Of a DNA stretch of 54,794 nucleotides, positions 1 through 54,794 are shown one piece after another. How positions within the stretch are numbered: the stretch's first letter is position 1; each line of letters begins with the position of its first letter. Made by a program: the position numbers and the translations under genes. The notes beneath the pieces were generated by a model. It worked only from the letters and a program-made list of their open reading frames with translations. It made no database searches and was not told where the DNA came from. The stretch is from an archaeon (GTDB taxonomy: Archaea; B1Sed10-29; WALL01; JAGHAM01): contig JAIOSL010000050.1 of assembly GCA_021107635.1 (NCBI GenBank), forward strand, positions 1-54,794, in the 5' to 3' direction.

Positions 1-73
1 CCATATTTATTGTTAGGGTCAGTGCAACCGCAATCACAAATACAATACATATCACCAATAGTTCCTTTTTCAT
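1..73 (-). CDS. N-terminal fragment of a probable secreted/membrane protein (runs off the window)
   Basis: ATG at 73 on the minus strand, preceded by GGGAG; reads MKKELLVICIVFVIAVALTLTINM, signal-peptide-like; absent from the ORF track. Confidence 0.55.
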   Translation of the reverse strand, partial: MKKELLVICIVFVIAVALTLTINM

Positions 74-326
74 TTTTTAACATCTCCCAAGTGAACCTTT
101 TTGTTTTCACTTATCGTTTAATTTGATTGAAACCATACTTACCAATTGCTGAAACTATGGTTTAAACTAATGAAACTATCCACAAGCATAAACCAACTGG
201 CTATCTAAACTGATATAGTATCTCATCCCCCGCGCGTTACTACTGAGTCTAGTAGCGCCAAGGTATGTATAAAATGTCACAGGAAGCAAAGTGACAAATA
301 GCTTCCATTACTAAAAGAGTGATTGC

Positions 327-725
327 GTGAAATTAGATAACATTCTAGTTAAAAAAGTTGCTGGAGCAAAGAACTCCTCTATAGGTAGATTTCTTTCATC
401 AATCATTCTCAAAGGTTGGGGAGTAACCATCCTAGCATGCCTAAACGTTTTATGTACGTTCACGCTTGGATTCATGATGACCTACCCACTCTATATTATG
501 GGTGGCTTTTGGATGGCACTGCCAACAGGACTGCTCACTTTTGCGTTAATCATCATATTGTCTGCTAACATACTCAACAACAAGCTAGGCTGGACCCAGG
601 GATCCACCCTAAGAAAACTGCTCATTTTGGCTATACTCCTCTCATTACCATTTGGTTTACTCAGCCTGCCTTTACTCAAGAACAGCTCACCAAGTAAATA
701 TCCTGACAAAAATGAACAGCTTTAA
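327..725 (+). CDS. hypothetical membrane protein (3 predicted hydrophobic segments)
   Basis: 132-aa GTG-start ORF with hydrophobic stretches; no family recognised. Confidence 0.55.
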
Positions 726-825
726 TTCTTTGTTTTTTAAAAGTTGGTGCTATTAGTCTCATCCTTGCAGCACTACAAGCATTAGTATATGATACGTTCC
801 ACTCTATGCAATTCACAAACAAAAC

Positions 826-858
826 TATAAAAACCATGGTTGATATAAAAAATCATGG
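826..858 (+). promoter_or_regulatory. TATA-like box plus adjacent inverted repeat upstream of the pur operon
   Basis: TATAAAAA at 826-833, followed by CCATGGTT-N9-AATCATGG (7/8 inverted match) at 834-858; ATG at 869. Confidence 0.4.
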
Positions 859-868
859 GGGAAATTCA

Positions 869-1336
869 ATGAAAATACTTATTATTCTTGGCTCAGAATC
901 AGATAAACCAATCGCCGACAAAGCAATCAAAATTTTAGATGAATTTGAAATGCCCTATGACTTACGCATTGCATCAGCCCATCGCACACCACAAAAACTT
1001 GAAAAACTAGTGAAAGAAAGCGATGCAAACCTGTTCATAGCAATAGCAGGCCTGGCAGCAGCACTACCAGGAGCAATAGCATCATTCACCACCAAGCCAG
1101 TCATCGGTGTCCCAGTGAACGTCAAGCTTGATGGACTTGATGCACTACTAGCAATAACACAAATGCCACCAGGAATACCAGTAGCAAGCGTAGGCATTGA
1201 CCGAGGAGACAACGCAGCAATACTAGCAATAGAAATACTAGCAGTGAAAGATCCATCCCTCACTAAAAAATTAGAAGACTATCGTACGAAAATGAGGGAT
1301 AAAGTAGAAAAAAGTGACGAAAAGGTGAGAAAATGA
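869..1336 (+). CDS. purE: N5-CAIR mutase / AIR carboxylase PurE
   Basis: [26 protein letters not shown] and MPPGIPVA motifs; start moved to ATG 869 after a G-rich RBS. Confidence 0.96.
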
Positions 1337-2676
1337 ATGTGCATCCGATAGACTATCGCTACGGCTCAGACGAAATGAGAAAAATATTTGAAGAAGAAGC
1401 CCGCCTACGTAAAATGGTAGAAGTAGAAATCGCACTTATAAATGCCTTACACGAAATGGGAAAAGTACCAGAAAGCGCATACAAAGAAGCAGCACAAAAA
1501 GCAAAAAAAGTTGAACTCAAAAGAGTCAGAGAAATAGAAAAAGAAGTCAACCATGACGTCATGGCAATGGTCCTCTCACTCTCAGAACAATGCAGCCCAG
1601 AAACAGCAAAATACATTCATTTAAGCGCGACAAGCTACGACATAGTTGACTCTGCTTTAGCACTCCAAATGAAAGAAGCACTCACAATCATAATCAAAAA
1701 AGGCAAAGTAGTACTCGCAGATATCATCAAAATAGCAGAAAAACATGACAAACAAATAATGATAGGAAGAACCCACGGACAACATGCAACACCCATAACA
1801 CTAGGATTCAAATTTGCAAACTACGCACAAAAAATCGGAGAAGATTTAGACAGACTAGAATATGACATGAAAGAACACATCCAAGGCAAATTCTCAGGAG
1901 CAGTAGGAAACTATTCAGTCCAAAAAACATTTGAAATAGATGGTCTCGAAGAAGTAATACTCAACAAACTAGAAATAAAACCCGCAGAAATATCTACGCA
2001 AGTAGTAGCAAGAGAAAACATTGCTAGGATAGTATGTGACATAGCCATTCTTGCAGCAACACTAGAACAGATAGCAAAAGAAATAAGAAACCTCCAAAGA
2101 ACAGAAATAGGTGAAGTAAGTGAAGGCTTCGGCAAAAAACAAGTAGGCAGTTCCGCCATGCCCCAAAAACGCAATCCGATAAACTGTGAAAACATTTGCA
2201 GCAACGCAAGAGTAGTCCGCTCAACAGTATACCCAGTACTAGAGAATATAGCCTTGGAACACGAACGAGACCTTACCAACTCAGCAAGCGAACGCACAAT
2301 CCTTCCAACAGTCTTCGTTATCACAGACGACATGCTTGAACGCACACACAAAGTCTTAAACACCCTTGAAGTGTACCCACAAAAAATGAAACAAAACGTA
2401 GGCATAACTCAAGGAAGAATAATGGCAGAAAACGTCATGAGCGGCCTAGTTAAAAAAGGAGTAGAACGCCAAAAAGCCCATGAACTTCTACGCAAAGCAA
2501 GCACAGAAAGCCTCAAACAAAACAAGCCGATGAAAGAAATACTCAAACAAGACAAAGAACTAATGAAATTAATCACACCAGAAGAACTAGAAAAAATGAT
2601 GGATCCAGAACAATATGTTGGACTAGCAGTCGAAAAAATCTATAAAATAACCAAGAAGTGGAAAAAATGCCTTTAA
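1333..2676 (+). CDS. purB: adenylosuccinate lyase
   Basis: GRTHGQHA and the fumarate-lyase signature [11 protein letters not shown]; ATGA overlap with purE. Confidence 0.97.
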
Positions 2677-3689
2677 CATACGCAGACACAGGAGTCGACA
2701 GAGACCTAAGGAAAAAAGCTAAAATGCACTGGGAAAGCTTGAAAAGCACCTACGCACTAAGCCACTATGGAAACATCATTGAAACACCCTACAACACACT
2801 CTATCCAATACAAGGCAAATACCAAGTCAAAACCTGTGACGGAACAGGAACAAAAGTTTTGCTAGCAGAACTCGCAGAAAAACATGACACAATAGGCATC
2901 GATGCCGTAGCAATGGTAGTCAACGACTGCCTGAGACCCGGAGCAAAACCAATAGCCCTAACCGACATAATTGACACAAAAAAAAGTGAACCCAAACTCC
3001 TCGAAGAACTCCAAAAAGGTCTCAATGCTGGCGCGTTTGAAGCAGGATGTCCATTAGTAGGAGGAGAAACCGCAGATGTTCCCGAACTGCTTAATTCACT
3101 TTATCACATAAACTGTGACTGCGTAGGAGAAGTTGAAAAAAATAAGATCATAACCGGGAAAAAAGTAACACCTGGAGATATTGTAATCGGACTACGCAGC
3201 TCAGGAGTACACAGCAATGGAATCACTCTTGTCAGAAAAGCACTGTTCAAAAAATGGGGAGGAAAATATGACTCCGCTTACACACCAGAAGAACTAGACA
3301 AAACAATACTAGAAGAAGTACTAGAACCAACACGCATTTACGTTAACCCAATACTAAAAGTTTTTGAAAACATAGATGTACACGGAGCAGTACACATAAC
3401 AGGAGATGCATACCTCAAATTTCTCAAACTAGGTGGATTTGAATTTGACAATTTTCACCCACAACCAATATTCAAAATAATCAAAGAAGCAGGACAAATA
3501 ACAGACGACGAAATGTTTAAAGTATTCAACATGGGATGGGGCTTTGCCCTGATAGTCTCAAGAGAAGACAAAAACCAAGTTTTAGATTCAATACCAAAAG
3601 AGTATGGAGCAGAACAAATAGGAAAAGTCATCACAGACAAAAAAATCGTAATCAAATACAAAACCAAAGAAATAATCTTAGGGGAGTAG
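2667..3689 (+). CDS. purM: phosphoribosylformylglycinamidine cyclo-ligase (AIR synthetase)
   Basis: [40 protein letters not shown] motifs; start set at ATG 2667. Confidence 0.96.
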   Translation: MPLTYADTGVDRDLRKKAKMHWESLKSTYALSHYGNIIETPYNTLYPIQGKYQVKTCDGTGTKVLLAELAEKHDTIGIDAVAMVVNDCLRPGAKPIALTDIIDTKKSEPKLLEELQKGLNAGAFEAGCPLVGGETADVPELLNSLYHINCDCVGEVEKNKIITGKKVTPGDIVIGLRSSGVHSNGITLVRKALFKKWGGKYDSAYTPEELDKTILEEVLEPTRIYVNPILKVFENIDVHGAVHITGDAYLKFLKLGGFEFDNFHPQPIFKIIKEAGQITDDEMFKVFNMGWGFALIVSREDKNQVLDSIPKEYGAEQIGKVITDKKIVIKYKTKEIILGE

Positions 3690-3691
3690 GA

Positions 3692-4042
3692 ATGAAACTC
3701 GTTAAAGAGAACCAAAAAGAATGGCAAGACCGAAAAGGATATTCCAAAAAAATTCTTTACTCAGTCCAAGACATCCCAAAAAACACAAACCAACTACAAA
3801 AAATGAAAATTCCAAAAGGAAACACCATAGCAAACCACTATCACAAAAACACATCCGAAATATTCTATTGCATAAAAGGAAAAGCAGTATTTTCAATAGA
3901 AGGCAACGACTTTGAATTCACAAAAGGAGATGCAGCACTCTGCGAAGCAGGAGAAAAACATGAAGTAAAACAAGTTTTAGAAGACCTTCACTTTTTAACA
4001 TTCAAAATAAATCAAAAAGAAAACGATACAGTGTGGCTATAA
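3692..4042 (+). CDS. cupin-domain protein
   Basis: HYH-x4-E ... H cupin metal motifs (ANHYHKNTSEIFY, GEKHEV); start moved to ATG 3692, just after the purM stop. Confidence 0.85.
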   Translation: MKLVKENQKEWQDRKGYSKKILYSVQDIPKNTNQLQKMKIPKGNTIANHYHKNTSEIFYCIKGKAVFSIEGNDFEFTKGDAALCEAGEKHEVKQVLEDLHFLTFKINQKENDTVWL

Positions 4043-4506
4043 TGTGGGTAATAGGAGTAACATATCAAAGTCCAGACGTGGATCCAATCGGCTTAAACAA
4101 AAAAGTTGAAATGGAAGACTTAGGTTTACCAGTAAAACAAGTCAACACAATGCACGTTTACTACATACAAAGCAACGCAACTAAAGAACAAATAGAAAAA
4201 GCATGCAAAGAACTGCTCGCAGACCCAATAATACAAGATTACACATATCAACAAGACACGAATAGCCTCCAACTGGCAGAAACCAGTTCTTGGCTAATCG
4301 AAGTAAAAAACAAACCAGGCGTAACAGATGCAGTTGGAGAAAGCACCAAAAAAGGACTAGAAACCCTTGGACTAGAAGTAGACCAAGTACACACTGCATT
4401 CACATACTCTATTGAAGGACAACTAGAAGAAGAACAAATAAAACAAATAGCAGAAAAAATTCTAGCAAACCCATTAATCCAAGAATACAAATACGTGAGA
4501 AAATGA
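4042..4506 (+). CDS. purS: tandem-duplicated PurS (FGAR amidotransferase subunit)
   Basis: Two PurS-like halves ending LLADPIIQDY and ILANPLIQEY, with KPGVTDAVG motif; directly upstream of purL. Confidence 0.85.
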   Translation: MWVIGVTYQSPDVDPIGLNKKVEMEDLGLPVKQVNTMHVYYIQSNATKEQIEKACKELLADPIIQDYTYQQDTNSLQLAETSSWLIEVKNKPGVTDAVGESTKKGLETLGLEVDQVHTAFTYSIEGQLEEEQIKQIAEKILANPLIQEYKYVRK

Positions 4507-6872
4507 AACCAAAACAAATCCAAATCACCAGCGCTAACGAACAACAACTAATAACCATCAGCAAAAAAGGACTTCTCTCGCTCTCAAAAAAAGAAATGAA
4601 AGCAATTCAAAAATACTATCAACAACAAGGACGAGAACCTACAGACGCTGAACTTGAAACAATCGCACAAACATGGTCAGAACATTGTATCCACAAAACA
4701 TTTAACGCCTTAATCGACACGCCAGACGGTCAAATTGACAGTCTCTTCAAAACATACATATTCAAAGCCACTAACGAACTTGACAAAAAATGGTGCATAT
4801 CAGTATTCAAAGACAACGCAGGAATAGTCAAATTTGACGATGAACATGCCGTTGCAATGAAAGTAGAAACTCACAACCATCCAACAGCACTAGACCCATA
4901 TGGAGGCGCAGGCACAGGAACTGGCGGAGTATTCCGAGATGTAATGGGAGTCGGAGCAAAACCAATCCTCTCTACAAACATGCTCTTCTTTGGACCACTT
5001 GACATTCCCCACACACAGCTACCTCCAGGTACAATGCACCCAAAACGCTTAATGAAAGGCTCCGTAGCAGGCATTAGAGACTACGGCAACAGAATGGGAA
5101 TCCCAACCGCAAACGGAGGAGTTGCCTTTGATCAAGGCTATATAGGAAATCCTCTTGTCTATGCTGGAACAGTAGGCATAATGCCAAAAAATAAATACAT
5201 TTGTAACGCTCAATCAGGAGACCTGATCCTGCTCGTAGGAGGAAAAACAGGAAGAGACGGCATCCATGGAGTCACTTTTGCATCAGTCGAACTAGAAGAA
5301 ACATCTGAAAAAACTTCAAGTGGAGCAGTCCAAATAGGCAACCCAGTAGAAGAAAAAAAAACACTTGACGGTCTCCTAAGAGCAAGAGACTGTGATGCTC
5401 TCCCACTCTACAGCGCGATTACAGACTGTGGAGGCGGTGGGTTATCTTCGGCCATAGGAGAAATGGGAAAAGAGTTAGGCGTAGAAGTGCACCTAGACAA
5501 AGTGCCACTAAAGTACGCTGGTCTAGAACCATGGGAAATATGGATTTCAGAAGCACAAGAAAGGATGATATTGATAGTTCCACCAGAAAACAAAGAAAGC
5601 ATACTTGAAATATTCAAAAATGAAAACTGTTTAGCAACAATAATAGGCAAACTCCGAAACGACAAAAAACTAGTATTATATCATGAACAAGACAAAGTAG
5701 CAGAACTAGAAATGTCCTTCCTACACTCAGTACCAAAAATAACAAGAAAAGCAAAATGGAAAAAAATAGAAGAAAAAGAACCAAATCTACCAGAAAAAAT
5801 AACTTATGGAGAAGATCTCAAAAAAATATTAAGATCACCCAACGTCGCAAGCAAAGAATGGGTAATAAGACAATACGACCACGAAGTACAAGCAAAAACA
5901 GTGATTAAACCACTCCAAGGAAAAGCACAAGGACCCGGAAACGCATGCGTACTCAAACCAAAATATGACAGCTGGAAAGGTATAGTGATATCCAATGGAG
6001 TAAACTCAAAATACAGTGAAAATCCCTACAACATGACACTATCAGCAATAGATGAAGCCTTGCGCAACAACGTCTGCTGTGGAGGAAGACGCATTGCAAT
6101 TCTTGATAACTTTAGCTGGGGAAGCCCTAGCAACCCTGAAACCATGGGCGCGCTCGTAAAAGCATGCGAAGCCTGTTATGATGGAGCCAAAGGATTTGAT
6201 ACCCCATTAATCTCTGGCAAAGATAGTCTGCACAACGAATACAAAGTAAAAGGCAAAACCATGGCAATTCCACACACCATGGTAATTTCTGCAATAGGTA
6301 TTATACCAGACATAAGAAAAGCAATCACAATGGATCTCAAAAAACCAGGAACAAGCATTTACCTTGTCGGCGAAACCCTAGATGAACTGGGAGGTTCACA
6401 CTATTTCATGGTTAATGAATTAACAGGTGGCAAAGTTCCAGGAGTCAACCTAGCACGTGCTAAAAAAACGATGGACCGTCTGATAGAAGCAATAGACTCT
6501 GAGCTAATCTTATCTTGTCATGATTGTAGTGAAGGGGGACTAGCGGTAACAGCAGCAGAAATGTCTTTTGCTGGAGGGCTAGGAATGACAATAGATTTAG
6601 AGCACGTTCCTACCAACTTAGAAAGAGAAGATAAGATATTGTTCTCTGAATCTAACAGCAGGTTCCTAGTTGAAGTAACAAATGAAAAAAAGTTCGAAGA
6701 AAAAATGAAAGAACTGCCATTCGCAAAAATTGGAAAAGTCACACAAGAACCAGAACTCAAAATAAAAGAAAGAAGAAGCTTAGACCCAAACATAGACGAC
6801 AAGAAAAAACTAGTGATAAACGAAAAAATAAAAGACTTGAAAAATGAATGGGAGGCGACATTCAAATGGTAA
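4503..6872 (+). CDS. purL: FGAR amidotransferase synthetase subunit PurL
   Basis: WSEHCIHK, KVETHNHP, GGKTGRDGIHG, DCGGGG, SEAQERM, QYDHEV, ISGKDSLHN motifs. Confidence 0.97.
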   Translation: MKPKQIQITSANEQQLITISKKGLLSLSKKEMKAIQKYYQQQGREPTDAELETIAQTWSEHCIHKTFNALIDTPDGQIDSLFKTYIFKATNELDKKWCISVFKDNAGIVKFDDEHAVAMKVETHNHPTALDPYGGAGTGTGGVFRDVMGVGAKPILSTNMLFFGPLDIPHTQLPPGTMHPKRLMKGSVAGIRDYGNRMGIPTANGGVAFDQGYIGNPLVYAGTVGIMPKNKYICNAQSGDLILLVGGKTGRDGIHGVTFASVELEETSEKTSSGAVQIGNPVEEKKTLDGLLRARDCDALPLYSAITDCGGGGLSSAIGEMGKELGVEVHLDKVPLKYAGLEPWEIWISEAQERMILIVPPENKESILEIFKNENCLATIIGKLRNDKKLVLYHEQDKVAELEMSFLHSVPKITRKAKWKKIEEKEPNLPEKITYGEDLKKILRSPNVASKEWVIRQYDHEVQAKTVIKPLQGKAQGPGNACVLKPKYDSWKGIVISNGVNSKYSENPYNMTLSAIDEALRNNVCCGGRRIAILDNFSWGSPSNPETMGALVKACEACYDGAKGFDTPLISGKDSLHNEYKVKGKTMAIPHTMVISAIGIIPDIRKAITMDLKKPGTSIYLVGETLDELGGSHYFMVNELTGGKVPGVNLARAKKTMDRLIEAIDSELILSCHDCSEGGLAVTAAEMSFAGGLGMTIDLEHVPTNLEREDKILFSESNSRFLVEVTNEKKFEEKMKELPFAKIGKVTQEPELKIKERRSLDPNIDDKKKLVINEKIKDLKNEWEATFKW

Positions 6873-7606
6873 AAGCCATCATATTAAGAGTAGAAGGAAC
6901 CAACTGTGATGAAGAATTAGTCAACGCCTTCCAGCTCGCAGGAGCAGAAGTAACTCTTGCACACATCAATGAACTCCTGAAAAATAAGATATCCTTAGAA
7001 GACCACCAAATTCTTGCTTTACCAGGAGGCTTTTCACATGGAGATGACATCTCCGCAGGAGTGATACTAGCCAATCAACTCAAACAATTACTAGGAAAAC
7101 AATTAAACAAGTTCATAGAAGAAGAAAAAGCTGTAATAGGCATTTGCAATGGCTTCCAAATCCTAGTAAAAACAGGCTTGCTACCCAATCTATCAGGAAA
7201 CCAAGAACAAGAAGTAACTCTTGCATTCAACAGCTCAGGTCTCTTCAGAAACCAATGGGTACACCTAGAAACACAAAAAGAAAACACTTGCCCATTCCTG
7301 AAAAACATGGAAAACATATACCTTCCAATAGCACACGCAGAAGGAAGATTTATAGCAACACAAGAAACAATAGAACAAATAGAAGAACAAAATTTAATCG
7401 CATTCAAATATGTTGGAAACCCTAACGGATCAATAAATGACATTGCAGGAATAAGCAATTCCCAAGGAAACATTCTAGGACTAATGCCTCACCCAGAAAG
7501 ATTCCTCCACCCATGGATGCACCCATACTGGACTCTTGAACAACCAGAACAAGGAGACGGAATCCAACTATTCAAAAACATAGTCGAACACGCAAAAAAG
7601 GTGTAA
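6866..7606 (+). CDS. purQ: FGAR amidotransferase glutaminase subunit PurQ
   Basis: GTNCD, PGGFSHGD, GICNGFQ (catalytic Cys), AHAEGR, GLMPHPER; start ATG 6866 after GGAGG. Confidence 0.96.
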   Translation: MVKAIILRVEGTNCDEELVNAFQLAGAEVTLAHINELLKNKISLEDHQILALPGGFSHGDDISAGVILANQLKQLLGKQLNKFIEEEKAVIGICNGFQILVKTGLLPNLSGNQEQEVTLAFNSSGLFRNQWVHLETQKENTCPFLKNMENIYLPIAHAEGRFIATQETIEQIEEQNLIAFKYVGNPNGSINDIAGISNSQGNILGLMPHPERFLHPWMHPYWTLEQPEQGDGIQLFKNIVEHAKKV

Positions 7607-7608
7607 AA

Positions 7609-8490
7609 ATGACCCTAGTTACTGAAACCAACATACCAACAAAACTCCTCAAAAAAGGAAAAGTCAGAGACATGTATGATCTTGAAGACTCTCTGCTCAT
7701 GATAGCCACAGACAGAATCTCTGCATTCGACGTAGTATTTCCAAACGGCATACCCTACAAAGGACAATGTCTCACACAAATATCCCTATTCTGGTTCAAC
7801 ATGATGAAAGACATCATCGAAAACCACGTAAAAACAGCTGAACTAACCCAATATCCAAAAGAACTCCAACTCGAACAACTCAAAGGAAGAAGCATAATAA
7901 TTAAAAAAACTGACGTTCTTCCAGTGGAATGTATCGTCCGAGGATACCTAGCAGGCTCAGGATGGCGCAGCTACCAAAAAACAGGAGAAGTATGTGGAAT
8001 CGCTTTGCCTGAAGGCATGCAAGAAAGCGAAAAGTTTGATACACCCCTTTTCACACCATCCACAAAAGCAGAAGAAGGACACGATGAAAACATATCATTT
8101 GAAAAAATGAGCGAGTTAATAGGATCTGAACTAGCTAACCAAGTAAAACAAAAAAGTATTGAAATTTACAAAAGAGGTAACGAACACGCAAACAGCAAAG
8201 GAATGATACTCGCAGACACAAAATTTGAATTCGGTCTGCTAGACAACAAATTAATCCTAATAGATGAACTCTTAACACCCGACTCCTCGCGCTTCTGGCC
8301 AATGAACGAATGGAAACCAGGCAGCACACCTAATTCACTAGACAAAGAATACCTCCGCCAATACCTCTTAAAAAGCGATTGGAACCAAAAACCGCCAGCA
8401 CCAACGCTACCTCAAGAAGTAGTTCAAGAAACCAGCAGACGCTACCTAGAAATATACAAAACATTAACAGGACGTGAACTAAATGTTTGA
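7609..8490 (+). CDS. purC: SAICAR synthetase
   Basis: GKVRDMY, TDRISAFD, ECIVRGY, ADTKFEFG, DELLTPDSSRFW, DKEYLR. Confidence 0.97.
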   Translation: MTLVTETNIPTKLLKKGKVRDMYDLEDSLLMIATDRISAFDVVFPNGIPYKGQCLTQISLFWFNMMKDIIENHVKTAELTQYPKELQLEQLKGRSIIIKKTDVLPVECIVRGYLAGSGWRSYQKTGEVCGIALPEGMQESEKFDTPLFTPSTKAEEGHDENISFEKMSELIGSELANQVKQKSIEIYKRGNEHANSKGMILADTKFEFGLLDNKLILIDELLTPDSSRFWPMNEWKPGSTPNSLDKEYLRQYLLKSDWNQKPPAPTLPQEVVQETSRRYLEIYKTLTGRELNV

Positions 8491-9433
8491 CTCAGACAGA
8501 TTCATACAAGAAAAAACCACTGAACTAGCAAACACCAAAGAAAACACAATAATTGCATGCTCAGGAGGCGTAGACAGCACAGTAACAGCAATCCTGCTAC
8601 ACAAAGCACTAGGAAAAAACTTACACTGTGTTTTTGTAGACACAGGATTCATGAGAAAAGACGAACCAGAAACAGTCAAAAAAATATTCAACACACTAAA
8701 AGTACCACTAACAATAATCAACGCACAAACCCGCTTCTACGAAGCCCTAAAAGGTATAACAGAACCAGAACAAAAAAGAAAAATCATTGGAAAACTCTTC
8801 ATTGAACTATTTGAAGAAGAAGCCAAAAAAGTAAACGCTAAAAACCTCGCGCAAGGCACGCTTGCGCCTGACTGGATAGAAAGCGGAGGACAACTAAGAG
8901 ACACAATCAAAAGTCATCACAACGTTGGAGGCCTCCCAGAACAAATGAACCTAGAACTAATCGAACCAGTACGAGACTTATACAAAGACGAAGTACGAAA
9001 AATAGGCCTTGCTCTAGGAATACCAAACGAATTCTGTCAAAAACAACCGTTCCCAGGACCTGGACTAGCAGTCCGTATTATGGGCGAAGCCACAGAAAAA
9101 CGCGCGGAAATAGTAAGAAAAGCATGTGCAATAGTTGAAGAAGAACTTGAGAAAGCCGCAGAAGAAGGCAAGATGACGCTCCCATGGCAGTACTTCGCCG
9201 TGCTCATACCCATCAAAAGTGTAGGAGTCCAAGGGGATGCCAGAGCTTACGGATATACCATAGCAGTAAGGTCAGTTGAATCCGTTGATGCTATGACAGC
9301 GGACTACTCAAAAGTCCCACATGAAGTTCTAGAAAAAATTTCGGTAAAGATAACCAACACCCTAAAAGATAAAATCAACCGCGTTGTCTATGACATCAGC
9401 AACAAGCCCCCAAGCACTATTGAATGGGAATAG
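8483..9433 (+). CDS. guaAB: GMP synthase subunit B (ATP pyrophosphatase)
   Basis: SGGVDS PP-loop, IKSHHNVGG, PFPGPGLAVR, C-terminal KPPSTIEWE. Confidence 0.96.
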   Translation: MFDSDRFIQEKTTELANTKENTIIACSGGVDSTVTAILLHKALGKNLHCVFVDTGFMRKDEPETVKKIFNTLKVPLTIINAQTRFYEALKGITEPEQKRKIIGKLFIELFEEEAKKVNAKNLAQGTLAPDWIESGGQLRDTIKSHHNVGGLPEQMNLELIEPVRDLYKDEVRKIGLALGIPNEFCQKQPFPGPGLAVRIMGEATEKRAEIVRKACAIVEEELEKAAEEGKMTLPWQYFAVLIPIKSVGVQGDARAYGYTIAVRSVESVDAMTADYSKVPHEVLEKISVKITNTLKDKINRVVYDISNKPPSTIEWE

Positions 9434-10141
9434 TTATATATCGCCTAATGCGATTAGTAACAGGTGCAGCTTTGGATAATACCTTTGTTAGATGCCATTG
9501 AATCGTGTAGTATCAACATACTACTTTCTTTTATTGTACTTCTCTTCTTTACTATCTTTCTTTCGAGAGTGTTCAACATAAAAGATAGGAAAAGATTCAT
9601 GTTGGAACCAGCAGCCATATTCTTGATAATTGTGTTCTTTATACAGTTCATTTCGTTTTTTAGGTTAGATGATATTTTATATTTTGTGTTAAGCTCGACC
9701 CAACCTTTCATTGTTATTATTAAGGGTTTGGCTTTGGTTATAGCCATAACCGCCCTTTTAGGGGAATACACTTTAGTTAAAAAATTTGAACTCCGTTTGA
9801 GCGAAAAAGTACTGTTAGCTGTCCTGGTAGTGACTTCTATTTGCTTTTCGGTAATATACAAGAGCATGGGAACGGTCTGCATTGCCAGCTACTCGGTGGT
9901 TTTCTCTACAATGGTTAGGGGGTCAGGGCTTGAGCTATTTTATTATTTCCTATACAGCTTGATTGTTCTGTTGCCATTTTTCATCACTTTTGCCATATTT
10001 TACTTCTTGGTAGGGTTCTTGGACAAGGCGAGCCCTAAACTAAAAAAAGTGTTAAATCACATTATTTGCCTAGTATTGCTTTTCCTTGTAGTCTCTATTC
10101 TTATCAGTTCCTAAACTCTTTAAACACTATTGAATGGGAAT
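9415..10141 (+). mobile_element. small insertion bounded by a 17-bp direct repeat of the guaAB 3' end (att-like scar, no integrase)
   Basis: CACTATTGAATGGGAAT at 9415-9431 and 10125-10141; the interior is T-rich, unlike the A/C-rich flanking operon. Confidence 0.6.
9464..10114 (+). CDS. multi-pass membrane protein, distantly CcdA/DsbD-like
   Basis: Very hydrophobic; N-terminal LLDAIESCSINILL and later LYSLIVLLPF resemble GLADGFNPCAFFIL and LYNMIYVLPL of ORF 29797-31353. Confidence 0.5.
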   Translation: MQLWIIPLLDAIESCSINILLSFIVLLFFTIFLSRVFNIKDRKRFMLEPAAIFLIIVFFIQFISFFRLDDILYFVLSSTQPFIVIIKGLALVIAITALLGEYTLVKKFELRLSEKVLLAVLVVTSICFSVIYKSMGTVCIASYSVVFSTMVRGSGLELFYYFLYSLIVLLPFFITFAIFYFLVGFLDKASPKLKKVLNHIICLVLLFLVVSILISS

Positions 10142-10519
10142 GACACTCTCAAGACGCTGCGTAAACCCTTCTTTATGATTTTTATAAGTAAGATAATATA
10201 ACACAGGCAATAAAAGCCAGAAAAAATGATTTACCAAGAAAAAAGAACCCACAAAACCAATAATAAAACAAGCCATGCCCATAGGATAATTCAACCCAAA
10301 AGTCCGCTCAACCTCATGCTGAGAATCAAATAGAAGTTTTGTGCCCCCAAGAAAAAAAGGCACCCAAATAAAACTAGGCTCCAGCAAAATAACAATCAAA
10401 GAAACTCCCATGCCTATGCCTAGCAAACGAGTCTCCAACCAAGAATACTCCTTTTTATATGCTAAGTACACAAGCAACAAGAACACCAAAGGATTCAAAT
10501 AAAAGAACCACGACACCAT
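10127..10519 (-). CDS. hypothetical membrane protein
   Basis: 130-aa ORF with about 4 hydrophobic segments, antisense to the operon. Confidence 0.6.
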   Translation of the reverse strand: MVSWFFYLNPLVFLLLVYLAYKKEYSWLETRLLGIGMGVSLIVILLEPSFIWVPFFLGGTKLLFDSQHEVERTFGLNYPMGMACFIIGFVGSFFLVNHFFWLLLPVLYYLTYKNHKEGFTQRLESVIPIQ

Positions 10520-10618
10520 AAAATACTTCTAGAAGCCAAAACTTAAAAACATTATCTTAAACCAGCACAGATAACATTAAATAAAACTATTTCAAAAATA
10601 ACAGCTAAGGGGAACATA

Positions 10619-11185
10619 ATGAAAGTATTAGTCGTTAACCTAGGAGGACAATGGACTCACAGGATATGGCGACGAGTAAAATACCTAGACTGTGAATCAA
10701 AAATACTCCCTCCAGACACCCCAATAGAACAAATACTAGATTCTGACGGCCTAATCCTCTCAGGAGGAGCCGTACGCATAGGCAGCGGAGGAGAAAAACT
10801 TCTCGATCCACTCACAGAATACCTAAACCAGTACGAAAAGCCCATCTTAGGACTTTGTGCTGGACACCAGTTCATAGCAATACATTACGGTGGCAAAAGC
10901 ACTCCCGCAAAAAACCCAGAATTTGGTCAAGTAGAAATAGAAGTGATCGAGGAAAATGATATATTCAAAAACATTCCTAAAAAGTTCAAAGCCTGGACAT
11001 CACACAACGATGAAGTAACAGAAGCCCCAAACTTCAAAATACTTGCTAAATCCAAAGAATGCTCAAACCAAGCAATGAAACACAAAACCAAACCAATATA
11101 TGGCATTCAATTCCATCCAGAAGTAGAACATACAGCATATGGGGACCAAATATTTGAAAATTTTGTAAGAGCGTGTAAAAAATGA
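10619..11185 (+). CDS. guaAA: GMP synthase subunit A (glutamine amidotransferase)
   Basis: ILSGG, LGLCAGHQ (catalytic Cys), SHND, GIQFHPEVEHT. Confidence 0.95.
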   Translation: MKVLVVNLGGQWTHRIWRRVKYLDCESKILPPDTPIEQILDSDGLILSGGAVRIGSGGEKLLDPLTEYLNQYEKPILGLCAGHQFIAIHYGGKSTPAKNPEFGQVEIEVIEENDIFKNIPKKFKAWTSHNDEVTEAPNFKILAKSKECSNQAMKHKTKPIYGIQFHPEVEHTAYGDQIFENFVRACKK

Positions 11186-12315
11186 TAACTCATGAAGAAA
11201 TACAAGGAATAGCAAAAAAATATGACCGCCTCACAATTGGAGTCCTAGGAAGCCACTCAGCAGAAGAAGTTGGAATATCAGCAAAAGCAAATGGCTTCCC
11301 AATACTAGTAATATGTGAAAAAGGAAGAGAAGCACTATACGCTAAACATAACAAGTTACTATTTGATAGAGTATTTCTAGTAGACAAATTCTCAGATTTA
11401 GTCACTAAACCAGAAATTCAAGAAAAACTTAGAACAATAGGAACCGTGTTCATTCCAAACCGATCGTTTTCAGTATACGTTGGATGTGAAGGAATAGAAA
11501 AAGATTTTAGAGTACCAATGTATGGAAGCAGAACAATGCTAAAAACAGAAGACAGAAACATAGAAAAAAACCAGTACTACCTTCTAGAAAAAGCAGGAAT
11601 ACGAACTCCAAAACACTTCAAATCTCCAGACAAGATAGACCGCCTAGCAATAGTCAAAGTACAACAAAAAAACCATCCCCTAGAACGTGCATTCTTCTAT
11701 CCAACAAACACAGAAGACTATTATGAACAAGCAAAAGAAATGATAAAAAAGGAAATCATAAGCGAAGAAGGACTGAACAACGCAAGAATAGAAGAATTTA
11801 TTGTAGGACCACGCTTCAACGCAAACTTCCAAGGATATGCAGTCAAAGAAAAATTTGGAGACATAGACTTTGTAGGCTTCGAAGACAGAATTCAAACTAA
11901 CTTAGCAGGCCTCCTAAACCTACCAGCAAAAGAACAACTAAAACTCAACCTCTACCCAAGAAATGAAGAAGTAGGTCACAGAGGCGTAACAATGCGCGAA
12001 TCATTGAAACCGTTAGTCTACGAAGCAGCAGAAAAATTCAGAAGAATAGTCGAACAAGAATATCCACCAGGAATGTTTGGACTATTTTCACTACAAGGAG
12101 CATTACCATACAATCAAGAAACAGGACGCCCAGAATTTGTAGTATTTGATGTAAGTCCACGCATACCTGGCTGTCCATGTGTAGGACCAACTTCACCAGA
12201 AATGAGAAGACTTTCACTCAAACACCACCAAGACATACAATCACCACTAGACCTATCAATGATGGAACTCAAATACGCTTTCGGCAACAACGTCCTAAAA
12301 AACGTTATAACGTGA
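11182..12315 (+). CDS. PurP-like ATP-grasp protein (formate-AICAR ligase family paralog)
   Basis: GVLGSHSA, FIPNRSF, RIQTNLAG, GHRGVTMRESL, FDVSPRIPG; homologous to the downstream PurP. Confidence 0.85.
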   Translation: MITHEEIQGIAKKYDRLTIGVLGSHSAEEVGISAKANGFPILVICEKGREALYAKHNKLLFDRVFLVDKFSDLVTKPEIQEKLRTIGTVFIPNRSFSVYVGCEGIEKDFRVPMYGSRTMLKTEDRNIEKNQYYLLEKAGIRTPKHFKSPDKIDRLAIVKVQQKNHPLERAFFYPTNTEDYYEQAKEMIKKEIISEEGLNNARIEEFIVGPRFNANFQGYAVKEKFGDIDFVGFEDRIQTNLAGLLNLPAKEQLKLNLYPRNEEVGHRGVTMRESLKPLVYEAAEKFRRIVEQEYPPGMFGLFSLQGALPYNQETGRPEFVVFDVSPRIPGCPCVGPTSPEMRRLSLKHHQDIQSPLDLSMMELKYAFGNNVLKNVIT

Positions 12316-12320
12316 GTACA

Positions 12321-13406
12321 ATGATAACAAAAAAACAAATTGATGACACTCTGGAAAACTACGGGAAAGAAGTAAGAATAGCAACGCTTTGCTCACACTC
12401 AGCACTGCAGATATTTCATGGAGCAAAACAAGAAGGGCTAAAAACTATTGGCATAACAACTCCACGCTCAAAACCAGTCTATGATGCATTCCCATTAAGC
12501 AAACCAGAAGATTACATTATGATAAATGAGTACAAAGACGTGTTAAACAAAGAAATTCAAGAACAACTAATAGAAAAAAATGCAGTAGTCGTTCCTCATG
12601 GATCATTCGTAGAATACGTAGGAGCAAAAAACATAGAAAATAAATTTAAGGTACCCCTGCTAGGAAACCGTAAAGTACTAGAATGGGAATCAGATAGAGA
12701 AAAAGAACGCGAATGGCTAAAAAAAGCAGGTTGCAAAGTTCCAAGACGATTCAAAAAACCATCAGAAATTGACCGCCCCTGCCTAATCAAATTTCCAGGA
12801 GCAAAAGGAGGAAAAGGCTTTTTCGTTGCAATAAACGAAGACGAATTCAACGAAAAGATTGGATCACACAAAGACTACATAATCCAAGAATTTGTGATAG
12901 GCGCAAGATACTACTTCCACTTCTTTTACACACCATTATTCCATGAAGGATACCAAGCAGGAGAAGGTAGACTAGAAATGCTTGGCATGGACAGACGCAT
13001 CGAATCAAACATCGACGAATTGCACCGCTTTGGTTTCACTCGCAAAGAACTTGACACAGCCAAAATCCGACGAAGTTTCGTAGTCACAGGAAACCTCCCA
13101 ATGACATTAAGAGAATCTCTACTACCAGAAGTCTTAGAAAGAGGAAAAGAAGTAATTGAAACCTCGAGAAAACTATTCTCTCCTGGAATGCTAGGACCCT
13201 TTTGTCTTGAAACAATAATCACACCAGACTTAGACATCTACGTTTTCGAAATATCCGCAAGAATTGTCGCAGGAACAAACCTTTACCCGTCCGGCTCACA
13301 ATACTCACAGTACATCTTCAACAAATCCATGAGCACAGGCAGAAGAATAGCACACGAAATAAGACACGCTACTCGCACTGAACAACTAGAAAAAGTAACA
13401 TTCTAA
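12321..13406 (+). CDS. purP: 5-formaminoimidazole-4-carboxamide ribonucleotide synthetase PurP
   Basis: ATLCSHSALQI, VPHGSFVEY, KFPGAKGGKG, LRESLL, FEISARIVAGTN; start set at ATG 12321. Confidence 0.92.
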   Translation: MITKKQIDDTLENYGKEVRIATLCSHSALQIFHGAKQEGLKTIGITTPRSKPVYDAFPLSKPEDYIMINEYKDVLNKEIQEQLIEKNAVVVPHGSFVEYVGAKNIENKFKVPLLGNRKVLEWESDREKEREWLKKAGCKVPRRFKKPSEIDRPCLIKFPGAKGGKGFFVAINEDEFNEKIGSHKDYIIQEFVIGARYYFHFFYTPLFHEGYQAGEGRLEMLGMDRRIESNIDELHRFGFTRKELDTAKIRRSFVVTGNLPMTLRESLLPEVLERGKEVIETSRKLFSPGMLGPFCLETIITPDLDIYVFEISARIVAGTNLYPSGSQYSQYIFNKSMSTGRRIAHEIRHATRTEQLEKVTF

Positions 13407-13418
13407 AGGTGGCAATAC

Positions 13419-14969
13419 ATGAAAAAAGCACTAATAAGTGTCTCTGACAAAACAGGGATAGTCGATTTTGCTAAAGCATTACAAAAAAAAGACATTGAGA
13501 TATTATCTACAGGAGGCACAGCCAAAACTCTCAAAGAAGCAGGCATAAAAGTCACAGAAGTCTCTTACTACACAGGCTTTCCAGAAATAATGAATGGGCG
13601 AGTCAAAACATTACATCCAAAGATTCATGCTGCTATACTTGCAAACCGAAAAGACCCAGCACATATGAAACAACTAGAAGACCTAGAAATCGAACCAATT
13701 GATCTAGTCGTAACAAATCTCTATCCATTTGAAGACACCATCGCTAAACCAGTACAACTCTTTGAAGCAATAGAAAAAATAGACATTGGAGGCCCTTCAA
13801 TGGTAAGAGCAGCAGCAAAAAATCATGACAGCGTATGCATTCTTACAAACCCAAAAGAGTATACGCCATTTCTTGAAGAACTAGAAACAGGAGCAATAAG
13901 CGAAGAAACACGAAGAAAACTTGCAATAAAAGCATTCCAGTTAACCGCTCACTACGACACAATAATAGAAAAATATTTAACAACCGCTCTCCCCGGAGAA
14001 AAAACCTATCCAAAATATCTAAACTTAACATACAAAAAAAACATAGACCTACGCTATGGAGAGAATCCACACCAAAAAGCAGCACTATACAAAGAACACA
14101 ATATCAGAGAACCTTCCCTAGCCAATGCAAAACAAATACAGGGTAAACAATTATCATATAACAACATTCTAGACTTAGACGCAGCACTAAGACTACTCAG
14201 AGAATTCGATGAAATTACTGCTGTAGTACTAAAACATAACAATCCCTGTGGCGTTGCAACAGCAAACACTCTAGTCAATGCATACAAAACTGCTCTATCA
14301 ACAGACAGCATGTCTGCATTCGGAGGGATAGTAGCATTGAACAGAAACGTGGACGAAGACACAGCAAAAGAGATCACTTCAATGTTCATGGAAGCAGTCA
14401 TAGCCCCATCATACTCAAAAGAAGCACTTGACGTTTTTTCAAAAAAGAAAAGACTCCGAATCATGCAAGTAGACGGCATCACAACAAAAGAAAAAAAAGA
14501 ATTAACATTAAGAAAGATTGCCGGAGGCATACTTGTACAAGACAAAGACACAGCACTACTTGAAGGAAGCATAGACCAATTACAAGTAGTCACCAAGCGA
14601 AAACCAACAGAAGAAGAAAAGGAAGCAATGCTTTTTGCTTGGAAAGTATGCAAACACGTAAAATCAAATTCAGTGATTTACGCTAACGCTAATCGCACCA
14701 TAGGCATTGGTGCAGGACAAATGAGCAGAGTAGATTCATCAGTAGTAGGCTCAATGAAAGCAAAAAATGCTGGACTTGACACAAAAGGAACAGCTCTAGC
14801 TTCCGATGCATTCTTCCCGTTCAGAGATGGAATAGACGCAGCAGCAAAAGCAGGCGTAACAGCAATAATCCAACCGGGTGGATCAATCAGAGACCAAGAG
14901 ATTATTGATGCATGTGATGAACAAGAAATAGCAATGGTATTCACAGGCATGCGCCACTTCAACCACTAG
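13419..14969 (+). CDS. purH: bifunctional AICAR formyltransferase / IMP cyclohydrolase
   Basis: ALISVSDK, STGGT, GRVKTLHP, IDIGGP, LRYGENPHQ, KHNNPCG, SDAFFPF. Confidence 0.97.
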   Translation: MKKALISVSDKTGIVDFAKALQKKDIEILSTGGTAKTLKEAGIKVTEVSYYTGFPEIMNGRVKTLHPKIHAAILANRKDPAHMKQLEDLEIEPIDLVVTNLYPFEDTIAKPVQLFEAIEKIDIGGPSMVRAAAKNHDSVCILTNPKEYTPFLEELETGAISEETRRKLAIKAFQLTAHYDTIIEKYLTTALPGEKTYPKYLNLTYKKNIDLRYGENPHQKAALYKEHNIREPSLANAKQIQGKQLSYNNILDLDAALRLLREFDEITAVVLKHNNPCGVATANTLVNAYKTALSTDSMSAFGGIVALNRNVDEDTAKEITSMFMEAVIAPSYSKEALDVFSKKKRLRIMQVDGITTKEKKELTLRKIAGGILVQDKDTALLEGSIDQLQVVTKRKPTEEEKEAMLFAWKVCKHVKSNSVIYANANRTIGIGAGQMSRVDSSVVGSMKAKNAGLDTKGTALASDAFFPFRDGIDAAAKAGVTAIIQPGGSIRDQEIIDACDEQEIAMVFTGMRHFNH

Positions 14970-15009
14970 ACCATAAAGTATATAACCGACTCTGGACTAA
15001 CTAGAAAAC

Positions 15010-15279
15010 ATGGTGAACTGGAAGGGCGTTTCTGGAGTCTTGTTTGTACTCTGCGGAACCATATTTCTATTTTATCTGTTAGTAGGCTTTATCCTTGCAC
15101 CAACACACTCACCAGAAGGACACCCCATAGATTTCGCAAGCAAAAAAGAAGAAGCAGTGATAATGTTTACTGTTGTAGGCTCTCTTTTCATTGGAGGCGT
15201 TTTAAGCTTAATAGGTGGAATTCAACAAGACGCAAAACAAAGACGCAAGAAAAATAAGAAAAAAAGGAAATTAAAATGA
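15010..15279 (+). CDS. small 2-TM hypothetical protein with basic C-terminus
   Basis: Two hydrophobic segments, K/R-rich tail, ATGA overlap with the next gene. Confidence 0.6.
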   Translation: MVNWKGVSGVLFVLCGTIFLFYLLVGFILAPTHSPEGHPIDFASKKEEAVIMFTVVGSLFIGGVLSLIGGIQQDAKQRRKKNKKKRKLK

Positions 15280-15986
15280 AAACACAACTAGCTCTTGTTC
15301 TAGCACTTTTTTTACTTTTGGGGTGCATTAGTGGAAACCAAGAATTCAAATCAAACGAACAATGCAAAGAAGAATGCCTGAAAACAGGATATGAAAACGG
15401 TAGTTGCTTACTTCCATCACAAGCAAAAGACGCAAGAATAAACTTCGGAAAATGTAAAATAAAAGACACTCCAACCTGCAACAACGAAGACTGCAAATGC
15501 TATTGCTTCAAAATAGAACCGCCAGAACCCCCGCTACAATGCATGGGAGGAACTGAATGTACTAACTGGTGCGAACGAGGCACGGATTCAATAATAGATG
15601 ATTCAAACGGAAAATCTCACAGAATGTGGAACGCATCAGACGCACCTTGCTGTTGCAGTGAAACCAAACACCATTCATTTAATCAAATAAACGACGTTCT
15701 AAAACCAAAATTAGGGGATATAGTAATATTCAATGGAACAGCAAAAATTTTAAAAGGATTTTACCTTCAACCAAAAGAAGGAGAAGACTATTGCTTGTTC
15801 TTAGATAAAAGTCAACACATAGATGAGTTCCGAGAAGGGAAAAATATGAGCATAGGTGGAAAAGTTGAGGGAAGAACCATAGACCATGGCCCATGTAACG
15901 ATACAAAAAAACAACAATGCGGAAAACACCTTGAATACTGCATAAAAGTAGAAAAATTAGAATTAATCAAAAACTTAAACTCCTGA
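15276..15986 (+). CDS. Cys-rich predicted lipoprotein
   Basis: Signal peptide with lipobox-like LLLGC; 19 Cys. Confidence 0.75.
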   Translation: MKTQLALVLALFLLLGCISGNQEFKSNEQCKEECLKTGYENGSCLLPSQAKDARINFGKCKIKDTPTCNNEDCKCYCFKIEPPEPPLQCMGGTECTNWCERGTDSIIDDSNGKSHRMWNASDAPCCCSETKHHSFNQINDVLKPKLGDIVIFNGTAKILKGFYLQPKEGEDYCLFLDKSQHIDEFREGKNMSIGGKVEGRTIDHGPCNDTKKQQCGKHLEYCIKVEKLELIKNLNS

Positions 15987-16598
15987 ATCTTTAGCCCAAC
16001 GCATTACTTCACGCATAGCCCGAACCTGGAATTCCAGTTCTTTCTTCTGCTTCTCAATTTTTTCTTTATTCATTGCAGCTAACTGACGATTAAATTCCAT
16101 TCTCTGTTGAACTTCCTCAGACATTTTTTCTCTCTTCTTACCAATAGAACTAAGCCTTGATTCCTTAAGTCTCAGACGATACTCTTCACTCTTCACAAAA
16201 ATTGAGAGCCGTTTATTCCACTTCTTATGATTAATCAAATGCATTGGAGGCTTAACCAGCTCATAAACTTCCCGATACTCCCCATCAGTCATCAGTTTAA
16301 GCTGATGTTCCCAATATAAAGGAGATAACGCGCGTTTCATTGAGTCAGAAACTTTATCAGTATCCATGTTTTTTTGTCTGTGCCCCCACTCTTTAATCTG
16401 TTCATCAAGATAATCTATTCTTTTTCTTTTCTCTCCAATCTGTTTTTCAAGTCTTTGTGTGGTTGGATAAACCAATCGCTTACCTTGAACCTTGACAATT
16501 CCTGTTTTCAAGTATGATTGCATTGCTTTTGCTCTGCTTTCCGTCATTTCAGGAACTTCTTTTTTCAAGTCAATGAAAGAACCAATTGTCTTAGGCAT
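15975..16598 (-). CDS. hypothetical basic coiled-coil protein
   Basis: 207 aa, K/E/R-rich helical pattern; BRE/TATA-like element upstream. Confidence 0.7.
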   Translation of the reverse strand: MPKTIGSFIDLKKEVPEMTESRAKAMQSYLKTGIVKVQGKRLVYPTTQRLEKQIGEKRKRIDYLDEQIKEWGHRQKNMDTDKVSDSMKRALSPLYWEHQLKLMTDGEYREVYELVKPPMHLINHKKWNKRLSIFVKSEEYRLRLKESRLSSIGKKREKMSEEVQQRMEFNRQLAAMNKEKIEKQKKELEFQVRAMREVMRWAKDSGV

Positions 16599-16677
16599 AT
16601 CAAGTATTAAACGAAGAACATGTTTTAAAGGTTTTTGCTCGAAATGTATTTAAGACTCTTTGGAGTAAAAATTGTGA

Positions 16678-17118
16678 ATGAGAGAGAACAAAAAAAGCCA
16701 AATTGAAGTTCACGTTGCAGGCATTTGCTTGCGCGAAGAAAACGGAGAAAAGCAGGTTTTGGTTGGGCTTAGAACTGAACAAAGAGAAATTTATCCAGGC
16801 AAATGGGAATGTGGAGGCGGACAAGTCAAGCCGGGGGAAGGCTTTGAAGACGCGGTCAAACGACAGTTCAGAGAAGAATTTGGAGCTCTAGTGGTACCTG
16901 TCGGTGTTGTGGGTGTTTATGAGATTGACTTTTCTGGAGGAAAGATTCCAGGAGTTGTTTTTGCGTGCAAGTTTGAGGGATATGTTAACGGAGAGAGTCC
17001 GCAAGTTGATTTCAGAGAGTTCAGAGAATGGGCGTGGCTGCCTGTTTCAAATTTGGAAAACAAAAATTTTATTGAGGGCATCCCAGAGAACATAAAAAAA
17101 GCAGCAGAACTGCTCTAA
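16678..17118 (+). CDS. NUDIX hydrolase
   Basis: Nudix box variant GKWECGGGQVKPGEGFEDAVKRQFREEFG. Confidence 0.9.
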   Translation: MRENKKSQIEVHVAGICLREENGEKQVLVGLRTEQREIYPGKWECGGGQVKPGEGFEDAVKRQFREEFGALVVPVGVVGVYEIDFSGGKIPGVVFACKFEGYVNGESPQVDFREFREWAWLPVSNLENKNFIEGIPENIKKAAELL

Positions 17119-18506
17119 CTGCTTTCTCGATATTTTTTGAATGCTTGTATAACCCGTGTTTTATTTGGGTGGTAGGTGCGCGCATATTTTTCTATTTTGG
17201 CTATCACTTTTTTGTCTGTATCAATTCTTTTGATGTGTGTGTCTACTATTTTATGGTTTTTGTTGTTGAGAAATGCTTGAATTATTTTTACTTGATGTTC
17301 TGGATCTATTAGTTTTCCTTTGCTTAGTATCATACGCTTGGAAGAGTATGGTAAAATTTTGGGCTTTTTGGACTTCTCGCTTTTTCGGCTTTGGGTTATT
17401 CCCAAGTCAATACTGATGGTTTGACGGGATACTCCAAGGGTCTTCCCTATTTCTTCTTGTGTAAGCCCTAGCGAACGCAAGTCTTCTGCTCTCTTTTTTC
17501 TTTGATGTACGGCGCGTTTCTTTTCACTTGGGGAGGGTTCCTGTTTCTTGATTCGTTCTCTTTCTATTTGCTTTAGTTTCAGTCCTGCTGAAATGTCCGC
17601 GCCTTTTATTTTCGTTCGGAACGCTTTTTTTTCTGCTGGTGTCATTTTTCCAAACAATCCTTTTTTCAAGTGTTTTTCCGCTTTTTCAAGTATTCCAGTT
17701 TGACGGAGCTCTGGGTCGATGTTCTTCAAGTCTGCTTTTTTGATTCTTGCAGCAACTTTTTTAGGAGATTGTTTTTCTCCAAACCCCTTCTTTTCTGCAG
17801 TTATCACAATCAATCTAGCTTGTTCGTACGGGTTCCCAAGCAAATCAATTGTCTTAAGCTTGGATTTCTTCGAGCTGATAAAACGTCTATGATCTTTCCC
17901 GGTTATGCGGATTCCTTCTTTCTTAGCAAGATCAGCGACGAAATCAGACACTTTAGGATTCTGATGGTTAAAGAAGAAGAAAAAGTTTAAAGGTTGTTGG
18001 GAATTGTATCTGGGCTTTAAGTGTCCACTGAAAAATCCTTTTAAGAATGCTTGCCGGTCCTTACGGTTATCAAATAAGTGCTCGATCACAGATTCAGCTA
18101 GAATATTGTTTTTTGTTTTTGCTTTTGGATTAAAACCCCATGCATCAATCAAATATTCGTATGTTGCCTTGGAATTGACTCTTATGTCATGACTTCCATC
18201 TGGTTTTACGTGGAGGTCCGGTTCTCTACCAAACAGTTTTTTGTGGAGTTTAAGGTACTTTCCCTCCAAATCACTGTACTTTGGAGCAAGTCTGCGTATG
18301 AGATATCCATTGGTTTTGGTATGAGATGCTCTTCCAACTAATACGCCCAAATATTCAAAAAATTGGGGTCTGACATGCTCAAGGTTTGTTTTTGGAACTT
18401 TAAAATGTTCCCAATCTTTGGGAGATATGTGTATACTTATTTCTTTCCCTTCCAAAGTTTTTATCACTCTTTTCCGAGCATATCCTCTTTTTGATTTTTT
18501 TGGCAT
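17115..18506 (-). CDS. degenerate LAGLIDADG-like domain fused to a C-terminal HTH
   Basis: EYLGVLVGRAS and RQAFLKGFFSGHL resemble the two LAGLIDADG helices; HTH GLTQEEIGKTLGVSRQTISIDL. Confidence 0.6.
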   Translation of the reverse strand: MPKKSKRGYARKRVIKTLEGKEISIHISPKDWEHFKVPKTNLEHVRPQFFEYLGVLVGRASHTKTNGYLIRRLAPKYSDLEGKYLKLHKKLFGREPDLHVKPDGSHDIRVNSKATYEYLIDAWGFNPKAKTKNNILAESVIEHLFDNRKDRQAFLKGFFSGHLKPRYNSQQPLNFFFFFNHQNPKVSDFVADLAKKEGIRITGKDHRRFISSKKSKLKTIDLLGNPYEQARLIVITAEKKGFGEKQSPKKVAARIKKADLKNIDPELRQTGILEKAEKHLKKGLFGKMTPAEKKAFRTKIKGADISAGLKLKQIERERIKKQEPSPSEKKRAVHQRKKRAEDLRSLGLTQEEIGKTLGVSRQTISIDLGITQSRKSEKSKKPKILPYSSKRMILSKGKLIDPEHQVKIIQAFLNNKNHKIVDTHIKRIDTDKKVIAKIEKYARTYHPNKTRVIQAFKKYRESS

Positions 18507-18546
18507 TCATTCTATTTGATACAGAACAAACTTAAAAAATTATTGC

Positions 18547-19413
18547 TTAGATGAGGGCCATTAAGACAACACCCATTATTATAGATAATATTCCAATTAC
18601 TTGATTTATCTCGACGCGCTCTTTCAAGAAAATGAATGCTAGGATAACAGTTACAGCAGGAAAAGCTGCTGCAGTAGGAGAAACAATAGAAACAAATTCT
18701 TTAGTTGCAAGACCAAGATTTAATCCAATGAAAGCAATCACTTCCAAAAAAGCATTCAAAAGGATAAGTGGGACTACACTCTTAACAGGAAAATTAATGC
18801 TCTTCTTTGTTAATGGAGCAAAAATTAACATACCTACCACTAAAATAGATTTTATTAAAAGCACAGGCAAGTATGGACCAACAACTACAACCACTTTACC
18901 AAGATAAGCAAACATTAACCCCCAAGCAAACATAGCATAAAATGCGTAAGGAATTCCCTTCATCAAAAATTTCCTAGATGTCCTCAATTCAACAAAACTT
19001 GTGGAAGCTAAAATCACTCCAACAACAGTCAAAACTATTCCAATTTCTCTGGAAAAAGTTAGCTGCTCACCTAAAAAAGCAATGCCAATCAAAGCAGCAA
19101 TCATTCCCCAAGACGCAGCAACAGGACTTATCACAGAAAGTTTCCCGACTTCTATAGCCTTATAAAAAGCAACAAATCCCGTGCTCCACAACACGCCTAA
19201 AACCAAAATCATTAAAGAAACGTCAGGAGAAGGAATCTGAAAACCAGAAGTAAAAGCTATGAACAAAACCAAAGGAGGAATACCAAGCAAGTGAGAATAA
19301 AACAAAACCTTGTAATAACTCTCTTTTTGAATTGCTAGTTTTCCAACAAAATCAGCAGTACCCCATCCAACAAGTGGAATAAGAGCATACAAAAAGCCAA
19401 GCGAAAAATCCAT
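18547..19413 (-). CDS. EamA/DMT family transporter
   Basis: About 10 TM segments in two repeats; GWGTADF, GKLSVISPV, LGEQLT; start moved to ATG 19413 (the longer frame is antisense to nac). Confidence 0.9.
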   Translation of the reverse strand: MDFSLGFLYALIPLVGWGTADFVGKLAIQKESYYKVLFYSHLLGIPPLVLFIAFTSGFQIPSPDVSLMILVLGVLWSTGFVAFYKAIEVGKLSVISPVAASWGMIAALIGIAFLGEQLTFSREIGIVLTVVGVILASTSFVELRTSRKFLMKGIPYAFYAMFAWGLMFAYLGKVVVVVGPYLPVLLIKSILVVGMLIFAPLTKKSINFPVKSVVPLILLNAFLEVIAFIGLNLGLATKEFVSIVSPTAAAFPAVTVILAFIFLKERVEINQVIGILSIIMGVVLMALI

Positions 19414-19476
19414 TACTTGTTTTTCTCCTGCAAGCTTTTTATTGTTTCCCAGGCAAAAGCAACGCCGGTGAAAACA

Positions 19477-19803
19477 ATGATGGGTGGAATGGATCCAAGA
19501 CAAATGAAAGCAATGATGAAACAAATGGGTATCAAACAGAAAACTATTGATGCCACTGAAGTTATAATTAAAACTGGAGAAGGTGAACTACTAATCTCAA
19601 ACCCGCAAGTCACCGAAGTTGTAATGCAAGGGGTTAAAACGTATCAGGTAATGGGAGAAGTCAGTGAACGTACAGGGAAAAAGTATACTGAAGAAGACGT
19701 AAAACTGGTAATGGAAAAAGCTGGGTGCTCTAAAGAAAAAGCAAAAAATGCATTAGAAAAAAATGATGGAGATATTGCAACAGCAATTGTTAACCTAGAA
19801 TAG
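19477..19803 (+). CDS. nac: archaeal nascent polypeptide-associated complex protein
   Basis: MDPRQMKAMMKQMGI, EEDVKLVMEKAG, ALEKNDGDIATAI (UBA-like); ATG 19477 after GGTGA. Confidence 0.93.
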   Translation: MMGGMDPRQMKAMMKQMGIKQKTIDATEVIIKTGEGELLISNPQVTEVVMQGVKTYQVMGEVSERTGKKYTEEDVKLVMEKAGCSKEKAKNALEKNDGDIATAIVNLE

Positions 19804-21049
19804 GTTTTGCAATTACCGGATGCAAAATACCACCAAACACGGATTTAACAGTAATGTTTACAGGGAACAACTCTCCTTCTTGTACATCTGCAGGCATTTG
19901 TCTGCAGATAGTATCAGCATACTTTTCAATGAAAAAACAACCAGTTGAATGCTCTACGCTCATTTCTCCAGGAGTTAAAGAATAGATTTTGACAGGTTCT
20001 TCAGCTGAATAAACAAAACTCTGGTTTGCTGAAACTAAAAGAAGACCCTTAGGAACAGAATAATCCAACCCAGGAGAAGCTTCGTCAAGAACAGCTAACG
20101 TCTCTGTTAAATTCCCTATGAAAACTTTAACGTCTGTTCCCTGCTCTTCTGCTTTCACTCCAGAAACATTCAAAGCTTGAACCAATTCAAAAGAATTTTC
20201 TGGAGTCACAAAGAAAAAATCGTTTGGTTCACTGTAAACGATTGTTGCATTAACTCCGTTAGATAAAAGCATAGCTTCAACTTCACTTGCTTCCACTGTT
20301 TCCTCATAATCAACATCAGAACTAAACCCATAACCAGTAACATTCAAAACTTCTGCCTCACCTAGTTCATACTCAGTGTCAGTAGGCGGCTTGTAAACCC
20401 TTGGGTTTTCGAGCGCGACAACTTGAAGTTTACCTCCACTGAAAATTGCATCAATAGCAAAAGTTGTTACTTGTCTGTTATTAGTATAAGTAAATATGTA
20501 TGCTGGAACTTCCTCTGGCATAGTAATATTACTCAATTCTCCAGAAGGATATTTAGCAAGCAGTACTTCTGGAGGAAAATTTACTTTCGCAGGCACTCCA
20601 ATAGAATCAAAAGTAAAACTGAAAGGAGGTGCTCTAAACGTAGTCATCAAAAAGTATCCAACTCTTTCAGTATTTTCTGGTTTAACCTTTAATTGGATGG
20701 TATAAGCATACAATCCAGTTTCTCCTGAATTTTCCTGTTTTGAAATGTTAACTTGTTCTACTCCAGAAATATTCAACAAAGAAGCATTAATAGCTTCTTC
20801 ATTACCATAATTAGAAAAACCAATAAGGAAAATGCTCTCTTCTTTGCTCACAACCATTCCATTTGCTTCACCCATATAACGCTTTGATTGTTTTATGGTT
20901 GGAAATTCAGTTGGTGGTGTGCTGTTATCATCAATAGGTGGATTCGTAGGCTCTGGAGCATTCTGAGTCAAAAAGTAACTGATTGGTCCTAAGACCAAAC
21001 CTAATGCAACAACAAACAAAAATATTGATTTAGTTCTTGGAGAAACCAT
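19790..21049 (-). CDS. N-terminally anchored extracellular hypothetical protein
   Basis: One N-terminal TM, Pro/Thr linker, acidic beta-rich body with many N-x-S/T sequons. Confidence 0.7.
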   Translation of the reverse strand: MVSPRTKSIFLFVVALGLVLGPISYFLTQNAPEPTNPPIDDNSTPPTEFPTIKQSKRYMGEANGMVVSKEESIFLIGFSNYGNEEAINASLLNISGVEQVNISKQENSGETGLYAYTIQLKVKPENTERVGYFLMTTFRAPPFSFTFDSIGVPAKVNFPPEVLLAKYPSGELSNITMPEEVPAYIFTYTNNRQVTTFAIDAIFSGGKLQVVALENPRVYKPPTDTEYELGEAEVLNVTGYGFSSDVDYEETVEASEVEAMLLSNGVNATIVYSEPNDFFFVTPENSFELVQALNVSGVKAEEQGTDVKVFIGNLTETLAVLDEASPGLDYSVPKGLLLVSANQSFVYSAEEPVKIYSLTPGEMSVEHSTGCFFIEKYADTICRQMPADVQEGELFPVNITVKSVFGGILHPVIAKPILG

Positions 21050-21141
21050 GTTCCTTCTTTCTATAAACGAAAATATTTAAATAGTAATGCTTTCCTAAGT
21101 AAGTTCCCTCATTCTGCGTGCACAGCAGGAGTTGAATTATA

Positions 21142-21810
21142 ATGGTAGATAAAGGAACATTCGTGCAAATAGACTATACCGGAAAAACCAACGGAAAAGT
21201 CTTTGACACTACACTACAAGCAGTAGGAGAAAAAGAAGGTTTTGAAAAAAAGAAGTACTCCGCAATGCTTGTTAAAACTGGAGCAGGAGAATTAATCAAA
21301 GGAATAGATGATGCCCTGCTTGAAATGAAAGAAGGCGACAAGAAAGTATTGAAAATACCAGCAGAAAAAGCCTATGGACAAAGAAAACCAGAACTGGTCA
21401 AACTAGTTCCAATGAAAGTCTTCAAAAAGAACGACATAAAACCAGTCCCAGGCATGATTTTGAATCTGGATAACATGTCAGCAAGAATCCAAAGCGTTAG
21501 TGCTGGAAGGGTAAGAGTAGACTTTAACCATGAACTAGCAGGAAAAGACCTTGACTTTGATTTGACACTCACAAAAGTTCTCAAAACCAACGAAGAAATA
21601 ATCAAAGCAATTACTTCTCGCAGTCTTCCTGAAGCAGAAATCAAAGTAAAAGAAAACAAATGCGAAATCGAAATCAAAACGATGGGCAAAGAATACCCAG
21701 CAAGGAAAGCATTTGTGATAAACAGGATACTCGACATGGTAGAAGGTATCAAAAAAGTAGAAGTTGAAGAAACCTACGAAAAACCTACAATAACCCTAGA
21801 AGATGAATAA
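21142..21810 (+). CDS. slyD: FKBP-type peptidyl-prolyl isomerase, long archaeal SlyD-like form
   Basis: DYTG, VFDTT, GELIKGID, AEKAYG, VDFNHELAGKDL. Confidence 0.93.
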   Translation: MVDKGTFVQIDYTGKTNGKVFDTTLQAVGEKEGFEKKKYSAMLVKTGAGELIKGIDDALLEMKEGDKKVLKIPAEKAYGQRKPELVKLVPMKVFKKNDIKPVPGMILNLDNMSARIQSVSAGRVRVDFNHELAGKDLDFDLTLTKVLKTNEEIIKAITSRSLPEAEIKVKENKCEIEIKTMGKEYPARKAFVINRILDMVEGIKKVEVEETYEKPTITLEDE

Positions 21811-21873
21811 AACAGTAAAGATATTTAAACCTTGAACGAGTAAAGATAAGCTATCTGTTTCTAGGTGCATTAA

Positions 21874-22482
21874 ATGGAAAAAGAAATTAAAAAAGGAACG
21901 ACAACTATTGGCTTGCGCGCTAAAGAAGGAATTGTACTAGCTTCTGAAAGCAGAGCAACCATGGGAAACCTAATAGCCAATAAAGAAGTCGAAAAAATAT
22001 TCAAAATACAAGATCACATAGGCATGACAACCGCAGGAAGCGTAGCTGATGCCCAAGCACTAGTAAGACTATTACGAGTAGAAACAAACCTATATCAAAT
22101 AGAACGCGAAAGACCAATCAACTTAAAAGCAGCATCCACTCTCCTATCCAACGTTCTACAACAAAACAAATATTTCCCATACTGGGTCCAACTCTTACTA
22201 GGCGGCTATGACAACGGACCAAAACTATATTCACTTGATGCCGTTGGATCAGTCATAGAAGAAAAAGTTACGTCAACAGGCTCAGGCTCTCCTTTTGCTT
22301 ATGGAGTTCTCGAAAGCAGGTATAAAGAAGGACAAGGAATCGAAGAAAACCTCAAACTTGCCGTGGAAGCACTCCGCTCAGCCATGGAAAGAGATGCAAT
22401 GTCAGGAAACAACATAAACCTGGTCAAAATAACAAAAAAAGGATACGAAAAAGTAGATTCTTCCAAATACCTGACTAAATAA
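21874..22482 (+). CDS. psmB: proteasome beta subunit
   Basis: Propeptide then G|TTTIG, ASESRAT, GSVADAQ, GSGS, RDAMSG. Confidence 0.96.
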   Translation: MEKEIKKGTTTIGLRAKEGIVLASESRATMGNLIANKEVEKIFKIQDHIGMTTAGSVADAQALVRLLRVETNLYQIERERPINLKAASTLLSNVLQQNKYFPYWVQLLLGGYDNGPKLYSLDAVGSVIEEKVTSTGSGSPFAYGVLESRYKEGQGIEENLKLAVEALRSAMERDAMSGNNINLVKITKKGYEKVDSSKYLTK

Positions 22483-22515
22483 AAAAAACCCAGCGAAAAA
22501 TTGAGGGGACTTGTG

Positions 22516-24411
22516 ATGGAAATCACAGAAATAGACGATATTATAAAAGACAAAGTGCCAAGCGAAGCTTTGGTCACAAAAACCCTAATGCAGGCATCAG
22601 AAGTAATAATTTTCACAAAAAACCTGCCATTATTCCTAGAGGACGAAAAAATCGTCAAAGGCCTAGCAGCCGCATTAAAACGAAGAATACACATACGTTC
22701 TGATCCATCAATGGTAGAAGAACCAGCAAACGCAGAAAAAAAGATAAAAACACTCGTACCAGAAGGTGCAGGAGTAGGAACCATAGGATTCGATGCTAAC
22801 CTCAGTGAAGTAATCATAGAAGCAGCCAAGCCAGGCCTAGTAATAGGTAAACATGGAATGACACTCAAAAACATTGCAATCAAAACTGGATGGTACCCTC
22901 AAATACTACGCATACCCACCAGCAGATCCAAAGTAATCAAAGGCATCCGCTATAACCTACTAAAACATAGCAACGAACGCGTCAAAATCATGAAGGAAAT
23001 ATCCAAACGCATTTACAGAGAAGGCAAAAGTACAGACTGGGTCAAAGTAACCGCGCTTGGAGGAAGCAGAGAAGTAGGAAGAAGCTGCTTTTTAATTAGC
23101 ACACCAGAATCAAACGCTCTCTTAGACTGTGGAGTAAACGTAGCAAGCACAAACAACGCGTACCCAATGCTTGACTCACTTGGCTTTCCGCTTGATGAAC
23201 TAGATGCAGTAATCCTCTCACACGCACACTTAGACCACTCAGGTTTCATACCATACCTTTACAAATATGGATACACAGGCCCAACCTACTGCACCACACC
23301 AACACGAGACATCATGGCCCTTCTGCAATTAGACTATGTTGACGTAGTAGCAAAAGAAGGAAGAGACGCACCATACAGCCAAAGAGACGTCGAAAAAATG
23401 ATTAAATACACCATCACAAGAAACTATGGTGAAGTCACAGACGTTGCTCCAGACATGAGAGTAACATTCCATAACGCAGGACACATCCTAGGCAGCGCGT
23501 CAGTACACATGCACTTAGGAAGAGGCGCGCACAATTTATTGTATACAGGTGACTTCAAGTTTGGATACACCAAACTATTCAATCCAGTACACATGAAATA
23601 TCCAAGAATTGAAACCCTGATAATGGAAAGCACATACGGCGGACCAAGAGCAATCCAACCTGCACGATACATCAGCGAAAAAAACCTGGTTAAAACAGTC
23701 CAAGAAACCGCCAAAAATGGAGGTTCAGTACTCATTCCAGTATTTGCTGTCGGCAGGGCACAAGAAATAATGCTTGTTCTTGAAGAATACGCAAAGAAAA
23801 ACAACTGGGATATTCCAATTTATATTGATGGAATGACACGTGAAGCATCAGCAATACACACAGCATACCCTGAATTCCTACGCAGAAACGTCAAAAAGCG
23901 CATTCTTCACAATAATAGTCCTTTTGACTCAGACATATTTATCGTAGTCGACAAAACAAAAAGAGAAGAAATCGCAGAAGACAAAGGTGCTGTAATTCTA
24001 TCACCCGCAGGAATGCTTACTGGAGGACCAAGCGTAGAATATTTCAAAGCACTCTGTGAAAACCCAAAGAATGCGATCATTTTCGTTGGATATCAAGGAG
24101 AAGGCTCACTAGGAAAGAAAGTTCAAATGATGGGACTAAGAAAAAACCATAAAGGAATTCCAATGCAAGTAAACGGAAAAACCAAAGAATTCAAAGTCAA
24201 CATGCGCATTGAAACCATTGAAGGCTTTTCCGGGCACTCAGACCGCAATCAACTCCTAGGCTTCTACAAACGCCTGCAACCAAAACCAGAGCGCGTAATA
24301 ACCGTGCACGGAGACGAAAAAAGTTGTGTCAACCTAGCGCGCACTTTATCATATAACTATAAAGTAGAGGCAACTGCCCCAAGGGACCTAGATACAATAA
24401 GGCTTAGATGA
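22516..24411 (+). CDS. fttA: beta-CASP ribonuclease aCPSF1 (transcription termination factor)
   Basis: N-terminal KH domains (KPGLVIGK), SHAHLDH, AGHILG, ESTYG, FSGHSD; adjacent to psmB as commonly seen; start ATG 22516. Confidence 0.95.
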   Translation: MEITEIDDIIKDKVPSEALVTKTLMQASEVIIFTKNLPLFLEDEKIVKGLAAALKRRIHIRSDPSMVEEPANAEKKIKTLVPEGAGVGTIGFDANLSEVIIEAAKPGLVIGKHGMTLKNIAIKTGWYPQILRIPTSRSKVIKGIRYNLLKHSNERVKIMKEISKRIYREGKSTDWVKVTALGGSREVGRSCFLISTPESNALLDCGVNVASTNNAYPMLDSLGFPLDELDAVILSHAHLDHSGFIPYLYKYGYTGPTYCTTPTRDIMALLQLDYVDVVAKEGRDAPYSQRDVEKMIKYTITRNYGEVTDVAPDMRVTFHNAGHILGSASVHMHLGRGAHNLLYTGDFKFGYTKLFNPVHMKYPRIETLIMESTYGGPRAIQPARYISEKNLVKTVQETAKNGGSVLIPVFAVGRAQEIMLVLEEYAKKNNWDIPIYIDGMTREASAIHTAYPEFLRRNVKKRILHNNSPFDSDIFIVVDKTKREEIAEDKGAVILSPAGMLTGGPSVEYFKALCENPKNAIIFVGYQGEGSLGKKVQMMGLRKNHKGIPMQVNGKTKEFKVNMRIETIEGFSGHSDRNQLLGFYKRLQPKPERVITVHGDEKSCVNLARTLSYNYKVEATAPRDLDTIRLR

Positions 24412-24412
24412 A

Positions 24413-25489
24413 TTAATGATGGAGTAATTTTTGGATTAGTGAATCAGAACGTTTTGTATATTTCACACTTTTCTTGAAATAATATTGAGCAGACTTAAAA
24501 TCATTTTTTGAAAGATTCTTTTCTAACTCATGAATAATAGTATCATGCAACTGCTTTTGTACATGTGAATCTATTTTGAACTTACATTTTTTTGATTCTG
24601 AAAGATCAAAAAAGGAAGTTGCGAGCGACTCTGCTAACACTGCTACTTCAAGCTTTTCTGTTTTAGATTTATACTTTTTTGTTTTTGTTCGATAATCTGC
24701 ATCCAAATCAACTATTTTAACTATTCCAAAAGGGTGCTCGTTATCCTTTTTATGTTCTCTAACAAAATTTTCTGGTTTAGTATCAGTATACATAATTCCA
24801 TGATTAAACAATTTCACCACAGACTTTGTAATCTGCTTAGTAACATCAACAAGTTCATCAGGATTTGAAAAACTTTCTTCTGCCAAATTTTTTGAGATAA
24901 ATCGCCTATCCGCAGCAAAACCAGAACCGATAAACTCATGCTCTTCAACTAAAACCCCTTTCATTAAAGGATGTTTGTCATTGAATTCTATGTTCATCAT
25001 TCTTCTAACCTTCTTAAATTTTGCTGCTGGAACAAGATGATAAATTTTGTCTGCGATTTCTTTAGTTTCTTTTGCAACTTCCATATGATTAGCAAGAGAC
25101 CAACCAAACAAAGGAAACTTATACACTCTAGGTTTGTCATCAACTACAGCGATAACTCTCCTTGTTGCTCCTTCTCTTGACTTATAAGCAGGTAAGATAA
25201 CTCCATGATGTTTTCCGCTTTTAACGTACTCGCTCCCATTAACATGAAAACCAGTACCTTTCAAACCAATAGCTTTAACATGCGCGCCGCCAACCTTGTC
25301 TTTAAACGCATCCAATGCCATTTTTTTCTTTGAACCACCCGCTCTTCGAATTACTGCGCGTCTATGAATGTTAAAAAGAGCTGTGGTGTCTATGAAAATC
25401 TTTCCTTTTTTATCAACTTTAGGCTTGCTAAACTTTTTTTCTTTTAATTGTTTTCTGATATGGTTAGCGTTGAAAGATTTTCTAGGCAT
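24413..25489 (-). CDS. protein-kinase-like fold protein with basic N-terminus
   Basis: Catalytic-loop-like YTDTKPENF and metal-binding KIVDLD. Confidence 0.65.
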   Translation of the reverse strand: MPRKSFNANHIRKQLKEKKFSKPKVDKKGKIFIDTTALFNIHRRAVIRRAGGSKKKMALDAFKDKVGGAHVKAIGLKGTGFHVNGSEYVKSGKHHGVILPAYKSREGATRRVIAVVDDKPRVYKFPLFGWSLANHMEVAKETKEIADKIYHLVPAAKFKKVRRMMNIEFNDKHPLMKGVLVEEHEFIGSGFAADRRFISKNLAEESFSNPDELVDVTKQITKSVVKLFNHGIMYTDTKPENFVREHKKDNEHPFGIVKIVDLDADYRTKTKKYKSKTEKLEVAVLAESLATSFFDLSESKKCKFKIDSHVQKQLHDTIIHELEKNLSKNDFKSAQYYFKKSVKYTKRSDSLIQKLLHH

Positions 25490-25541
25490 GTTTTACACCA
25501 ATAGGATATTACACAGAACGACTTAAAAAGGTTTTTGCAAA

Positions 25542-28301
25542 TCAGTTTGTCCAGTAGCGGTGAGTCTTCGTAAAATTACGTTCCGCCTCTACGAGATCCC
25601 TGAACAGCAAGTCTTCAGTCTTTTGGGCTTTCCTGAGTACACGAGAAGCAATAGTAGGACCTACTCCCCTCGCAGTCAAAGCTATGACCACGTCTCTACC
25701 ATGCGCGTTTACTAGTTTGGCTATGCGCACAAGCTTCTTTTTTTCTTCGCTTTCTTCTTTGGTAAGTTTCTTTTTTTCAAAGAGTTTTTTCGCGCCTCGC
25801 TTCTGTGCGTATGTTACCATTGAAGCTCCGCATTTAGAACAGCAAATTTCTTTTGGCAGGTCTCTTATTTCAGAATACCAGGAGTGATGACAGTAAGTGC
25901 ATATCATGTGAGCATTTTTTGAGAGAATGCGTTCTTTGACTAATTCAGTGATATCTGCCAGTGCGCGTTCGGGTAAGATTAAGTCTGTGCCTCCTTTGGC
26001 AAAGGAAGTGAATTCGCTTGGTTTTGGAAGGTTTGCTTTTTTTATTTTGATTTTCTTGTTTTTGATTAATTCAAGCACTTCTTTGGTTTTTTCTATGTCC
26101 AGTTTTTCTGTGAAGAGAGTGCGCAATACTTCTTTTGCTATTGGTGAGTCTATAACTGCTTCAATAATTTTTCGAATGCCAATGCGTTGATAATTAGCGC
26201 CTTTTTCTAGCAGACCAAAGCGTTTAGCAACGTGCACAAACTCGTATTTGAATAGTGATGAACGAGCAATGTTTTCTGTTAGAATTGCACCCACTGCTTT
26301 TGGTTCAATCTCGATCAAAAATTTTTCTATTAAGTCAGGTCTTGCTATTGTCGGAAATTCAAACATTATGCGGTACGCATCTGCGCGCATGCGGATTGTT
26401 CTCCCAGTGATTGATGTTAATAGTGCTGCAATCACTTTACCAAGTGTTTCGTTTACTAGCGAGCCAAAGTGAGAGTGCATGAACACTATCGTGCCGTGAG
26501 ATTCTAAAATGATTGTTTTGTCATCTGGAACAAAACCGCTTTTTTTCTGTTTTTTGATTGAATCCAAAGCAACGCGTTTAGCGTTTTTAGTTATTAGTTT
26601 AGAATCTATTCTGGCTTTTCTGCGGAGCGCGCCTACTGCTTGAGCTACTTCAAATGGAACAGGAATTTCTGATCCTTGCCAGTCAGGAATTGCTGCAGTA
26701 ATATCTGAGGCTGGTTCGACTATTACTTCTCTTTCAGCAATGTCTAAAACATGCCAGGGAGTTCCTTTGCTTATGAAAGTTATGCCTGGTTTAAGATTCT
26801 CTGCTACAAACGATTCGTCCAACATAGCAACGTTGGTTCTTGTCAACGCGTTTTTAACAAAGAATCGTTGTTCATCTGGGATCATTGAAACTGAACCAAA
26901 ATAGTAGAAAAGAGTACTTTTACTTTTTTTGTAGTTGTCTGGATCAAGCCAGATGTAACGTTCAGATGCTAACTGATCAAGCACGTCAAGAAAATCATCG
27001 TACTCTAAATTTCTGTAAAGATAAGAACGCCGGACAAGTTGGAATGCTTTCTTTATGTCAATTCTGCCTGAATCCATTGACAAGCCGATAAGCTGGTGAG
27101 CAAGAACGTCCAATGCTCCTTCATGGAGTCTGACATCTTCTAGCTGTCCTTTTAATGCTCTTTCAGCGATTACTACTGCCTCTAAGATATCCTCTGCATT
27201 TGAACAGATAACAATGCCTTTCGGCTTCTTTTTTATTGAATGACCGGACCTTCCGATACGTTGGACTAGTCTGGAAGCTTGTCTGGGAGACATGTACTGA
27301 GTTACTAGGTCTATGCTACCTATGTCAATACCAAGCTCAAGCGATGAAGTTGCAAAAAGTCCCTTTACCGAACCGTCTTTGAATTCTTTTTCTGCCACTA
27401 TTCTGACTTCCTTGCTTAACGAAGAATGATGAACTTTGATTCCGTGTTTTGTGTCCCATGCACTCATTCGTGAGGAGAGAAGTTCTGTCATTGAACGAGT
27501 GTTAACAAAACATAACACTGAACGATGCTGATCTATGAGTTCGTGAAGTCTTCTTAGCCTTGCAATGACTGGAGCTGTTACGTGTAGTTCAGAGATTAAT
27601 TTTTTGTCTTCTTTTTTCGGCATGGGATGTTCGATGGTGAGGTCATAGTTTCTTTCAGAAGATGCATTCACAATTTTAGCGTCGCGGTATGTACCTGCTA
27701 AAAACTTTGCAGTTTCCTCTGGGTCTCCCACTGTAGCAGATAATCCAATCCGCTGAAATTCGCCTGTGCGTTCCACTAAACGCTCCAGGGCGATGCTCAA
27801 TTGAACGCCTCTCTTGCTTTCTACGAGCTCGTGAATCTCATCAATGACCACACGATGCACGTGAGTGAGGTGCGCGCCCATTTTCCGAGCAGGGAGGATG
27901 TTTTGGAGTGTTTCTGGTGTCGTTATGAGGATTTGTGGAGGGTTTTTTGCTTGTTTTGAGCGTTGGTAAGGGGTTGTGTCTCCATGACGCACTTCTAGAG
28001 TCAAACCAAGCTTTTCTGACCACCACTTCATCCTGTCAAGCATATCTCTATTCAATGCTCTTAATGGAGTAATGTAAAGTACTTGTATGCCTAGCGCTTT
28101 TGGGTTTTCCATTAATTTTGAAAATATTGGAAGAAAAACAGTCTCAGTTTTTCCCATTCCAGTTGAAGCAAGAACTAGAGTATGACGCCCAGAAGATACT
28201 ACTGGAATGGCTTTTTCTTGAATTGGTGTTGGCTGTTCAAAACCTCGTTCTTTGAGGAGCGTTCTGACTGATGGATGCAAACTATCAAAAACCGTTTTCA
28301 C
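25542..28301 (-). CDS. lhr: Lhr-like SF2 helicase
   Basis: ASTGMGKT, PLRALNRD, TTPETL, DEIH, GLSAT, HHSSL, SSLELGID, QRIGRSGH; C-terminal CxxC..CxxC. Confidence 0.93.
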   Translation of the reverse strand: MKTVFDSLHPSVRTLLKERGFEQPTPIQEKAIPVVSSGRHTLVLASTGMGKTETVFLPIFSKLMENPKALGIQVLYITPLRALNRDMLDRMKWWSEKLGLTLEVRHGDTTPYQRSKQAKNPPQILITTPETLQNILPARKMGAHLTHVHRVVIDEIHELVESKRGVQLSIALERLVERTGEFQRIGLSATVGDPEETAKFLAGTYRDAKIVNASSERNYDLTIEHPMPKKEDKKLISELHVTAPVIARLRRLHELIDQHRSVLCFVNTRSMTELLSSRMSAWDTKHGIKVHHSSLSKEVRIVAEKEFKDGSVKGLFATSSLELGIDIGSIDLVTQYMSPRQASRLVQRIGRSGHSIKKKPKGIVICSNAEDILEAVVIAERALKGQLEDVRLHEGALDVLAHQLIGLSMDSGRIDIKKAFQLVRRSYLYRNLEYDDFLDVLDQLASERYIWLDPDNYKKSKSTLFYYFGSVSMIPDEQRFFVKNALTRTNVAMLDESFVAENLKPGITFISKGTPWHVLDIAEREVIVEPASDITAAIPDWQGSEIPVPFEVAQAVGALRRKARIDSKLITKNAKRVALDSIKKQKKSGFVPDDKTIILESHGTIVFMHSHFGSLVNETLGKVIAALLTSITGRTIRMRADAYRIMFEFPTIARPDLIEKFLIEIEPKAVGAILTENIARSSLFKYEFVHVAKRFGLLEKGANYQRIGIRKIIEAVIDSPIAKEVLRTLFTEKLDIEKTKEVLELIKNKKIKIKKANLPKPSEFTSFAKGGTDLILPERALADITELVKERILSKNAHMICTYCHHSWYSEIRDLPKEICCSKCGASMVTYAQKRGAKKLFEKKKLTKEESEEKKKLVRIAKLVNAHGRDVVIALTARGVGPTIASRVLRKAQKTEDLLFRDLVEAERNFTKTHRYWTN

Positions 28302-28350
28302 GCTGAAGATTATGAATAAGGGATATTAAAGGGATTTGCCTGGATTTTTC

Positions 28351-28785
28351 CTAGATACGACTGTGCTCTTTCAATACTTTTTTTATTAGTGACTTCATTT
28401 CGCTTGCGTTTTCAATTTCTTTCCTAAAATGTTCTCTTCTGGCTGAGAATAGTTCTTGGAATTTGTTTTCTTCAGGAAAACGCCATGGCTTGTCTAGATT
28501 AAGACGAGCATCTTCTTCTTCGTACTCCTCCATTTTTTTAAGAATTAGTGGACCTCTGGCTTCTATGATCCCAAGCCTCCTGTGTTCTATTTCCAGAGCA
28601 AGCAAAGATGCAGAGGTGTGTTCTCCTGTCTTGATTGAATGTTGGAGTTCTTCTAAATGTTTTTTGTATTCTGGCCCTCTTTTCTTTTTAGAAAGTGCTC
28701 CAAAATGATTTTCTAAAACTCTCCTGATCTTATGTTCTTCTGAACCCACTTTTAATTCAGTTCTTTTTTTCACTCTTGCGGCCAT
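28351..28785 (-). CDS. hypothetical basic helical protein
   Basis: 144-aa ORF with an upstream TATA-like element; no family recognised. Confidence 0.65.
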   Translation of the reverse strand: MAARVKKRTELKVGSEEHKIRRVLENHFGALSKKKRGPEYKKHLEELQHSIKTGEHTSASLLALEIEHRRLGIIEARGPLILKKMEEYEEEDARLNLDKPWRFPEENKFQELFSARREHFRKEIENASEMKSLIKKVLKEHSRI

Positions 28786-28824
28786 GCTATCATTAATAAT
28801 TTCTCAAGGAGAGATTAAAAAGCT

Positions 28825-29703
28825 TTAGTCTTTGATTATCAGGTAGTTGGCTGCTAGGATGAACGCTCCCCCTAGAAGGATGTTTGCCGTGAAAAGTTCC
28901 CCTAAGAATAGAGAAGCGAGTATTGCGCCTACCACCGGCTCAAGCAAGAGTATCACTCCAGACTCAGAAGCAGGTACTTTCTGCGCGCCTTTGAAGTAAG
29001 CTAAGTGTGTGACCATTCTCGCAACCACAGCGAAAAGGAATAGATATATCCAGATTTCCCAGGAAAAATCAAGAGAAAAATCAATTATGGAAGGCTCTTG
29101 AGTCAGAGTTATAGCTAGGGGATAGGACAAAGCTATGAAAACTAGGATGAAGAACGTGCACACAACCAATGTTGTCACAGGATGATATCCTTTCTTTCCG
29201 CAAATTCTTCCAAACAACACCCAGCCTGAAAGTGCAAGTCCTGCAAGAAGAGCAAAGAACAAGCCAATCGGATTGAGTGTTCCTGCTTGGAAAGGATTGA
29301 CCAGCATAACAACCCCAGCAAGAACGAGAATCACTGCCACAATTTTCTTCTTGGTTATTTTTTCTTTCAAAAATAAATTACTAAAGATGATTGTCCACAA
29401 AGGCTGAGTGTACAAGAGTAAAACAACAACAGCTACTGGAACTCCAAGAATTATTGGAATGTACTGAGATAGTACTATTATCGCACTAATCAAACCAAAA
29501 ATAAAGTATGTCTTGAGCATTTCTTTTTTCAGTTGACACTCTTTTCTTAAGAATAGAAGAGGTAAAAGGAGAAAAACAAAAAGTGAAGGAAGAACAGACA
29601 ATTGATAAAGAGATAAACCCATATCTGCAAATATTTTACCCCCAAAGACTATCAACCCAGCAAATAGACCGGAGAGTATAACAAAAAAATATTCTGGTTT
29701 CAC
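28825..29703 (-). CDS. EamA/DMT family transporter
   Basis: About 10 TM segments; LLLYTQPLW, LKEKIT, LLEPVVG motifs. Confidence 0.9.
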   Translation of the reverse strand: MKPEYFFVILSGLFAGLIVFGGKIFADMGLSLYQLSVLPSLFVFLLLPLLFLRKECQLKKEMLKTYFIFGLISAIIVLSQYIPIILGVPVAVVVLLLYTQPLWTIIFSNLFLKEKITKKKIVAVILVLAGVVMLVNPFQAGTLNPIGLFFALLAGLALSGWVLFGRICGKKGYHPVTTLVVCTFFILVFIALSYPLAITLTQEPSIIDFSLDFSWEIWIYLFLFAVVARMVTHLAYFKGAQKVPASESGVILLLEPVVGAILASLFLGELFTANILLGGAFILAANYLIIKD

Positions 29704-29796
29704 ATCAGAGATTATACGCTAAGAGGTATTATTTACTTAGTATTAGAACAATAAGAGTACTATCCCAAATACGTTTATCTCTGGAAATGTCCGGAA

Positions 29797-31353
29797 TCAC
29801 GCTTTATGAGACTTTGCTAGTTTCTTCTTAGCAAATATTACTACTCCAGACACTATCACAGCCAAGATAATCAAGGAAAACGCATTAGCTGGATTCATGA
29901 GAATTTTTGGTTCTTTTAGACTGTAAAACAAAGCTCCCCCAAGGAATAGTATCATGAAGCCTGAAACCAGCTTGAGTGCTTTCACTTTCTCCACATCAAA
30001 GCTTTTGCCTCCCATTTTAGTGGCAAACAATAGCACTATGCACGCCAGTGGCAGCACGTAGATCATGTTGTAGAGCAGTAGATAGAGGAAAGCATCGAAG
30101 AAGGGAAAAGCGCCTTCTTGTAAGTCAGTTATGTATATCAATGGAAACCCTGCAGTGCATATCATTTCATAGATGTTTACTGTTGATGCAAACACTACTG
30201 TTGCTGCTATCAGCACTGGAAGAGAATCTATGCTCATCAGTTTTTTTGCTTTTTCAGGAATGGTTTCTTTGGTGCTTGTTGGAAGAGTAAGAGAAACACC
30301 TTTTTTAAAGAAGAAATAGTCTTTAATGTTTATTACTCCAGCGATTACGGCTATCACAGCTGCTATTATGACAAGGTAAGAAAACTTTCCAGCATCTAGA
30401 ATGAAGCCCGAAAAGATGTAGAGCGCGAGCATGGATAAGAGGTATATCAGGCCAGAGATGAAAACGAACACTCCTCCGACAATCAATATTTTTTTCCTTG
30501 AACGAGCCATCATTAGTATACTCAACAAAAACGTCAGGATGAAAAAGGCACAAGGATTGAAACCGTCTGCAAGACCTATCAAAAGAGTAGTAATAACAAG
30601 AGGATTATTTTCAGTGTCTATCTCTATTTTCCCGATGAATGGCCAGTCAAGAAGAGTTATAACATCAGTTTTTATAGTGTCTCCTCCAGAGGCATTCATT
30701 GGAACAAACATACTTTCGTTGAATTCAAGCAGCCAAGAATCTTCTATCTTCACGGCATTCTCAAAAACTATCTCGCCATAAGCTATTGGAGCTGGTTCTG
30801 GAGTAACGCTCTCTATTTTTATCCCAGATAATGTCAGGTTTTCCAAAGCGTCGGTAATATTCTCTGAGAGGAGTGCCTTCCGTAGAATATCACTTGAAAC
30901 AGTTCCTTCACCCGTTCGAACCAATAACCGTCCCTTTGACCACACTTTTAGAGGAGCCCCTTCTAGTGCGTTTAAGTCTAGTTCATCAAAGCTGGAATTT
31001 CCGTTGAGCAAAGCGCACTCACGGCTTCCCCGTTTTATTTGTTCTTCTCCGTTGAACACTTCCAAGCGCCCAGCAAACACAGTGTTATTAACAAACAGCC
31101 GTGGAACAGATGCTTCGCCACCATACACATTTGAGTACTGTGTAAGCAAATTATAGTTTTCATCACCCCAGCTGTCGAATGAGTATTCTATTATGACTAG
31201 ATGAGGATATACTCTTGGCCATTGACCAAGAGCCAGTGGATCTGTGACCTTGCAATTGTTACAGAATGTAGCAGTAAAGTAAACAGCACATGAGTTGTTA
31301 GTCTCAGAAGCATAGACTAAAGACAAGTTTAAGACTAAGAGAAGTACAATCAA
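29797..31353 (-). CDS. exported thioredoxin-like domain fused to a CcdA/DsbD-type membrane domain
   Basis: YFTATFCNNC (CxxC); membrane GLADGFNPCAF and YEMICTAGFP; the start may lie further upstream (CTG 31377). Confidence 0.8.
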   Translation of the reverse strand: MIVLLLVLNLSLVYASETNNSCAVYFTATFCNNCKVTDPLALGQWPRVYPHLVIIEYSFDSWGDENYNLLTQYSNVYGGEASVPRLFVNNTVFAGRLEVFNGEEQIKRGSRECALLNGNSSFDELDLNALEGAPLKVWSKGRLLVRTGEGTVSSDILRKALLSENITDALENLTLSGIKIESVTPEPAPIAYGEIVFENAVKIEDSWLLEFNESMFVPMNASGGDTIKTDVITLLDWPFIGKIEIDTENNPLVITTLLIGLADGFNPCAFFILTFLLSILMMARSRKKILIVGGVFVFISGLIYLLSMLALYIFSGFILDAGKFSYLVIIAAVIAVIAGVINIKDYFFFKKGVSLTLPTSTKETIPEKAKKLMSIDSLPVLIAATVVFASTVNIYEMICTAGFPLIYITDLQEGAFPFFDAFLYLLLYNMIYVLPLACIVLLFATKMGGKSFDVEKVKALKLVSGFMILFLGGALFYSLKEPKILMNPANAFSLIILAVIVSGVVIFAKKKLAKSHKA

Positions 31354-31547
31354 AAGGGAAAAATTTATTCTTGACAGATTAACACCTCATTGAATGGTAT
31401 ATTATTGGAACAACATAGCTTAAACAATTAGGTTTTTGAATACCTATTCAAGAAGAAGGTGTCTCACACTGAACCTGCCAATTGAAGTCAAACAGCTCCA
31501 AAAGAGCAAACAAGCAGTTTTTAAACCATAAAAAACAAAATAACTGC

Positions 31548-32117
31548 ATGAACGTCGAGAAAGCAGAAAAAGAACTCATGAAAATACACGAACTCAGAGA
31601 CGAACTACTCGATAAGCGGAGGCTATTAGTCCGAAAGTGCGCGATGGGAATAAGAGCAGTGCATATAGAAGACTATAAGCTTGCACACCAAAAGCTGAAA
31701 GAAGCAAAAAAAGAGTTTGGAGAACTGAGAGAAAAAACCAAAGAAACTCCTCGCATGCAATACCTGCTCACCATATGCTGCCAAGAGATAGTTGAGCTTG
31801 AAGTCTTACTGGGAGTGCTAGAAAAAGGAAAGCTGCCAGACGTGGATGCTCCACCAGATGCCTATTTGACAGGTGTCCTCGACGCGCTAGGCGAGCTGAA
31901 AAGAACTGCCATAGGGCTGCTAATGAAAGGAGAATACGACAAAGCTATGCAACTCTACAAACAAATGGAAGAGATCTACTATTCCATGGAAGGTCTTACC
32001 TTCCCAAACTCGCTTGTGGAAGGATTCAAGCGCAAACAAGACGTTATGAAGAAAGTTCTCGAACGCTTGTATGAAACGCTTGCAGAAGCAAAAATGCGCG
32101 GAAGCGGCTCTAAATAA
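31548..32117 (+). CDS. translin/TRAX (C3PO) family protein
   Basis: RDELL..R, QEIVE, AYLTGVLDALGELKR, FKRKQD; ATG 31548 about 25 nt after a TTTTAAA box. Confidence 0.88.
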   Translation: MNVEKAEKELMKIHELRDELLDKRRLLVRKCAMGIRAVHIEDYKLAHQKLKEAKKEFGELREKTKETPRMQYLLTICCQEIVELEVLLGVLEKGKLPDVDAPPDAYLTGVLDALGELKRTAIGLLMKGEYDKAMQLYKQMEEIYYSMEGLTFPNSLVEGFKRKQDVMKKVLERLYETLAEAKMRGSGSK

Positions 32118-32165
32118 ATGTTTACTCCTCTTTTTTTATTTAACTACCTAAAAATATTTATAAAT

Positions 32166-32207
32166 GTTTTTTGCAAAAAAACTGCTGTGAGAATTAAAAT
32201 TTTTGCA
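32166..32207 (+). repeat. 42-bp element, copy A
   Basis: GTTTTTTGCAAAAA-aactgc-TGTGAGAATTAA-aa-TTTTTGCA; 34/42 identical to 34697-34738. Confidence 0.85.
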
Positions 32208-32537
32208 AATATAACTATATAGTCTAGCATATACATTCAAGTAGTATATACTCTAGTTTATATAATCTAATTATATATACTCTATTAGTATGTTTGTAGT
32301 ATATGCAGTATAGTTGATATTTTTTATGTTTTTTTGACAAAAACACTAGAATTGAAGTAAAAACTAAAATAAAGGCTAAATTGGCGTTTTTAGATGTAAA
32401 AAAGGGTGTTTTTTGGTTTATTTTGTTGTTTCATTTGTTTATTTGGTTTATTTTTGGAGAAAGAGTATGTTTTAGAGGTGTTTGAGAAGTGTGTTTTTTC
32501 TTGTTTTTAGAGGTTTTTTACCAAGGGTTGCTTGTAC

Positions 32538-33023
32538 TCAAACCCCTAACGCGATGAGTGATGTGACAAGAAGCTCTTCTTCAGAGGTTTTTAGGTAGTT
32601 GTAGTATCCAGTAAATCCTTTTCCTGTTCTTGAGAAAAGAGGAAAGTGAAAACCAGTAAGTTGGAATGCGCCTATTCTAGTTCCATCTTTGTATATATCA
32701 TAATCTCTGTTGAGTGGATTGATTTTTTCTTTGATGTAGAAGTGTGTTCCGTCTCCATCGCTGATTTTGATAGTGTTTGAGACGCCTAAGAGAGTTTTAA
32801 CATAACCAATTTTCTTATTTCCTTTGTAGATTTCTGCACGTCTATTAATGTGTCCGGTTCTATGAATTTTGTAGATTTTTGCGTTTGGTAGGCTGTTCAT
32901 CCAGCGTACGCCGATTTCTTTCTCATAGATGTTTCTAGTTACAGTGATTTTTTCTGTTTTTCCTTGTCGTTTTACGGACGCGGTTGCATCACCCAAGCTA
33001 CTGGTAATCTGAAATTCTACCAT
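32538..33023 (-). CDS. hypothetical beta-rich protein, possibly LURP-one/tubby-like
   Basis: Repeated short beta-hairpins (YKIH, EIYKGNKKIG, DIYKDGTRIG) and a C-terminal hydrophobic helix. Confidence 0.5.
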   Translation of the reverse strand: MVEFQITSSLGDATASVKRQGKTEKITVTRNIYEKEIGVRWMNSLPNAKIYKIHRTGHINRRAEIYKGNKKIGYVKTLLGVSNTIKISDGDGTHFYIKEKINPLNRDYDIYKDGTRIGAFQLTGFHFPLFSRTGKGFTGYYNYLKTSEEELLVTSLIALGV

Positions 33024-33029
33024 TCTAAT

Positions 33030-33386
33030 TCACGCTTTCCATCGTTTGATGAAGCTTCCCCAGATGTCGCTCATTTCGGTACAGCGGTTGGTGAATTGCT
33101 CGGAGAGAATCCATTCGCTGTCTACTTTTGTTATGAAACCAGCGTCTCTGAGCTTGGAGACTGTAGTATAGTATTCCTGGTGTGTTGCTCCTAACTCTTT
33201 CTGGAGTTGTTCCCATTCTTTGGATGGTATTCTTTTTCTCTCAACTATCATATAAATAAACTTCTGTGCCAGCTTGGCGTTTTCTGGTTTGCGATAGTAT
33301 AAGTTCTCGAGTATTGTTAACAGATCAGGAGTACGTTCTCGAGATTTTATTCGTAAAGTAGTTTCGTATTTTGCCATTTTACTCAC
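33030..33386 (-). CDS. putative winged-helix DNA-binding protein
   Basis: EWEQLQKELGATHQEYYTTVSKLRDAGFITKVD, an HTH plus wing pattern. Confidence 0.65.
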   Translation of the reverse strand: MSKMAKYETTLRIKSRERTPDLLTILENLYYRKPENAKLAQKFIYMIVERKRIPSKEWEQLQKELGATHQEYYTTVSKLRDAGFITKVDSEWILSEQFTNRCTEMSDIWGSFIKRWKA

Positions 33387-33972
33387 CGTTTTCTAAGGTT
33401 TCTTGAAATGAGTGCCTCAGGTTTTTCACTATTTTGCTTGAAATCTTGGGATCCATTTTTGATACCAAGTCGCTTGCAATGAAGTGGGTCATCAGGTCCT
33501 TGTGCTTAAGTTCTAGTCTTTTCATTTCTTGATCTAGTTTTTCATGGAAGAAGACATAGTGTTTTTCCATGTGTTTGATTGCTTGGGCTGCTCTTTGAGG
33601 GTCTTTGATCGTTTGTGCTTTTTGAAGGTATTCTTTGTAGACTGTTTTGTAGATTTTTTTGCTCTCTTTTAGTTGTTTATATCTTTTAACTGGATGATCT
33701 GATAGGGTGCTTAAGTGTATTTGGAGCCGTTCCATTCCCCCATGAAACCCGCCTAACTTTTGTTTTAAAATGTCTTCCTTTTTTTCCAATCCTAAATTAT
33801 AGTGGTGTTTAGCATAGTCCTTTTGCATTTTAGCTTGGGTGACGATTCCTGCTTCTTCTGGCACTCCGGGTTGCGGCACCCAGATTATGTTTTTTGGCTT
33901 TAGTTTTTGAGGAACTGGTTTTCTTATTGGGCGTCGTTCAAACGGTTTTTTTGCCTTTTTTGGCCTTGGCAT
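33379..33972 (-). CDS. hypothetical basic helical protein
   Basis: 197 aa, MPRPKK start, GGAGGA RBS. Confidence 0.7.
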   Translation of the reverse strand: MPRPKKAKKPFERRPIRKPVPQKLKPKNIIWVPQPGVPEEAGIVTQAKMQKDYAKHHYNLGLEKKEDILKQKLGGFHGGMERLQIHLSTLSDHPVKRYKQLKESKKIYKTVYKEYLQKAQTIKDPQRAAQAIKHMEKHYVFFHEKLDQEMKRLELKHKDLMTHFIASDLVSKMDPKISSKIVKNLRHSFQETLENGE

Positions 33973-34264
33973 GTTTTCTCCTCCTTTTCTAGTACCTCTT
34001 GGGTTTTGTCGGATTGTCCCTTACTCGTCTTTTTATTCTCTTAACCGGTACCATCTCACCTAATGCTTTAGCAAACTTCGTATTTAAACATTAACTATAG
34101 TCATTCTATATCTCATATAATAACCGATAAAAACGTGCATTCCTAGACGCGCATTAATCTAGTTCTTATCTTAGTAGAGGGGTTTTCCCCTCGGACACCC
34201 TAGTTTGGAAGCGAAAAGCATTCTCCAGAAACACTTGGAGTCATTATTAGAGGTTATATCTTAA

Positions 34265-34633
34265 TCATTCTACCCTTAATGTTGCCACAGCTCTTTCAAT
34301 CCCAGCTACTTTATCAAATCGCTGATCATGCTCTCTTATGGTCACATCCAGATCATATAATCCTGATTTGAGACCATGCTTGCCATAAATATTGAACACG
34401 GCTGTCTTGGTTTCTTGAGAAGACACATAACCAACGCGTATTCTTCTTTCTCCCATTAGACCTGAACGGTCAAATCCAAACTTGGATGGCGCTTTTACTG
34501 TTATAGAATAGCCTCTAGCCTCATCAGTCTTGTTGGTTACAGCTATGTGAAGATTCACCGGGTCTTTTTGTCCAACAATCATTCTAAGTGGAACAAAATT
34601 AGTTCGTATGTACATATTAGAATCATCGTACAT
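34265..34633 (-). CDS. small all-beta (Ig-like) protein without a signal peptide
   Basis: Alternating hydrophobic strands, VTN, GLYDLDVTIRE, C-terminal LRVE. Confidence 0.6.
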   Translation of the reverse strand: MYDDSNMYIRTNFVPLRMIVGQKDPVNLHIAVTNKTDEARGYSITVKAPSKFGFDRSGLMGERRIRVGYVSSQETKTAVFNIYGKHGLKSGLYDLDVTIREHDQRFDKVAGIERAVATLRVE

Positions 34634-34696
34634 GAAAAATACCTCACTATTCTTAGGCTTTCAAGGGATAAATAACTACCGGATAGTATTACTAAA

Positions 34697-34738
34697 GTTT
34701 TTTGCAAAAATGGGGGTGTGAGAGTTAAGTTTTTTGCA
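34697..34738 (+). repeat. 42-bp element, copy B
   Basis: GTTTTTTGCAAAAA-tggggg-TGTGAGAGTTAA-gt-TTTTTGCA; overlaps the stop codon of 34725-35009. Confidence 0.85.
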
Positions 34739-35009
34739 CAGTTGAAATTTTTTCTATCCTGCGAAGCACTGTTTCAAATTCACGGGCCAAATCTTCTCCC
34801 TTTTCTGTTAGCTTGACTATTTTAATTCTACCCTCTCTATCAAAGACCACTAGACCAGCACTAGCAAACTCATCTAGAACATTAACCATATGTGCGTAAG
34901 TACAGTCAACATCCTTAGCTAAAAGAGACGCATACCAAGTACGGTCCTTCTCAGAAAGCGCTACTAGAGCCCTTACAGGCTTTTCATTGATAAAAAAATT
35001 TGATTGCAT
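34725..35009 (-). CDS. MarR-like winged-helix protein
   Basis: YASLLAKDVDCTYAHMVNVLDEFASAGLVVFDREGRIKIVKLTEKG; GGAGG RBS. Confidence 0.85.
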   Translation of the reverse strand: MQSNFFINEKPVRALVALSEKDRTWYASLLAKDVDCTYAHMVNVLDEFASAGLVVFDREGRIKIVKLTEKGEDLAREFETVLRRIEKISTVQKT

Positions 35010-35162
35010 ATACTCATCCTCCAGTTTAAATATAGATTTTTTAATTAATCTATTCTAGTTTATATAATTAACTGTATATATCCAAGTTATTGAAGTCAAA
35101 AAAAGATTTAGAAAAGAATATTTAAGAAAGTATATTTTATAGTTGATAGTGAGAAGTGAAAA

Positions 35163-35571
35163 AAGTGAGAGTTGAGAAAGAAAGAACTAAAAAATGAAAA
35201 AAGGAGTAGAGTGGATAAGAAAGAGTAGGGACAAAGTAGGAAAGTAGTAAAAAGTGAGAATTAAGCAAACCAGAAACATGAGGATATGAGATAATGAAAG
35301 TTAGAACCGGAGAGGGTTAAGATAATAGAGAAAAAGTGAGAGTTACACTAAAAACAAGGAAAAAAGCAGAAAAAACTATAGATCCTTAAACAAGTGAGAA
35401 TTAGAACATATAACAGTAAATAACTAACTAAAGTAGAAAAAAGTGAGAGTTGGCCCCCGTGAGTATCTTTCTAACAACCCTACATTAATGCACCATTAAA
35501 CACCAGCTAACAACACGTAACATTACGTAAAAAAAGTGAGAGTTGACGTAATATTACGTAAAGTGAGAGTT
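35163..35571 (+). repeat. array of seven co-oriented AAGTGAGARTT 11-mers in a long intergenic region
   Basis: Copies start at 35163, 35252, 35334, 35392, 35441, 35534 and 35561. Confidence 0.9.
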
Positions 35572-35611
35572 AGAGCAAAGCCATATAAACTTGTTATGTG
35601 TAAGTGCTTCA

Positions 35612-36328
35612 ATGGGATTGATTGACTGGCTCACAAGAAAGAAAAGTGAGAAAAAGTCAGAATTAAAAAAACAACTTGAGAAGAAACAAGTAAGTGAGAG
35701 TACAGTCACAATCCAAAAAAGTGAGATCCTACCAATAGAAACACCAGATGTCTACTCTCCAACAGTTGAACACCCATTATTGACAATACAAGACAGGATA
35801 TCTAAATTAGAGGAAATCTACCGCAGCCTCAACGAAAAAATAGATAAAAAGGTAGCAACACGTGAAGATACTGATGAACTCAAGGTTTTGGTCGGTCAAA
35901 CCCTAGATAAAAGTAATGATATAATAGGTAATATTACCAATCTTGACCGGAAACTCGCTCTATTAGACGGAAAGAAAGAAGAGTTGACACGTAAAATAGA
36001 CACGTCAACTTACGAGTTGACACAAGATTTAAGCAACCTTCAAAATGTAGAACGCTCTATAAAGCTCTTAGAAGCAGACAAAAAGATACTTGAGGTATTA
36101 GGAGACAAAGAACTTAGCACAATAGAACTCTCAGAAAAATTAAGTTACACAAGACAGTATCTTTGGGGCAGACTAAAGCAGATGCAGGCGGATGGACTAG
36201 TAACGAGCTTTAAAAGCGGAAGACAAACCAAATACATAAAAAATAAAGATAAGCTAAATGACATGACAAATAACACGTCAAATGACATACCACTTGACGT
36301 ATTAGATTACATGTCACATGACGCGTAA
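35612..36328 (+). CDS. coiled-coil protein with C-terminal ArsR-like winged helix
   Basis: Heptad region, then KILEVLGDKELSTIELSEKLSYTRQYLWGRLKQMQADGLVTSFKSGRQTKY; ATG 35612 about 25 nt after CATATAAA. Confidence 0.85.
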   Translation: MGLIDWLTRKKSEKKSELKKQLEKKQVSESTVTIQKSEILPIETPDVYSPTVEHPLLTIQDRISKLEEIYRSLNEKIDKKVATREDTDELKVLVGQTLDKSNDIIGNITNLDRKLALLDGKKEELTRKIDTSTYELTQDLSNLQNVERSIKLLEADKKILEVLGDKELSTIELSEKLSYTRQYLWGRLKQMQADGLVTSFKSGRQTKYIKNKDKLNDMTNNTSNDIPLDVLDYMSHDA

Positions 36329-36388
36329 ACTAGATATTACGTTACATTACGTAAAATATACGCAATACGTGGAAAACAACTAAAACCC

Positions 36389-36412
36389 AGGACCCCCCAC
36401 AGTTCCGGTATT
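36389..36412 (+). repeat. 24-bp inverted repeat, left copy
   Basis: AGGACCCCCCACAGTTCCGGTATT; 21/24 match to the reverse complement of 37953-37976. Confidence 0.85.
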
Positions 36413-36538
36413 CATATACCTGATGTTTCCCGCTAAAAAAAGGAGAGAAAGCACCAAACAAAGACGAAAAGGTTTATATACTCCTTCTGCGTTATACTTC
36501 CTTATTAGCTAGAATGCTAATAGGAACGGGTGAAACCA

Positions 36539-36856
36539 ATGATTCACATTTCAGAGCTCTATGGTATAGATATATACGGAGATGACGGAAAATATGTTGG
36601 CAAAGTAAATGATGTTATACTCAATCTTGAAAAAGGAAGAGTAGTAAGAATCACAACCGAGCCACTCAGGTTTGTTTCCAAGGTTCAAGCCAAGAGCGTC
36701 TTAAAAGAAAAAAGTATACTTTACAAGAATGTTAGAACAGTAGGAGATATCCTAATAGTAGGTAGGGGAAGGAATACATCACCCTCTGATGAAGAAGTTA
36801 AAGTAGAACTACAAAAAAGACGCATGGGAAGAAGCCTTTTGGGGAGAACAAGGTAA
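36539..36856 (+). CDS. PRC-barrel domain protein (CdpB-like)
   Basis: ISELYGIDIYGDDGKYVGKVNDVILNLEKG ... VRTVGDILIV; ATG after GGTGA. Confidence 0.9.
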   Translation: MIHISELYGIDIYGDDGKYVGKVNDVILNLEKGRVVRITTEPLRFVSKVQAKSVLKEKSILYKNVRTVGDILIVGRGRNTSPSDEEVKVELQKRRMGRSLLGRTR

Positions 36857-37024
36857 CCTCCCCAAACATATGAGTCTAAATAACCATATTGGGAGAGGGA
36901 AAGCGGCAATTTATTTCTGATAGTTTATTAAGATAAAGTAGTGAGAACAAGAAAAAAATAAGACGCGTTAAGTACCCTATTTTTTTGGCTTAAATATATA
37001 TATTAGTAATTCAAATAGAATAAT

Positions 37025-37660
37025 ATGCGGTTTAACAAAGAAAAAGCAAAAAAAGAAACAATTAAGCATTGTAGACATCAAATACCCAGATCATCAATTA
37101 GTATAGCAAGACAACTAAAAAAGAAAGTTGCTGGTTTCTATCCAAATTCACCGCCAAAAAAAATAACACCATTAATGAAAAAGAACATTTTAGGTCCCTT
37201 AGAAGAAGACGGTTTTTTAATAAAGTATACACCTGAAAAAACTTCATGGAAAAAAGCAAGATTATTACTAACACTATATCATGAAAAAGGAAAACCAAAA
37301 CCTAGAAAAATCACAGAATTATACCAAACAAATTTTCTATATTTAGAAGACACAGTATTTCCATTGATAAAAAATCTACCAAAACCAGAACCTGAATTAA
37401 ATTTAGATTTAGTTGTTCTACTATCCAAATTCAAAAAAACAGAAACATACACTTGGGACTTACTGAACTTACTCTTAGCAGCAAGTAAAGAAGAAGATCA
37501 GTTGAGGATATATCTCTACAAACTACCAATAGACTACAATAAAATAGAAATCTTAGAAAGAATATTAGAATATGGAAAAGAATACACCCACATACAATTC
37601 CCATTCAAACCAGACCAAGAAAATGCTAAAAATTTCTTACGTAAAATAACTGAATTTTAA
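37025..37660 (+). CDS. hypothetical protein, possible N-terminal winged helix
   Basis: RSSISIARQL ... ILGPLEEDGFLIKY; weak similarity only. Confidence 0.55.
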   Translation: MRFNKEKAKKETIKHCRHQIPRSSISIARQLKKKVAGFYPNSPPKKITPLMKKNILGPLEEDGFLIKYTPEKTSWKKARLLLTLYHEKGKPKPRKITELYQTNFLYLEDTVFPLIKNLPKPEPELNLDLVVLLSKFKKTETYTWDLLNLLLAASKEEDQLRIYLYKLPIDYNKIEILERILEYGKEYTHIQFPFKPDQENAKNFLRKITEF

Positions 37661-37729
37661 TACGTAAACTAAACAAAACACTAATAAATACTATAATAAT
37701 AAATAATTGAACATTGTTTAATATATAAT

Positions 37730-37948
37730 ATGTCAAGTGATGAGACTTTACGTATCATTCGTGATAATCCAAATGGTATATGGATACGTGAAATCGCTAG
37801 AAAAGCCCATATTAGTCCTGCAAGTGTATGTAACTACTTATATGGATACAGAGACAACAAAGGGAAGTTTATCAAGCCTAAAATCAAAAAATATGTTCAA
37901 ATTGAGCATATTGGAAATAGTTCTATTACAATCGTTCGACCAAGATAA
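37730..37948 (+). CDS. small HTH protein
   Basis: LRIIRDNPNGIWIREIARKAHISPASVCNYL. Confidence 0.8.
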   Translation: MSSDETLRIIRDNPNGIWIREIARKAHISPASVCNYLYGYRDNKGKFIKPKIKKYVQIEHIGNSSITIVRPR

Positions 37949-37952
37949 TGTT

Positions 37953-37976
37953 AATACCGGAAGTAGGGGGGGTCCT
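37953..37976 (-). repeat. 24-bp inverted repeat, right copy
   Basis: Plus strand AATACCGGAAGTAGGGGGGGTCCT. Confidence 0.85.
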
Positions 37977-37978
37977 AG

Positions 37979-38269
37979 ATGAAAGATTGTCTATGGGAGC
38001 TTTTACAGCGTATCCCAAAGGGAAAGGTCACTACATATAGTGAGTTAGCGAAAGTGTTAGGTACCTCTCCTAGAGTAATAGGTAGTCTACTTCGTTCTAA
38101 TAAAGATTTAGATAGTATTCCTTGTTATAAAGTAGTTATGTCAAATGGTCAATTGGGTGGTTATTCTTTAGGTGTTACTGAGAAGGTTAAGAGATTACAT
38201 AAAGATGGAGTTTACGTAAACAAAGGTAAAATAGCTAGTTTTGATACTGTTTTGTTTAGCTATCAGTAG
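37979..38269 (+). CDS. single-domain O6-alkylguanine DNA alkyltransferase (MGMT family)
   Basis: IPKGKVTTYSELA, SPRVIG, IPCYKVV (PCHR-like), LGGYSLG. Confidence 0.9.
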   Translation: MKDCLWELLQRIPKGKVTTYSELAKVLGTSPRVIGSLLRSNKDLDSIPCYKVVMSNGQLGGYSLGVTEKVKRLHKDGVYVNKGKIASFDTVLFSYQ

Positions 38270-38341
38270 CGGGGGTTGGATTTGAACCAACGACCTTCGG
38301 GTTATGAGCCCGACGAGCACTCCTAGCTACTCCACCCCGCT
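38267..38341 (-). tRNA. tRNA-Met(CAT), initiator type
   Basis: AGCGGGG/CCCCGCT acceptor stem (A1:U72), anticodon arm TCGGG-CTCATAA-CCCGA with three G:C pairs, T-arm GTTGG-TTCAAAT-CCAAC; CCA not encoded. Confidence 0.96.
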
Positions 38342-38377
38342 ATAAAAAACAAGAATCAATAATATGAATAGTGCTCT

Positions 38378-39613
38378 TTAAATAGCTTTTTCCCTTAATC
38401 CTAATAGAATCAAGAAAGGAGAGACTAGAACAGAAACAAGTACTACTGCAATGACACTTGAGTAAACAAACGCACCTACGTTACCACCAAGAATATTACC
38501 TCCTCCTTTTGCAACAGCAGCCAGAATTACTAACCCAACACCCCCTCTAGGAACCATTGCTAATCCGATAATAGCAGAAGATTTTAGTGGTATCTTACCA
38601 AGTAATGCTCCTATGAAGCTTCCTAAAAAGTTTCCGAAGAGGGCAACAGCAATCAATATTATCATTACCGGACTCCAAAATGGCAGAGAAAAGCCACCTT
38701 CTGCAGTAGATGTAACTGCAAGCATTCCCATCCATGCAAAAAAGATAGGAACAAAAACACCATATGAAAGAGAAGCGAGCTTATCTGAAAAATTTCTTTC
38801 TCTCAATGGACTTCTTGAAACTATAATTCCAGCAAGAAACGCACCGATAACACCATGTAAATTAAATGCACCTACTAAAACTGCAAGAGCTAGCATTACT
38901 ACAAAAGCTAAAGTAAATTGAGCTTCTTCAACTTCTAAACTAGCAGTATACTTAACAATTGCTGGTAAAATGTTAATTCCTACAACAAACAAGACAAACA
39001 AGATTACTGCTACTGAAACTATAGAAAGCAATGCTGGTACCATAGCATCTATTCCTCCAGGCAGCAAAGCAGAGAGAGCAGTAAAAACAGCCAAACCAAA
39101 CAAAGCATCTATAACTCCTGTACTCAACACTACTTTCCCAACTTGCGTGTTAAGTTTTCCTGCTTTAATTAGAACTTTCATGCTAGTAACAACAGAACTC
39201 ACTGATAAACAAGCAACTAGAGTTGCTCCACCAACAAAACCAATCGCATGGTCAAAATTTATTGGATCTATCACATGAGCATTCACTGCAACGAGAGCAA
39301 TAGCAATTGCAGGAATAATAAAACCAAGAATAGCTGAAGCATACGTAGCAGTCTTATTTTCAAGTAAATGTGTAGTATTAAGTTCACGCATTCCTGCAAC
39401 AAAAAGCAGTAATATCGCTCCTAACTGACCAAAAATTGCAATGTTTGCACTTGGTTCTACTAACTGATGAAGTCCAATTAGGTTACCCCCAAAAACCAAA
39501 AACATTCCAGCAACTAAATAACCCAATACGCTAGGAAAGTTTAATCTTTCTGCTATTTCTCCAAAAATCTTGGCTAGTATAAGTAATAAAACCAACGTCA
39601 GCAGAAATTCCAT
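38378..39613 (-). CDS. cation:proton antiporter (CPA2/NhaP-like)
   Basis: About 12 TM segments; PSVLGYLVAG, LLLFVAG, TGVIDALFG, GAFLAG, FVPIFF, MVPRGGVG. Confidence 0.9.
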   Translation of the reverse strand: MEFLLTLVLLLILAKIFGEIAERLNFPSVLGYLVAGMFLVFGGNLIGLHQLVEPSANIAIFGQLGAILLLFVAGMRELNTTHLLENKTATYASAILGFIIPAIAIALVAVNAHVIDPINFDHAIGFVGGATLVACLSVSSVVTSMKVLIKAGKLNTQVGKVVLSTGVIDALFGLAVFTALSALLPGGIDAMVPALLSIVSVAVILFVLFVVGINILPAIVKYTASLEVEEAQFTLAFVVMLALAVLVGAFNLHGVIGAFLAGIIVSRSPLRERNFSDKLASLSYGVFVPIFFAWMGMLAVTSTAEGGFSLPFWSPVMIILIAVALFGNFLGSFIGALLGKIPLKSSAIIGLAMVPRGGVGLVILAAVAKGGGNILGGNVGAFVYSSVIAVVLVSVLVSPFLILLGLREKAI

Positions 39614-39700
39614 TAACGGAATAACTCAACTCATTAATAAAAGGTTTTGGCTCCATACCCACTTCTACTAATTTAATAGGTAAACACCTTAAACATATCA

Positions 39701-40429
39701 ATGCCACGAAAACGCCAGTTAATTAAAAAAAGCAAGACAGCAAAAGGGCGCCTGCACAAACAAGGAGAGAAATATAATGGCAATCGTCATCTGAACAACT
39801 TGGAAATATACAAGCACCTCACTCCCAAATCCAAACGGTGTGTCGAAGCAATGCTGCACAAAGTTGTTGAAAATTGGGTGCTCAATGAAAGAGCAACAAC
39901 GCTTGCAGAGATACGTGCCATAGCAAAAACCAGTGCTCTTTGCTACCCAACAGAAATAAAAAAACAATATCCTCACCTCAAAAACATATATCCTGAAACG
40001 TTTCTCAGAGAAATATTACCCTACCTTCCAGTGTCTGCAGGACGATATTTTGTTAAGAAAAGAGGGCACTGGAAAAAACCAAACATTATCGACCAAACAA
40101 TGCACAAAAACATACAGAATGCATTTCCTTTAACCAAAGGGAGATATTCTAAAAAGGATACTGCTGTTTCAACACCTCAAGTAACCGAACTCTTGAACAA
40201 GAGTGAGCATGCATGTAAGTTGGAAGTCTTATTCTTTCCTTCTTCCACAGCCAGGAAAGTCTCCACCACCGGCTTCCTGAAAAAACTGGGAAAAATCAAT
40301 GATAACCGTCTTAAAGAATGGGGATTGATTCCTTCCAAAAAAAACCAAAAAGCAGTCAAACACATTTCTAAATGGGAAATAAGTAAAGTAATAAAAGTTA
40401 TCAAGAAAGCAGATGTAAAAACTATCTAA
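39701..40429 (+). CDS. orphan paralog family member 1
   Basis: ILPYLP, MHKN, EW and KWE motifs shared with 41636 and 51676. Confidence 0.75.
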   Translation: MPRKRQLIKKSKTAKGRLHKQGEKYNGNRHLNNLEIYKHLTPKSKRCVEAMLHKVVENWVLNERATTLAEIRAIAKTSALCYPTEIKKQYPHLKNIYPETFLREILPYLPVSAGRYFVKKRGHWKKPNIIDQTMHKNIQNAFPLTKGRYSKKDTAVSTPQVTELLNKSEHACKLEVLFFPSSTARKVSTTGFLKKLGKINDNRLKEWGLIPSKKNQKAVKHISKWEISKVIKVIKKADVKTI

Positions 40430-40448
40430 AAAAATAGGCCATATACTC

Positions 40449-41159
40449 TTAATCTTTTTTCTTTTCAACACTTGCAAAATAAGCTTCTTTTGGCAAACGA
40501 TGCAATACTATCATATAAAAATAGTTTCTTAAAAATTTCCAGAGAGTTTGCAAATAACCTTTCTTATGGAACCGTCTTGGTGAGGAAGCAACCCAATTAT
40601 CTGGAATATAAACACATTTTCCTTCTTTTTTGATTCTGTTAGAAATTTCAGTGTCTTCCAAAAAACTCATCTCTTCATTAAAACCACCAATTTTATCAAA
40701 AACACTTTTTCTGAAAGCACAACTTTGTCCACTAAACTGATAAATATGAAAAAACGAGGTAAACCTATAACCCCAATCCTGATTAAGTTTGAATAAAACT
40801 TTGTCAATAAGTGTACCTTCTAATGGTCTCACAGGGCCACCAGAAGCAACCACTTTCGGATCCTCAAAAACTTTAGCAAACTTTTCAAGCCAATGAGGAT
40901 TAACCACAGTATCTGCATCAATGAAAACAAGAACGTCTCCCTTCGCTAATTTTGAGCCTTTGTTGCGCGCTGGTCCTGCTCCTTGACTTTCATTATCTCT
41001 TACAGCATTACCATACTCTTTAGCAATATCATACGTTCTGTCATCCCCACCTATAATTATGATTATCTCATAATCATCATAAAACTTAGATCTAATCGAT
41101 TCAAGGCAGGCTTTGATGTTGTTTTCTTCGTTATATGCTGGGATTATAACAGAAATCAA
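40449..41159 (-). CDS. glycosyltransferase family 2
   Basis: SVIIPAYNEE, GAGPARNKG, VFIDAD, GGFNE, EDTE. Confidence 0.93.
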   Translation of the reverse strand: MISVIIPAYNEENNIKACLESIRSKFYDDYEIIIIIGGDDRTYDIAKEYGNAVRDNESQGAGPARNKGSKLAKGDVLVFIDADTVVNPHWLEKFAKVFEDPKVVASGGPVRPLEGTLIDKVLFKLNQDWGYRFTSFFHIYQFSGQSCAFRKSVFDKIGGFNEEMSFLEDTEISNRIKKEGKCVYIPDNWVASSPRRFHKKGYLQTLWKFLRNYFYMIVLHRLPKEAYFASVEKKKD

Positions 41160-41162
41160 AAG

Positions 41163-41360
41163 TCATTCCTTCTCTTCTTCTGTTTTTAGCCTTGTGATGT
41201 ATCCTGCGACAATATTCCTATCGGTTTTGGAATAGTCAAACAATCCTGTTTCTCTGACTTTTACTTTGTTTTCTTCATACTTGTCAGTAAACTTTTCAGG
41301 GTATCTATTGTACAGTTCTTGGGCCTTGTTTTTCAAAATACTTGTCATTTGTTTTCCCAT
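41163..41360 (-). CDS. rps17e: 30S ribosomal protein S17e
   Basis: AQELYNRYPEKFTDKYEENK ... RNIVAGYITR; ATG 41360 after GGAGG. Confidence 0.88.
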   Translation of the reverse strand: MGKQMTSILKNKAQELYNRYPEKFTDKYEENKVKVRETGLFDYSKTDRNIVAGYITRLKTEEEKE

Positions 41361-41362
41361 AA

Positions 41363-41530
41363 TCATTCCTCCAAGATTGTAATAGGCACTACATCTTTTT
41401 CAATTTCTTCTAAAGCCAAGTCTATTGGTGTTGCTTCTTTGCTAGGTTTTACTAGTGGAGGAGCACCCATTGCAAGCTGTAGAGCGCGTGCGCCTAGAAT
41501 TCTTGCTTTTTCATATTTTGTGTATATCAT
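41363..41530 (-). CDS. rpoK: DNA-directed RNA polymerase subunit K (Rpo6), 55 aa
   Basis: Manual translation [28 protein letters not shown]...[18 protein letters not shown]; absent from the ORF track. Confidence 0.95.
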
Positions 41531-41635
41531 CTAATCTACCTCTAGACCAAAGAATAACGTAATATTCTAACCACTGGTATTTATAAAACCTTTCTGTGCC
41601 GTTCACTTATTAACTCTAAATTTATAAATATCTTC

Positions 41636-42295
41636 ATGCGTAAGAAGTCAAACTACAAAGGACACGAATATCTAAACAAGCACCCAACGTACCAAAGATT
41701 AGAATCCGCAGGCAAACAAAAAGTAGAAAAAGGCATAAAATATGTCCTCAAAGAATGGCATGCAGGAAAAGCGGTAAAAACATCTGAACTACGCAAATAT
41801 CTCAATGACACAGCAGTCAGGTATAAACCACCTAACCAAGAACCTATCCAAAACCGAAAGGTTACTTCCATCTTAAAAGAAATTCTTCCTTACATTCCTA
41901 TCAGAACAGGAAAACTTTTCACTAGACAGTCGAACGGCACTCCACCAATAACCGATTCTGCAATGCACAAAAACCTAAGAAACGGATTCACAGGATTGAA
42001 TTCCCCTATCCTAATAGCAAGCGGTCAATCCCGAAACAAAACAATAAAAAAACTCAACCAAGAAGCTCCTTCCACAAACCAAGAAGTCATATTCTTTCCC
42101 TGTCATTCAATAAATGAAGTATCAACCCAAGAATTTCTTGGCAAACTCTCTCCCTTTTTCAAAGAACGTAAACACGAATGGTTTCTAGGCAAAAAACCAG
42201 TTGAACCCAACCATTACTTCTATCTTGCAAAATGGGAAAAAGAACAACTAGAAAAAATGAAAAACCCAAAGACCAAAAAACCCCACCATCCATAA
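41636..42295 (+). CDS. orphan paralog family member 2
   Basis: ILPYIP, MHKN, EVIFFP, EW, KWE. Confidence 0.75.
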   Translation: MRKKSNYKGHEYLNKHPTYQRLESAGKQKVEKGIKYVLKEWHAGKAVKTSELRKYLNDTAVRYKPPNQEPIQNRKVTSILKEILPYIPIRTGKLFTRQSNGTPPITDSAMHKNLRNGFTGLNSPILIASGQSRNKTIKKLNQEAPSTNQEVIFFPCHSINEVSTQEFLGKLSPFFKERKHEWFLGKKPVEPNHYFYLAKWEKEQLEKMKNPKTKKPHHP

Positions 42296-42302
42296 CAAAC
42301 CA

Positions 42303-42971
42303 ATGCACCTTCTATGGGACAAACCTGCCATCTTACTAAACGATGCCCTTCTAGTCGGAGACCTACATATTGGTTTGGAACAAGAACTCTTCTACCATGG
42401 CATCCGGCTCGCATCAACAACCAAAAGAATGAAAGAAAAAATCATAGAAATGCTGAAAGAAACCGGAGCAGAAAAACTGTTTCTAATGGGTGATTTGAAG
42501 CATCGGATCGCTTCAGTAAGCGCGCAGGAAGCTAGAGAAATACCTGAATTCCTAAAAGAATTATCTAAACATGCAGAAATAACCGTTATCCTCGGGAACC
42601 ACGATGGAGGACTAAAACCTTACTTAAAAGAAGTTAATTTTTATGACGCGCGAGGCTTTGTGTATACTGACCAATGCTTAATTCATGGTTCTGCTAAACC
42701 ATTACCAAACGACCTGAAAAAAAGCAAAGGAATCATTGCATCTCATTGGCATCCAGTATACACATTCAGAGACCGCCTTGGTGCTCAAACAGAAAAAGTA
42801 TGGGTTCAAGCTCACGCGCTTGGCAAACCATTACTACTCATGCCTTCATTCAATCCTCTTCTAGGCGGCGTTGACGTAAGAAAAATAACCAATAAATGGA
42901 TAGAACTTAACAATGCTGAGATAACTCTACTGGATGGCGTATCTTTAGGAAAGTTGTCACTGAACAGTTAA
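42303..42971 (+). CDS. calcineurin-like metallophosphoesterase
   Basis: GDLHIG, GDLKH, GNHD, HG and HWHP motifs. Confidence 0.9.
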   Translation: MHLLWDKPAILLNDALLVGDLHIGLEQELFYHGIRLASTTKRMKEKIIEMLKETGAEKLFLMGDLKHRIASVSAQEAREIPEFLKELSKHAEITVILGNHDGGLKPYLKEVNFYDARGFVYTDQCLIHGSAKPLPNDLKKSKGIIASHWHPVYTFRDRLGAQTEKVWVQAHALGKPLLLMPSFNPLLGGVDVRKITNKWIELNNAEITLLDGVSLGKLSLNS

Positions 42972-43038
42972 TTATATAAAACTATTAACTTACTAATAGT
43001 TTCACTCTTCGTGGGAGAGGGGACCAAGAGGAGAAAAC

Positions 43039-43362
43039 ATGACCAAACAACATTCATCTGTGATTGAAGATATTCGTATATTCGAAGAACAGCAAGAACA
43101 GAGACTTGAAAGAGCAAAAGACGCGAGTGCTAGCGCTACAAAAGAACTAGAACAAAACAGAGCGACCGAACTTAAAACAGCAGAAGAAACACTACTAAAA
43201 GAAAAACAACGACTTGTCGCGCAAGCAACAGAACAAGCAAAAGAAGATGCATCAATTGCATTGAACGAATATTCTTCTAGAGCAGAAGAATTGAAAGCAA
43301 AAAGTAGCAAAAACGAGAAAGACGCAATCGAAAAATGCTATGCTCTCCTGCTAGAAGAATGA
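43039..43362 (+). CDS. atpH: A/V-type ATP synthase subunit H (G)
   Basis: Charged coiled coil at the head of the ATP synthase operon. Confidence 0.75.
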   Translation: MTKQHSSVIEDIRIFEEQQEQRLERAKDASASATKELEQNRATELKTAEETLLKEKQRLVAQATEQAKEDASIALNEYSSRAEELKAKSSKNEKDAIEKCYALLLEE

Positions 43363-43375
43363 CCGGAGGAAAACA

Positions 43376-45301
43376 ATGTTTTGGCCTGCTAAAATATATC
43401 ATGCCACGCTTTTAGTTCCAGAAGAAAAGAAAAACGCGCTCATTCTAGCTTTGCATGAGGAAGGAGTATGTCAACTATCCGAGTCCAAACGAAACCTTCC
43501 CAAACAAAACAACGAAAAAGTCCGTGAAATTGAACTTCGTTTGACTGAATTACTTGTTAAACTTGAACCATACAAAGAAGTCCCACAACCAGAAAACCTA
43601 ATCAAAAAAATGTTCTTTCCTTGCAAACCAGAAAAAACAGTAGTAGAAATCAGAACCAACAAACAAATAACCCAAGAAGTAGAAGAAAAATTAATAAAAC
43701 TAGAAAAACCACTGCTCAACAAACTTAACGAACTAGAACAAAAAAGAGAAAAAATAATTGAACATAAACAAAAAATCAACGAACTACTCTCATTTCCTGA
43801 ACTAAACACCAACCTCCTAGAACCAGACAAACAAATCCACACAACAATCGGTGCAATCACATCAACATCAATTCCAGAACTAGAACAAAAACTAGAAAAC
43901 AAGCCAGTAATATTTCTAACTCACGAAATGACAAAAGAAAAACAATTCATTGCTTTACTATACCCACCAGAAAAAGAAAAACACATCACCAAAAATCTTC
44001 ACGAAATAGGATTTGAACAGCTTGACATACAATACCACCCATCCACACCAAAACAACAAGCACTCTCAATCAAACAACAATGGATCCAAGAACGACAAGA
44101 AGGAATCTCACTCAAAAAAGAATTACGAAAAGCAACCAAAGAAAACTATCACGCTCTAGAATTATTTCAAGAAGAAATCACAATCTGCAGAGAAAGAATA
44201 GATGCATTAAATTCACTTGGTGGAGGAAAATCCTTTTCAATCCTAGAAGCATGGATACCAGCAAAAGAAGCAGAACACTTCAATACTATTGTCAATAGAC
44301 TCTCACAAGAACACTACCTAGAACTAAAAGAACAACAAGAAGCGCCAACCCTCCTCAAAAATCCCTCAATAGTAAAACCATTCGAACTGCTCACAGAACT
44401 ATACTCCTATCCAAAATATGGCAGACTAGATCCCACACCCATACTAGCCCTAACTTACGCCATATTTTTCGGCTTCATGCTAACAGACGCAATTTATGGC
44501 ATACTTTTAGTACTAGGAGCTTATGGAATCTACAGAGGCATGGGAAAATACCAACCAGGACTACGTCAATTCTGTGCACTCCTAATAATATGCGGCGTTG
44601 CCACAGCTATCCTTGGAGCACTGCTAGGCTCTTACCTTGGAGACCTGCCAAAACAATTAGGAATTCAAGTTCCTATGCTGCTTGATCCAATGACAGACAT
44701 CCTACTCCTAGTAGCTATCACAGTAGGCATTGGTGTGCTACATTTAGCACTAGGACTAGTACTTGGAATAATAGACAAAGTAAAACACAAAGAATACTAC
44801 AAAGCAATTTCCGACCAAGGAGTATGGCTCTTATTCCTCACAGGAATGATCCTAGCCATAATTGGCTCATTCATACCACTGTTTACTACGCCAGGCATAG
44901 GGTTAATCATTCTCTCAGCAATACTAAAGATGGCGTTTGTTTTCAAAGACGAAGGAATAGTCAGTTCAATCCTCTCCATTTTTGGATTCAGCGGATTCGT
45001 AGGAGACATATTTTCCTACACAAGATTAATGGCTTTAGCAGTTGGCACAGCAGGAATCGCGCTAGCAGTTAACTTCATGGCCTTAATGGTAATCGATCTA
45101 ATTCCCATAGTAGGCATAGTAATTGGAATCACAATTCTTCTAGTAGGCCACACATTCAACATGGGAATGAACGGCCTAGGTGCATTCGTACACGGCTTGA
45201 GACTACACTTCCTAGAATTTTTCACAAAATTTTATGACGGAGGAGGCATACCCTACAAGCCATTTTATGCTACACGTAAAATTACTGAACTAAAAAGGTG
45301 A
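43376..45301 (+). CDS. atpI: A/V-type ATP synthase subunit I (a)
   Basis: PTLLKNP, DPTP, FGFMLTDAIYG, SYTRLMALA, HGLRLHFLEFFTKFYDGGG. Confidence 0.95.
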   Translation: MFWPAKIYHATLLVPEEKKNALILALHEEGVCQLSESKRNLPKQNNEKVREIELRLTELLVKLEPYKEVPQPENLIKKMFFPCKPEKTVVEIRTNKQITQEVEEKLIKLEKPLLNKLNELEQKREKIIEHKQKINELLSFPELNTNLLEPDKQIHTTIGAITSTSIPELEQKLENKPVIFLTHEMTKEKQFIALLYPPEKEKHITKNLHEIGFEQLDIQYHPSTPKQQALSIKQQWIQERQEGISLKKELRKATKENYHALELFQEEITICRERIDALNSLGGGKSFSILEAWIPAKEAEHFNTIVNRLSQEHYLELKEQQEAPTLLKNPSIVKPFELLTELYSYPKYGRLDPTPILALTYAIFFGFMLTDAIYGILLVLGAYGIYRGMGKYQPGLRQFCALLIICGVATAILGALLGSYLGDLPKQLGIQVPMLLDPMTDILLLVAITVGIGVLHLALGLVLGIIDKVKHKEYYKAISDQGVWLLFLTGMILAIIGSFIPLFTTPGIGLIILSAILKMAFVFKDEGIVSSILSIFGFSGFVGDIFSYTRLMALAVGTAGIALAVNFMALMVIDLIPIVGIVIGITILLVGHTFNMGMNGLGAFVHGLRLHFLEFFTKFYDGGGIPYKPFYATRKITELKR

Positions 45302-45305
45302 AAAA

Positions 45306-45791
45306 ATGGTAGCTTTAACAGGAACCATCCTAGCACTCTTTGGTGCTGGAATCGCACTTGGAATCGCAGGCATCTGCACCGCCCTCGGCCTGATGGCCGC
45401 AGGAATTTCCGGAGCAGGCGCAGTAGCAGAATCCAAGGAAAACTTTAAGAACGCCATGATACTGCAAGCAATGCCGCAGACCCAGACAATATACGCGTTT
45501 ATTACCGCGCTGTTCATTGTCATGGGAACCGGTCTACTCAGCGGAGCAGGCAAAGAAGTCACAATGGAAACCGGCTTCATCATGCTTGCTGCAGGAGTAA
45601 TTGTTGCTTTAACAGCAGTATCAGCAGTGTTCCAAGGAAGAATATCCGCAGCAGGAATTGCTTCCTGCGCAAAAAACCCTGATGCTTTCGCCCCGAGCAT
45701 CGTGTTCTCGGGACAAGCAGAAACACCTGCAATTTTCGGCTTCGTGGTAGCGCTAATCATTCTAGTAGTAGGAGTAGGCGTTCTCGCATAA
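45306..45791 (+). CDS. atpK: A/V-type ATP synthase subunit K (c), double hairpin
   Basis: Four TM segments; MPQTQTIY, FQGR, QAETPAIFG. Confidence 0.94.
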   Translation: MVALTGTILALFGAGIALGIAGICTALGLMAAGISGAGAVAESKENFKNAMILQAMPQTQTIYAFITALFIVMGTGLLSGAGKEVTMETGFIMLAAGVIVALTAVSAVFQGRISAAGIASCAKNPDAFAPSIVFSGQAETPAIFGFVVALIILVVGVGVLA

Positions 45792-45800
45792 GGTGAAAAC

Positions 45801-46343
45801 ATGCAAGTGTACGGGAAAGCGGAAGACCTAAAAGAGTTCATACAAAAAAAGTATGACTCAGAGATAGACGAAGTCAAAAAACAGCAGGAACAAAAGTCAG
45901 CAGAAATCAAAGAAGAAACATCCAGGCAGATTGACACGCTCACACACAAAATTGCTGCTCAAACACACAAAGAAGTCGCACAAGCAAAAAGCAAGACTTT
46001 AAGCGAAGAAAAACTTAACGCAAAAAAACAGTTTGAACAATCACGCGAAGAATTAATCAACTACATCTTCTCTGAAGTCGAAAACGGCTTGCCTTCACTA
46101 GCACACAGCAAACGTTACACCACCTACCTAACAAAAAAAACCAAAACATTAGACACCAAACACTTTAAAGTGCTAGCAGACAGCGACTACTACAAAAAAA
46201 TGTTTTCGAAACACACTAAAAGCGATGCAATCGGAATAAAACTAACATCCGGTGACATAATCTATGACTTCACTCTGAGCACAGCATTCCAAGCAAACAA
46301 AGAACTCCTCAGAAGAGAAGCAAGCAAAGTCCTCTTTAGGTGA
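45801..46343 (+). CDS. atpE: A/V-type ATP synthase subunit E
   Basis: N-terminal coiled coil, globular C-terminus, operon position. Confidence 0.8.
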   Translation: MQVYGKAEDLKEFIQKKYDSEIDEVKKQQEQKSAEIKEETSRQIDTLTHKIAAQTHKEVAQAKSKTLSEEKLNAKKQFEQSREELINYIFSEVENGLPSLAHSKRYTTYLTKKTKTLDTKHFKVLADSDYYKKMFSKHTKSDAIGIKLTSGDIIYDFTLSTAFQANKELLRREASKVLFR

Positions 46344-46347
46344 ACCA

Positions 46348-47436
46348 ATGATAGAATCAATAGCGCTGCTAGGCTTTGGAAGCGCAATAGTAGTAGGAGT
46401 AGTATACTTCGCTGTAAGACAGACAATACCAGTTGTACCCTTCCTATATGCCAACGCCAGAATCCAAGCCAAAAGTAAATACCTTGTGAAAGACACACAA
46501 TGGCCAGCGCTAGCAGAATCCAAAAGTCTCTCAGAACTGACTAATAACTTACGAGACACTGAGTATGCTGAAGAGCTAGACAAAGTAAACGACATATACT
46601 ACTACCACATCTCAATTGAAAAAAGCTTCTCAAAAAGCATAGAAGAAATAAAAGAAGCTACACCCGACTCGATAGACCCATTGTTCGACGCATACCTCAT
46701 GTTTTGGGAAGCCAAAATGCTCAAAACCTTTTGTAGAGCATTCCTCACAGGACAAGAATTCAAAGAAAACCTAGTCTTTCCCGTAGGCAGAATAACCACA
46801 CAAATGATAACACACCTAAAAGAAGCAGAAACAACAGCAGACATAAACGTAGTACTCGCAGGAACACCCTACCAAGACATCATAACAAAAGAACATGCTA
46901 CTCTAGAAGAACTAGAAGTAGCACTAGACAATTTTGTCTTCCACTACTTCGTGAACCAAGTAAAAAACACTAAAATCTACGAAGGCAATCTAGTCATCGA
47001 CCTGCTCAACTTCAAATTTGACATCCAAAACCTCCTAGTACTACTAAAAATGGAAGCTAGAAACGTCCCACGCGACCAACGAGAAAAATACCTGATAAAA
47101 AATGATACTTCACTGTACACACTAAGACACCACTTAATCAAAACAGAAAACATTCAAGAATTCGTTGAACAATGCTCGCGATTGCATTATCACGAACCAC
47201 TCTCAGAAGCACTTGCACTATACGAACAGGACGGTTCACTCTCACACTTTGAACGCGTGCTACAACAATACTTCAAAACAACCATCCTCAAACTTGAACG
47301 CCTACACTTCCAAGGACCCTACTCCCTGTTCACACACCTAGTCAAAAAAGAAATTGAAATGAAAAACATCATGATAATCAGCAAAGGCATCCAATCAAAA
47401 ATGTCTCCAGAAGAAATCAAGGAGCTGATACTTTGA
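46348..47436 (+). CDS. atpC: A/V-type ATP synthase subunit C
   Basis: FLYANARIQA, LAGTPY, KKEIEMKNI; operon position. Confidence 0.9.
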   Translation: MIESIALLGFGSAIVVGVVYFAVRQTIPVVPFLYANARIQAKSKYLVKDTQWPALAESKSLSELTNNLRDTEYAEELDKVNDIYYYHISIEKSFSKSIEEIKEATPDSIDPLFDAYLMFWEAKMLKTFCRAFLTGQEFKENLVFPVGRITTQMITHLKEAETTADINVVLAGTPYQDIITKEHATLEELEVALDNFVFHYFVNQVKNTKIYEGNLVIDLLNFKFDIQNLLVLLKMEARNVPRDQREKYLIKNDTSLYTLRHHLIKTENIQEFVEQCSRLHYHEPLSEALALYEQDGSLSHFERVLQQYFKTTILKLERLHFQGPYSLFTHLVKKEIEMKNIMIISKGIQSKMSPEEIKELIL

Positions 47437-47714
47437 TCATCCTAGGCAACCCAAGTTTTGCAACAGGAATGAAACTAGCAGGAGTCAAACAAAGCTACGT
47501 AGTCCAAGACAAAGAAACTGCAGCCAAGATTTTCCCAGAAATCCCAAAGCAAGAACTTGTTGTTGCAAATACCAGCGTAGTAGACCTTTTTTCTCCACTG
47601 GAAGAACTTGAAAACCTAGTCACAATTCCCGATGATCCAGAAGCATTCAACTCAGTCGACGACCTCAAAAACATAGTTAAAACAGCAATAGGATTCGATA
47701 TCAAACTAGAATAA
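47433..47714 (+). CDS. atpF: A/V-type ATP synthase subunit F
   Basis: [22 protein letters not shown]; TTG start. Confidence 0.88.
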
Positions 47715-47724
47715 GGTGAAAATA

Positions 47725-49458
47725 ATGACCACTGGAAAAATATCTAAAATTGCCGGACCTGTCGTAACAGCATCTAAAATGAAAGGCGCAAAAATGTACG
47801 ATGTTGTTTCCGTAGGCGAAGAAAAACTCTTAGGAGAAATCATTGAATTAGAACAAGACAGAGCAATAATTCAAGTCTACGAAGAAACCACAGGCGTAAG
47901 ACCAGGCGAGCCCGTAGAAAGCAAAGGCATGCCCCTTAGCGTTGAGCTAGGACCAGGACTGTTAAATCATATATACGATGGAATAGCAAGACCATTAAAA
48001 CTGATTACAGAACAAGCAGGAGATTTCATCACCAGAGGAGTAAACGTTCCAACACTAGACGCCAAGAAAAAACATGATTTCAAACCAGCAGTAAGACCAG
48101 GCGACACCGTTATTCCCGGTCAAATACTAGGCAGAGTTCAAGAAACATCACTCATTGAACACAGAGTTCTTGTTCCACCAGACATACAAGGCAAAGTCAA
48201 ATCCATTGAAAACGGAGACCAAACCATAGAAGACACTATCGCAGTAATCCACACAAACAAAGGAGACAAAAAAATCACAATGCGACAATACTGGCCAGTA
48301 CGCAAAGCCAGACCATTCCAACAAAAACTAGCTCCAGACATTCCACTCATTACAGGCCAAAGAGTCTTTGACTTCATGTTTCCCGTAGCAAAAGGAGGAG
48401 TAGCAGCTATTCCCGGACCCTTCGGCAGCGGAAAAACAGTAAGTGAACACAGCCTAGCAAAATGGTGCGACGCAGATGTTGTAATCTTCATCGGTTGCGG
48501 AGAAAGAGGAAACGAAATGAGCGACGTCCTCCAAGAATTCCCAGAATTAATCGACCCAAAATCCGGAAAGCCTCTGATGGAACGCACTGTTCTAATAGCT
48601 AACACCTCAAACATGCCAGTAGCAGCAAGAGAAGCATCAGTATACACAGGAATCACAATGGCAGAGTACTACAGAGACATGGGCTATGACGTTTCTTTAA
48701 TGGCAGACTCAACAAGCCGCTGGGCAGAAGCAATGCGTGAAATCTCTGCAAGACTAGAAGAAATGCCAGGAGAAGAAGGATACCCTGCATACCTCTCATC
48801 AAGACTAGCACAATTCTACGAACGCGCCGGCCGAGTAATCAATTTGAACTCCAGTAAAGGATCCATATCAGTAATCGGTGCAGTCTCACCTCCAGGAGGA
48901 GATCTATCTGAACCTGTAACACAATCAACGCTACGCATAAGCAAAGTCTTCTGGGCGTTAGACGCACCGCTCGCGTATTCGCGCCACTTCCCAGCAATCA
49001 ACTGGCTTACCAGTTACACATTATACGACAAAGCCTTAGCACCATACTTCAACAAAGAAGTTGCTTCTGACTTCACAAAAGTCAAAGCACGCACCATGAC
49101 CCTACTTCAAAAAGAAGCAGAACTCAAAGAAATAGTGCAATTAGTAGGCCCTGATGTCTTACCAGAAAACGAAAAACTCATTCTAGAAACCAGTAAATCA
49201 ATCAGAGAAGACTTCCTACAGCAGAACGCATTCCATGATGTAGACGCATACTGCTCACTAACAAAACAATACAAAATGATAAAAACCATCCTACACTTCC
49301 ACGACGTAGCACTAAAAGCACTAGAAAAAGGCACGAAAGTTGTAGACCTGGCAAACCTACCAGTAAAAGAAAAAATCGGCAGAATGAAATATGACCAAAA
49401 CTTTGAGGACCACACCCCAAGCCTGTGGAAGCAAATTGAACAGGAGGTGGAAGCATGA
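47725..49458 (+). CDS. atpA: A/V-type ATP synthase subunit A
   Basis: [35 protein letters not shown]; no intein. Confidence 0.98.
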
Positions 49459-50897
49459 TCAAAGAATACACTTCAATCAGCAGAGTCGCAGGACCACTAC
49501 TAGTTGTAGAAGGCGTTAAAGGTATTGCATATGCAGAACTAGTGCACATAACCACACAAACAGGAGAAGAAAGACTAGGCCAAGTCTTAGAAGCAAGAGA
49601 AGACATGGCAATTGTCCAAGTATTCGAAGGAACCGGCGGAATCGACACAAAAAACACCAGAGTACGATTCACTGGTAAAACTCTTAAACTCGGCGTCAGC
49701 AAAGAAATGCTTGGCAGAATATTCAACGGAAGAGGAGACCCAATCGACAACGGCCCAAAAATCCTGCCAGAAAAAGAACTAGACATCAACGGAAACCCAA
49801 TAAATCCTTATGCAAGAGACGTACCAGAAGACTTCATACAAACAGGAATCTCAACAATCGATACAATGAACACCCTAGTACGAGGACAAAAACTCCCAAT
49901 CTTCTCAGGAGCCGGACTCCCACACAACATGCTTGCCGCACAAATAGCAAGACAAGCACAAGTAAAAGGAAAAGATTCATTCTCAGTAGTTTTCGCAGCA
50001 ATGGGAATCACAAAAGAAGAAGCACTATTCTTCCAAAATGAATTCGAACGCACAGGATCACTTGAAAACGTAGTCATGTTCCTAAACCTAGCTGATGACC
50101 CGACAATCGAACGCATTGTTACACCTAGACTTGCACTCACCACAGCAGAATACCTAGCATACGAATGCGGAATGCACGTGCTAGTCATACTCACAGACAT
50201 GACCAACTACTGCGAAGCCCTAAGAGAAATCTCTGCAGCAAGAAACGAAGTGCCCGGAAGACGAGGCTATCCAGGATATATGTACACAGACTTGTCCACA
50301 ATCTACGAACGCGCAGGCAAAATCAAAGGACGACAAGGATCAATAACCCAAGTACCAATCCTAACAATGCCAGACGACGACATTACCCACCCAATTCCCG
50401 ACCTCACAGGCTACATCACAGAAGGACAATTTGTGCTAAGCAGAGACCTCCACATGAAAGACATATACCCACCAGTTATTGTCCTGCCATCACTATCCAG
50501 ACTAATGAACAAAGGAATTGGAGAAGGCAAAACCAGAGAAGACCACTACGACCTCTCAAACCAACTCTACGCAGGATACGCTCATGGCAACGAAGTACGC
50601 GATTTAATGGCAGTAGTAGGAGAAGAATCACTCAGCGAAATCGACCGCACATACCTAAAATTCTCAGACCTATTTGAAGAAAAGTTTGTAAAACAAGGAT
50701 TTGAAGAAAACCGCACCATAGAAGAATCTCTAACTATCGGCTGGGAACTACTCAAACTGTTACCAGCAAAAGAACTGAAACGTATCAAAGAAAAATTCAT
50801 CAAAAAATACCATTCTCCAGAAGGCCGACCAGACGAACCAACCAAAAAAGGCCTGACAATCCCACCAAAAGAACCAAAGAAAAGCCCAGAGATGTAA
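49455..50897 (+). CDS. atpB: A/V-type ATP synthase subunit B
   Basis: [39 protein letters not shown]. Confidence 0.98.
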
Positions 50898-50898
50898 C

Positions 50899-51513
50899 AT
50901 GGCAAGACTCAAACTAACACGCATGGAACTACTCAAACTAAAAGTAAAGCGCAAGCTAGCCGAAAAAGGATATCGCCTACTAAAACAAAAACGAGACACC
51001 CTAGTAATGGAATTCTTCGGTACACTCAAAGAAATACAAGCTTTACGCAAAGGATTCGGACAAAACTTCTCAAAAGCACAAAAAGCAATGCAAAGAGCCC
51101 AAGCCCTCCAAGGCCAACCAGACGTCGCAAGACTCGCGCTAGGCACAGCATCCGGAGTCGAACTAGAACAAACAACACGAAACGTAATGGGCGTTCAAGT
51201 ACCTATAATAGACTTAAAACCAGTTGAACACCAATGGTACGGCTACTACGAATTCACCGTTGAACTTGACGAAGCAGTAGCACTCCACCGCGAACTACTC
51301 CCAGACCTACTCAAACTCATCGAAAAACAGCTCGCACTCCGCAAACTAGCAGACGAAATAAGGAAAACCAAAAGAAGAGTCAACTCACTCGAATACATTG
51401 CCATTCCACGCTTAAAACACGAAGAAAAACTCATCACATTAAAACTTGAAGAACTAGAACGCGAAAGCTTCTCAAGACTAAAAGTCATAAAAGCAAAAAG
51501 TGAAAACAAATGA
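50899..51513 (+). CDS. atpD: A/V-type ATP synthase subunit D
   Basis: TRMELLKLK, GYRLLKQKRD, KTKRRVNSLE, LEELERE. Confidence 0.96.
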   Translation: MARLKLTRMELLKLKVKRKLAEKGYRLLKQKRDTLVMEFFGTLKEIQALRKGFGQNFSKAQKAMQRAQALQGQPDVARLALGTASGVELEQTTRNVMGVQVPIIDLKPVEHQWYGYYEFTVELDEAVALHRELLPDLLKLIEKQLALRKLADEIRKTKRRVNSLEYIAIPRLKHEEKLITLKLEELERESFSRLKVIKAKSENK

Positions 51514-51635
51514 AAGAATGGGAAATACGAAAAAACTATGTTCTGCTACTAGCCTATCAAGTCGCTAACATAACAATGGTCCTAGGATTTTTCTTTATAC
51601 TCTTTTTAGCATGTAAACAACTCGGACTATTCTAA
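51510..51635 (+). CDS. 41-aa single-TM microprotein coupled to atpD
   Basis: ATGA overlap with the atpD stop; MKEWEIRKNYVLLLAYQVANITMVLGFFFILFLACKQLGLF. Confidence 0.55.
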   Translation: MKEWEIRKNYVLLLAYQVANITMVLGFFFILFLACKQLGLF

Positions 51636-51675
51636 AACCTAAAGCTAATAACCATTAAACAACAATAATTAATCA

Positions 51676-52305
51676 ATGAAATATTCTGGAGATCCCAACC
51701 TCAACAAGTACCAATTATACAAAAAACTCACTCCACTATCAAAACAAAAATTTGAAAAAATACTTGAAAAAGTACTTATAAATTGGCACAAAAACAGAAA
51801 AGCGACAACAACACACGAACTCCACAGATATGGAATGTTAAATTACACTGAAAACAAAAAACAAAAACACATAGGTGCAAGTGCAACCCTGAAAAAAATT
51901 CTTCCATACATACCAACACAAGCAGCATTCTTTTTTGGAACAAAAGACACACAACATACATCCATACTCCACCAAAACATGATCACCATACTAATACAAA
52001 AAAAGACACTCCGCAAATCTACAAACCTACCAATAAAGCAAAGACTGGCAAATCTAAACAAAGAAGACCCACCAAGCCACTACAAACAAGCCGCATTATG
52101 TCCAATAACAGAACTTGAAAATGTTTACACACACGAAGTAATACACACATTTACACACAATCAAAGAAAAATAAAACAAGAACGATTAAACGAATGGGCA
52201 CTATCAAAAAAAGCAAAGACTTACGACCCAATAAGAAAATGGGAACACAACAAACTCAAAGAACTCAAAATAAAACCAAGAGTTTTAAAACCAAAAAAAG
52301 CCTAA
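51676..52305 (+). CDS. orphan paralog family member 3
   Basis: ILPYIP, LHQN, RLNEW, KWE. Confidence 0.75.
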   Translation: MKYSGDPNLNKYQLYKKLTPLSKQKFEKILEKVLINWHKNRKATTTHELHRYGMLNYTENKKQKHIGASATLKKILPYIPTQAAFFFGTKDTQHTSILHQNMITILIQKKTLRKSTNLPIKQRLANLNKEDPPSHYKQAALCPITELENVYTHEVIHTFTHNQRKIKQERLNEWALSKKAKTYDPIRKWEHNKLKELKIKPRVLKPKKA

Positions 52306-52312
52306 TAAACAC

Positions 52313-52657
52313 ATGAAACAAGCCATCATACTTCGCACAGACCTAAACATGGGAAAAGGCAAACTATGCGCGCAAGCCAGCCATGCAGCAATAGAAACAT
52401 TTATTCTAACCACACAAAAACAACCTGAATGGGCAGAATTATGGCTAAAAGAAGGCCAAAAGAAAATAGTCCTACGCGTCTCAAGTGAACAAGCACTAAA
52501 AGACCTATTCCTAGAAGCAAAAAGAGAAGTACCTGCCAAACTAATAGTTGATGCAGGCCACACTCAAGTAACACCAGGCACAACCACTGCACTAGGTCTC
52601 GGTCCTGCACCAGAACCCGTGCTCGACAAGTACATCTCAAGATACAAGCTTCTGTAG
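52313..52657 (+). CDS. pth: peptidyl-tRNA hydrolase, Pth2 type
   Basis: RTDLNMGKGKLCAQASHA, GQKKIVL, DAGHTQV, TALGLGP. Confidence 0.96.
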   Translation: MKQAIILRTDLNMGKGKLCAQASHAAIETFILTTQKQPEWAELWLKEGQKKIVLRVSSEQALKDLFLEAKREVPAKLIVDAGHTQVTPGTTTALGLGPAPEPVLDKYISRYKLL

Positions 52658-52665
52658 GCGCTTTC

Positions 52666-53151
52666 ATGGAATACAAAATACGAAAAGCAACAACAAAAGA
52701 CGCAAAAATATTGGCAGAACTGCTTTTCGAAATGAGCCAGGAAACCTACGCAGAATTCAAAAAGCCCATATACAAACCAACACCAAAAAAGAAATTCATG
52801 AAAGACGCAACAAACATTTTCAAAAAATTCATGAAAGATAAAAAACACTACATCCTGATAGCAATCGAGGAAGAGCCTATTGGCTTTGCTGCCTGTGAGA
52901 TCACTAGATACCGGCCATCTCTTTACGCCATAGGCGATTTCCTCTACATGCAATGGCTCTTCGTAAAAAAACCTTACAGAAGACACAAAACTGCAACCAA
53001 ACTCGTTGAAGCCTCAGTCAAAGAAGCTAAGAAAAGGAAACTGAAAATGGTCCTGCTTCTAACCCAATTTAAAAGCAAGAGAAACATAAACTTCTACAAC
53101 TCGCTAGGATTCGAAAAAGAACACTACAAGCTGTTCAAGGTGATAAAATGA
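52666..53151 (+). CDS. GNAT family N-acetyltransferase
   Basis: IRKAT, LFVKKPYRR, NFYNSLGF. Confidence 0.9.
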   Translation: MEYKIRKATTKDAKILAELLFEMSQETYAEFKKPIYKPTPKKKFMKDATNIFKKFMKDKKHYILIAIEEEPIGFAACEITRYRPSLYAIGDFLYMQWLFVKKPYRRHKTATKLVEASVKEAKKRKLKMVLLLTQFKSKRNINFYNSLGFEKEHYKLFKVIK

Positions 53152-53264
53152 AAATAATGGAAAACTGTCAAAAATGCGGAAAATATGCCAGACTGAAAGG
53201 TGGACTCTGCCGCAAATGTAAAAAAGAACTAGAAGAAGGAACCGAAGAAAAAAAGGAAGAATAA
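53148..53264 (+). CDS. 38-aa zinc-ribbon microprotein
   Basis: ATGA overlap, AGGTGA RBS; MKIMENCQKCGKYARLKGGLCRKCKKELEEGTEEKKEE. Confidence 0.65.
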   Translation: MKIMENCQKCGKYARLKGGLCRKCKKELEEGTEEKKEE

Positions 53265-53266
53265 AA

Positions 53267-53836
53267 ATGCCAAAATATGAACCAAGCAGAGAACTCTTAC
53301 ACAAACCCTTCCAATTCAAAACAAAACTCCTCCACGACCAAATCCACAAAAAACCAATCTCCTCAAAACCAATAAACAAAGCAATCACAACCATCATGAA
53401 ATTCGGAGAACTACACACAAACCCAACCCAACAAAGCAAAATAGGAAAAACAGTAAGATCCGCATTCCTCAGAATCAAAAAAGGTGCAAGGAACACAAAA
53501 AGAGAACGAGAACACATCCTAACAGAGCTATCCCCAGAACACATACTCTCTGCTAAAAGATATCCTGGACACGACTTCCCAGAAACCAGAACCGCATTCA
53601 ACGAATGCAAACAACAACTTAAAACAGCCCAACTCTTAAACCAAACTAAAGACATAACCAAGCACTTAACCACAGAAGAAAAAAACATACTAAACCAGCT
53701 TAAAATAAAACCAAAAAAATTCTCAAACGACCTAACCAAAGTAGTCAAATGGATGCACAATAACGACTACAGCGACGAACTCTACCAATCCTACATGCAC
53801 AACGTAATCCACGACATCAAAGGGAACAAAAAATGA
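53267..53836 (+). CDS. hypothetical basic K/H-rich protein
   Basis: 189 aa with host-like codon usage; no family recognised. Confidence 0.65.
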   Translation: MPKYEPSRELLHKPFQFKTKLLHDQIHKKPISSKPINKAITTIMKFGELHTNPTQQSKIGKTVRSAFLRIKKGARNTKREREHILTELSPEHILSAKRYPGHDFPETRTAFNECKQQLKTAQLLNQTKDITKHLTTEEKNILNQLKIKPKKFSNDLTKVVKWMHNNDYSDELYQSYMHNVIHDIKGNKK

Positions 53837-54794
53837 CACTAGAAAAAGCAGCACAACAAGCAGTAAAAGTATGCCTTGCCATCAAACCAGAAGAGCACGT
53901 CTTGATAATCTGTGACAACAAACACCTAAACATAGGCAAAGCCATAGAAAACGCTGCATCATACGCAAGCACTACTCTACTAATTCTAGAAGACCTAGGA
54001 AAACGCCCGCTTGAAATGCTTCCTGAACAAATAAAACAAGAAATTGATCGCGCGCAAGCAGCATTCTTCATTGCAGAATCAGTACCCGGTGAACTCACAG
54101 CCCTACGCAAACCTCTAGGACTCTATGCCAAACAACGCTGTCGCTACGCACACATGCCAAACGTTAACGAGCAAGTCATGATTGACGGCCTATCAAACGA
54201 CAACCGCGCAATCCAAGAATTCACAGAGCGTGTTTTTACAGAAATCAATGGAAAAACAAAAATGGAAGTAACCTCAGAGATAGGAACAGATCTGACTTTT
54301 ACATTAAAACCAAACAGAAAATGGCTTGTTTTCGGTTCCATGCTAAAAGAAAACGGCTGGACTAACCTCCCAGGCGCAGAAGTAGCAGTCTGTCCTGAAA
54401 ATGTTAACGGCAAAGCAGTAATAGACGGCGTAATAGGCGATTTTTTCATAAAATATGGTTCTATAGCCTCCTCTCCACTGACCTTAAACCTCTCAAATGG
54501 AAGGATAACTAGCTTAGAATGCAAGAACAACACATTAGCAAGCGAACTGCGTGACTACTTACACACAGATGAAGAGAGCAATCGCATAGGCGAGGTAGCT
54601 TTCGGTACCAACCTGTTCCTAAAAAAGTTCATCGGAAAGATGATTTTAGATGAAAAATACCCGACAGTACACTTTGCAGCAGGACATCCCTACATCTCAA
54701 AAGGCGAACCAGTTCCTTACGACTCGAAAACGCACGTGGATTTCGTAATGCGCTCGGTCACAGCTAAAGTCGATGGAAAGACAATCCTTGAAAA
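53833..54794 (+). CDS. M29 (AmpS/PepS-like) aminopeptidase, truncated by the window end
   Basis: Manual translation: AHMPNV, TNLPGAEV, IGEVAFGTN, LDEKYPTVHFAAG, THVD; ATG 53833, no stop before the end. Confidence 0.9.
   Translation, partial: MTLEKAAQQAVKVCLAIKPEEHVLIICDNKHLNIGKAIENAASYASTTLLILEDLGKRPLEMLPEQIKQEIDRAQAAFFIAESVPGELTALRKPLGLYAKQRCRYAHMPNVNEQVMIDGLSNDNRAIQEFTERVFTEINGKTKMEVTSEIGTDLTFTLKPNRKWLVFGSMLKENGWTNLPGAEVAVCPENVNGKAVIDGVIGDFFIKYGSIASSPLTLNLSNGRITSLECKNNTLASELRDYLHTDEESNRIGEVAFGTNLFLKKFIGKMILDEKYPTVHFAAGHPYISKGEPVPYDSKTHVDFVMRSVTAKVDGKTILE

Follow-up and report, generated by a model that had tools for sequence, protein, structure and literature searches.

A single-copy locus with a one-way repeat array conserved across a Diapherotrites class, possibly a replication-origin region of unusual format

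Gene content of the locus

The stretch under study covers 6 kb of the 1.2-Mb genome assembly of a tiny DPANN (Diapherotrites) archaeon, class GTDB Iainarchaeia-like, and lies on a contig of 54,794 nucleotides, referred to here as the window (Table 1). It contains four supported winged-helix genes, genes for one Ig-like beta-sandwich and one PRC-barrel protein, and several repeat families above chance. It is a single-copy chromosomal landmark kept across this Diapherotrites class.

Table 1. Genes and sequence elements of the locus (window positions)
Feature	Position	Strand	Remarks
AT-rich intergenic tract	32120..32537	.	76% AT; 29/14-bp tandem repeats 32216-32284
50-nt direct repeat, first copy	32158-32207		within AT tract; T/A-run palindrome and one GTGAGAATT copy
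Orphan protein, 161 aa	32538..33023	-	operon partner of 118-aa wHTH; order-wide (tblastn synteny)
Winged-helix protein, 118 aa	33030..33386	-	highest conservation in the cluster (61-88% identity); order-restricted
Basic protein, 197 aa	33379..33972	-	present only in closest relative L050
Ig-like (macroglobulin-domain-like) beta-sandwich protein, 122 aa	34265..34633	-	class-wide
50-nt direct repeat, second copy	34689..34738	+	overlaps wH94 stop codon; outlying motif copy GTGAGAGTT at 34718
MarR-like winged-helix protein, 94 aa (wH94), AF_1382-like	34725..35009	-	class-wide; divergent from array in every case
DUE-like AT tract	35010..35157	.	most AT-rich 120 bp of genome; TATA-like boxes in both directions; three 14-bp AT repeats (35098-35137)
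One-way array AAAAGTGAGA(G/A)TT	35158..35575	+	7 exact copies and degenerate ones; purine-rich spacers
Palindromic operator-like elements ATTACGTAA / TTACGTAA	35511..35561	.	interleaved with last two repeats, just 5' of coiled-coil gene TATA box
Coiled-coil wHTH protein, 238 aa	35612..36328	+	MGxxxWLxKK amphipathic N-terminus, coiled coil, C-terminal ArsR-type wHTH
Second ATTACGTWA pair	36334..36356	+	directly 3' of coiled-coil gene stop codon
ORB-like box AGGACCCCCC-ACAG-TTCCGGTATTC	36389..36417	+	reverse complement GAATACCGGAA-N4-GGGGGGTCC = half dyad + G-string
PRC-barrel protein, 108 aa	36530..36856	+	PF05239, 1.3e-9; class-wide beside array
Orphan protein, 211 aa	37025..37660	+	class-wide
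Probable HTH protein, 72 aa	37730..37948	+	conserved GIWIRELAR..VSPATICNYLYGY
Second ORB-like box	37948..37976	-	inverted relative to first; no long copy in the genome beyond this pair
96-aa protein, methylguanine-methyltransferase DNA-binding domain alone	37979..38269	+	syntenic with locus
tRNA-Met	38266..38341	-	adjoins locus in G015 too

Five HTH genes had been proposed in the initial annotation, those at 33030, 34725 and 35612 being recognised as wHTH by fold or profile. The 118-aa protein folded as a wHTH (AF2 pLDDT 84), and its relatives carried PF27297 (AF_0843); the wH94 profile matched AF_1382 (PDB 2qvo, E 8e-9); and the C-terminal wHTH of the 238-aa protein matched HTH_24 (2.4e-5) and 2oqg (1.7e-6). 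The 72-aa protein at 37730 displayed only weak HTH_24 matches (0.029), yet it was conserved. The 211-aa protein (37025-37660), already graded weak at the outset, displayed no HTH detectable at the sequence level.

The Ig-like and PRC-barrel proteins were both identified as previously described. The former displayed a seven-strand beta-sandwich (AF2 pLDDT 92; TM ~0.7 to complement MG domains) and is probably cytoplasmic, since an N-terminal hydrophobic stretch was not seen by eye; the family of the latter includes the division proteins CdpB/CdvA. The 161-aa orphan gave no match in Pfam or PDB searches. The 197-aa basic protein was placed outside the conserved core because it was found in L050 only.

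ParA, integrase and transposase were absent, as had been stated, from Pfam scans of ten ORFs (31482-37948), six flanking ORFs (24413-31353 and 37979-38269) and four further ORFs (38378-42295). That the locus is what remains of an integrated plasmid or virus replicon (iterons and a Rep-like wHTH), without any chromosomal role, is barely credible given this lack of integrase and transposase nearby, the single copy at the same syntenic place class-wide and a composition that is ordinary apart from the AT tracts, even though direct repeats beside an AT tract and wHTH genes form an iteron-like layout, assemblies often break close by and the stretch separating the 118-aa gene from the 122-aa gene varies.

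AT-rich tracts and repeats

The AT-rich tracts singled out earlier proved extreme at the genome scale. Of the six 120-bp windows highest in AT across the 1.2-Mb genome, three fall in the locus: that starting at 35025 (85% AT) ranks first in the whole assembly, and those at 37617 and 32254 rank second (tied) and sixth. The tract beside the array remained AT-rich even among GC-rich relatives; this and the first rank of the tract are consistent with an origin.

The one-way array abuts this AT maximum between divergent winged-helix genes. AGTGAGARTT, from the 13-bp core repeat AAAAGTGAGAGTT, displayed seven exact copies at 35164-35571, all on the plus strand, against 0.33 expected, at irregular spacings of 89, 82, 58, 49, 93 and 27 bp. 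Only 11 copies exist genome-wide, seven of them lying in 410 bp, which was counted in favour of an origin. Further motif copies at 35644, 35692 and 35719 lie in frame within the first 120 nt of the coiled-coil gene and read K/V-S-E. Among orthologues of this gene, 12 of 13 K-S-E tripeptides were encoded by AAAAGTGAG, against a background of 7.5% drawn from the window's own genome only; this usage, with in-gene copies held at the nucleotide level, indicates selection on DNA and was likewise counted for an origin.

Other repeat families likewise exceeded expectation, in agreement with the several distinct ones first reported: ATTACGTWA occurred five times against 0.61 expected, four of the copies flanking the coiled-coil gene, and a 29-nt inverted repeat (36389-36417 / 37948-37976) and a 50-nt direct repeat were present. 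The outlying motif copy GTGAGAGTT has an equivalent in L050.

Across nine loci, 47 of 47 scored array copies lay on one strand and at the same place while the spacers diverged. Arrays comprised five to nine irregularly spaced copies (27-131 bp apart) spanning 0.2-0.9 kb, up to 370 nt into the coding region, and were also encountered 5' of the wH94 orthologues of other orders. Where genomes of the order had the 11/12-mer repeat, most or all copies were, with few exceptions, at the locus (reversed-pattern controls, 0-3). The one-strandedness, the wider occurrence and this concentration all favour an origin; an extra copy in one relative (G005:C14), near a tRNA and away from any switch in strand composition, argues against it. 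Since wH94 occurs throughout the class and in every case diverges from the array, it is the leading candidate for a constant partner of the array.

The same arrangement could serve purely transcriptional control, with array and palindromes as operators or upstream activating sites used by the divergent wHTH genes to regulate themselves and the PRC/211-aa operon, and with proximity to a replichore boundary as inherited synteny of no mechanistic role. The array sits between divergent promoters, with its first copy 151-153 bp from the wH94 ATG in eight of nine loci and a degenerate copy that separates a conserved TATA-like box from the first full repeat; ATTACGTAA palindromes mark the coiled-coil gene promoter, and the neighbouring genes are all of small wHTH regulator types. 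Such control is nevertheless quite unlikely, as the number, irregularity and extent of the copies, reaching into the coding region, exceed operator needs, and the coincidence with a skew switch in four genomes, the AT maximum and a Cdc6-like neighbour (see below) would be left unexplained.

Over 3.5 kb of arrays, the array strand displayed no T runs of five or more against 57 A runs, and a purine content of 63-80%, which also fits a transcribed element and thus counts against an origin. It is quite unlikely that the array acts as RNA, in the form of a rightward transcript from the conserved TATA-like box that would yield a purine-rich long leader or ncRNA with repeated AAAAGUGAGAGUU sites and would either sequester an RNA-binding protein, as CsrB does, or give rise to an R-loop, which could itself assist in opening the AT tract next to it. 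A second conserved TATA ~25 nt 5' of the ATG implies a leaderless mRNA starting 3' of the array, an Rfam search of the array gave no match, no RNA structure is expected since spacers are not conserved, a candidate RNA-binding protein is not evident, and the purine richness could represent decayed motif copies. Yet such a transcript would agree with the confinement of copies to one strand, with the lack of T runs (archaeal terminator signals), with the position of the TATA-like box and its purine-rich upstream flank ~25-35 nt before the first repeat, and with the continuation of motif copies in frame into the mRNA.

Conservation and strand composition

Co-conservation of genes and repeats in relatives had been fixed beforehand as the test of the initial annotation, and it was found: the whole gene set and the array recur order-wide, and the 94-aa wHTH gene, the array, the PRC barrel and the 211-aa protein constitute a class-wide core.

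GC skew at fourfold sites, of the same sign for genes of both strands, switched from plus to minus at the array in three relatives, in favour of an origin: at 100-105 kb in G005:C13 (array, 102.4-103.3 kb), at ~217 kb in G019:C1 (array, 216.0-216.9 kb) and at ~20 kb in G015:C2 (array, 21.9-22.3 kb). The switch was weaker in a fourth, G020:C1. It was invisible in the window's own genome and in G003, which argues against an origin; in the host, the coding-strand effect dominates the skew. The earlier caution against a strong replichore switch was therefore right for the host genome, but it was owed solely to this masking, and four relatives do switch at the array. Other observations against an origin were two further skew switches in G019:C1 and, in G015, gene and tRNA orientations that were not divergent at the array.

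The polarity also argues against an origin, as the switch is a cumulative-skew maximum, i.e. a terminus mark under the bacterial and thermophile rule. Haloarchaea display inverted skew polarity at proven origins (PMC1868953). A 'typical' pattern, with the origin beside a cdc6 gene, was reported for the complete Diapherotrite genome of Ca. Forterrea (PMC5905446), again contrary to an origin here. A terminus or division-coupling site, judged unlikely, would make the array a cluster of binding sites with polar action, comparable to a Ter/RTP fork barrier or to MatP-matS, and the coiled-coil wHTH protein with its amphipathic start would, with the PRC-barrel protein, link last-replicated DNA to the membrane or divisome. 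The polarity was terminus-type by the standard rule in all four genomes, the G005 top strand left of the array was G-rich and T-rich at fourfold sites, and 59% of G005 genes left of the switch pointed to it; the skew pattern of Ca. Forterrea, the one-way orientation, suited to a polar barrier, and the division role of haloarchaeal PRC-barrel proteins point the same way. In G015 (two contigs), however, the switch at the array was sharp and the opposite zone diffuse, the reverse of what is expected for an archaeon without a fork trap, unless the array is the trap.

ORB-like boxes and Orc1/Cdc6 genes

ORB-like boxes numbered one to three per genome, nearly all at the locus (controls, 0), and a short form lay directly 5' of the orc1 TATA box in three of seven genomes; both results favour an origin. 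Three others do not: the box has only GGAA and the G-string in common with ORB, at a shorter spacing; the array repeat displayed no match to the ORB or mini-ORB consensus; and the array copies are unidirectional on one side of the AT tract, which differs from inverted ORBs flanking a DUE.

With the orc1/cdc6 model TIGR02928, matches were restricted to contigs C21 and C47, apart from a weak one below threshold on C46; nothing was found on this contig, for which the reported absence of orc1/cdc6 thus holds. The host genome nonetheless has two Orc1/Cdc6 genes, and in relatives orc1 is syntenic at 17-40 kb from the locus, always on the wH94 side, so that the originally suggested 'non-Orc' origin found no support in that form. 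In G015, orc1 is the sole Orc1/Cdc6 gene found and lies ~205 kb from the opposite skew extreme. Upstream gaps of orc1 genes were just 30-250 bp and displayed no skew switch. Synteny, the sole gene in G015 and these short gaps were all counted for an origin at the locus.

The array neighbour in families f5, f6, f8 and f9 encodes an AAA+ (AAA_22, 1e-13) protein with a C-terminal wHTH, whose best PDB match was Cdc6 (7jgr_G, 2e-8). With a Cdc6-like gene adjoining it, the array of sister orders shows the classic replicator-initiator pairing. This neighbour and the position of orc1 stand against a terminus, as do the AT maximum and the ORB-like boxes, both typical of an origin.

Proposed function

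An undescribed type of origin is the most likely role of the locus and a terminus a less likely one, considering the AT peak beside a one-way 13-bp array, the genes for small DNA-binding proteins and the strand-composition flip in four relatives. From sequence data, we give about an even chance to the reading that this Diapherotrites class has its chromosomal replication-origin region at the locus, in an unusual format with locus-encoded wHTH partners. The broader initial proposal of a chromosome-organising or initiation locus gained from the skew switch, AT maximum, ORB-like boxes and Cdc6-like neighbour; its 'non-Orc' part did not.

For such an origin we infer motif-protein pairing, DNA unwinding, initiation itself and tethering as follows. 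The ~150-bp AT tract (35010-35157) would be the unwinding element, and the one-way array, with at least nine copies of AAAAGTGAGAGTT (35147-35720), the place where winged-helix proteins encoded by the locus itself assemble. Class-wide, the constant partner would be the 94-aa MarR-like protein, and the slot across the array varies, being filled by the coiled-coil wHTH with amphipathic N-terminus in this order and by a Cdc6-like AAA+-wHTH protein in sister orders. The two inverted ORB-like boxes (36389-36417, 37948-37976) may be bound by Orc1, and the coiled-coil protein, together with the PRC-barrel protein next to it, may anchor the origin to, or couple it with, the membrane or division machinery.

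Comparison with known systems

MatP/matS of the E. coli Ter macrodomain also involves a coiled-coil DNA-binding protein near division-related functions at a replichore boundary, but matS is palindromic and dispersed over hundreds of kb, whereas the sites here are asymmetric and clustered within <1 kb, and the proteins are unrelated. With the generally known parC/ParR and tubC/TubR centromeres, the locus shares a short direct-repeat cluster 5' of, and running into, an operon led by a small DNA-binding adaptor; its coiled-coil wHTH protein begins, as Noc does, with an amphipathic helix; and with parS and ram sites it shares a position that would be origin-proximal, RacA-ram and Noc-NBS being membrane tethers. 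It differs from the parC, tubC, RacA and Noc systems by irregular repeats and by the absence of a ParA, ParM or TubZ motor gene and of a ParB or RHH fold.

Iteron plasmid origins (RepA/RepE/pi), likewise generally known, have one-orientation direct repeats abutting an AT tract with short AT repeats, and a winged-helix gene beside them, probably autoregulated via separate palindromic operators. The present locus is, in contrast, chromosomal and class-wide, its spacing is irregular (27-131 bp) and not helically phased, and a Rep protein with two WH domains was not identified. As at Sulfolobus oriC3 with WhiP, a non-ORB repeat would define the origin, and the gene of a winged-helix protein lies alongside; the partner slot, however, varies among orders, and a Cdt1/WhiP-like protein was not detected at the locus at the sequence level.

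Methanothermobacter displays 13-bp mini-ORB arrays. Compared with archaeal oriC (Pyrococcus oriC, Sulfolobus oriC1/2), the repeat here is devoid of a TTCC...GAA core and has all its copies pointing one way, on a single flank of the AT tract; orc1 is not a direct neighbour but lies at 17-40 kb; the skew has the polarity of haloarchaea, opposite to that of thermophilic archaea; and the flanking genes encode small wHTH, PRC-barrel and Ig-like proteins. Shared with archaeal oriC are a putative AT unwinding tract beside many ~13-bp repeats in a long intergenic gap, unique in the genome; a skew switch at the locus; a Cdc6-like gene adjacent in sister orders; and boxes of dyad and G-string inverted ~1.5 kb apart around genes, as in Pyrococcus, where ORB clusters lie 1.5 kb apart and flank a gene (PMC1904270).

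Gene content and genomic setting

The window is contig C36 (54.8 kb) of an assembly of 1.2 Mb in 60 contigs, which is 88% complete and has a GC content of 39%. The names carried by public homologues pointed to 'Candidatus Diapherotrites', a DPANN lineage, and the whole analysis was based on MAG sequence from uncultured organisms. Genes and DNA elements are listed in the following table.

Features of the locus at 32120-38270 and its immediate surroundings
Feature	Position	Strand	Remarks
Translin-family protein	31482-32117		PF01997, 2e-11
50-nt direct repeat, first copy	32158-32207		
Orphan protein, 161 aa	32538-33023	-	
118-aa winged helix	33030-33386	-	AF2 pLDDT 84
Basic protein, 197 aa	33379-33972	-	present in closest relative only
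122-aa seven-strand beta-sandwich	34265-34633	-	pLDDT 92; TM ~0.7 to complement macroglobulin domains
50-nt direct repeat, second copy	34689-34738		
wH94, MarR-like wHTH, 94 aa	34725-35009	-	profile match to PDB 2qvo (AF_1382), E 8e-9
AT tract (DUE-like)	35010-35157		
14-bp AT repeats (three)	35098-35137		
One-way 13-bp repeat array	35158-35575	+	
Coiled-coil wHTH protein, 238 aa	35612-36328	+	C-terminal ArsR-type wHTH
ORB-like box (29-nt inverted repeat)	36389-36417	+	
PRC-barrel protein	36530-36856	+	PF05239, 1.3e-9
Orphan protein, 211 aa	37025-37660	+	
Probable HTH protein, 72 aa	37730-37948	+	
ORB-like box (29-nt inverted repeat)	37948-37976	-	
Methylguanine-methyltransferase DNA-binding domain alone, 96 aa	37979-38269	+	
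tRNA-Met	38266-38341	-	

Four of the five HTH genes proposed in the initial annotation were retained here; the fifth, the 211-aa protein, which had itself been called weak, was unsupported. The Ig-like and PRC-barrel proteins recognized at that stage were both borne out by structure prediction and Pfam, respectively, and domain scans agreed that Orc1/Cdc6, ParA, integrase and transposase domains are absent from the locus. The fold of the 118-aa protein weakly resembled those of CadC, IclR, MarR and the centromere protein AspA of pNOB8, and relatives of the protein carry Pfam domain PF27297 (AF_0843). The 238-aa protein starts with MGxxxWLxKK, followed by a K/E/S-rich linker, a coiled coil and its wHTH. 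Neither the 211-aa nor the 161-aa protein had relatives in Pfam, NCBIfam or PDB, even when profiles were used.

Some neighbouring genes deserve a separate mention. At the position of the methyltransferase active site, which reads PCHR in canonical O6-methylguanine methyltransferases, the 96-aa protein displays IPCYKVV; it is syntenic with the locus throughout the class and may be an alkyltransferase-like (ATL) damage sensor. In several orders, synteny with the locus extends to the translin-family protein, whose relatives are named 'haloacid dehalogenase superfamily protein' (PRK14562) by NCBIfam, which looks like a misnomer. The proteins at 39701-40429 and 41636-42295 had no Pfam match, with a relative at 19156-19812 of L050, a relative's locus described below.

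Repeat array and associated DNA elements

The motif AGTGAGARTT occurred seven times in 35164-35571 (0.33 expected), every copy on the plus strand, and the genome has only four further copies elsewhere. Written in full, the unit is (A)AAAAGTGAGA(G/A)TT, and the array consensus is (A)AAAAGTGAGAGTT(C); degenerate copies begin at 35147 and more are found within the first 120 nt of the 238-aa gene. Directly left of the array, at 35025, starts the most AT-rich 120-bp window of the whole assembly (85% AT), and the windows at 37617 and 32254 rank second (tied) and sixth in the genome. The tract beside the array was also AT-rich in relatives; in G019, a relative from another order, the array gap was the longest and most AT-rich gap within 139 kb.

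Other repeats surround the array. ATTACGTWA was encountered five times (0.61 expected), with two copies at the promoter of the 238-aa gene and two directly after its stop codon; these ATTACGTAA palindromes have the look of ordinary dimer operators serving autoregulation. The 29-nt inverted repeat is composed of AGGACCCCCC-N4-TTCCGGTATTC, and each copy of the 50-nt direct repeat contains T/A-run palindromes and one outlying copy of the array motif.

Over 3.5 kb of arrays, the array strand was 63-80% purine, with 57 A runs but not a single T run of at least five, and a conserved TATA-like box was located ~25-35 nt ahead of the first repeat. This strand asymmetry and the TATA-like box would be compatible with a transcribed-RNA or R-loop component. 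An Rfam scan at a permissive threshold returned only tRNA-Met and no known RNA family for the array, and helical phasing was not evident in the array spacings. A CRISPR was rejected because the repeat is only 13 nt long and irregularly spaced, and a Shine-Dalgarno or general promoter motif because the motif is nearly absent from the remaining genome. In the GC-rich genome of relative G005 (L017, contig C13, 102.4-103.3 kb), array spacers held near-perfect GC palindromes, GGGGGGCCGCC-N-GGCGGCCCCCC, which were not present in AT-rich genomes.

Conservation within the order

Orthologues of the 238-aa protein were found in 10 out of 13 genomes of the order and, at E<1e-3, nowhere outside it except for one marginal match (8.8e-6) in a genome of another phylum. 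The synteny comparison suggested by the initial annotation established that genes and repeats are conserved together. In nine relatives' loci, the 122-aa, 118-aa, 161-aa and 94-aa genes were located on one side of the array and the 238-aa, PRC, 211-aa, 72-aa and methyltransferase-domain genes on the other, apart from minor rearrangements; the same layout was displayed by a 1.17-Mb ENA contig (1,170,803 bp, from ERZ10759799) with a near-identical locus (L050) at 759-780 kb. The intergenic gap between the 94-aa and 238-aa genes was ~340-900 bp long, and the shared motif was present in every locus spanning it, with two to eight strict copies per locus, all on the same strand (47/47 over nine loci). 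The first copy was found 151-153 bp from the wH94 start codon in eight out of nine loci, while the spacers were unrelated between loci in sequence and also in GC content. The exact 11/12-mer was nearly restricted to one locus per genome of the order, reversed-pattern controls giving zero to three scattered matches. Motif copies located within the coding sequence are conserved at the nucleotide level: K-S-E tripeptides of the 238-aa orthologues were spelled AAAAGTGAG in 12 out of 13 cases, compared with a background of 7.5% of K-S-E in the window's own genome.

The locus lay within ~5 kb of a contig end in about eight out of 11 relatives' assemblies and the array itself was cut in two of them (G006 and G007); the segment between the 118-aa and 122-aa genes varied in length and content among relatives. 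The locus thus looks like an assembly-breaking hot spot of variation. In Ca. Forterrea, variation is likewise reported to be concentrated near the origin (PMC5905446).

Class-wide core and exchangeable slot

The 118-aa protein was restricted to the order, and wH94 was found in 22 out of 31 genomes of the class, with identities of 38-59%. A layout of wH94, PRC barrel and 211-aa protein was displayed by 11 of the 12 loci fetched from other orders, about eight of which had at least two motif copies divergently upstream of wH94. Several of these loci also had a methyltransferase-domain gene on the side of this layout, with Ig-like and translin-like genes opposite.

The slot held here by the coiled-coil wHTH protein differed in content between orders. 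It was occupied by a shorter MG...F/K-S-E/wHTH protein in two families outside the order (f10 and f12) and was empty in relative G015, where the PRC gene follows straight after the array. In four other such families (f5, f6, f8 and f9), it contained a 370-505-aa AAA+ protein with a C-terminal wHTH, an N-terminal ..NPF..FVG.. segment, a Walker A motif and a match to AAA_22 (down to 3e-13). Compared with solved structures, the profile of this family matched Cdc6 best (7jgr_G, 2e-8), followed by RuvB and RFC, then by human Cdc6 and Sulfolobus Orc1-1. No orthologue of it was detected in the window's genome, in G015 or in the examined contigs of G005 and G003. Homology between the two slot proteins is not claimed, since their wHTH domains aligned only weakly (hhalign probability 11%).

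Class-wide, wH94 was the only DNA-binding protein co-occurring with the array, and the coiled-coil wHTH protein co-occurred with it in the window's order. We infer that the array is read by wH94 and/or the wHTH partner of the locus. By analogy, the amphipathic N-terminus of the coiled-coil protein and its PRC-barrel neighbour suggest membrane or divisome tethering of the Noc/RacA kind, the PRC-barrel family having division roles (CdpB/CdvA-type) as well as further roles beyond division.

ORB-like boxes

A long ORB-like box, CCCCC-N3-6-TTCCGGTA, was found in nine out of 13 genomes, with one to three copies per genome and nearly always at the locus, while controls gave none. A short form, AATACCGGAAG, was located directly upstream of the orc1 TATA box in three out of seven genomes. 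Read as its reverse complement, GAATACCGGAA-N4-GGGGGGTCC, the box looks like the right-hand half of the ORB of euryarchaea (GTTCCAGTGGAAAC-AAA----GGGGG; PMC1868953); only GGAA and the G-string are common to both, the spacing is shorter here and the full dyad is missing.

The second box of the window lies ~300 nt from tRNA-Met. A third box in G005 (G005:C14:54693-54710, L053) adjoins the 3' end of a tRNA gene; it was rejected as a switch marker because no skew switch occurs there.

Strand skew and linkage to orc1

GC skew was measured at fourfold-degenerate sites for each gene strand, which separates replication skew from coding-strand skew, and evidence for a switch came from the relatives' genomes rather than from that of the window. 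In the latter, the A/C richness of coding-strand third positions dominated the skew, and relative G003 displayed no replication skew at fourfold sites; both were dropped as tests, the first being swamped by coding-strand bias. The A/C-rich genes had initially been taken to argue against a strong replichore switch: they do explain why none is seen in the window's genome but do not settle the replichore question. The skew profile proposed at that stage, once run in relatives, revealed a switch at the array in G005, G019 and G015 and a weaker one in G020.

On G005:C13 (168 kb), both gene strands displayed values of +0.15 to +0.26 until ~100 kb and of -0.08 to -0.24 thereafter. The cumulative maximum lay at 100.5-104.6 kb, with the array at 102.4-103.3 kb, and this was the only clear switch in the 325 kb sampled from G005. 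On G019:C1, the maximum was found at ~217-219 kb and the array gap at 216.0-216.96 kb; two more fourfold-skew switches, ~50 kb apart, corresponded to a maximum around 112-120 kb and a minimum around 157-167 kb. In the 569 kb of G015, a genome of two contigs, skew changed most sharply on C2 at ~20 kb, where it fell from ~+0.12 to ~-0.15; the array is located at 21.9-22.3 kb. Skew in the opposite region was about zero across ~150 kb. The weaker shift on G020:C1 was located at 205-210 kb and the array at ~205.4 kb. The orientation of genes, tRNAs and rRNAs in G015 displayed no switch at the array and therefore cannot tell an origin from a terminus.

Two side observations concern composition. On G019:C1, roughly equal distances separate the minimum from each of the two maxima, a pattern that two origins would produce, as would a 57-kb inversion. 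At fourfold sites of the window's genome, the coding strand is C- and A-rich (GC4 skew ~-0.5, AT4 ~+0.5), and it is G-rich in G005, G015 and G003; the sign of transcription- or codon-linked strand bias therefore flips within the order.

Both Orc1/Cdc6 genes of the window's genome are located on other contigs, and none is present on the window contig. Origin-like flanks were not found at either gene or at their orthologues, the upstream gaps being 30-250 bp. In seven relatives (G003, G005, G007, G009, G015, G019 and G020), orc1 was found 17-40 kb from the array, on the wH94 side every time, and in G015 it was the sole Orc1/Cdc6 gene found. A second Cdc6 gene (G005:C5) was rejected as a switch site, as no skew switch was seen there.

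Origin or terminus

The locus is very probably a true replichore boundary. Six features, taken together, make a replication origin the best fit, a reading that we hold at about even chances. A genome-unique repeat cluster lies beside the AT maximum of the genome; four genomes, representing at least three orders, have a sharp boundary of the replichore type at the array; linkage to orc1 is syntenic; and the G015 switch is sharp at the array and diffuse in the opposite zone. The other two are the ORB-like boxes close by and the Cdc6-like gene adjoining the array in sister lineages.

Polarity is the main obstacle to this reading. The array lies at the cumulative-skew maximum, which marks the terminus in bacteria and thermophilic archaea, so that the locus could instead be a terminus or a division-coupling site. 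The complete genome of another Diapherotrite, Ca. Forterrea, would point the same way, being described as having a 'typical' skew pattern with its origin beside a cdc6 gene (PMC5905446). Proven haloarchaeal origins, however, display the same inverted polarity (PMC1868953), and the sign of coding-strand bias flips within the group under study. A terminus or division-coupling site is considered unlikely.

If the locus is an origin, it might represent a new format, a more tentative and rather doubtful proposal: a class-specific, one-way, non-ORB array beside a DUE, read by a small MarR-like wHTH protein and an exchangeable partner. This partner would be a Cdc6-like AAA+-wHTH protein in some orders and a membrane-tethered coiled-coil wHTH protein here, and would be absent in G015. 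The PRC-barrel neighbour would physically couple origin definition to the membrane or division apparatus, and transcription through the purine-rich array could form an R-loop, possibly aiding opening.

To our knowledge, replication origins, termini and segregation systems of DPANN archaea have not been experimentally defined. The only published evidence for a DPANN origin that we found was a skew-based prediction for Ca. Forterrea (PMC5905446). The present locus offers a concrete, conserved, single-copy DNA element with candidate binding proteins, located at a replichore boundary in several genomes. Were it an origin, a whole archaeal class would recognize its origins via a non-ORB one-way repeat, a Cdc6-like ATPase and a wHTH protein with a coiled coil and membrane-tether-like character could replace each other beside the origin, and inverted skew polarity would reach beyond haloarchaea. 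Were it a terminus, it would be the first archaeal candidate for a site-specific terminus or division-coupling site, as we know of no earlier one. Either way, it would provide a practical anchor for orienting and checking DPANN assemblies and for metagenomic growth-rate (peak-to-trough) estimates.

Comparison with known systems

With archaeal Orc1/Cdc6-ORB origins, the locus shares a DUE-like AT-rich tract in a long intergenic region and, in the four relatives, the abrupt replication-type skew switch, whose polarity at the array is of the haloarchaeal (inverted) type. ORB and mini-ORB consensus sequences have a TTCC...GAA core, which the array consensus lacks. Inverted repeats flank the DUE in ORB origins, whereas the array copies share a single strand and all lie to the same side of the AT tract; the ORB-like boxes are inverted as in ORB origins, but around 1.5 kb of genes. 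The initiator gene is adjacent in ORB origins, in contrast to the distant orc1 of the present loci, although a Cdc6-like AAA+-wHTH gene does adjoin the array in the four sister-order families.

Iteron replicons share the same-orientation repeats and the AT tract, but spacing at the locus is 27-131 bp, neither regular nor phased, and no Rep-like two-WH protein was recognized. As in type II/III partition centromeres (parC/tubC), a repeat cluster is accompanied by an adaptor-like wHTH protein, but without an NTPase motor; ParA, ParM and TubZ domains were not found in the 20 ORFs scanned (24413-42295). Besides having a PRC-barrel domain, CdpB/CdvA-type division proteins interact with SepF/FtsZ or with ESCRT; the domain itself is present at the locus, and its protein may belong with them. 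In MatP/matS, palindromic 13-mers are dispersed over the Ter macrodomain and bound by a protein of the MatP fold, whereas sites at the locus are asymmetric and clustered within less than 1 kb, with proteins of MarR/ArsR-type wHTH.

With neither the ORB motif nor repeats inverted about the DUE, and with no orc1 gene as its neighbour, the locus is therefore an established member of no single family and is filed here as a replication-origin or replichore-boundary module. By analogy, the known systems closest to it in mode of action would be an archaeal oriC and an iteron origin.

Follow-up and report, generated by a model that had tools for sequence, protein, structure and literature searches.

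The repeat pair described here lies in a 54.8-kb stretch of DNA (54,794 nucleotides, hereafter the window) from a tiny DPANN archaeon of the Iainarchaeum type, whose 1.2-Mb genome holds about 1,300 genes. Two copies of a composite site, c1 and c2, bracket four genes on the minus strand. The features of the locus are, from left to right:

32123..32164, plus strand: left extension of c1, which resembles the b122 promoter/leader (TAACTACC and a GAGGAG Shine-Dalgarno-like run)
32158..32207, plus strand: copy 1 of the site (c1), read from the sequence and conserved at the same place in G001 (L011), L027 and L028
32208..32537, no strand: conserved non-coding spacer from c1 to the 3' end of b161, found with the same orientation in G004
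32538..33023, minus strand: b161, a 12-stranded beta protein with a C-terminal hydrophobic helix, specific to the order
33030..33386, minus strand: b118, an AF_0843-family (PF27297, precomputed) winged-helix-like protein
33379..33972, minus strand: b197, a helical protein with a basic N-terminus
34265..34633, minus strand: b122, a small beta-sandwich protein resembling Ig-like/macroglobulin domains, conserved class-wide
34667..34682, minus strand: probable BRE/TATA of b122, reading CCGGTAGTTATTTATC on that strand
34689..34738, plus strand: copy 2 of the site (c2), read from the sequence, its core kept in seven lineages
34725..35009, minus strand: wHTH94, a small winged-helix protein of 94 aa, single-copy and conserved class-wide
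35024..35143, no strand: 120-bp stretch with the lowest duplex stability in the contig (84% AT), flanked by the start of wHTH94 and by the array
35150..35730, plus strand: array of about 9-10 AAAAAGTGAGAGTT boxes in the same direction

The original prediction described the bracketed interval as a four-gene minus-strand block. The four genes fall into two transcription units, b122 alone and b197-b118-b161. b122 is found in 24 of 41 related genomes. Its AF2 model (pLDDT 91) matches MG/Ig-like domains in Foldseek (TM ~0.7), and the modelled fold is a generic Ig/MG-like sandwich. A PDB match to the b161 fold was not found, and neither fold gives a pointer to the role of the block. The best-conserved protein of the block is b118. 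Its gene call comprises 115 aa, counted from an ATG just downstream of the GTG that opens the span listed above, and its match to a PHROG annotated as 'transcriptional regulator' is weak. b118 and b161 are found in 10 of 12 other sampled genomes of the order, always adjoining wHTH94. b197 varies by lineage: it is absent in G001, measures 178-182 aa in L027 and L028, and gave no match in family searches. wHTH94 is similar to AF_1382 (E = 5e-6) and weakly to AspA (E = 0.14, below significance). Several winged-helix genes are located in or next to the block, with wHTH94, b118 and the coiled-coil protein wHTH245 among the candidates. Nothing relevant was found in the literature on AF_0843 or on Iainarchaeota origins.

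Compared to all other relatives, this family carries the coding block in inverted orientation. c2 is located at one inversion junction and c1 330 bp from the left junction, and the intervening spacer has kept its orientation, as seen by comparison with G004. At the inverted block, wHTH94 is transcribed head-to-tail into b122, and b161 and translin are convergent.

Each site consists of a single GTGAGARTT box between two TTTTTGCA elements that are exactly 32 bp apart, approximately three helical turns, and tend to T5GCA5 dyads. The site formula is TTTTTGCA-N10-TGTGAGAGTTAA-N2-TTTTTGCA, or TTGCAAGTGAGAGTTA in short form. In c1, the first TTTTTGCA (32168) is held in a T6GCA6 palindrome (32167-32180), followed by the box GTGAGAATT (32187-32195) and the second TTTTTGCA (32200-32207). 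In c2, the palindrome is T5GCA5 (34699-34710, first TTTTTGCA at 34699), the box GTGAGAGTT (34718-34726) overlaps the wHTH94 stop codon (34725-34727) and the second TTTTTGCA (34731-34738) is found within the last wHTH94 codons. c2 thereby sits between this stop codon and the b122 core promoter, in the b122 control region and 24-50 bp upstream of the conserved b122 TATA, which is followed by the ATG at 32-34 nt in all lineages read. The spacer adjoining c1 begins with a TATATA-rich tract (32207-32326) and contains a dyad-like third element, T7GACA5 (32328-32345); its T-rich motifs end in TTTTACCAAGGG. No ORF follows the left extension of c1 on the minus strand.

c1 (32158-32207) and c2 (34689-34738) are identical at 39 of 50 positions (78%). 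The ungapped 42-bp direct repeat with 34 matches that was originally reported (32166-32207 versus 34697-34738) is thus reproduced with its exact spacing and widens to 50 bp. Leftward, past a 1-bp indel, a weaker match follows (18/24; 32141-32164 versus 34673-34696). Within the window, c1/c2 is the sole direct 42-mer pair with at least 34/42 matches at a distance of up to 10 kb, and first-order Markov simulations of the window (20 runs) peaked at 29-33 matches, with none attaining 34. A scan of the genome assembly, which is 88% complete, for further copies found the component sequences nowhere beyond the two sites: TTTTTGCAAAAA and TGTGAGARTTAA occur at c1 and c2 only, as do TTTTTGCA pairs spaced by 32 bp. 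Dyads of the form T5-N0-4-A5 are scarce (51 in the genome), and T5GCA5 is restricted to c1/c2. An Rfam scan of the 30-39 kb region matched tRNA-Met alone, and the repeats are therefore not part of a known RNA family.

Direct repeats that bracket a gene block and each carry a palindrome and a variable 6-bp stretch recall dif-type Xer sites or the attL/attR of an integrated element that excises or inverts the 2.5-kb interval, and it would add to this reading that the block is inverted in this family with c2 at one junction. dif consists of 11-bp inverted arms around a 6-bp spacer and is a single-copy site of the terminus region that needs XerA (PMC2958812). What the c-sites have in common with dif is their shortness, a palindromic part, six variable base pairs and a place in non-coding DNA. 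The arms, in contrast, are not inverted: neither of the sequences around the variable 6 bp (TTTTTGCAAAAA and TGTGAGARTTAA) matches the other in inverted orientation, as had been recognized from the start, and the sole dyad (T5GCA5) has no spacer. In further contrast to dif, there are two copies, the locus is linked to orc1/cdc6 in relatives, and a tyrosine recombinase was not found. PF00589 (Phage_integrase) had no match in the 88%-complete assembly but matched in 14 of 14 control genomes. Direct repeats cannot yield an inversion, the left inversion junction is 330 bp away from c1 with a spacer of unchanged orientation in between, and the repeats are 78% identical, not the near-identical cores of attL/attR. 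The genes of the interval are order- or class-wide syntenic core genes, which speaks against a mobile interval. Among other assemblies of the strain, L030 and L031 keep the interval in the same arrangement, and L032 and L033 show an aberrant join inside b122, away from the repeats. The tyrosine-recombinase reading of the original prediction was thus not borne out, and we consider recombination sites of either kind extremely improbable. Integrases, transposases and phage hallmarks were also looked for with Pfam, PHROGs and NCBIfam, and none turned up in the block or its vicinity. A mobile element or att island is not supported, given this result and the wide synteny of b122, b118 and b161.

Both sites are conserved beyond this genome (G000). 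c1 is found at the same position in four lineages of the family (G000, G001, L027 and L028), which agree fully in TTTTTGCA, TGTGAG, TTAA and the second TTTTTGCA and do not vary in the 32-bp spacing. Of the alignment columns at c1, 36/60 are invariant, as opposed to 25% over the whole intergenic alignment, and no other part of the translin-b161 intergenic region is conserved as well as c1 in these four lineages. In G004, a member of another family, the same spacer is headed by an orthologous c1 that consists of the box alone (AAAAGTGAGAGTTAAAGTGAAAAATATA). Neither G004 nor G002 has TTTTTGCA elements, which are restricted to the family with the inverted block. The c2 core, TTGCNN-(0 or 10 nt)-GTGAGAGTT, with TTGCA as the form found here, is retained in seven lineages, and the adjoining TATA AAATAAATAACTA is conserved in six of the seven. 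As judged from these alignments, the module is shown to be under purifying selection within the family. GTDB lists two genomes of this family. A protein search of genome contigs found no more members, and a metagenome scan yielded two short contigs. A scan of 185,579 species genomes with the composite DNA pattern recovered the sister genus only ('Candidatus Iainarchaeum archaeon' AUK230).

The similarity between the two copies has a different distribution. The long, c1-like form of c2 is limited to the three closest lineages (G000, L025 and L038), and c1 and c2 are far less alike in more distant family members; c2 was therefore probably homogenised towards c1 by gene conversion, recently. The left extension of c1 is not conserved in L028, L027 and G001, so that it is probably a conversion tract of the G000 lineage. 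In all, the alignments suggest that the strong resemblance of c1 and c2 seen here is probably secondary and stems from recent homogenisation. A functionless relic, i.e. a product of duplication or gene conversion of the b122 upstream region that was kept by chance, would account for this identity and for a leftward extension specific to G000 and its closest relatives. It would leave unexplained that c1 tops its intergenic region in conservation in four lineages, that its box reaches another family and that the c2 core is retained in seven lineages, and we regard it as very improbable. A segmental duplication, with the c1 region derived from c2 and the wHTH94 cassette minus the gene, was not supported either, as a loose-gap alignment was convincing only at ~90 bp of repeats and one 21-nt TATA-containing motif.

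Several of the same observations could be accommodated by pure transcription punctuation, in which oligo-T terminators on both strands and a duplicated promoter act without a dedicated binding protein and T5GCA5 was added in this family after the block inversion. Runs of T5-T7 occur on the right strand just past the wHTH94 stop codon in G000, G001, L027 and L037, with CCCCCATTTTTGC on the minus strand 16 nt past it; a comparable T5 is absent in L025 and L034. The confinement of TTTTTGCA to the inverted-block family and the likeness of the left flank of c1 in G000 to the b122 promoter/leader also fit. Termination, however, needs neither the invariant GCA nor an exact 32-bp spacing. T5GCA5 is found at no other of the ~1,300 genes; since T5-N0-4-A5 dyads are rare as well, the c-site dyads do not represent a terminator type in general use. 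Moreover, translin has its own T7 before c1, the spacer provides b161 with minus-strand T5-T6 before c1 is reached, and no gene on the plus strand would be terminated by the T runs that c2 has on that strand. The conserved GTGAGAGTTAA box is left unexplained. Punctuation as the sole function hence appears unlikely.

The box links the c-sites to the neighboring array. GTGAGARTT is found on the plus strand at c1, c2 and seven array boxes with the same core and orientation, which upholds the original prediction of a core shared with the array motif and adds a common polarity. Elsewhere, 17 copies are spread over both strands in the remaining 1.14 Mb; the array is 0.4-3 kb from the c-sites, and its boxes are 58-111 bp apart. 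The least stable duplex of the contig (35024..35143) and the tract adjoining c1 have a 21-nt TATA-containing motif in common (19/21). The latter tract (32207-32326) comes second among the least stable 120-bp duplexes of the contig, and five of the six least stable tracts are found within 32-38 kb. ORB-like elements (CCCCCnnAGTTCCnGTATT) form an inverted pair at 36394 and 37971, 1.7-3.2 kb from the locus, that is conserved in relatives. In 10 relatives, orc1/cdc6 shares a contig with the wHTH94 locus at a distance of 11-40 kb, and an eleventh relative has it at 75 kb; in the genome studied here, orc1 is on another contig (C21). Taken together, the c-sites likely adjoin a replication-origin region.

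From this setting, c1 and the array could be read as initiator or accessory-protein sites that flank easily melted DNA-unwinding tracts. c1 ends exactly at the start of the second least stable tract and the array starts at the end of the least stable one, which, together with the clustering of such tracts, the conserved inverted ORB-like pair and the orc1/cdc6 linkage in relatives, resembles the ORB/DUE layout of archaeal oriC. The c-sites and array boxes differ from that layout in lacking the ORB consensus, the c-sites being unlike ORB or mini-ORB, and all boxes point in one direction instead of forming inverted pairs around a DUE. The AT-rich tracts are equally plausible as TATA-rich promoter regions, and orc1 is not adjacent here. 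A role as origin accessory sites is accordingly judged improbable.

With moderate confidence, the sequence comparisons favor c1 and c2 as a composite operator or architectural protein-docking module and not as recombination sites. Three features expected of an operator are found: the core and polarity of the array type, the position of c2 in the control region of a neighboring gene and the conservation amid diverged flanks. A composite operator for two proteins had been put forward originally as an alternative. The site architecture, the conservation of the module and the placement of c2 by a core promoter agree with it; the binding proteins are putative. The candidate array binder (wHTH94 or the coiled-coil wHTH245) would also bind the c1/c2 boxes, and a dimeric winged-helix protein (b118 or wHTH94) would bind the dyads. 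The complex at c2, ~25-50 bp upstream of the TATA, might tune b122 transcription and, with the minus-strand T5 run, end that of wHTH94. Jointly, c1 and c2 would delimit the 2.5-kb block and link it to the array, and they might also bring the two ends of the block together. Some observations count against an operator. The side of c1 that matches the b122 side of c2 has no conserved gene or TATA, and a search to the left of c1 found no small ORF or TATA common to the lineages. c2 in G001 has no clean TTTTTGCA elements, and some c2 positions are under coding constraint from wHTH94. The 5' flank of the box is A5 in the array versus G/C-rich plus T at the c-sites. A drift to GTGAGTGTT has affected the array boxes of G001 but not its c-boxes, and therefore one protein need not bind both.

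The closest functional parallels come from DNA-segregation systems. R388 StbA is encoded by a small HTH gene next to about ten same-direction repeats, the promoter copies of which act as operators, and no partner NTPase is needed in the locus; its stbDRs are 9-bp repeats in a strict 11-bp register, of which at least two adjacent copies are needed (bioRxiv 10.1101/2022.04.29.490116). The locus described here similarly has a small HTH gene beside a same-direction array, with extra repeat copies in neighboring promoter regions. In contrast to stbDRs, its boxes are 58-111 bp apart, with a single box per c-site flanked by TTTTTGCA, and it is chromosomal and archaeal and has no sequence relation to StbA. 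AspA (pNOB8) and SegB (Sulfolobus) bind short, perfectly or imperfectly palindromic sites near their own genes. wHTH94 is a winged-helix protein about as long as AspA and weakly similar to it in sequence, but the locus contains neither a ParA/SegA ATPase nor a ParB gene, and the T5GCA5 dyads are located at the 3' end of wHTH94, not upstream. Along these lines, c1, c2 and the array may be polar docking sites of an undescribed, NTPase-less chromosome-organising system, centromere-like or origin-accessory and specific to DPANN of the Iainarchaeia type. wHTH94, b118 or wHTH245 would coat the boxes by the origin, and the composite sites would loop or insulate a block that encodes part of the machinery. 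We rate this broader proposal as conceivable but doubtful.

We know of no experiments on how replication origins are built, chromosomes segregate or genes are controlled in Iainarchaeota or in the majority of DPANN archaea. The present analysis removes a tempting but very probably wrong annotation of the locus as a dif/att site or excisable island. c1 and c2 supply short, defined and phylogenetically supported DNA probes for work on Iainarchaeota, with wHTH94, b118 and wHTH245 short-listed as candidate binders, adjoining the origin-linked repeat array. Probes and candidate list make the function of the locus directly testable.

The composite repeat has two copies, c1 and c2, which share 34 identical positions without a gap over 42 bp (32166-32207 versus 34697-34738), as originally described. 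The alignment reaches 50 bp (39/50), and leftward, past a 1-bp indel, a fainter likeness (32141-32164 versus 34673-34696, 18/24) runs up to the Shine-Dalgarno-like run preceding b122. The pair and its surroundings are arranged as follows.

Features of the c1/c2 locus
32158-32207: c1, copy 1 of the composite repeat
32538-33023, minus strand: b161, beta-rich fold without PDB match
33030-33386, minus strand: b118, AF_0843 family (PF27297), winged-helix-like
33379-33972, minus strand: b197, without family match, differing among lineages
34265-34633, minus strand: b122, confidently predicted Ig/macroglobulin-like beta-sandwich (pLDDT 91)
34667-34682, minus strand: conserved TATA element of b122, CCGGTAGTTATTTATC
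34689-34738: c2, copy 2 of the composite repeat
34725-35009, minus strand: wHTH94, winged-helix gene
35150-35730, plus strand: AAAAAGTGAGAGTT array, seven boxes with exact GTGAGARTT core
36394-36412 (plus strand) and 37953-37971 (minus strand): ORB-like inverted pair CCCCCnnAGTTCCnGTATT (G-string and TTCC), conserved in relatives

In the whole window, c1/c2 is the sole direct pair of 42-mers within 10 kb that matches at 34/42 or better; the best pair in 20 Markov simulations of the window reached 29-33. The match is not due to chance. The source genome G000 comprises 1.2 Mb in 60 contigs (88% complete), and the window is its complete contig C36. A genome scan for further copies found TTTTTGCAAAAA and TGTGAGARTTAA confined to c1 and c2, and the same holds for TTTTTGCA pairs with 32-bp spacing. 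T5-N0-4-A5 dyads are scarce in the genome (51), and those centred on GC are found at c1 and c2 only.

Both copies have the same order of modules: TTTTTGCA(A5), a variable 6 bp, TGTGAGARTTAA, 2 bp and a second TTTTTGCA, exactly 32 bp from the first. The first TTTTTGCA belongs to a palindrome without mismatch (T6GCA6 at c1, T5GCA5 at c2), and the GTGAGARTT core lies on the plus strand, as in the seven exact-core boxes of the array. The palindrome, the variable stretch and the core shared with the array motif, all part of the original prediction, are thus present in both copies.

The c2 box overlaps the stop codon of wHTH94, whose last residues (VQK) are encoded by the second TTTTTGCA. The c2 palindrome lies 24 bp upstream of the TATA element, which is 32-34 nt from the b122 ATG in all lineages read. 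Relative to the inferred b122 start, c2 is at about -50 to -85. In archaea, the region upstream of BRE/TATA is used by activators or roadblocks and is not where repressors block TBP/TFB. The minus-strand T5 run in c2 could plausibly serve as a terminator for wHTH94. It is unlikely that c1 and c2 are terminator/promoter punctuation only. c1 lies 51 bp past the stop of the plus-strand translin gene, and a 330-bp non-coding spacer follows it up to the 3' end of b161. On the side where c2 faces b122, c1 lacks a conserved gene.

c1 was found at the equivalent place in four lineages of the family.

Sequence of c1 in four lineages (G, genomes; L, metagenomic contigs or other assemblies)
G000: TTTTTTGCAAAAAAACTGCTGTGAGAATTAAAATTTTTGCA
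G001: TTTTTTGCATTTTTACGGTTGTGAGACTTAACGTTTTTGCA
L027: CTTTTTGCAAAAAAAGAGGTGTGAGAGTTAAAATTTTTGCA
L028: TTTTTTGCATAAAATCTGTTGTGAGGGTTAAAGTTTTTGCA

The top-conserved stretch of the translin-b161 intergenic alignment corresponds to 32168-32225, with 36/60 columns invariant versus 25% across the whole alignment. Depending on the lineage, the perfect T5GCA5 dyad is formed from the first or the second TTTTTGCA. For c2, a long form matching c1, 10-nt insert and second TTTTTTGCA included, is present in G000 and its closest relatives L025 and L038, so that the 78% c1-c2 identity is limited to a single sub-lineage, and gene conversion of c2 by c1 is its simplest explanation. The short form (L034, L037, L027, G001) has (T)TTGC(A/G)(A/C) directly abutting GTGAGAGTT. 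What is ancient and universal is that either side of the block carries one array-type box next to a TTGCA element, always in array polarity. A scan for the long composite across 185,579 species (one genome each) gave matches in the sister genus only ('Candidatus Iainarchaeum archaeon' AUK230). By this record title, the G000 organism also belongs with the DPANN archaea. That the copies are a functionless relic appears quite improbable.

Four genes lie between the copies, as predicted, but they form two transcription units, since b122 is separated from the next gene by a structured stretch of ~100 nt and a TTTAAATA promoter element, both of them conserved. The stretch (34140-34262, minus strand, downstream of b122) contains a GAGGGG-AAAA-CCCCTC hairpin with some compensatory changes across lineages and could represent a small RNA or a structured part of the 3' UTR; the promoter element that follows serves b197-b118-b161. 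wHTH94 is present as a single copy in 28/41 related genomes and b122 in 24/41, while b118 and b161 occur in 10/12 other sampled genomes of the order, always beside wHTH94. No integrase, transposase or phage hallmark was found in the bracketed block, and with its genes widely kept in relatives, a mobile element was ruled out. Separately, a 4-kb scaffold (L035, ENA ERZ23498652) encodes a b122 homologue (54% identical) in an entirely different gene setting, among small unknown ORFs, without wHTH94 or b118; this may be a paralogue or lie on a mobile element.

The one-strand order wHTH94 > b122 > (b197) > b118 > b161 is found in G000 and G001, in metagenomic contigs L025, L027, L034 and L037, and in L030 and L031, which were also assembled from the G000 strain. 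Every other relative at order or class level (G002-G005, G007, G009, G011, G012, G015, G016, G018-G020, G024, G026, G040) has the block convergent on wHTH94, with its b161 end adjoining the wHTH94 end. By outgroup comparison, the co-directional block is derived. G004 has the ancestral order; its copy of the spacer, likewise AT-rich and then T-rich, is led by a c1-like box AAAAGTGAGAGTTAAAGTGAAAAATATA and adjoins the b122 promoter, with orientation relative to the array unchanged. The coding block alone therefore turned, and c1 and spacer stayed put. The right inversion junction coincides with c2, and the left is 330 bp from c1.

This history does not rescue the main reading of the original prediction, dif-type tyrosine-recombinase sites, since direct repeats cannot mediate inversion. 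Archaeal dif, on which XerA acts, has inverted arms of 11 bp separated by a 6-bp spacer and is a single-copy site in the terminus region (PMC2958812). The c1/c2 arms, in contrast, are not mutually inverted, as had been recognized, and two copies are present. A search of the assembly (88% complete) for Phage_integrase-family genes (PF00589, XerA-type tyrosine recombinase) found none, whereas 14/14 control genomes scored. The interval is retained in L030 and L031, both assembled independently from this strain, and linkage of the locus is to orc1/cdc6 and not to a terminus. Site-specific recombination is thus extremely improbable, and this reading is considered wrong. Two short contigs, L032 (JGI 3300024108) and L033 (Logan SRR7181625), are identical to the window as far as the b122 interior and then enter, inverted, the interior of the nearby coiled-coil winged-helix gene wHTH245 (~34300 joined to ~35838). 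This fold-back junction, probably a chimera that arose in amplification or assembly, falls at neither c1 nor c2.

The wHTH94/array locus appears origin-proximal and not terminus-linked, because orc1/cdc6 lies on the same contig at 11-40 kb in ten relatives (G003, G005, G007, G009, G015, G016, G019, G020, G035, G038) and at 75 kb in an eleventh (G040); G000 orc1 is on contig C21. The CCCCCnnAGTTCCnGTATT pair is a candidate Orc1-binding origin element, and the element also follows the coiled-coil wHTH gene in G001, G003, G020 and L034. The least stable 120-bp duplex of the 54.8-kb contig (35024-35143) ends at the array start and the second least stable (32207-32326) starts at the right edge of c1, both >4 SD from mean stability; 5/6 of the least stable tracts lie in 32-38 kb. 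An origin-accessory role of c1 and c2 would fit this setting but is doubtful. The two tracts share a TATA-containing 21-nt motif (32246-32266 versus 35048-35068, 19/21). The spacer also holds a third conserved dyad-like element (32328-32345, T7GACA5; (T)5-8 N3-4 (A)4-6 in relatives) and, at its right end (~32515-32537), a conserved GTTTTAACCnGGGG-like motif, found elsewhere (other families) beside a divergent HTH gene (~135 aa) that the G000 family lacks.

As a conserved, genome-unique module amid winged-helix genes, c1/c2 is somewhat more likely than not a composite operator or architectural site, which would link the block with any factor that binds the array. In its architecture, one asymmetric box has a dyad-prone element on either side, the two being three helical turns from each other. 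The alternative in the original prediction, a composite operator for two proteins, is plausible. The nearest logic is that of StbA/stbDR of plasmid R388, where an HTH gene adjoins an array of ten direct repeats and extra repeat copies act as operators in neighbouring promoters. wHTH94 is similar to AF_1382 (E = 5e-6) and weakly to the centromere-binding protein AspA (E = 0.14); no ParA/SegA-type ATPase was found in the locus. The StbA and AspA likenesses, being analogies, would concern a possible mode of working and not family membership. As putative outlying sites of an operator or centromere-like kind, from a lineage as yet unstudied, c1 and c2 are moderately novel, and the wider locus, with its array, ORB-like pair, winged-helix genes and orc1 linkage, is more interesting than the repeat pair.

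Follow-up and report, generated by a model that had tools for sequence, protein, structure and literature searches.

A one-way box array beside a small winged-helix gene marks a conserved, putative replication locus in archaea of the Iainarchaeota/Diapherotrites class

Principal finding

The window, a 54,794-nt stretch of archaeal DNA (GenBank assembly GCA_021107635.1, contig JAIOSL010000050.1), contains an array of short boxes that is unique in its genome, polar, phased in steps of about 11 bp, conserved across the class, and located together with a strand-skew switch and a pair of ORB-like elements. The array probably serves at the DNA level as a platform for the small winged-helix (wHTH) protein encoded next to it, and the locus is very likely a replication switch point. 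The full preferred reading, a small-wHTH docking platform at the chromosomal replication-origin region, is given a probability of roughly 0.4. From the features described below, we infer the identity of the box-binding protein and the assignment of the switch to an origin, which is tentative and is favoured over a terminus. The coordinates of the features are listed in Table 1.

Table 1. Features of the locus, with positions counted from the first letter of the window
Feature	Position	Strand	Description
Isolated box-like GTGTGAGAGTT	34716..34726	+	3' end of the small wHTH gene; two mismatches
Small wHTH gene	34725..35009	-	94 aa; wH domain and a single long C-terminal helix
AT-rich tract	35010..35150		~150 bp, fixed length, from the small-wHTH ATG to the first box
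TATA-like element GTATATTTTATAG	35130-35142		Within the AT tract; conserved
Core box array	35147..35571	+	Seven exact AAGTGAGARTT and a degenerate copy at 35147; extended consensus aAAAAGTGAGaGtt
ACGT-centred palindromes ACGTAACATTACGTAA, GACGTAATATTACGTAA	35515..35561		Second motif family
Coiled-coil wHTH gene	35612..36328	+	238 aa; HTH_24 match, alignments, AF2 model
Box copies within the downstream ORF	35644, 35654, 35692, 35719 (35644..35729)	+	First 120 nt of the ORF
ACGT-palindrome cluster	36300..36385		Spans and trails the stop of the coiled-coil wHTH gene
ORB-like element 1	36389..36412	-	Minus strand reads AATACCGGAACTGTGGGGGGTCC
ORB-like element 2, AATACCGGAAGTAGGGGGGGTCC	37954..37976	+	Inverted relative to element 1; G-strings outward

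On the preferred reading, the array would be a multi-site docking platform for the neighbouring 94-aa protein. Each asymmetric box of ~14 bp, composed of an A-tract and GTGAGAG(TT), would take one small-wHTH unit, and the units would be arranged head-to-tail. Since the boxes follow ~11-bp steps with a half-step offset, the bound proteins would form one ordered nucleoprotein structure, adjoining the fixed 150-bp AT-rich tract. The landmark would be the chromosomal replication-origin region. The array would be an origin-accessory platform involved in organising, marking or tethering the origin, with Orc1/Cdc6 acting at the ORB-like elements.

The box array

Seven exact copies of AAGTGAGARTT, at 35163, 35252, 35334, 35392, 35441, 35534 and 35561, all lie on the plus strand at successive spacings of 89, 82, 58, 49, 93 and 27 bp. 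Most copies have an A-run on their 5' side. This reproduces the arrangement given in an initial annotation of the window, which had also pointed out the adjacent AT-rich tract and four near-copies in the downstream ORF read as K/V-S-E; both are present, and the tract has a lowest GC of 15% over 80 bp. The expected number of copies is 0.14, and seven or more were reached in 0 of 100 dinucleotide-preserving shuffles. Counted genome-wide, the 11-mer is locally enriched and polar and not evenly common: the whole 1.2-Mb assembly has two further copies beyond the array, and the reversed control gives one match per strand. The longer form AAAAGTGAG[AGT]GTT has four matches, all four inside the array. 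An assembly-wide scan for k-mer clusters found no other non-coding cluster of a short motif, and the remaining clusters are tandem repeats within coding sequence, of period 12, 105, 135, and 138.

A box logo was built from 86 boxes at 12 loci. The AGTGAG core is in forward orientation 86 times and in reverse three times at these loci. Boxes are 11-14 bp long and 9-181 bp apart, and the arrays hold 5-12 sites over 300-800 bp. The spacings cluster in steps of ~11 bp (27, 39, 49-51, 59-61, 72, 82-84, and 93), with a Rayleigh p of ~1e-6 (n=70). This periodicity fits the geometry of a DNA face, and not constraints on RNA or coding. A hidden coding repeat was rejected because the seven upstream copies use all three frames, with stop codons between them. 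CRISPR, with repeats of 24-48 bp and unique spacers of similar length, had been excluded initially on spacing and length, and correctly so, given the short repeats, the 9-181-bp spacings and no cas genes nearby. The spacers of the array are mostly 58-74% purine and poor in T, and in this they resemble the coding strands of this genome.

The array could act instead as RNA, in a purine-rich leader or ncRNA made from the TATA-like element, in which AAAAGUGAGAGUU repeats bind a protein or form an R-loop. All boxes are oriented like the downstream gene and extend into its mRNA, the spacers have the composition of coding strands, and a conserved TATATTTTATAAAA lies shortly 5' of the first box. This explanation is nevertheless very improbable, as the region has no Rfam match, the 35612 gene carries a proximal TATA of its own, and the 11-bp quantisation has no obvious RNA rationale. 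The Rfam search covered 33500-37500 at E up to 1.

Conservation and chromosomal setting

An array of GTGAGAG boxes in the same orientation is found 5' of the orthologous 94-aa wHTH gene in every locus examined in the class, and this contradicts an unconserved low-complexity purine run, the possibility that the initial annotation had held against itself. One box cluster per genome, in a single orientation, occurs in 11 of the 13 genomes of the order, with almost no matches to the reversed-pattern controls. GTGAG[AGT]G boxes lie 5' of the small wHTH gene in 12/12 loci from the other families of the class. The first box stands at +138 to +162 from the small-wHTH ATG without exception. On sequence comparison, the landmark is single-copy and chromosomal across the class, and its invariant module comprises the box array, the AT tract, and the gene for the small wHTH protein. 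One of these loci, L061, lies at ~769 kb of a closed 1.17-Mb contig, ERZ10759799 NODE_1.

The locus is surrounded by housekeeping genes such as Lhr, translin, a PRC-barrel gene, and ATP synthase. The array is a core chromosomal feature and is not left over from a plasmid or virus. An integrated element that had decayed, carrying iterons or else a partition centromere plus the cognate protein, would agree with direct repeats adjoining small wHTH genes, a tRNA-Met gene 2.7 kb off, lower local GC, and the AspA-like fold of the small protein. It is effectively refuted by the class-wide chromosomal conservation of a single-copy locus with its synteny amid housekeeping genes; the genome also has no integrase, and no Rep or ParA/ParM gene is adjacent. 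Plasmid iterons are ~17-22 bp long, regular, and rep-linked, whereas the boxes here are 11-14 bp long, irregular on that scale (9-181 bp apart), chromosomal, and have no rep gene. The plasmid-type framing of the array as iterons or a centromere, proposed at first, is therefore not retained, the locus being chromosomal class-wide, with neither a Rep nor a partition NTPase adjacent and with spacing unlike that of iterons.

The small winged-helix protein

The small wHTH protein is 60-78% identical across the order, and its gene is present in 22 of 31 genomes of the class, including 11/11 of the high-quality ones. Its AF2 model has a pLDDT of 91. The best full-length fold matches are AF1382, the pNOB8 centromere-binding protein AspA, and Sso10a-2 (TM 0.66-0.87), and the match to AspA has a TM of 0.66-0.74 at 23% identity. 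RTP is not among the best 50 fold matches listed. The protein is the likely candidate for the box binder, because it co-occurs with the boxes throughout the class and has an AspA-like fold. Orc1/Cdc6 or the partner protein could bind the boxes instead. The earlier proposal of a platform for one of the flanking winged-helix proteins is supported as the best explanation of the array, and the comparisons point to the small upstream protein; the downstream coiled-coil protein is probably not the binder.

The variable partner module

The coiled-coil wHTH protein has an amphipathic helix, MGLIDWLTRKK, at its N terminus, followed by a disordered linker (residues 27-54, pLDDT <50 in the AF2 model), a helix of 80 residues, and an ArsR-like wHTH at the C terminus. 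A fold search yields generic ArsR/SmtB wHTH matches only. Orthologues occur in 10 other genomes of the order, and the family comprises just ~30 clusters among 5.8 billion proteins. The MGLIDWLTRKK helix is a putative membrane binder, as suggested by its sequence and conservation. The box copies that enter the gene encode KSE/VSE in the disordered K/E/S linker, and in the relatives L011, L017, and L018 the boxes also enter the 5' CDS, invariably in the KSE frame.

This protein is probably not the box binder because many families that keep the boxes do not have it and because it brings repeats of its own, of the TTACGTAA type. The gene on the far side of the array differs by family, being the coiled-coil wHTH here and AAA+ ATPases in others, each with a second repeat family (TTACGTAA, GCGTGTAA, ACGAGTAA, and TTAGTCAA) that co-varies with the partner gene. 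The second module of sister families consists of an AAA+/wHTH ATPase accompanied by iteron-like repeats of its own, and the AAA+ genes in the partner position are of the AAA_22 type and not ParA-type. The AAA+ partner P0151 has no sequence match in the PDB and no BLAST similarity to Cdc6, and has weak ExeA/DnaX/DnaA-like profile matches only. The array is retained where the downstream gene is an unrelated AAA+ gene or a PRC-barrel gene.

This retention bears on a further explanation, in which the boxes are transcriptional operators only, the small and/or the coiled-coil wHTH protein represses divergent promoters, and the coincidence with the skew switch reflects conserved synteny. The array does lie between two divergent wHTH-gene promoters, MarR/ArsR-like folds are typical of repressors, the last boxes and the ACGT palindromes touch the proximal TATA of the 35612 gene, and boxes that enter the 5' CDS could be roadblocks. 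Operators alone are improbable all the same. In genomes with tiny intergenic regions, 5-12 phased sites over 300-800 bp are far beyond the needs of autoregulation, and the array outlasts an exchange of its downstream gene. Coincidence with a skew maximum in five genomes is improbable by chance (~0.04 per contig), and the strict one-way orientation and 11-bp quantisation point to higher-order organisation.

ORB-like elements and cdc6

The two ORB-like elements have the form AATAC[CT]GGAA[CG]-N3-G6-7 and lie 0.8-2.4 kb from the array. The pattern AATACCGGAA[CG] has three matches in the 1.2-Mb genome, namely the 36389 element, the 37954 element, and the cdc6 promoter on contig C21. The pair encloses the PRC-barrel gene (36530-36856) and two small genes, in a span of 1.5 kb here and 1.2-6.8 kb in relatives. 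Among the 12 loci examined, 8 keep element 1 on the 3' side of the orthologous gene, and equivalent inverted pairs are found in the genomes G001, G003, G005, and G020. The AT-rich tract is 1.2 kb outside the pair, so it is not flanked by ORB-like elements. Element 2 stops only 3 nt 5' of the ATG of an ogt-like gene at 37979, and the pair could therefore be Orc1-type regulatory sites. The euryarchaeal ORB consensus is GTTCCAGTGGAAAC-AAA----GGGGG (PMC1868953). The match to it is partial: the GGAA(A)C-N3-G-string portion agrees, and the left half-dyad differs.

The cdc6 gene is on another contig here, hence more than 35 kb from the locus. In 9/9 linkable genomes it is 17-40 kb from the locus and never adjacent, and it is on the small-wHTH side wherever the side could be assigned. 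By eye, polD adjoins cdc6. The adjacency of orc1/cdc6 to archaeal oriC is usual and not obligatory. In a complete Diapherotrite genome the skew-predicted origin is placed 'adjacent to cdc6' (PMC5905446). No canonical origin is evident at cdc6, where the intergenic gaps are 17-270 bp, leave no usable space, and have no repeat cluster. The second Orc paralogue (G005, contig C5), considered as an alternative origin, shows neither a clean skew switch nor ORB-like elements.

Strand asymmetry at the locus

In five of six long contigs (G005, G015, G019, G020, and G016), the orientation-corrected residual cumulative GC skew has its maximum ~1-4 kb from the locus. The chance of such a maximum is ~0.04 per contig, as estimated from +/-4 kb in 170-250 kb. 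In the sixth, G003, the skew is purely driven by gene orientation and no switch is detectable. Genes of either orientation in G005 show a flip in GC3 skew, which holds with homology-verified gene strands, and the maximum falls between the two ORB-like elements of that contig. The genome of the window itself, in 60 contigs, is too noisy for GC skew, and within the window the skew shifts without a change of sign. A locus at a strand-composition flip is probably the origin or the terminus of the chromosome.

In G015, G019, and G020, the main ribosomal-protein (rpl2) operon is 83-103 kb off and its transcription runs toward the locus. The rRNA operon of G015 is head-on if the locus is an origin and co-directional only if it is a terminus; no rRNA operon was found on the other locus-bearing contigs. 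In the long flanks 64-80% of the genes are aimed at the locus, and the partner-side genes are aimed away from it in most genomes. Genes of both flanks converge on the locus in G005. When all loci are turned the same way, the genes of both flanks mostly follow the box direction, and the ribosomal operons and G005 are what remains as evidence from orientation.

The same platform may mark a replication terminus, a real possibility judged somewhat less likely than an origin. The polar array and the inverted ORB-like pair would then act as a fork barrier or trap, or as a terminus-organising and membrane-tethering centre. By analogy with B. subtilis RTP-Ter or E. coli MatP-matS, the wHTH genes would stand beside their own sites, and the coiled-coil wHTH protein, with its amphipathic helix and PRC-barrel neighbour, would join the terminus to the membrane or division site. 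A cumulative skew maximum is a terminus by the bacterial and Pyrococcus convention, and in the five contigs the G-rich strands converge on the locus. The GC3 and AT3 skews of G005 match the standard leading-strand signature converging there, and the ORB-like pair of G005 flanks the switch point. The direction of the three rpl2 operons, the rRNA operon of G015, and the converging flanks of G005 agree with a terminus, as does the intrinsic polarity of a one-orientation array. The promoters of the RTP and Tus genes include a ter site (PMC10331603). In 7/10 genomes tyrosine recombinases are missing, and these genomes would therefore need another terminus-handling system. A dedicated archaeal terminus system is possible but less likely than not. 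It would combine a polar, phased array bound by the AspA-like small wHTH protein, the ORB-like pair around the fork-convergence point, and a membrane-anchored coiled-coil wHTH protein that joins the terminus to the envelope or division site; in a lineage that has lost Xer/dif, these parts would trap forks or organise the terminus.

Several points weigh against a terminus. The ORB-like elements, the same motif in the cdc6 promoter, the linkage of cdc6 and polD, the AT-rich tract, and the initiator-like AAA+/wHTH genes with iterons in sister families are all of origin type. The partner-side genes aimed away from the locus in most genomes would make that flank head-on. No Ter-type system is known in Archaea, and Sulfolobus ends replication by random fork collision (PMC3020120). 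GC-skew peaks of inverted polarity mark haloarchaeal origins, and the maximum at the locus has their polarity, opposite to that of the origins of Pyrococcus and bacteria (PMC1868953). The origin, tentatively preferred, has in turn against it the skew maximum, the ribosomal operons transcribed toward the locus, the head-on G015 rRNA operon, the long-flank genes aimed at the locus, the ORB-like pair placed around genes, and a cdc6 gene that is never adjacent.

Comparison with known systems

Partition centromeres: The AspA/pNOB8 centromere of Sulfolobus (PDB 5k5q, 4rs8) shares with the locus a ~90-aa wHTH protein with one long C-terminal helix, sites directly 5' of the protein's own gene, and an expected higher-order nucleoprotein structure. 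As in a partition centromere, the repeats start 150 bp 5' of a small DNA-binding gene with an AspA-like fold. AspA binds a palindromic site, spreads from there, and is encoded in an aspA-parB-parA operon. In contrast, the sites here are asymmetric, discrete, and present in 5-12 copies, and the locus is chromosomal and class-wide, with no ParB/ParA adjacent. No domain of a partition NTPase (ParA, ParM, or TubZ) is present in the 20 neighbouring ORFs scanned. In plasmid R1, the 11-bp direct repeats of parC lie 5' of the gene for the DNA-binding protein ParR and double as its operator, and their helical phasing matters. This and similar type II centromeres resemble the array in having multiple short direct repeats 5' of a small DNA-binding gene. 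They differ in that parC repeats are contiguous tandem repeats, whereas the boxes here are 9-181 bp apart and chromosomal, with no ParM-type NTPase.

DnaA boxes: At bacterial oriC, oriented sub-arrays of DnaA boxes support head-to-tail oligomers. Clusters of DnaA boxes share asymmetric boxes of 9-14 bp, irregular spacing, and an AT-rich tract alongside. The domain of life, the initiator, and the box sequence differ, and the likely binder here is a non-ATPase wHTH protein.

RTP-Ter and tethering systems: RTP, a winged-helix terminator, autoregulates its gene through an adjacent Ter site. B. subtilis RTP-Ter resembles the locus in that a small winged-helix gene stands beside its DNA sites, presumed ones here, and that its promoter includes one of them (PMC10331603). 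The one-orientation boxes are polar, and the ORB-like pair, opposed around the G005 skew maximum, may correspond to the opposed sites of a trap. The location would be a fork convergence point only if the skew has its standard polarity. The two systems are unrelated in sequence, and the locus has a long one-orientation array in place of paired A/B half-sites. MatP-matS, RacA-ram, and Noc-NBS resemble the locus in that a coiled-coil DNA-binding protein could tether a chromosome region to the membrane or division apparatus, and a PRC-barrel gene is a neighbour here. Their sites are spread over hundreds of kb, while those of the locus are all within ~3 kb.

Archaeal origins: The origins of Pyrococcus, Sulfolobus (oriC1), and Haloferax (oriC1), with ORB/mini-ORB elements and Orc1/Cdc6, are like the locus in several ways: the genome is compact yet has a large intergenic region rich in repeats, an AT-rich tract is present, strand skew switches at the site, and replication genes are nearby. 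The inverted pair here, with its GGAA core and G-string, resembles the ORB consensus in part (PMC1868953). The boxes here are one-way and do not flank an unwinding element, the ORB-like pair encloses genes and not the AT tract, cdc6 is 17-40 kb off or further, and the array keeps a constant distance from a small wHTH gene dedicated to it. Compared by eye with the published consensus (PMC1868953), the mini-ORB core CCAGTGGAAAC and the box AAAAGTGAGAGTT have a weak likeness, with an AGTG core and scattered positions (~5-6/11).

Significance

Archaea of this DPANN class are ultra-small and uncultured. To our knowledge, no replication origin or terminus has been characterised experimentally in DPANN archaea, and we know of no site-specific termination or terminus-organising system in any archaeon. 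A landmark of this type is not described in these DPANN archaea. The locus is concrete and sequence-defined, and it comes with named candidates, which are the small wHTH protein, the coiled-coil wHTH protein or AAA+/wHTH ATPases, and Orc1/Cdc6. As an origin it would have an unusual architecture, with a dedicated accessory platform, ORB-like elements around genes, an unlinked initiator gene, and inverted skew. As a terminus it would be a new kind of system for Archaea and, if true, the first Ter-like system outside Bacteria. On either reading, the replication and segregation of these organisms become directly testable with recombinant proteins and metagenomic read depth. The position of the array at a replication-associated strand-asymmetry switch, beside an inverted ORB-like pair, goes beyond what had been noted initially.

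Other sequence elements of the locus

The AT-rich tract is a candidate unwinding element, or it is merely the region of the divergent promoters. In relatives its minimum GC is 12-26% over 80 bp in 10 loci, even where the GC of the locus is 49-53%. An element like TATATTTTATAAAA is present in most relatives, 23-50 nt 5' of the first box. GC is lower locally around the array, and a tRNA-Met gene lies 2.7 kb from it.

The ACGT palindromes at the end of the array alternate with its final two boxes, immediately 5' of the proximal TATA that belongs to the 35612 gene, and the same family occurs 5' of the orthologous gene in L010, L012, L013, L014, and L062. A dif site was rejected for them, since by eye they do not have the 11-6-11 structure and XerA is absent. 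The cluster past the coiled-coil gene has 3-12 copies in relatives. In tandem runs (L061 and L012) the ACGT cores are 11-12 bp apart, with spacings of 11, 12, 11, 11, and 11 in L061.

Box array and its position

The divergent intergenic region of 600 bp between a gene for a 94-aa winged-helix protein (small wHTH) and a gene for a 238-aa coiled-coil wHTH protein is occupied by same-strand copies of AAGTGAGARTT. The seven exact copies proposed in the initial annotation are confirmed at their positions, against 0.14 expected in the window from shuffles. Counted genome-wide, the 11-mer is locally enriched, and the assembly (1.2 Mb, 60 contigs, 88% complete, with the window as contig C36) holds only two copies outside the array. 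The longer form AAAAGTGAG[AGT]GTT is found in the array alone. Near-copies run on into the first 120 nt of the downstream gene, where they are translated as K/V-S-E, in line with the KSE codons proposed earlier. The copies upstream of this ORF are spread over all three frames, and the array is therefore non-coding. Scanning the genome for 10-mers with local clustering gives no second non-coding cluster, all others being coding tandem repeats, and an Rfam search of the array region gives no match. A PRC-barrel gene follows the 238-aa protein gene, and the surrounding genes are of the housekeeping type (Lhr helicase, translin, EamA transporter, A-type ATP synthase, and purine biosynthesis).

Coordinates of the features in the window, unless a related genome (G), contig (C) or locus (L) is named
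Feature	Position	Strand	Remarks
Small wHTH gene, 94 aa	34725-35009	-	weak DUF6293_C and HVO_A0261_N matches
AAGTGAGARTT, exact copies	35163, 35252, 35334, 35392, 35441, 35534, 35561	+	motif count in window
Box-like GTGTGAGAGTT	34716-34726		overlaps 3' end of small wHTH gene; T-run/palindrome context (TTTTTTGCAAAAA...TTTTTTGCA)
Downstream gene, 238 aa	35612-36328	+	C-terminal HTH_24 domain
ACGT-centred palindromes TTACGTAA, TGACACGTCA	35515-35561 and 36300-36385		bracket the coiled-coil wHTH gene
ORB-like element 1, AATACCGGAA[CG]-N3-G6-7-TCC	36389-36412	-
ORB-like element 2, AATACCGGAA[CG]-N3-G6-7-TCC	37954-37976	+	ends 3 nt before ogt-like start codon
Third AATACCGGAA[CG] copy, 11-mer	G000 (window genome) C21:10924		immediately upstream of cdc6 TATA box
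Coiled-coil wHTH ORF of L017	L017 (G003:C1) 1213-2004		reaches upstream across three boxes, each translated KSERS
Second, divergent Orc1/Cdc6-like paralogue	G001:C40:63720, G005:C5:47619, G011:C1:71991, G017:C14:87334		weak Cdc6_C matches; ORFs of 342-383 aa
Residual skew maximum, G005:C13	98.7 kb		raw maximum 100.6 kb; array 102.5-103.2 kb
Residual skew maximum, G015:C2	20.8 kb		array ~21.9 kb
Residual skew maximum, G019:C1	218.9 kb		array ~216 kb
Residual skew maximum, G020:C1	209.3 kb		monotonic 190-kb rise before; array 205.4-205.9 kb
Residual skew maximum, G016:C8	32.0 kb		weak; array 29.7 kb

Conservation and spacing of the boxes

Ten further genomes of the order, from four families, encode orthologues of the downstream protein. 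In each, AGTGAG (consensus aAAAAGTGAGaGtt) is present 2-12 times in the ~950 bp before the gene and in its first 330 nt, always in the orientation of that gene. The 12-mer AAAGTGAGDGTT forms almost exclusively one cluster per genome in 13 genomes of the order, with controls near zero. A logo of 86 boxes gives aAAAAGTGAGaGtt, and AGTGAG in the array regions is forward 86 times and reverse 3 times. The spacers are unconserved, mostly 58-74% purine, and T-poor. The extension of the L017 ORF over three boxes indicates that the point where the array gives way to coding sequence is evolutionarily fluid.

The 70 spacings between neighbouring boxes fall into groups at 27, 39, 49-51, 59-61, 72, 82-84, and 93 bp, and the intervals separating these groups are empty. 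The period is ~11 bp, offset by half a period (Rayleigh R 0.45, p ~1e-6). Spacings divisible by 3 are somewhat enriched (34/70), partly because of in-frame copies inside coding sequence. The ~11-bp quantisation points to face-of-helix constraints in a DNA-protein assembly.

Small wHTH protein

The small wHTH is 60-78% identical across the order, as against 30-55% for the downstream protein. Across the class as a whole it occurs in 22 of 31 genomes, 11 of 11 high-quality ones among them. Loci from other families have GTGAG[AGT]G boxes upstream of it in the same orientation (12/12). In ten loci where the distance was measured, the first box lies at +138 to +162 relative to its ATG, and the AT-rich tract between the two has 12-26% GC over 80 bp, even where the locus is 49-53% GC. 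In the model of the protein (pLDDT 91), a winged helix leads into a single long C-terminal helix. Over its full length the model is structurally closest to AF1382 (TM 0.81-0.87), to AspA, the centromere-binding protein of pNOB8 (TM 0.66-0.74), and to Sso10a-2, whereas MarR proteins match only partially.

The presence of a single-copy, polar, helically phased box array, conserved class-wide with the small wHTH gene, is robust. The array probably acts at the DNA level, offering the small wHTH a multi-site platform (probability about 0.7). The iteron- or centromere-like character assigned to it earlier holds as a functional analogy with centromere-like or initiator-like loading arrays, while the plasmid-type reading is rejected.

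In a more distant lineage (L065, 4001-5110), a small wHTH homologue adjoins a XerC/D-like tyrosine recombinase, and the box array is absent beside it.

Partner genes and second repeats

Which gene lies across the array from the small wHTH gene differs by family. This order and two other families have the coiled-coil wHTH-like protein there. Two families have an AAA+ (AAA_22) protein of 391 aa whose C-terminal domain is a wHTH, and another two have a second AAA+ type, which is Arch_ATPase-like; in one family the PRC-barrel gene stands directly at this position. A second tandem-repeat family, distinct for each partner type, lies immediately upstream of or around the partner gene. In this order it consists of TTACGTAA/TGACACGTCA palindromes, whose ACGT cores are 11-12 bp apart where they form tandem runs; other partner types have GCGTGTAA, ACGAGTAA, or TTAGTCAA (17-18 copies). 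Boxes and small wHTH are constant, and second repeats and partner co-vary; the simplest assignment is therefore that the boxes are putative sites of the small wHTH and the second repeats putative sites of the partner.

The ACGT palindromes of relatives L010-L018, L061, and L062 are often tandem with the same 11-12-bp spacing, with up to ~12 copies downstream of the stop codon. In sister-family loci L076-L086, the AAA+ gene (AAA_22 or Arch_ATPase-like, with C-terminal wHTH) at the coiled-coil wHTH position has its own dense iteron-like repeats in front, GCGTGTAA, ACGAGTAA, or TTAGTCAA, and looks like an initiator-plus-iteron module.

The downstream protein (model pLDDT 78) has ~30 clusters among 5.8 billion proteins, with generic annotation only, and its family is confined to these archaea. 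A conserved amphipathic N-terminal helix (MGxxxWLxKK) is followed by a disordered K/E/S linker, within which the in-gene boxes fall, and then by the conserved segment VYSPxVEHPLLTIQDRISKLEE; a helix of 80 residues leads from there to an ArsR-like wHTH. MinE and Noc carry membrane-targeting helices, and by resemblance to these the N-terminal helix is a putative membrane binder.

ORB-like elements and cdc6

CCCCCC-N4-TTCCGGTATT is conserved ~100 bp past the stop of the downstream gene, and AATACCGGAA[CG] occurs only three times in the window genome. The element resembles the euryarchaeal origin recognition box (ORB) consensus GTTCCAGTGGAAAC-AAA----GGGGG (PMC1868953). Elements 1 and 2 are mutually inverted with G-strings outward, and between them lie two small genes and the PRC-barrel gene. 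G001, G003, G005, and G020 have equivalent pairs, also inverted, at 1-8 kb from the array, while in two further families the copies are single or on the same strand. The third copy, upstream of the cdc6 TATA box, suggests that cdc6 is autoregulated by a predicted factor binding these elements; the G005 cdc6 promoter likewise carries AATACCGGAA[CG]. The distance from cdc6 to the locus is 17-40 kb in 9 of 9 genomes where the two are linkable, and in every genome for which the side was established, cdc6 is on that of the small wHTH. The polD large subunit gene, read by eye, adjoins cdc6.

Strand switch: origin or terminus

Residual cumulative GC skew, with the average coding-strand effect removed gene by gene, was computed on long locus-bearing contigs. 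Its maximum lies near the array in 5 of 6, far beyond chance (~0.04 per contig by our estimate, for a margin of about +/-4 kb on contigs 170-250 kb long). In G005 the maximum lies inside the ORB-like inverted pair, and third-codon-position skew is positive on one side and negative on the other for genes of both orientations, also with gene strands verified by homology. Residual GC skew does not show the switch at the locus in G003, and the signal of the window's own genome is too noisy. That the array sits at a replication-associated strand switch, beside ORB-like elements, is robust.

Motif and linkage evidence pulls opposite to polarity and operon evidence on what this switch represents. An origin is a tentative reading, at somewhat below even odds. 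It agrees with the conserved ORB-like element, its inverted pairs near the array and extra copy in the cdc6 promoter, the linkage to cdc6 and polD, and the lack of space for an origin directly beside cdc6 in the surroundings inspected. In haloarchaea, origins coincide with GC-skew peaks and the leading strands are C-rich (PMC1868953), and a complete Diapherotrite genome is reported to have bacterial-type skew and an origin predicted 'adjacent to a cdc6 gene' (PMC5905446). Against an origin, the ORB-like pair encloses genes instead of an unwinding element; this, and the end of element 2 just before the ogt-like start, mean that the pair could be Orc1-type regulatory sites.

A terminus, the less probable reading, agrees with the switch being a cumulative maximum, where forks converge by bacterial and Pyrococcus convention. 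The main ribosomal-protein operon (rpl2), on the same contig as the locus in G015, G019, and G020 at 83-103 kb, is transcribed toward it in all three. With the locus as an origin, G015 would have its only rRNA operon head-on, whichever way its two contigs join, and both flanks of G005 converge on the locus. Once all loci are set in one orientation, however, genes on both flanks run mostly in box direction; bulk gene orientation therefore has no flip at the locus and discriminates less. Tyrosine recombinases (PF00589) were undetected in seven of the ten class genomes examined (G000, G001, G002, G003, G015, G016, and G019), among them every one of the six with a completeness of at least 90%. XerA/dif chromosome-dimer resolution appears to be missing from these archaea, and no Xer/dif system would mark a terminus.

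No clean skew switch occurs near the second Orc1/Cdc6-like paralogue of G005. In G015:C2, ~80% of genes lie on one strand across ~160 kb (~50-210 kb), an unusually strong bias for an archaeon.

Follow-up and report, generated by a model that had tools for sequence, protein, structure and literature searches.

A coiled-coil winged-helix gene beside a phased box array in an uncultivated archaeon: a candidate DNA–membrane tether

The locus and its conservation

The window analysed here covers 54,794 nucleotides of an archaeal contig (JAIOSL010000050.1). An open frame at 35612-36328 on its plus strand encodes a protein of 238 residues (27.4 kDa, pI 5.9), which public annotations call a winged-helix transcriptional regulator. 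Translation likely starts from the ATG at 35612 and not from a TTG further upstream at 35591, as M-G-(L/I/F) opens 22 of 24 homologues at this point. Judged from its sequence, the product is most likely an uncharacterised, lineage-specific DNA-binding protein of DPANN archaea. The gene lies among the following features:

34725..35009, minus strand: divergent gene for a 94-aa winged-helix protein (MarR/HTH_45-like; weak Pfam winged-helix matches)
35010..35150, unstranded: tract of 81% A+T that holds TATA-like elements of the divergent gene (from composition and sequence)
35149..35571, plus strand: array of co-oriented AAAAGTGAGAG(TT) boxes (from motif count, genome search, logo and spacing test)
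35163, 35252, 35334, 35392, 35441, 35534 and 35561 (starts), plus strand: exact 11-mer boxes
35149 and 35459, plus strand: degenerate GTGAG cores
35515..35561, unstranded: promoter-proximal ACGT-core palindromes, interleaved with the last two boxes
35523-35530 and 35554-35561: TTACGTAA palindromes
35546-35559: 14-bp palindrome ACGTAATATTACGT
35582..35590, plus strand: TATA-like CATATAAAC, 22-30 nt before the ATG (read from the sequence)
35612..36328, plus strand: coiled-coil winged-helix ORF (Pfam, PDB profile search, AlphaFold2, Foldseek, homologue alignment)
35642..35727, plus strand: three in-ORF boxes (GTGAG cores: 35646, 35694, 35721), translated as K-S-E / V-S-E
36332..36375, unstranded: palindrome cluster directly past the stop codon, with TTACGT at 36337 and TTACGTAA at 36347-36354
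36389..36411, minus strand: GC-rich conserved element ATACCGGAACTGTGGGGGGTCCT, forming an inverted pair with 37954-37976
~36472, upstream of the PRC-barrel gene: its TATA-like element TTTATATA
36530..36856, plus strand: PRC-barrel gene, 108 aa (PF05239, E 1.3e-9)
37954..37976, plus strand: second copy of the GC-rich element, ATACCGGAAGTAGGGGGGGTCCT, with an equivalent copy in locus L001

In one order ("Ca. Diapherotrites"), 11 of 13 genomes carry the gene as a single chromosomal copy, on contigs of up to 1.17 Mb and in conserved synteny. The 1.17-Mb contig carries L001, with the locus placed at ∼763-776 kb. Distant relatives of 146-225 aa have the same layout, which also appears in the predicted structure of one of them. 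Two further helix plus winged-helix matches of the distant-relative profile (L069 and L070) were set aside as a separate paralogous family encoded beside a KaiC-like ATPase; both the N-terminal peptide and the array are absent from them. We also rejected an integrated mobile element near the tRNA-Met gene (38266-38341), given the single copy, the synteny conserved in 11 of 13 genomes and the presence of the gene on a 1.17-Mb contig as well; no integrase or transposase is present at the locus. The GC-rich element directly follows the homologous gene in L001, L002, G006, G010, G012, G001 and G016.

Architecture of the 238-residue protein

The protein can be divided as follows:

Residues 1-12: MinE/SepF-like peptide (MGLIDWLTRKK)
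Residues 13-48: disordered K/E/S linker
Residues 49-83: helix with the invariant motif VYSPxVEHPLLTIQDRISKLEE
Residues 84-163: stalk helix
Residues 164-211: ArsR-type winged helix
Residues 212-238: acidic tail, found in the closest relatives only

By sequence and structure alike, the C-terminal domain is a winged helix of the ArsR/SmtB type (HTH_24/HTH_5/HTH_20 clan). Pfam HTH_24 matches residues 154-198 with 24.3 bits against a cut-off of 21.9, and a profile search of the PDB matched the ArsR-like structure 2oqg at E 2.5e-7. AlphaFold2 modelled residues 164-210 with pLDDT >90, and the best Foldseek matches were all ArsR/SmtB proteins (HlyU, CzrA, SmtB and SqrR; probability 1.0). The protein is not an ArsR-type metal sensor, because it contains no cysteine and only 2 histidines, neither of them within the winged helix. 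A score of 25 bits for NCBIfam HTH_metalloreg, against a cut-off of 55, and a homologue alignment in which the conserved region stops after the wing also led us to reject an ArsR/SmtB metalloregulator.

AlphaFold2 places helices at residues 55-78 and 84-163, and ∼110 residues of helix are heptad-patterned, with a/d positions hydrophobic at 0.68-1.0 compared to 0.12-0.19 elsewhere. The heptad pattern and the 80-residue helix together support a predicted coiled coil. As the models are of the monomer only, we infer the oligomeric state, which would be a coiled-coil dimer or higher oligomer. A stalk of 80-110 residues is unusual for a simple repressor. The first-pass annotation had described a short N-terminal peptide, a long coiled coil and a C-terminal wHTH, and this layout is real, as seen from Pfam, the PDB profile search, AlphaFold2, Foldseek and the heptads; the AlphaFold2 monomer consists of long helices and a confident C-terminal winged helix.

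That annotation had also called the start of the protein amphipathic. The peptide is indeed conserved, in both clades, and the linker behind it varies in length and sequence. The helical hydrophobic moment of residues 2-12 (0.32), however, is ordinary, ranking 110th among 227 eleven-residue windows. From its sequence, we would rather call the peptide a hydrophobic/aromatic patch of 6-7 residues with a polybasic run behind it. The membrane-targeting sequence of MinE has this patch-then-basic pattern too (N. gonorrhoeae MinE, MSLIELLFGRKQK; homologue P0015, MGILELIFRGKHK), the common elements being M-(G/S/A)-hydrophobic x2-(D/E)-aromatic/hydrophobic x2-3, then R/K-K-x-K. There is also a resemblance to the start of the SepF encoded at C26:5607-5981 of the present genome, which begins MAGFLNKFKGK. 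The likeness to MinE and SepF is confined to the first ∼12 residues; the MinD-contact helix and alpha/beta dimer domain of MinE are absent, as is the SepF core. We rejected MinE identity, since beyond residues 1-12 the protein is made up of linker, coiled coil and winged helix. A membrane-anchoring N-terminal tip is plausible on the strength of the peptide sequence.

Boxes and palindromes around the gene

Exact AAGTGAGARTT occurs seven times on the plus strand at 35163-35571, compared to an expectation of 0.14, and this strand of the array is 74% purine. Besides the array, exact copies number only two in the whole 1.2-Mb genome (C26:7095 and C38:6888). These two copies fall within long ORFs, as does a cluster of half-sites on C39; all of them look like chance occurrences, and a wider regulon was rejected. 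A genome-wide motif search found no regulon elsewhere in the genome for either the boxes or the palindromes. Boxes of the AAAAGTGAGAGTT type stand beside the gene in 18 of 18 loci examined, at GC contents of 34-56%. These loci comprise 12/12 of the order, 5/5 distant ones and G016, with GTGAG boxes enriched upstream of the gene; the consensus logo draws on 81 sites from 12 loci. The boxes upstream of the gene, as first described, are thus real and nearly unique in the genome.

Boxes also continue over the ORF's first 125 nt, where the spacings (83, 48 and 27 bp) fit an 11n+5 rule, and in-ORF boxes are seen in L001, G001, G010 and G012 as well. Where the array overlaps coding sequence, two constraints would meet on one stretch of DNA, from binding sites and from K-S-E codons. 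The first-pass annotation had placed a TATA box directly after the array. A TATA-like element is present, with similar elements in homologous loci, but the array does not end there, as boxes continue at 35646, 35694 and 35721. The position of CATATAAAC would give a leaderless or short-leader mRNA.

Spacing between boxes is quantised at ∼11n+5.5 bp (period 11.0 bp, phase 5.6). None of 3000 jittered controls was as strong, and the 11-bp phasing was recovered in independent subsets of boxes. Phasing of this kind is more in keeping with an ordered nucleoprotein assembly than with scattered operators. With all boxes on the purine-rich strand, we also considered that the array acts as RNA, either within an extended 5′ UTR or as a non-coding protein sponge. 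Such a role is unlikely, given the 11-bp half-turn phasing, the conserved TATA-like element downstream of most boxes and the lack of an Rfam match for the array.

The second set of motifs consists of ACGT-core palindromes. The ACGTAA/TTACGT cluster at the promoter is the densest in the genome, with 6 in 300 bp compared to 0.36 per kb genome-wide. The cluster past the stop codon recurs at 11 of the order's 12 loci, usually as 2-6 copies ∼10 bp apart, and palindromes flank the TATA box in the distant loci L058, L083 and L084. Between clades, the form of the palindrome goes with the recognition helix (TRQY with TTACGTAA, SRQYAA with TGTCAATTGACA and SRTWVS with TTAACATGTTAA), while the boxes are invariant. 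Because the palindromes change with the recognition helix and the boxes stay constant, these comparisons point to the palindromes, not the boxes, as the direct target of the protein, which would read the ACGT core and autoregulate. One caveat here is that, inside the order, the variants TTACGTAA and TGACGCGTCA do not cleanly track changes in the recognition helix.

The boxes may be read by the 238-residue protein, the adjacent 94-aa winged-helix protein or Orc1. The conserved R-Q-Y that opens the recognition helix in two clades could suit the invariant boxes just as well. All loci of the class, G016 among them, have a homologue of the 94-aa gene (55-77% identity) directly on the far side of the array; the distant locus L058 has one with 44% identity. 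Within the class the 94-aa gene is linked to the array as tightly as the coiled-coil gene, and its product is an equally good candidate box reader. The concentration of motifs at the locus, without a regulon elsewhere, fits a dedicated cis/trans module.

Interpretation and comparison with known systems

The analysis shows a domain architecture that is conserved, and a gene that is co-conserved with both sets of motifs; the motifs are unique in the genome and phased. In the reading we favour, and hold tentatively, the protein is a dimeric or oligomeric coiled-coil DNA binder. Its C-terminal ArsR-fold winged helices would recognise TTACGTAA units spaced ∼10 bp apart, at its own promoter and past the stop codon, and palindrome binding would repress its own transcription. 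The gene would sit within a larger stereospecific nucleoprotein assembly on the phased AAAAGTGAGAGTT array, which covers the promoter and the first 125 nt. At the other end of the molecule, the N-terminal patch and polybasic run, carried on a flexible linker, would insert into the membrane in the manner of MinE and SepF targeting sequences. The protein would in this way hold a single chromosomal locus at the membrane, doing work like that of Noc, RacA or TubY while unrelated to them. Such a tether of one chromosomal site is plausible from the sequence features. A weakness of this reading is that a purely self-regulating protein has no obvious purpose, so that the system makes biological sense only with the tether, its most conjectural step. 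The host organisms are uncultivated, and the functional steps (the motif bound, the oligomeric state, membrane binding and the cellular role) are all inferred.

The protein might instead be a soluble transcription factor of the ordinary, local kind: an ArsR-fold repressor, dimerised by its coiled coil, that acts through the palindromes on its own gene and on divergent or neighbouring genes. The N-terminal peptide would then be a partner-binding or degradation signal, and the box array would belong to another factor. The ArsR/SmtB fold is what such a repressor would have, and the public annotation agrees with it; so do the palindromes at the promoter (flanking the TATA box in distant relatives), the variation of the recognition helix against invariant boxes and the ordinary hydrophobic moment of the N-terminus. 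Yet the genome holds no palindrome or box clusters elsewhere, and hence no regulon to control. The N-terminal peptide and variable linker are kept in very divergent relatives, with a match to known membrane-targeting sequences, and the length of the stalk is again unusual for a simple repressor. We regard this explanation as possible but on the unlikely side.

Going further than the tether we favour, the phased boxes, ACGT palindromes and G-string elements might together form a new cis-acting chromosomal landmark (centromere-like, origin or terminus) in these archaea with small genomes, with the protein as its dedicated membrane tether. We think this extension unlikely.

Another explanation is that the locus marks a replication origin or terminus. 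Orc1/Cdc6 would then recognise the boxes and the GC-rich ATACCGGAAGT...GGGGGG elements as divergent mini-ORB/ORB sites, or a fork-barrier protein would read them, and the coiled-coil protein would be an accessory that regulates or anchors the site. The box array is found once per genome and adjoins the 81% A+T tract, the G-string elements are conserved and inverted in orientation, and two genera carry the GC-rich half-element immediately ahead of orc1. In 3 of 3 genomes where both share a contig (G007, G012 and G003), orc1 is 17-29 kb upstream of the locus; it is not adjacent, however, and in the present genome it is on another contig. We computed coding-corrected GC skew for five large contigs and found a switch at the locus in one. 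On this contig (G007:C13) the sign changes from +0.082 to −0.086 within ∼2 kb of the gene, but the polarity, with the G-rich strand and genes converging, is terminus-like and conflicts with the nearness of orc1. No switch is seen in G012:C1 or G003:C45, and the window shows a shift without a sign change. The boxes, moreover, are all co-oriented and do not flank an unwinding element. Neither the box nor the GC-rich motif is a good match to the euryarchaeal ORB consensus, GTTCCAGTGGAAAC-AAA----GGGGG (PMC1868953), and canonical ORB identity is not supported for either. Collectively, the indications of an origin or terminus are inconsistent, and we consider this explanation distinctly improbable.

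Least probable, and in our view very doubtful, is the full model of the first-pass annotation, in which direct binding to the GTGAGAG boxes lets the protein connect the array, by way of the PRC-barrel protein, with the division machinery: the gene and array are associated in all loci examined, R-Q-Y starts the recognition helix in two clades, SepF is encoded in the genome and the PRC-barrel proteins CdpB1-3 act in haloarchaeal division via SepF (10.1101/2023.03.28.534520), but invariant boxes facing a changing recognition helix argue for another reader. The neighbouring PRC-barrel gene itself is as that annotation described it, and its possible divisome link comes from synteny: throughout the class, G016 included, it follows the coiled-coil gene within 0.2-0.9 kb (here 200 bp downstream). 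Against the link, the PRC gene has its own TATA-like element, is separated by an interposed TraB-like gene in some genomes and is absent from the five distant-relative loci. The genome encodes three PRC paralogues, none assigned as CdpB-like, and most PRC genes stand alone, often beside translation or RNA genes (10.1101/2023.03.28.534520). A CdvA-like protein, with PRC barrel and coiled coil in one polypeptide that ends in an ESCRT-III-binding peptide, was rejected, as the PRC barrel is a separate gene here; there is no cdvB/C context among the neighbours.

We found nothing in the literature on DPANN origins or on this coiled-coil winged-helix architecture. New here are the recurrence of the box in 18 loci, its uniqueness in the genome, its continuation into the ORF, the ∼11n+5.5 spacing and the helix-linked palindromes. 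The recently described Dip divisome-positioning system (10.64898/2026.05.19.726155) was rejected as a match, because its components, a GTPase, a DUF2073 protein and a Zn-ribbon protein, are of other, unrelated types.

Among better-known families, the protein resembles ArsR/SmtB repressors (2oqg, HlyU, CzrA) in the fold and sequence of the winged helix and, likely, in a palindromic operator near its own promoter. Unlike them, it lacks metal or redox ligands and the alpha-5 dimerisation helix; an N-terminal helical stalk of ∼110 residues would dimerise it, and a membrane-type N-terminal peptide is added. As in iteron plasmids (Rep) and in ParR-parC or TubR-tubC, an AT-rich tract, co-oriented repeats and promoter palindromes are followed by a winged-helix gene, and the locus forms a dedicated module with no other genomic targets. 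Unlike iterons, the boxes are thinly spread: their distances are irregular multiples of 11 bp plus a half turn, and they do not stand in tandem on one helix face. The protein also lacks the WH1-WH2 architecture of iteron Rep, the module is chromosomal and conserved across the class, and no ParA, TubZ or ParM motor genes lie near the locus.

To our knowledge, chromosome positioning and segregation in archaea are largely unknown, above all in the reduced-genome DPANN, and we know of no DNA–membrane tether described there that is comparable to bacterial Noc, RacA or ParB-PopZ. The locus offers a compact system tractable in vitro: a 27-kDa protein whose membrane peptide, stalk and DNA-binding head can be separated, and a defined candidate target of ∼600 bp, present once per genome with quantised 11n+5.5 bp spacing. 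Even if the protein is a mere autoregulator, the deeply conserved, phased array still needs explaining.

RacA, MatP and TubY each link specific DNA sites to a cellular structure through a DNA-binding domain and an oligomerising coiled coil, with a basic membrane-binding tail in TubY. In these proteins the DNA-binding domain is N-terminal, whereas here it is C-terminal; their folds are MerR-type or ribbon-helix-helix, and their sites are dispersed (ram, matS) or part of the TubZRC plasmid system. PDB sequence and fold searches detected no homology to any of the three. MatP was rejected because the protein has a C-terminal winged helix in place of a ribbon-helix-helix and its motifs form one compact cluster, RacA and TubY because the domain order is reversed and neither tubZ nor tubR is among the neighbours. 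In Noc of Bacillus subtilis, an N-terminal amphipathic membrane-targeting helix and a sequence-specific DNA-binding domain recruit sites on the chromosome to the membrane; Noc, a CTPase of the ParB family, binds ∼70 scattered sites and also spreads along DNA. The present protein is unrelated in sequence: its coiled-coil stalk carries a winged helix of the ArsR fold, and its motifs sit in a single compact cluster. With no ParB domain found in Pfam or NCBIfam, we rejected membership of the Noc/ParB family, and the N-terminal peptide alone is analogous. If the landmark reading were true, the locus would be an independently arisen archaeal counterpart of the Noc, RacA or PopZ-ParB systems.

A coiled-coil protein with an ArsR-like winged helix

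The open reading frame at 35612–36328 (+) is real and encodes a protein of 238 residues. When homologues are aligned to ATG 35612, 22 of 24 begin there with M-G-(L/I/F)-x-(D/E)-(W/F)-(L/F), and on this sequence comparison ATG 35612 is the start codon. Residues 154–198 match Pfam HTH_24 above the curated cut-off, and the family profile matches the ArsR-like PDB entry 2oqg (E = 2.5e-7); the ArsR/SmtB match in NCBIfam is weak and sub-threshold. The first-pass annotation had described a coiled coil with a C-terminal wHTH and suggested structure prediction. AlphaFold2, run on the monomer (24 sequences, mean pLDDT 74), agrees on both elements: the model contains a low-confidence N-terminal helix, a disordered stretch (residues 28–54), helices at residues 55–78 and 84–163, and a winged helix at residues 164–210 with pLDDT >90. 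In Foldseek searches, the winged helix was the sole part of the model to match, and every match was an ArsR/SmtB protein. The hydrophobic fraction is 0.68–1.0 at heptad a/d positions, compared to 0.12–0.19 at other positions. Hence, formation of a coiled coil by the long helices is well supported; the protein may self-associate. With 0 cysteine and 2 histidines, a metal-sensing ArsR identity is ruled out. Within the ORF, inverted repeats GTTGACACGT...ACGTCAAC (35982–36024) coincide with ELTR..D.ST.ELT, a repeat conserved in the protein, and may reflect either selection at the DNA level or a by-product of codon choice.

The N-terminal peptide comprises a 6–7-residue hydrophobic/aromatic patch, one acidic residue and then a Lys/Arg run. 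This pattern is conserved, while the 20–60-residue K/E/S-rich linker that follows it is not. The short amphipathic start described earlier thus stands as a conserved peptide but not as an unusually amphipathic one, its computed moment being ordinary. It bears a close likeness to the membrane-targeting sequence of MinE (N. gonorrhoeae start in the PDB sequence, MSLIELLFGRKQK; start of family member P0015, MGILELIFRGKHK) and resembles the N-terminus of SepF from the same genome. The latter (contig C26:5607–5981, 124 aa) has MAGFLNKFKGK and then an acidic linker, a peptide-plus-linker design common to both proteins. Given the conserved pattern and its likeness to the MinE and SepF N-termini, it is reasonable to suppose that the peptide binds membrane.

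A word-based search returned 26 homologues (44–73% identity), whose source annotation goes no further than winged-helix regulator and the organism name 'Candidatus Diapherotrites archaeon', and a profile search run exhaustively against 1.84 billion representatives gave 17 clusters at E <= 1e-30. Among the species genomes searched, 11 of 13 from one order carry the family in a single copy, and the same profile did not detect it in the phylum's other 18 genomes. Profile searching also recovered shorter relatives (146–225 aa) with the same layout, in which an N-terminal M(G/S)(F/L)(L/F)D..L..KKK peptide leads through a basic linker to an E(D/E)PLITVSRQL helix, followed by a long helix and then a winged helix; in profile–profile comparison, the winged helix and preceding helix align with 99.6% probability. 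G016, a genome from another order of the same class, carries a homologue with a GTG start (MRGLFPFLKSLFKN...). A separate family of 'long helix plus winged-helix' proteins (~140–170 aa), with neither N-terminal peptide nor array, is found at L069 (G009:C25), L070 (G017:C11) and contig C54:4966–5262 of the source genome; at L069 its gene adjoins a KaiC/RadA-like ATPase gene.

Phased boxes and bracketing palindromes

The window contains 7 exact copies of AAGTGAGARTT, all on one strand (0.14 expected), and there are two elsewhere in the 1.2-Mb genome, each inside a long ORF. Upstream of the gene, there is an enrichment of GTGAG(A/G/T) cores at 12/12 loci of the order (2–10 copies, gene-sense orientation) and at 5/5 distant loci (3–7 copies, all in the opposite orientation). 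Upstream of the G016 homologue (L086, G016:C2), longer units take the place of A-tract boxes: four 24-bp repeats, TTTTAGGCACTACA(C/T)GTGAG, each terminating in the core. The logo of 81 sites reads AAAA-GTGAG-A-G-(T)(T) and is valid even at 56% GC. Three more boxes fall inside the ORF, within its first 125 nt, where they code for K-S-E, and in-ORF boxes are present in several relatives too. At the other end (36250–36328), the ORF encodes an acidic C-terminal tail (…PLDVLDYMSHDA) limited to the source genome and its closest relative. The tail-coding DNA resembles the downstream ACGT-palindrome cluster (TTGACGTA, ACATGTCACATGACGCGTAA), and hence cis-element clusters overlap the ORF at both ends.

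Spacings between adjacent boxes show a strongest period of 11.0 bp (vector strength 0.48, reached by 0 of 3000 jittered sets) and a phase of 5.6 bp; of those <=100 bp, 25/44 leave a remainder of 5 or 6 on division by 11. The periodicity was also seen when each genus contributed a single locus (p = 0.0007), with the window left out (p = 0.006), and for the two families taken separately (p = 0.013 and 0.044). Given this period and phase, adjacent boxes tend toward opposite faces of the helix, which implies a stereospecific protein–DNA assembly. The same phasing disfavours an RNA-level role for the array.

In the window and in four relatives, the promoter carries TTACGTAA units, often ~10 bp apart as in TTACGTAATATTACGTAA; in 11/12 loci, such units lie directly 3' of the stop codon. 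The window's palindrome cluster is the densest of its kind in the genome, with 5 of 18 TTACGTAA sites falling within 2.7 kb at the locus. Promoter-proximal palindromes of distant relatives vary by clade; TGTCAATTGACA brackets the TATA box in loci whose recognition helix is SRQYAAMRL (L058, L083, L084), and TTAAC(A/G)TGTTAA accompanies SRTWVS (L056, L057). Inside the order, this covariation is not clean. Because the palindromes vary with the recognition helix while the boxes are constant, the palindromes are more likely to be the direct target of the 238-aa protein. The array had been thought to be tethered by this protein; the array does accompany the gene, order-wide and in the distant loci, but the boxes may be handled by another reader. 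The divergent 94-aa winged-helix protein is a candidate. It is better conserved than the 238-aa protein (55–77% identity), its gene sits opposite the coiled-coil gene across the array class-wide, and it is found in 1/5 distant loci.

An intergenic mini-site on contig C1 (22280–22340; AAAAAAGTGCAAG...ACTTTACGTAAGATTACGAAA) combines a box-like motif with TTACGTAA, ~300 bp downstream of a second PRC-barrel paralogue (C1:22639–22902). It may be due to chance, with a probability of about 5% on a crude estimate.

Gene neighbourhood and replication

Large chromosomal contigs share a conserved gene order, which rules out a mobile element:

First: divergent ~90-aa winged-helix gene, long intergenic region, coiled-coil gene
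Next: TraB-like gene (in some), PRC-barrel gene, ~210-aa protein
Last: 72-aa HTH protein, MGMT-C-like protein, Na/H exchanger

An AF_0843-family (PF27297) gene (33030–33386) and a ~160-aa gene (32538–33023) are themselves a conserved pair, upstream of the locus in all relatives examined.

In haloarchaea, the PRC-barrel proteins CdpB1–3 function in division, acting through SepF; the study in question emphasises that most PRC genes are stand-alone or beside translation/RNA genes (10.1101/2023.03.28.534520). The first-pass annotation had envisaged a possible tether to the divisome through the neighbouring PRC-barrel protein. The PRC-barrel gene is indeed downstream of the coiled-coil gene across the class, but it has its own TATA-like element, is separated by another gene in some genomes, is absent at the distant relatives' loci and is one of three paralogues in the source genome. 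That genome does encode SepF, on a different contig. The divisome link is therefore weak.

Several features would fit a replication landmark. In most loci, a conserved GC-rich element, (G)AATAC(C/T)GGAA(G/C)T-N1-4-GGGGGG, lies 3' of the gene. The window has two copies in inverted orientation, enclosing three genes:

36389–36411, minus strand, GC-rich element (ATACCGGAAGT-N-GGGGGGTCC)
37954–37976, plus strand, second copy of the GC-rich element

Its half-site ATACCGGAAG lies directly upstream of orc1/cdc6 in two genera (C21:10924; G007:C13:120632), and the element could be a putative site for Orc1 or another winged-helix protein. In 3/3 genomes with both genes on one contig (G007:C13, G012:C1, G003:C45), orc1/cdc6 is 17–29 kb upstream of the coiled-coil gene; in the source genome, orc1 is cut off by the end of contig C21. 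Coding-corrected GC skew on G007:C13 (168.5 kb) changes sign, from +0.082 to -0.086, at ~100–103 kb. This switch maps to the homologous locus and not to orc1, 17 kb off, and the skew polarity and the genes converging on the locus are terminus-like. However, no switch is seen in G012:C1 or G003:C45, the window has a shift only, and the published euryarchaeal ORB consensus is a poor fit for either motif. On balance, we consider a replication landmark unlikely.

A dedicated module

The protein is part of a dedicated cis/trans module, with no further targets in the genome. Our tentative reading, which we regard as plausible though not quite probable, is that the protein would oligomerise through its coiled coil, bind the palindromes on both sides of its own gene, sit within the phased box complex, and attach the locus to the membrane; here specificity, oligomeric state and the membrane steps are what we infer. 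The protein gives a new, ArsR-fold form to a theme in which a DNA-binding domain is combined with a coiled coil and an anchor to membrane or partner.
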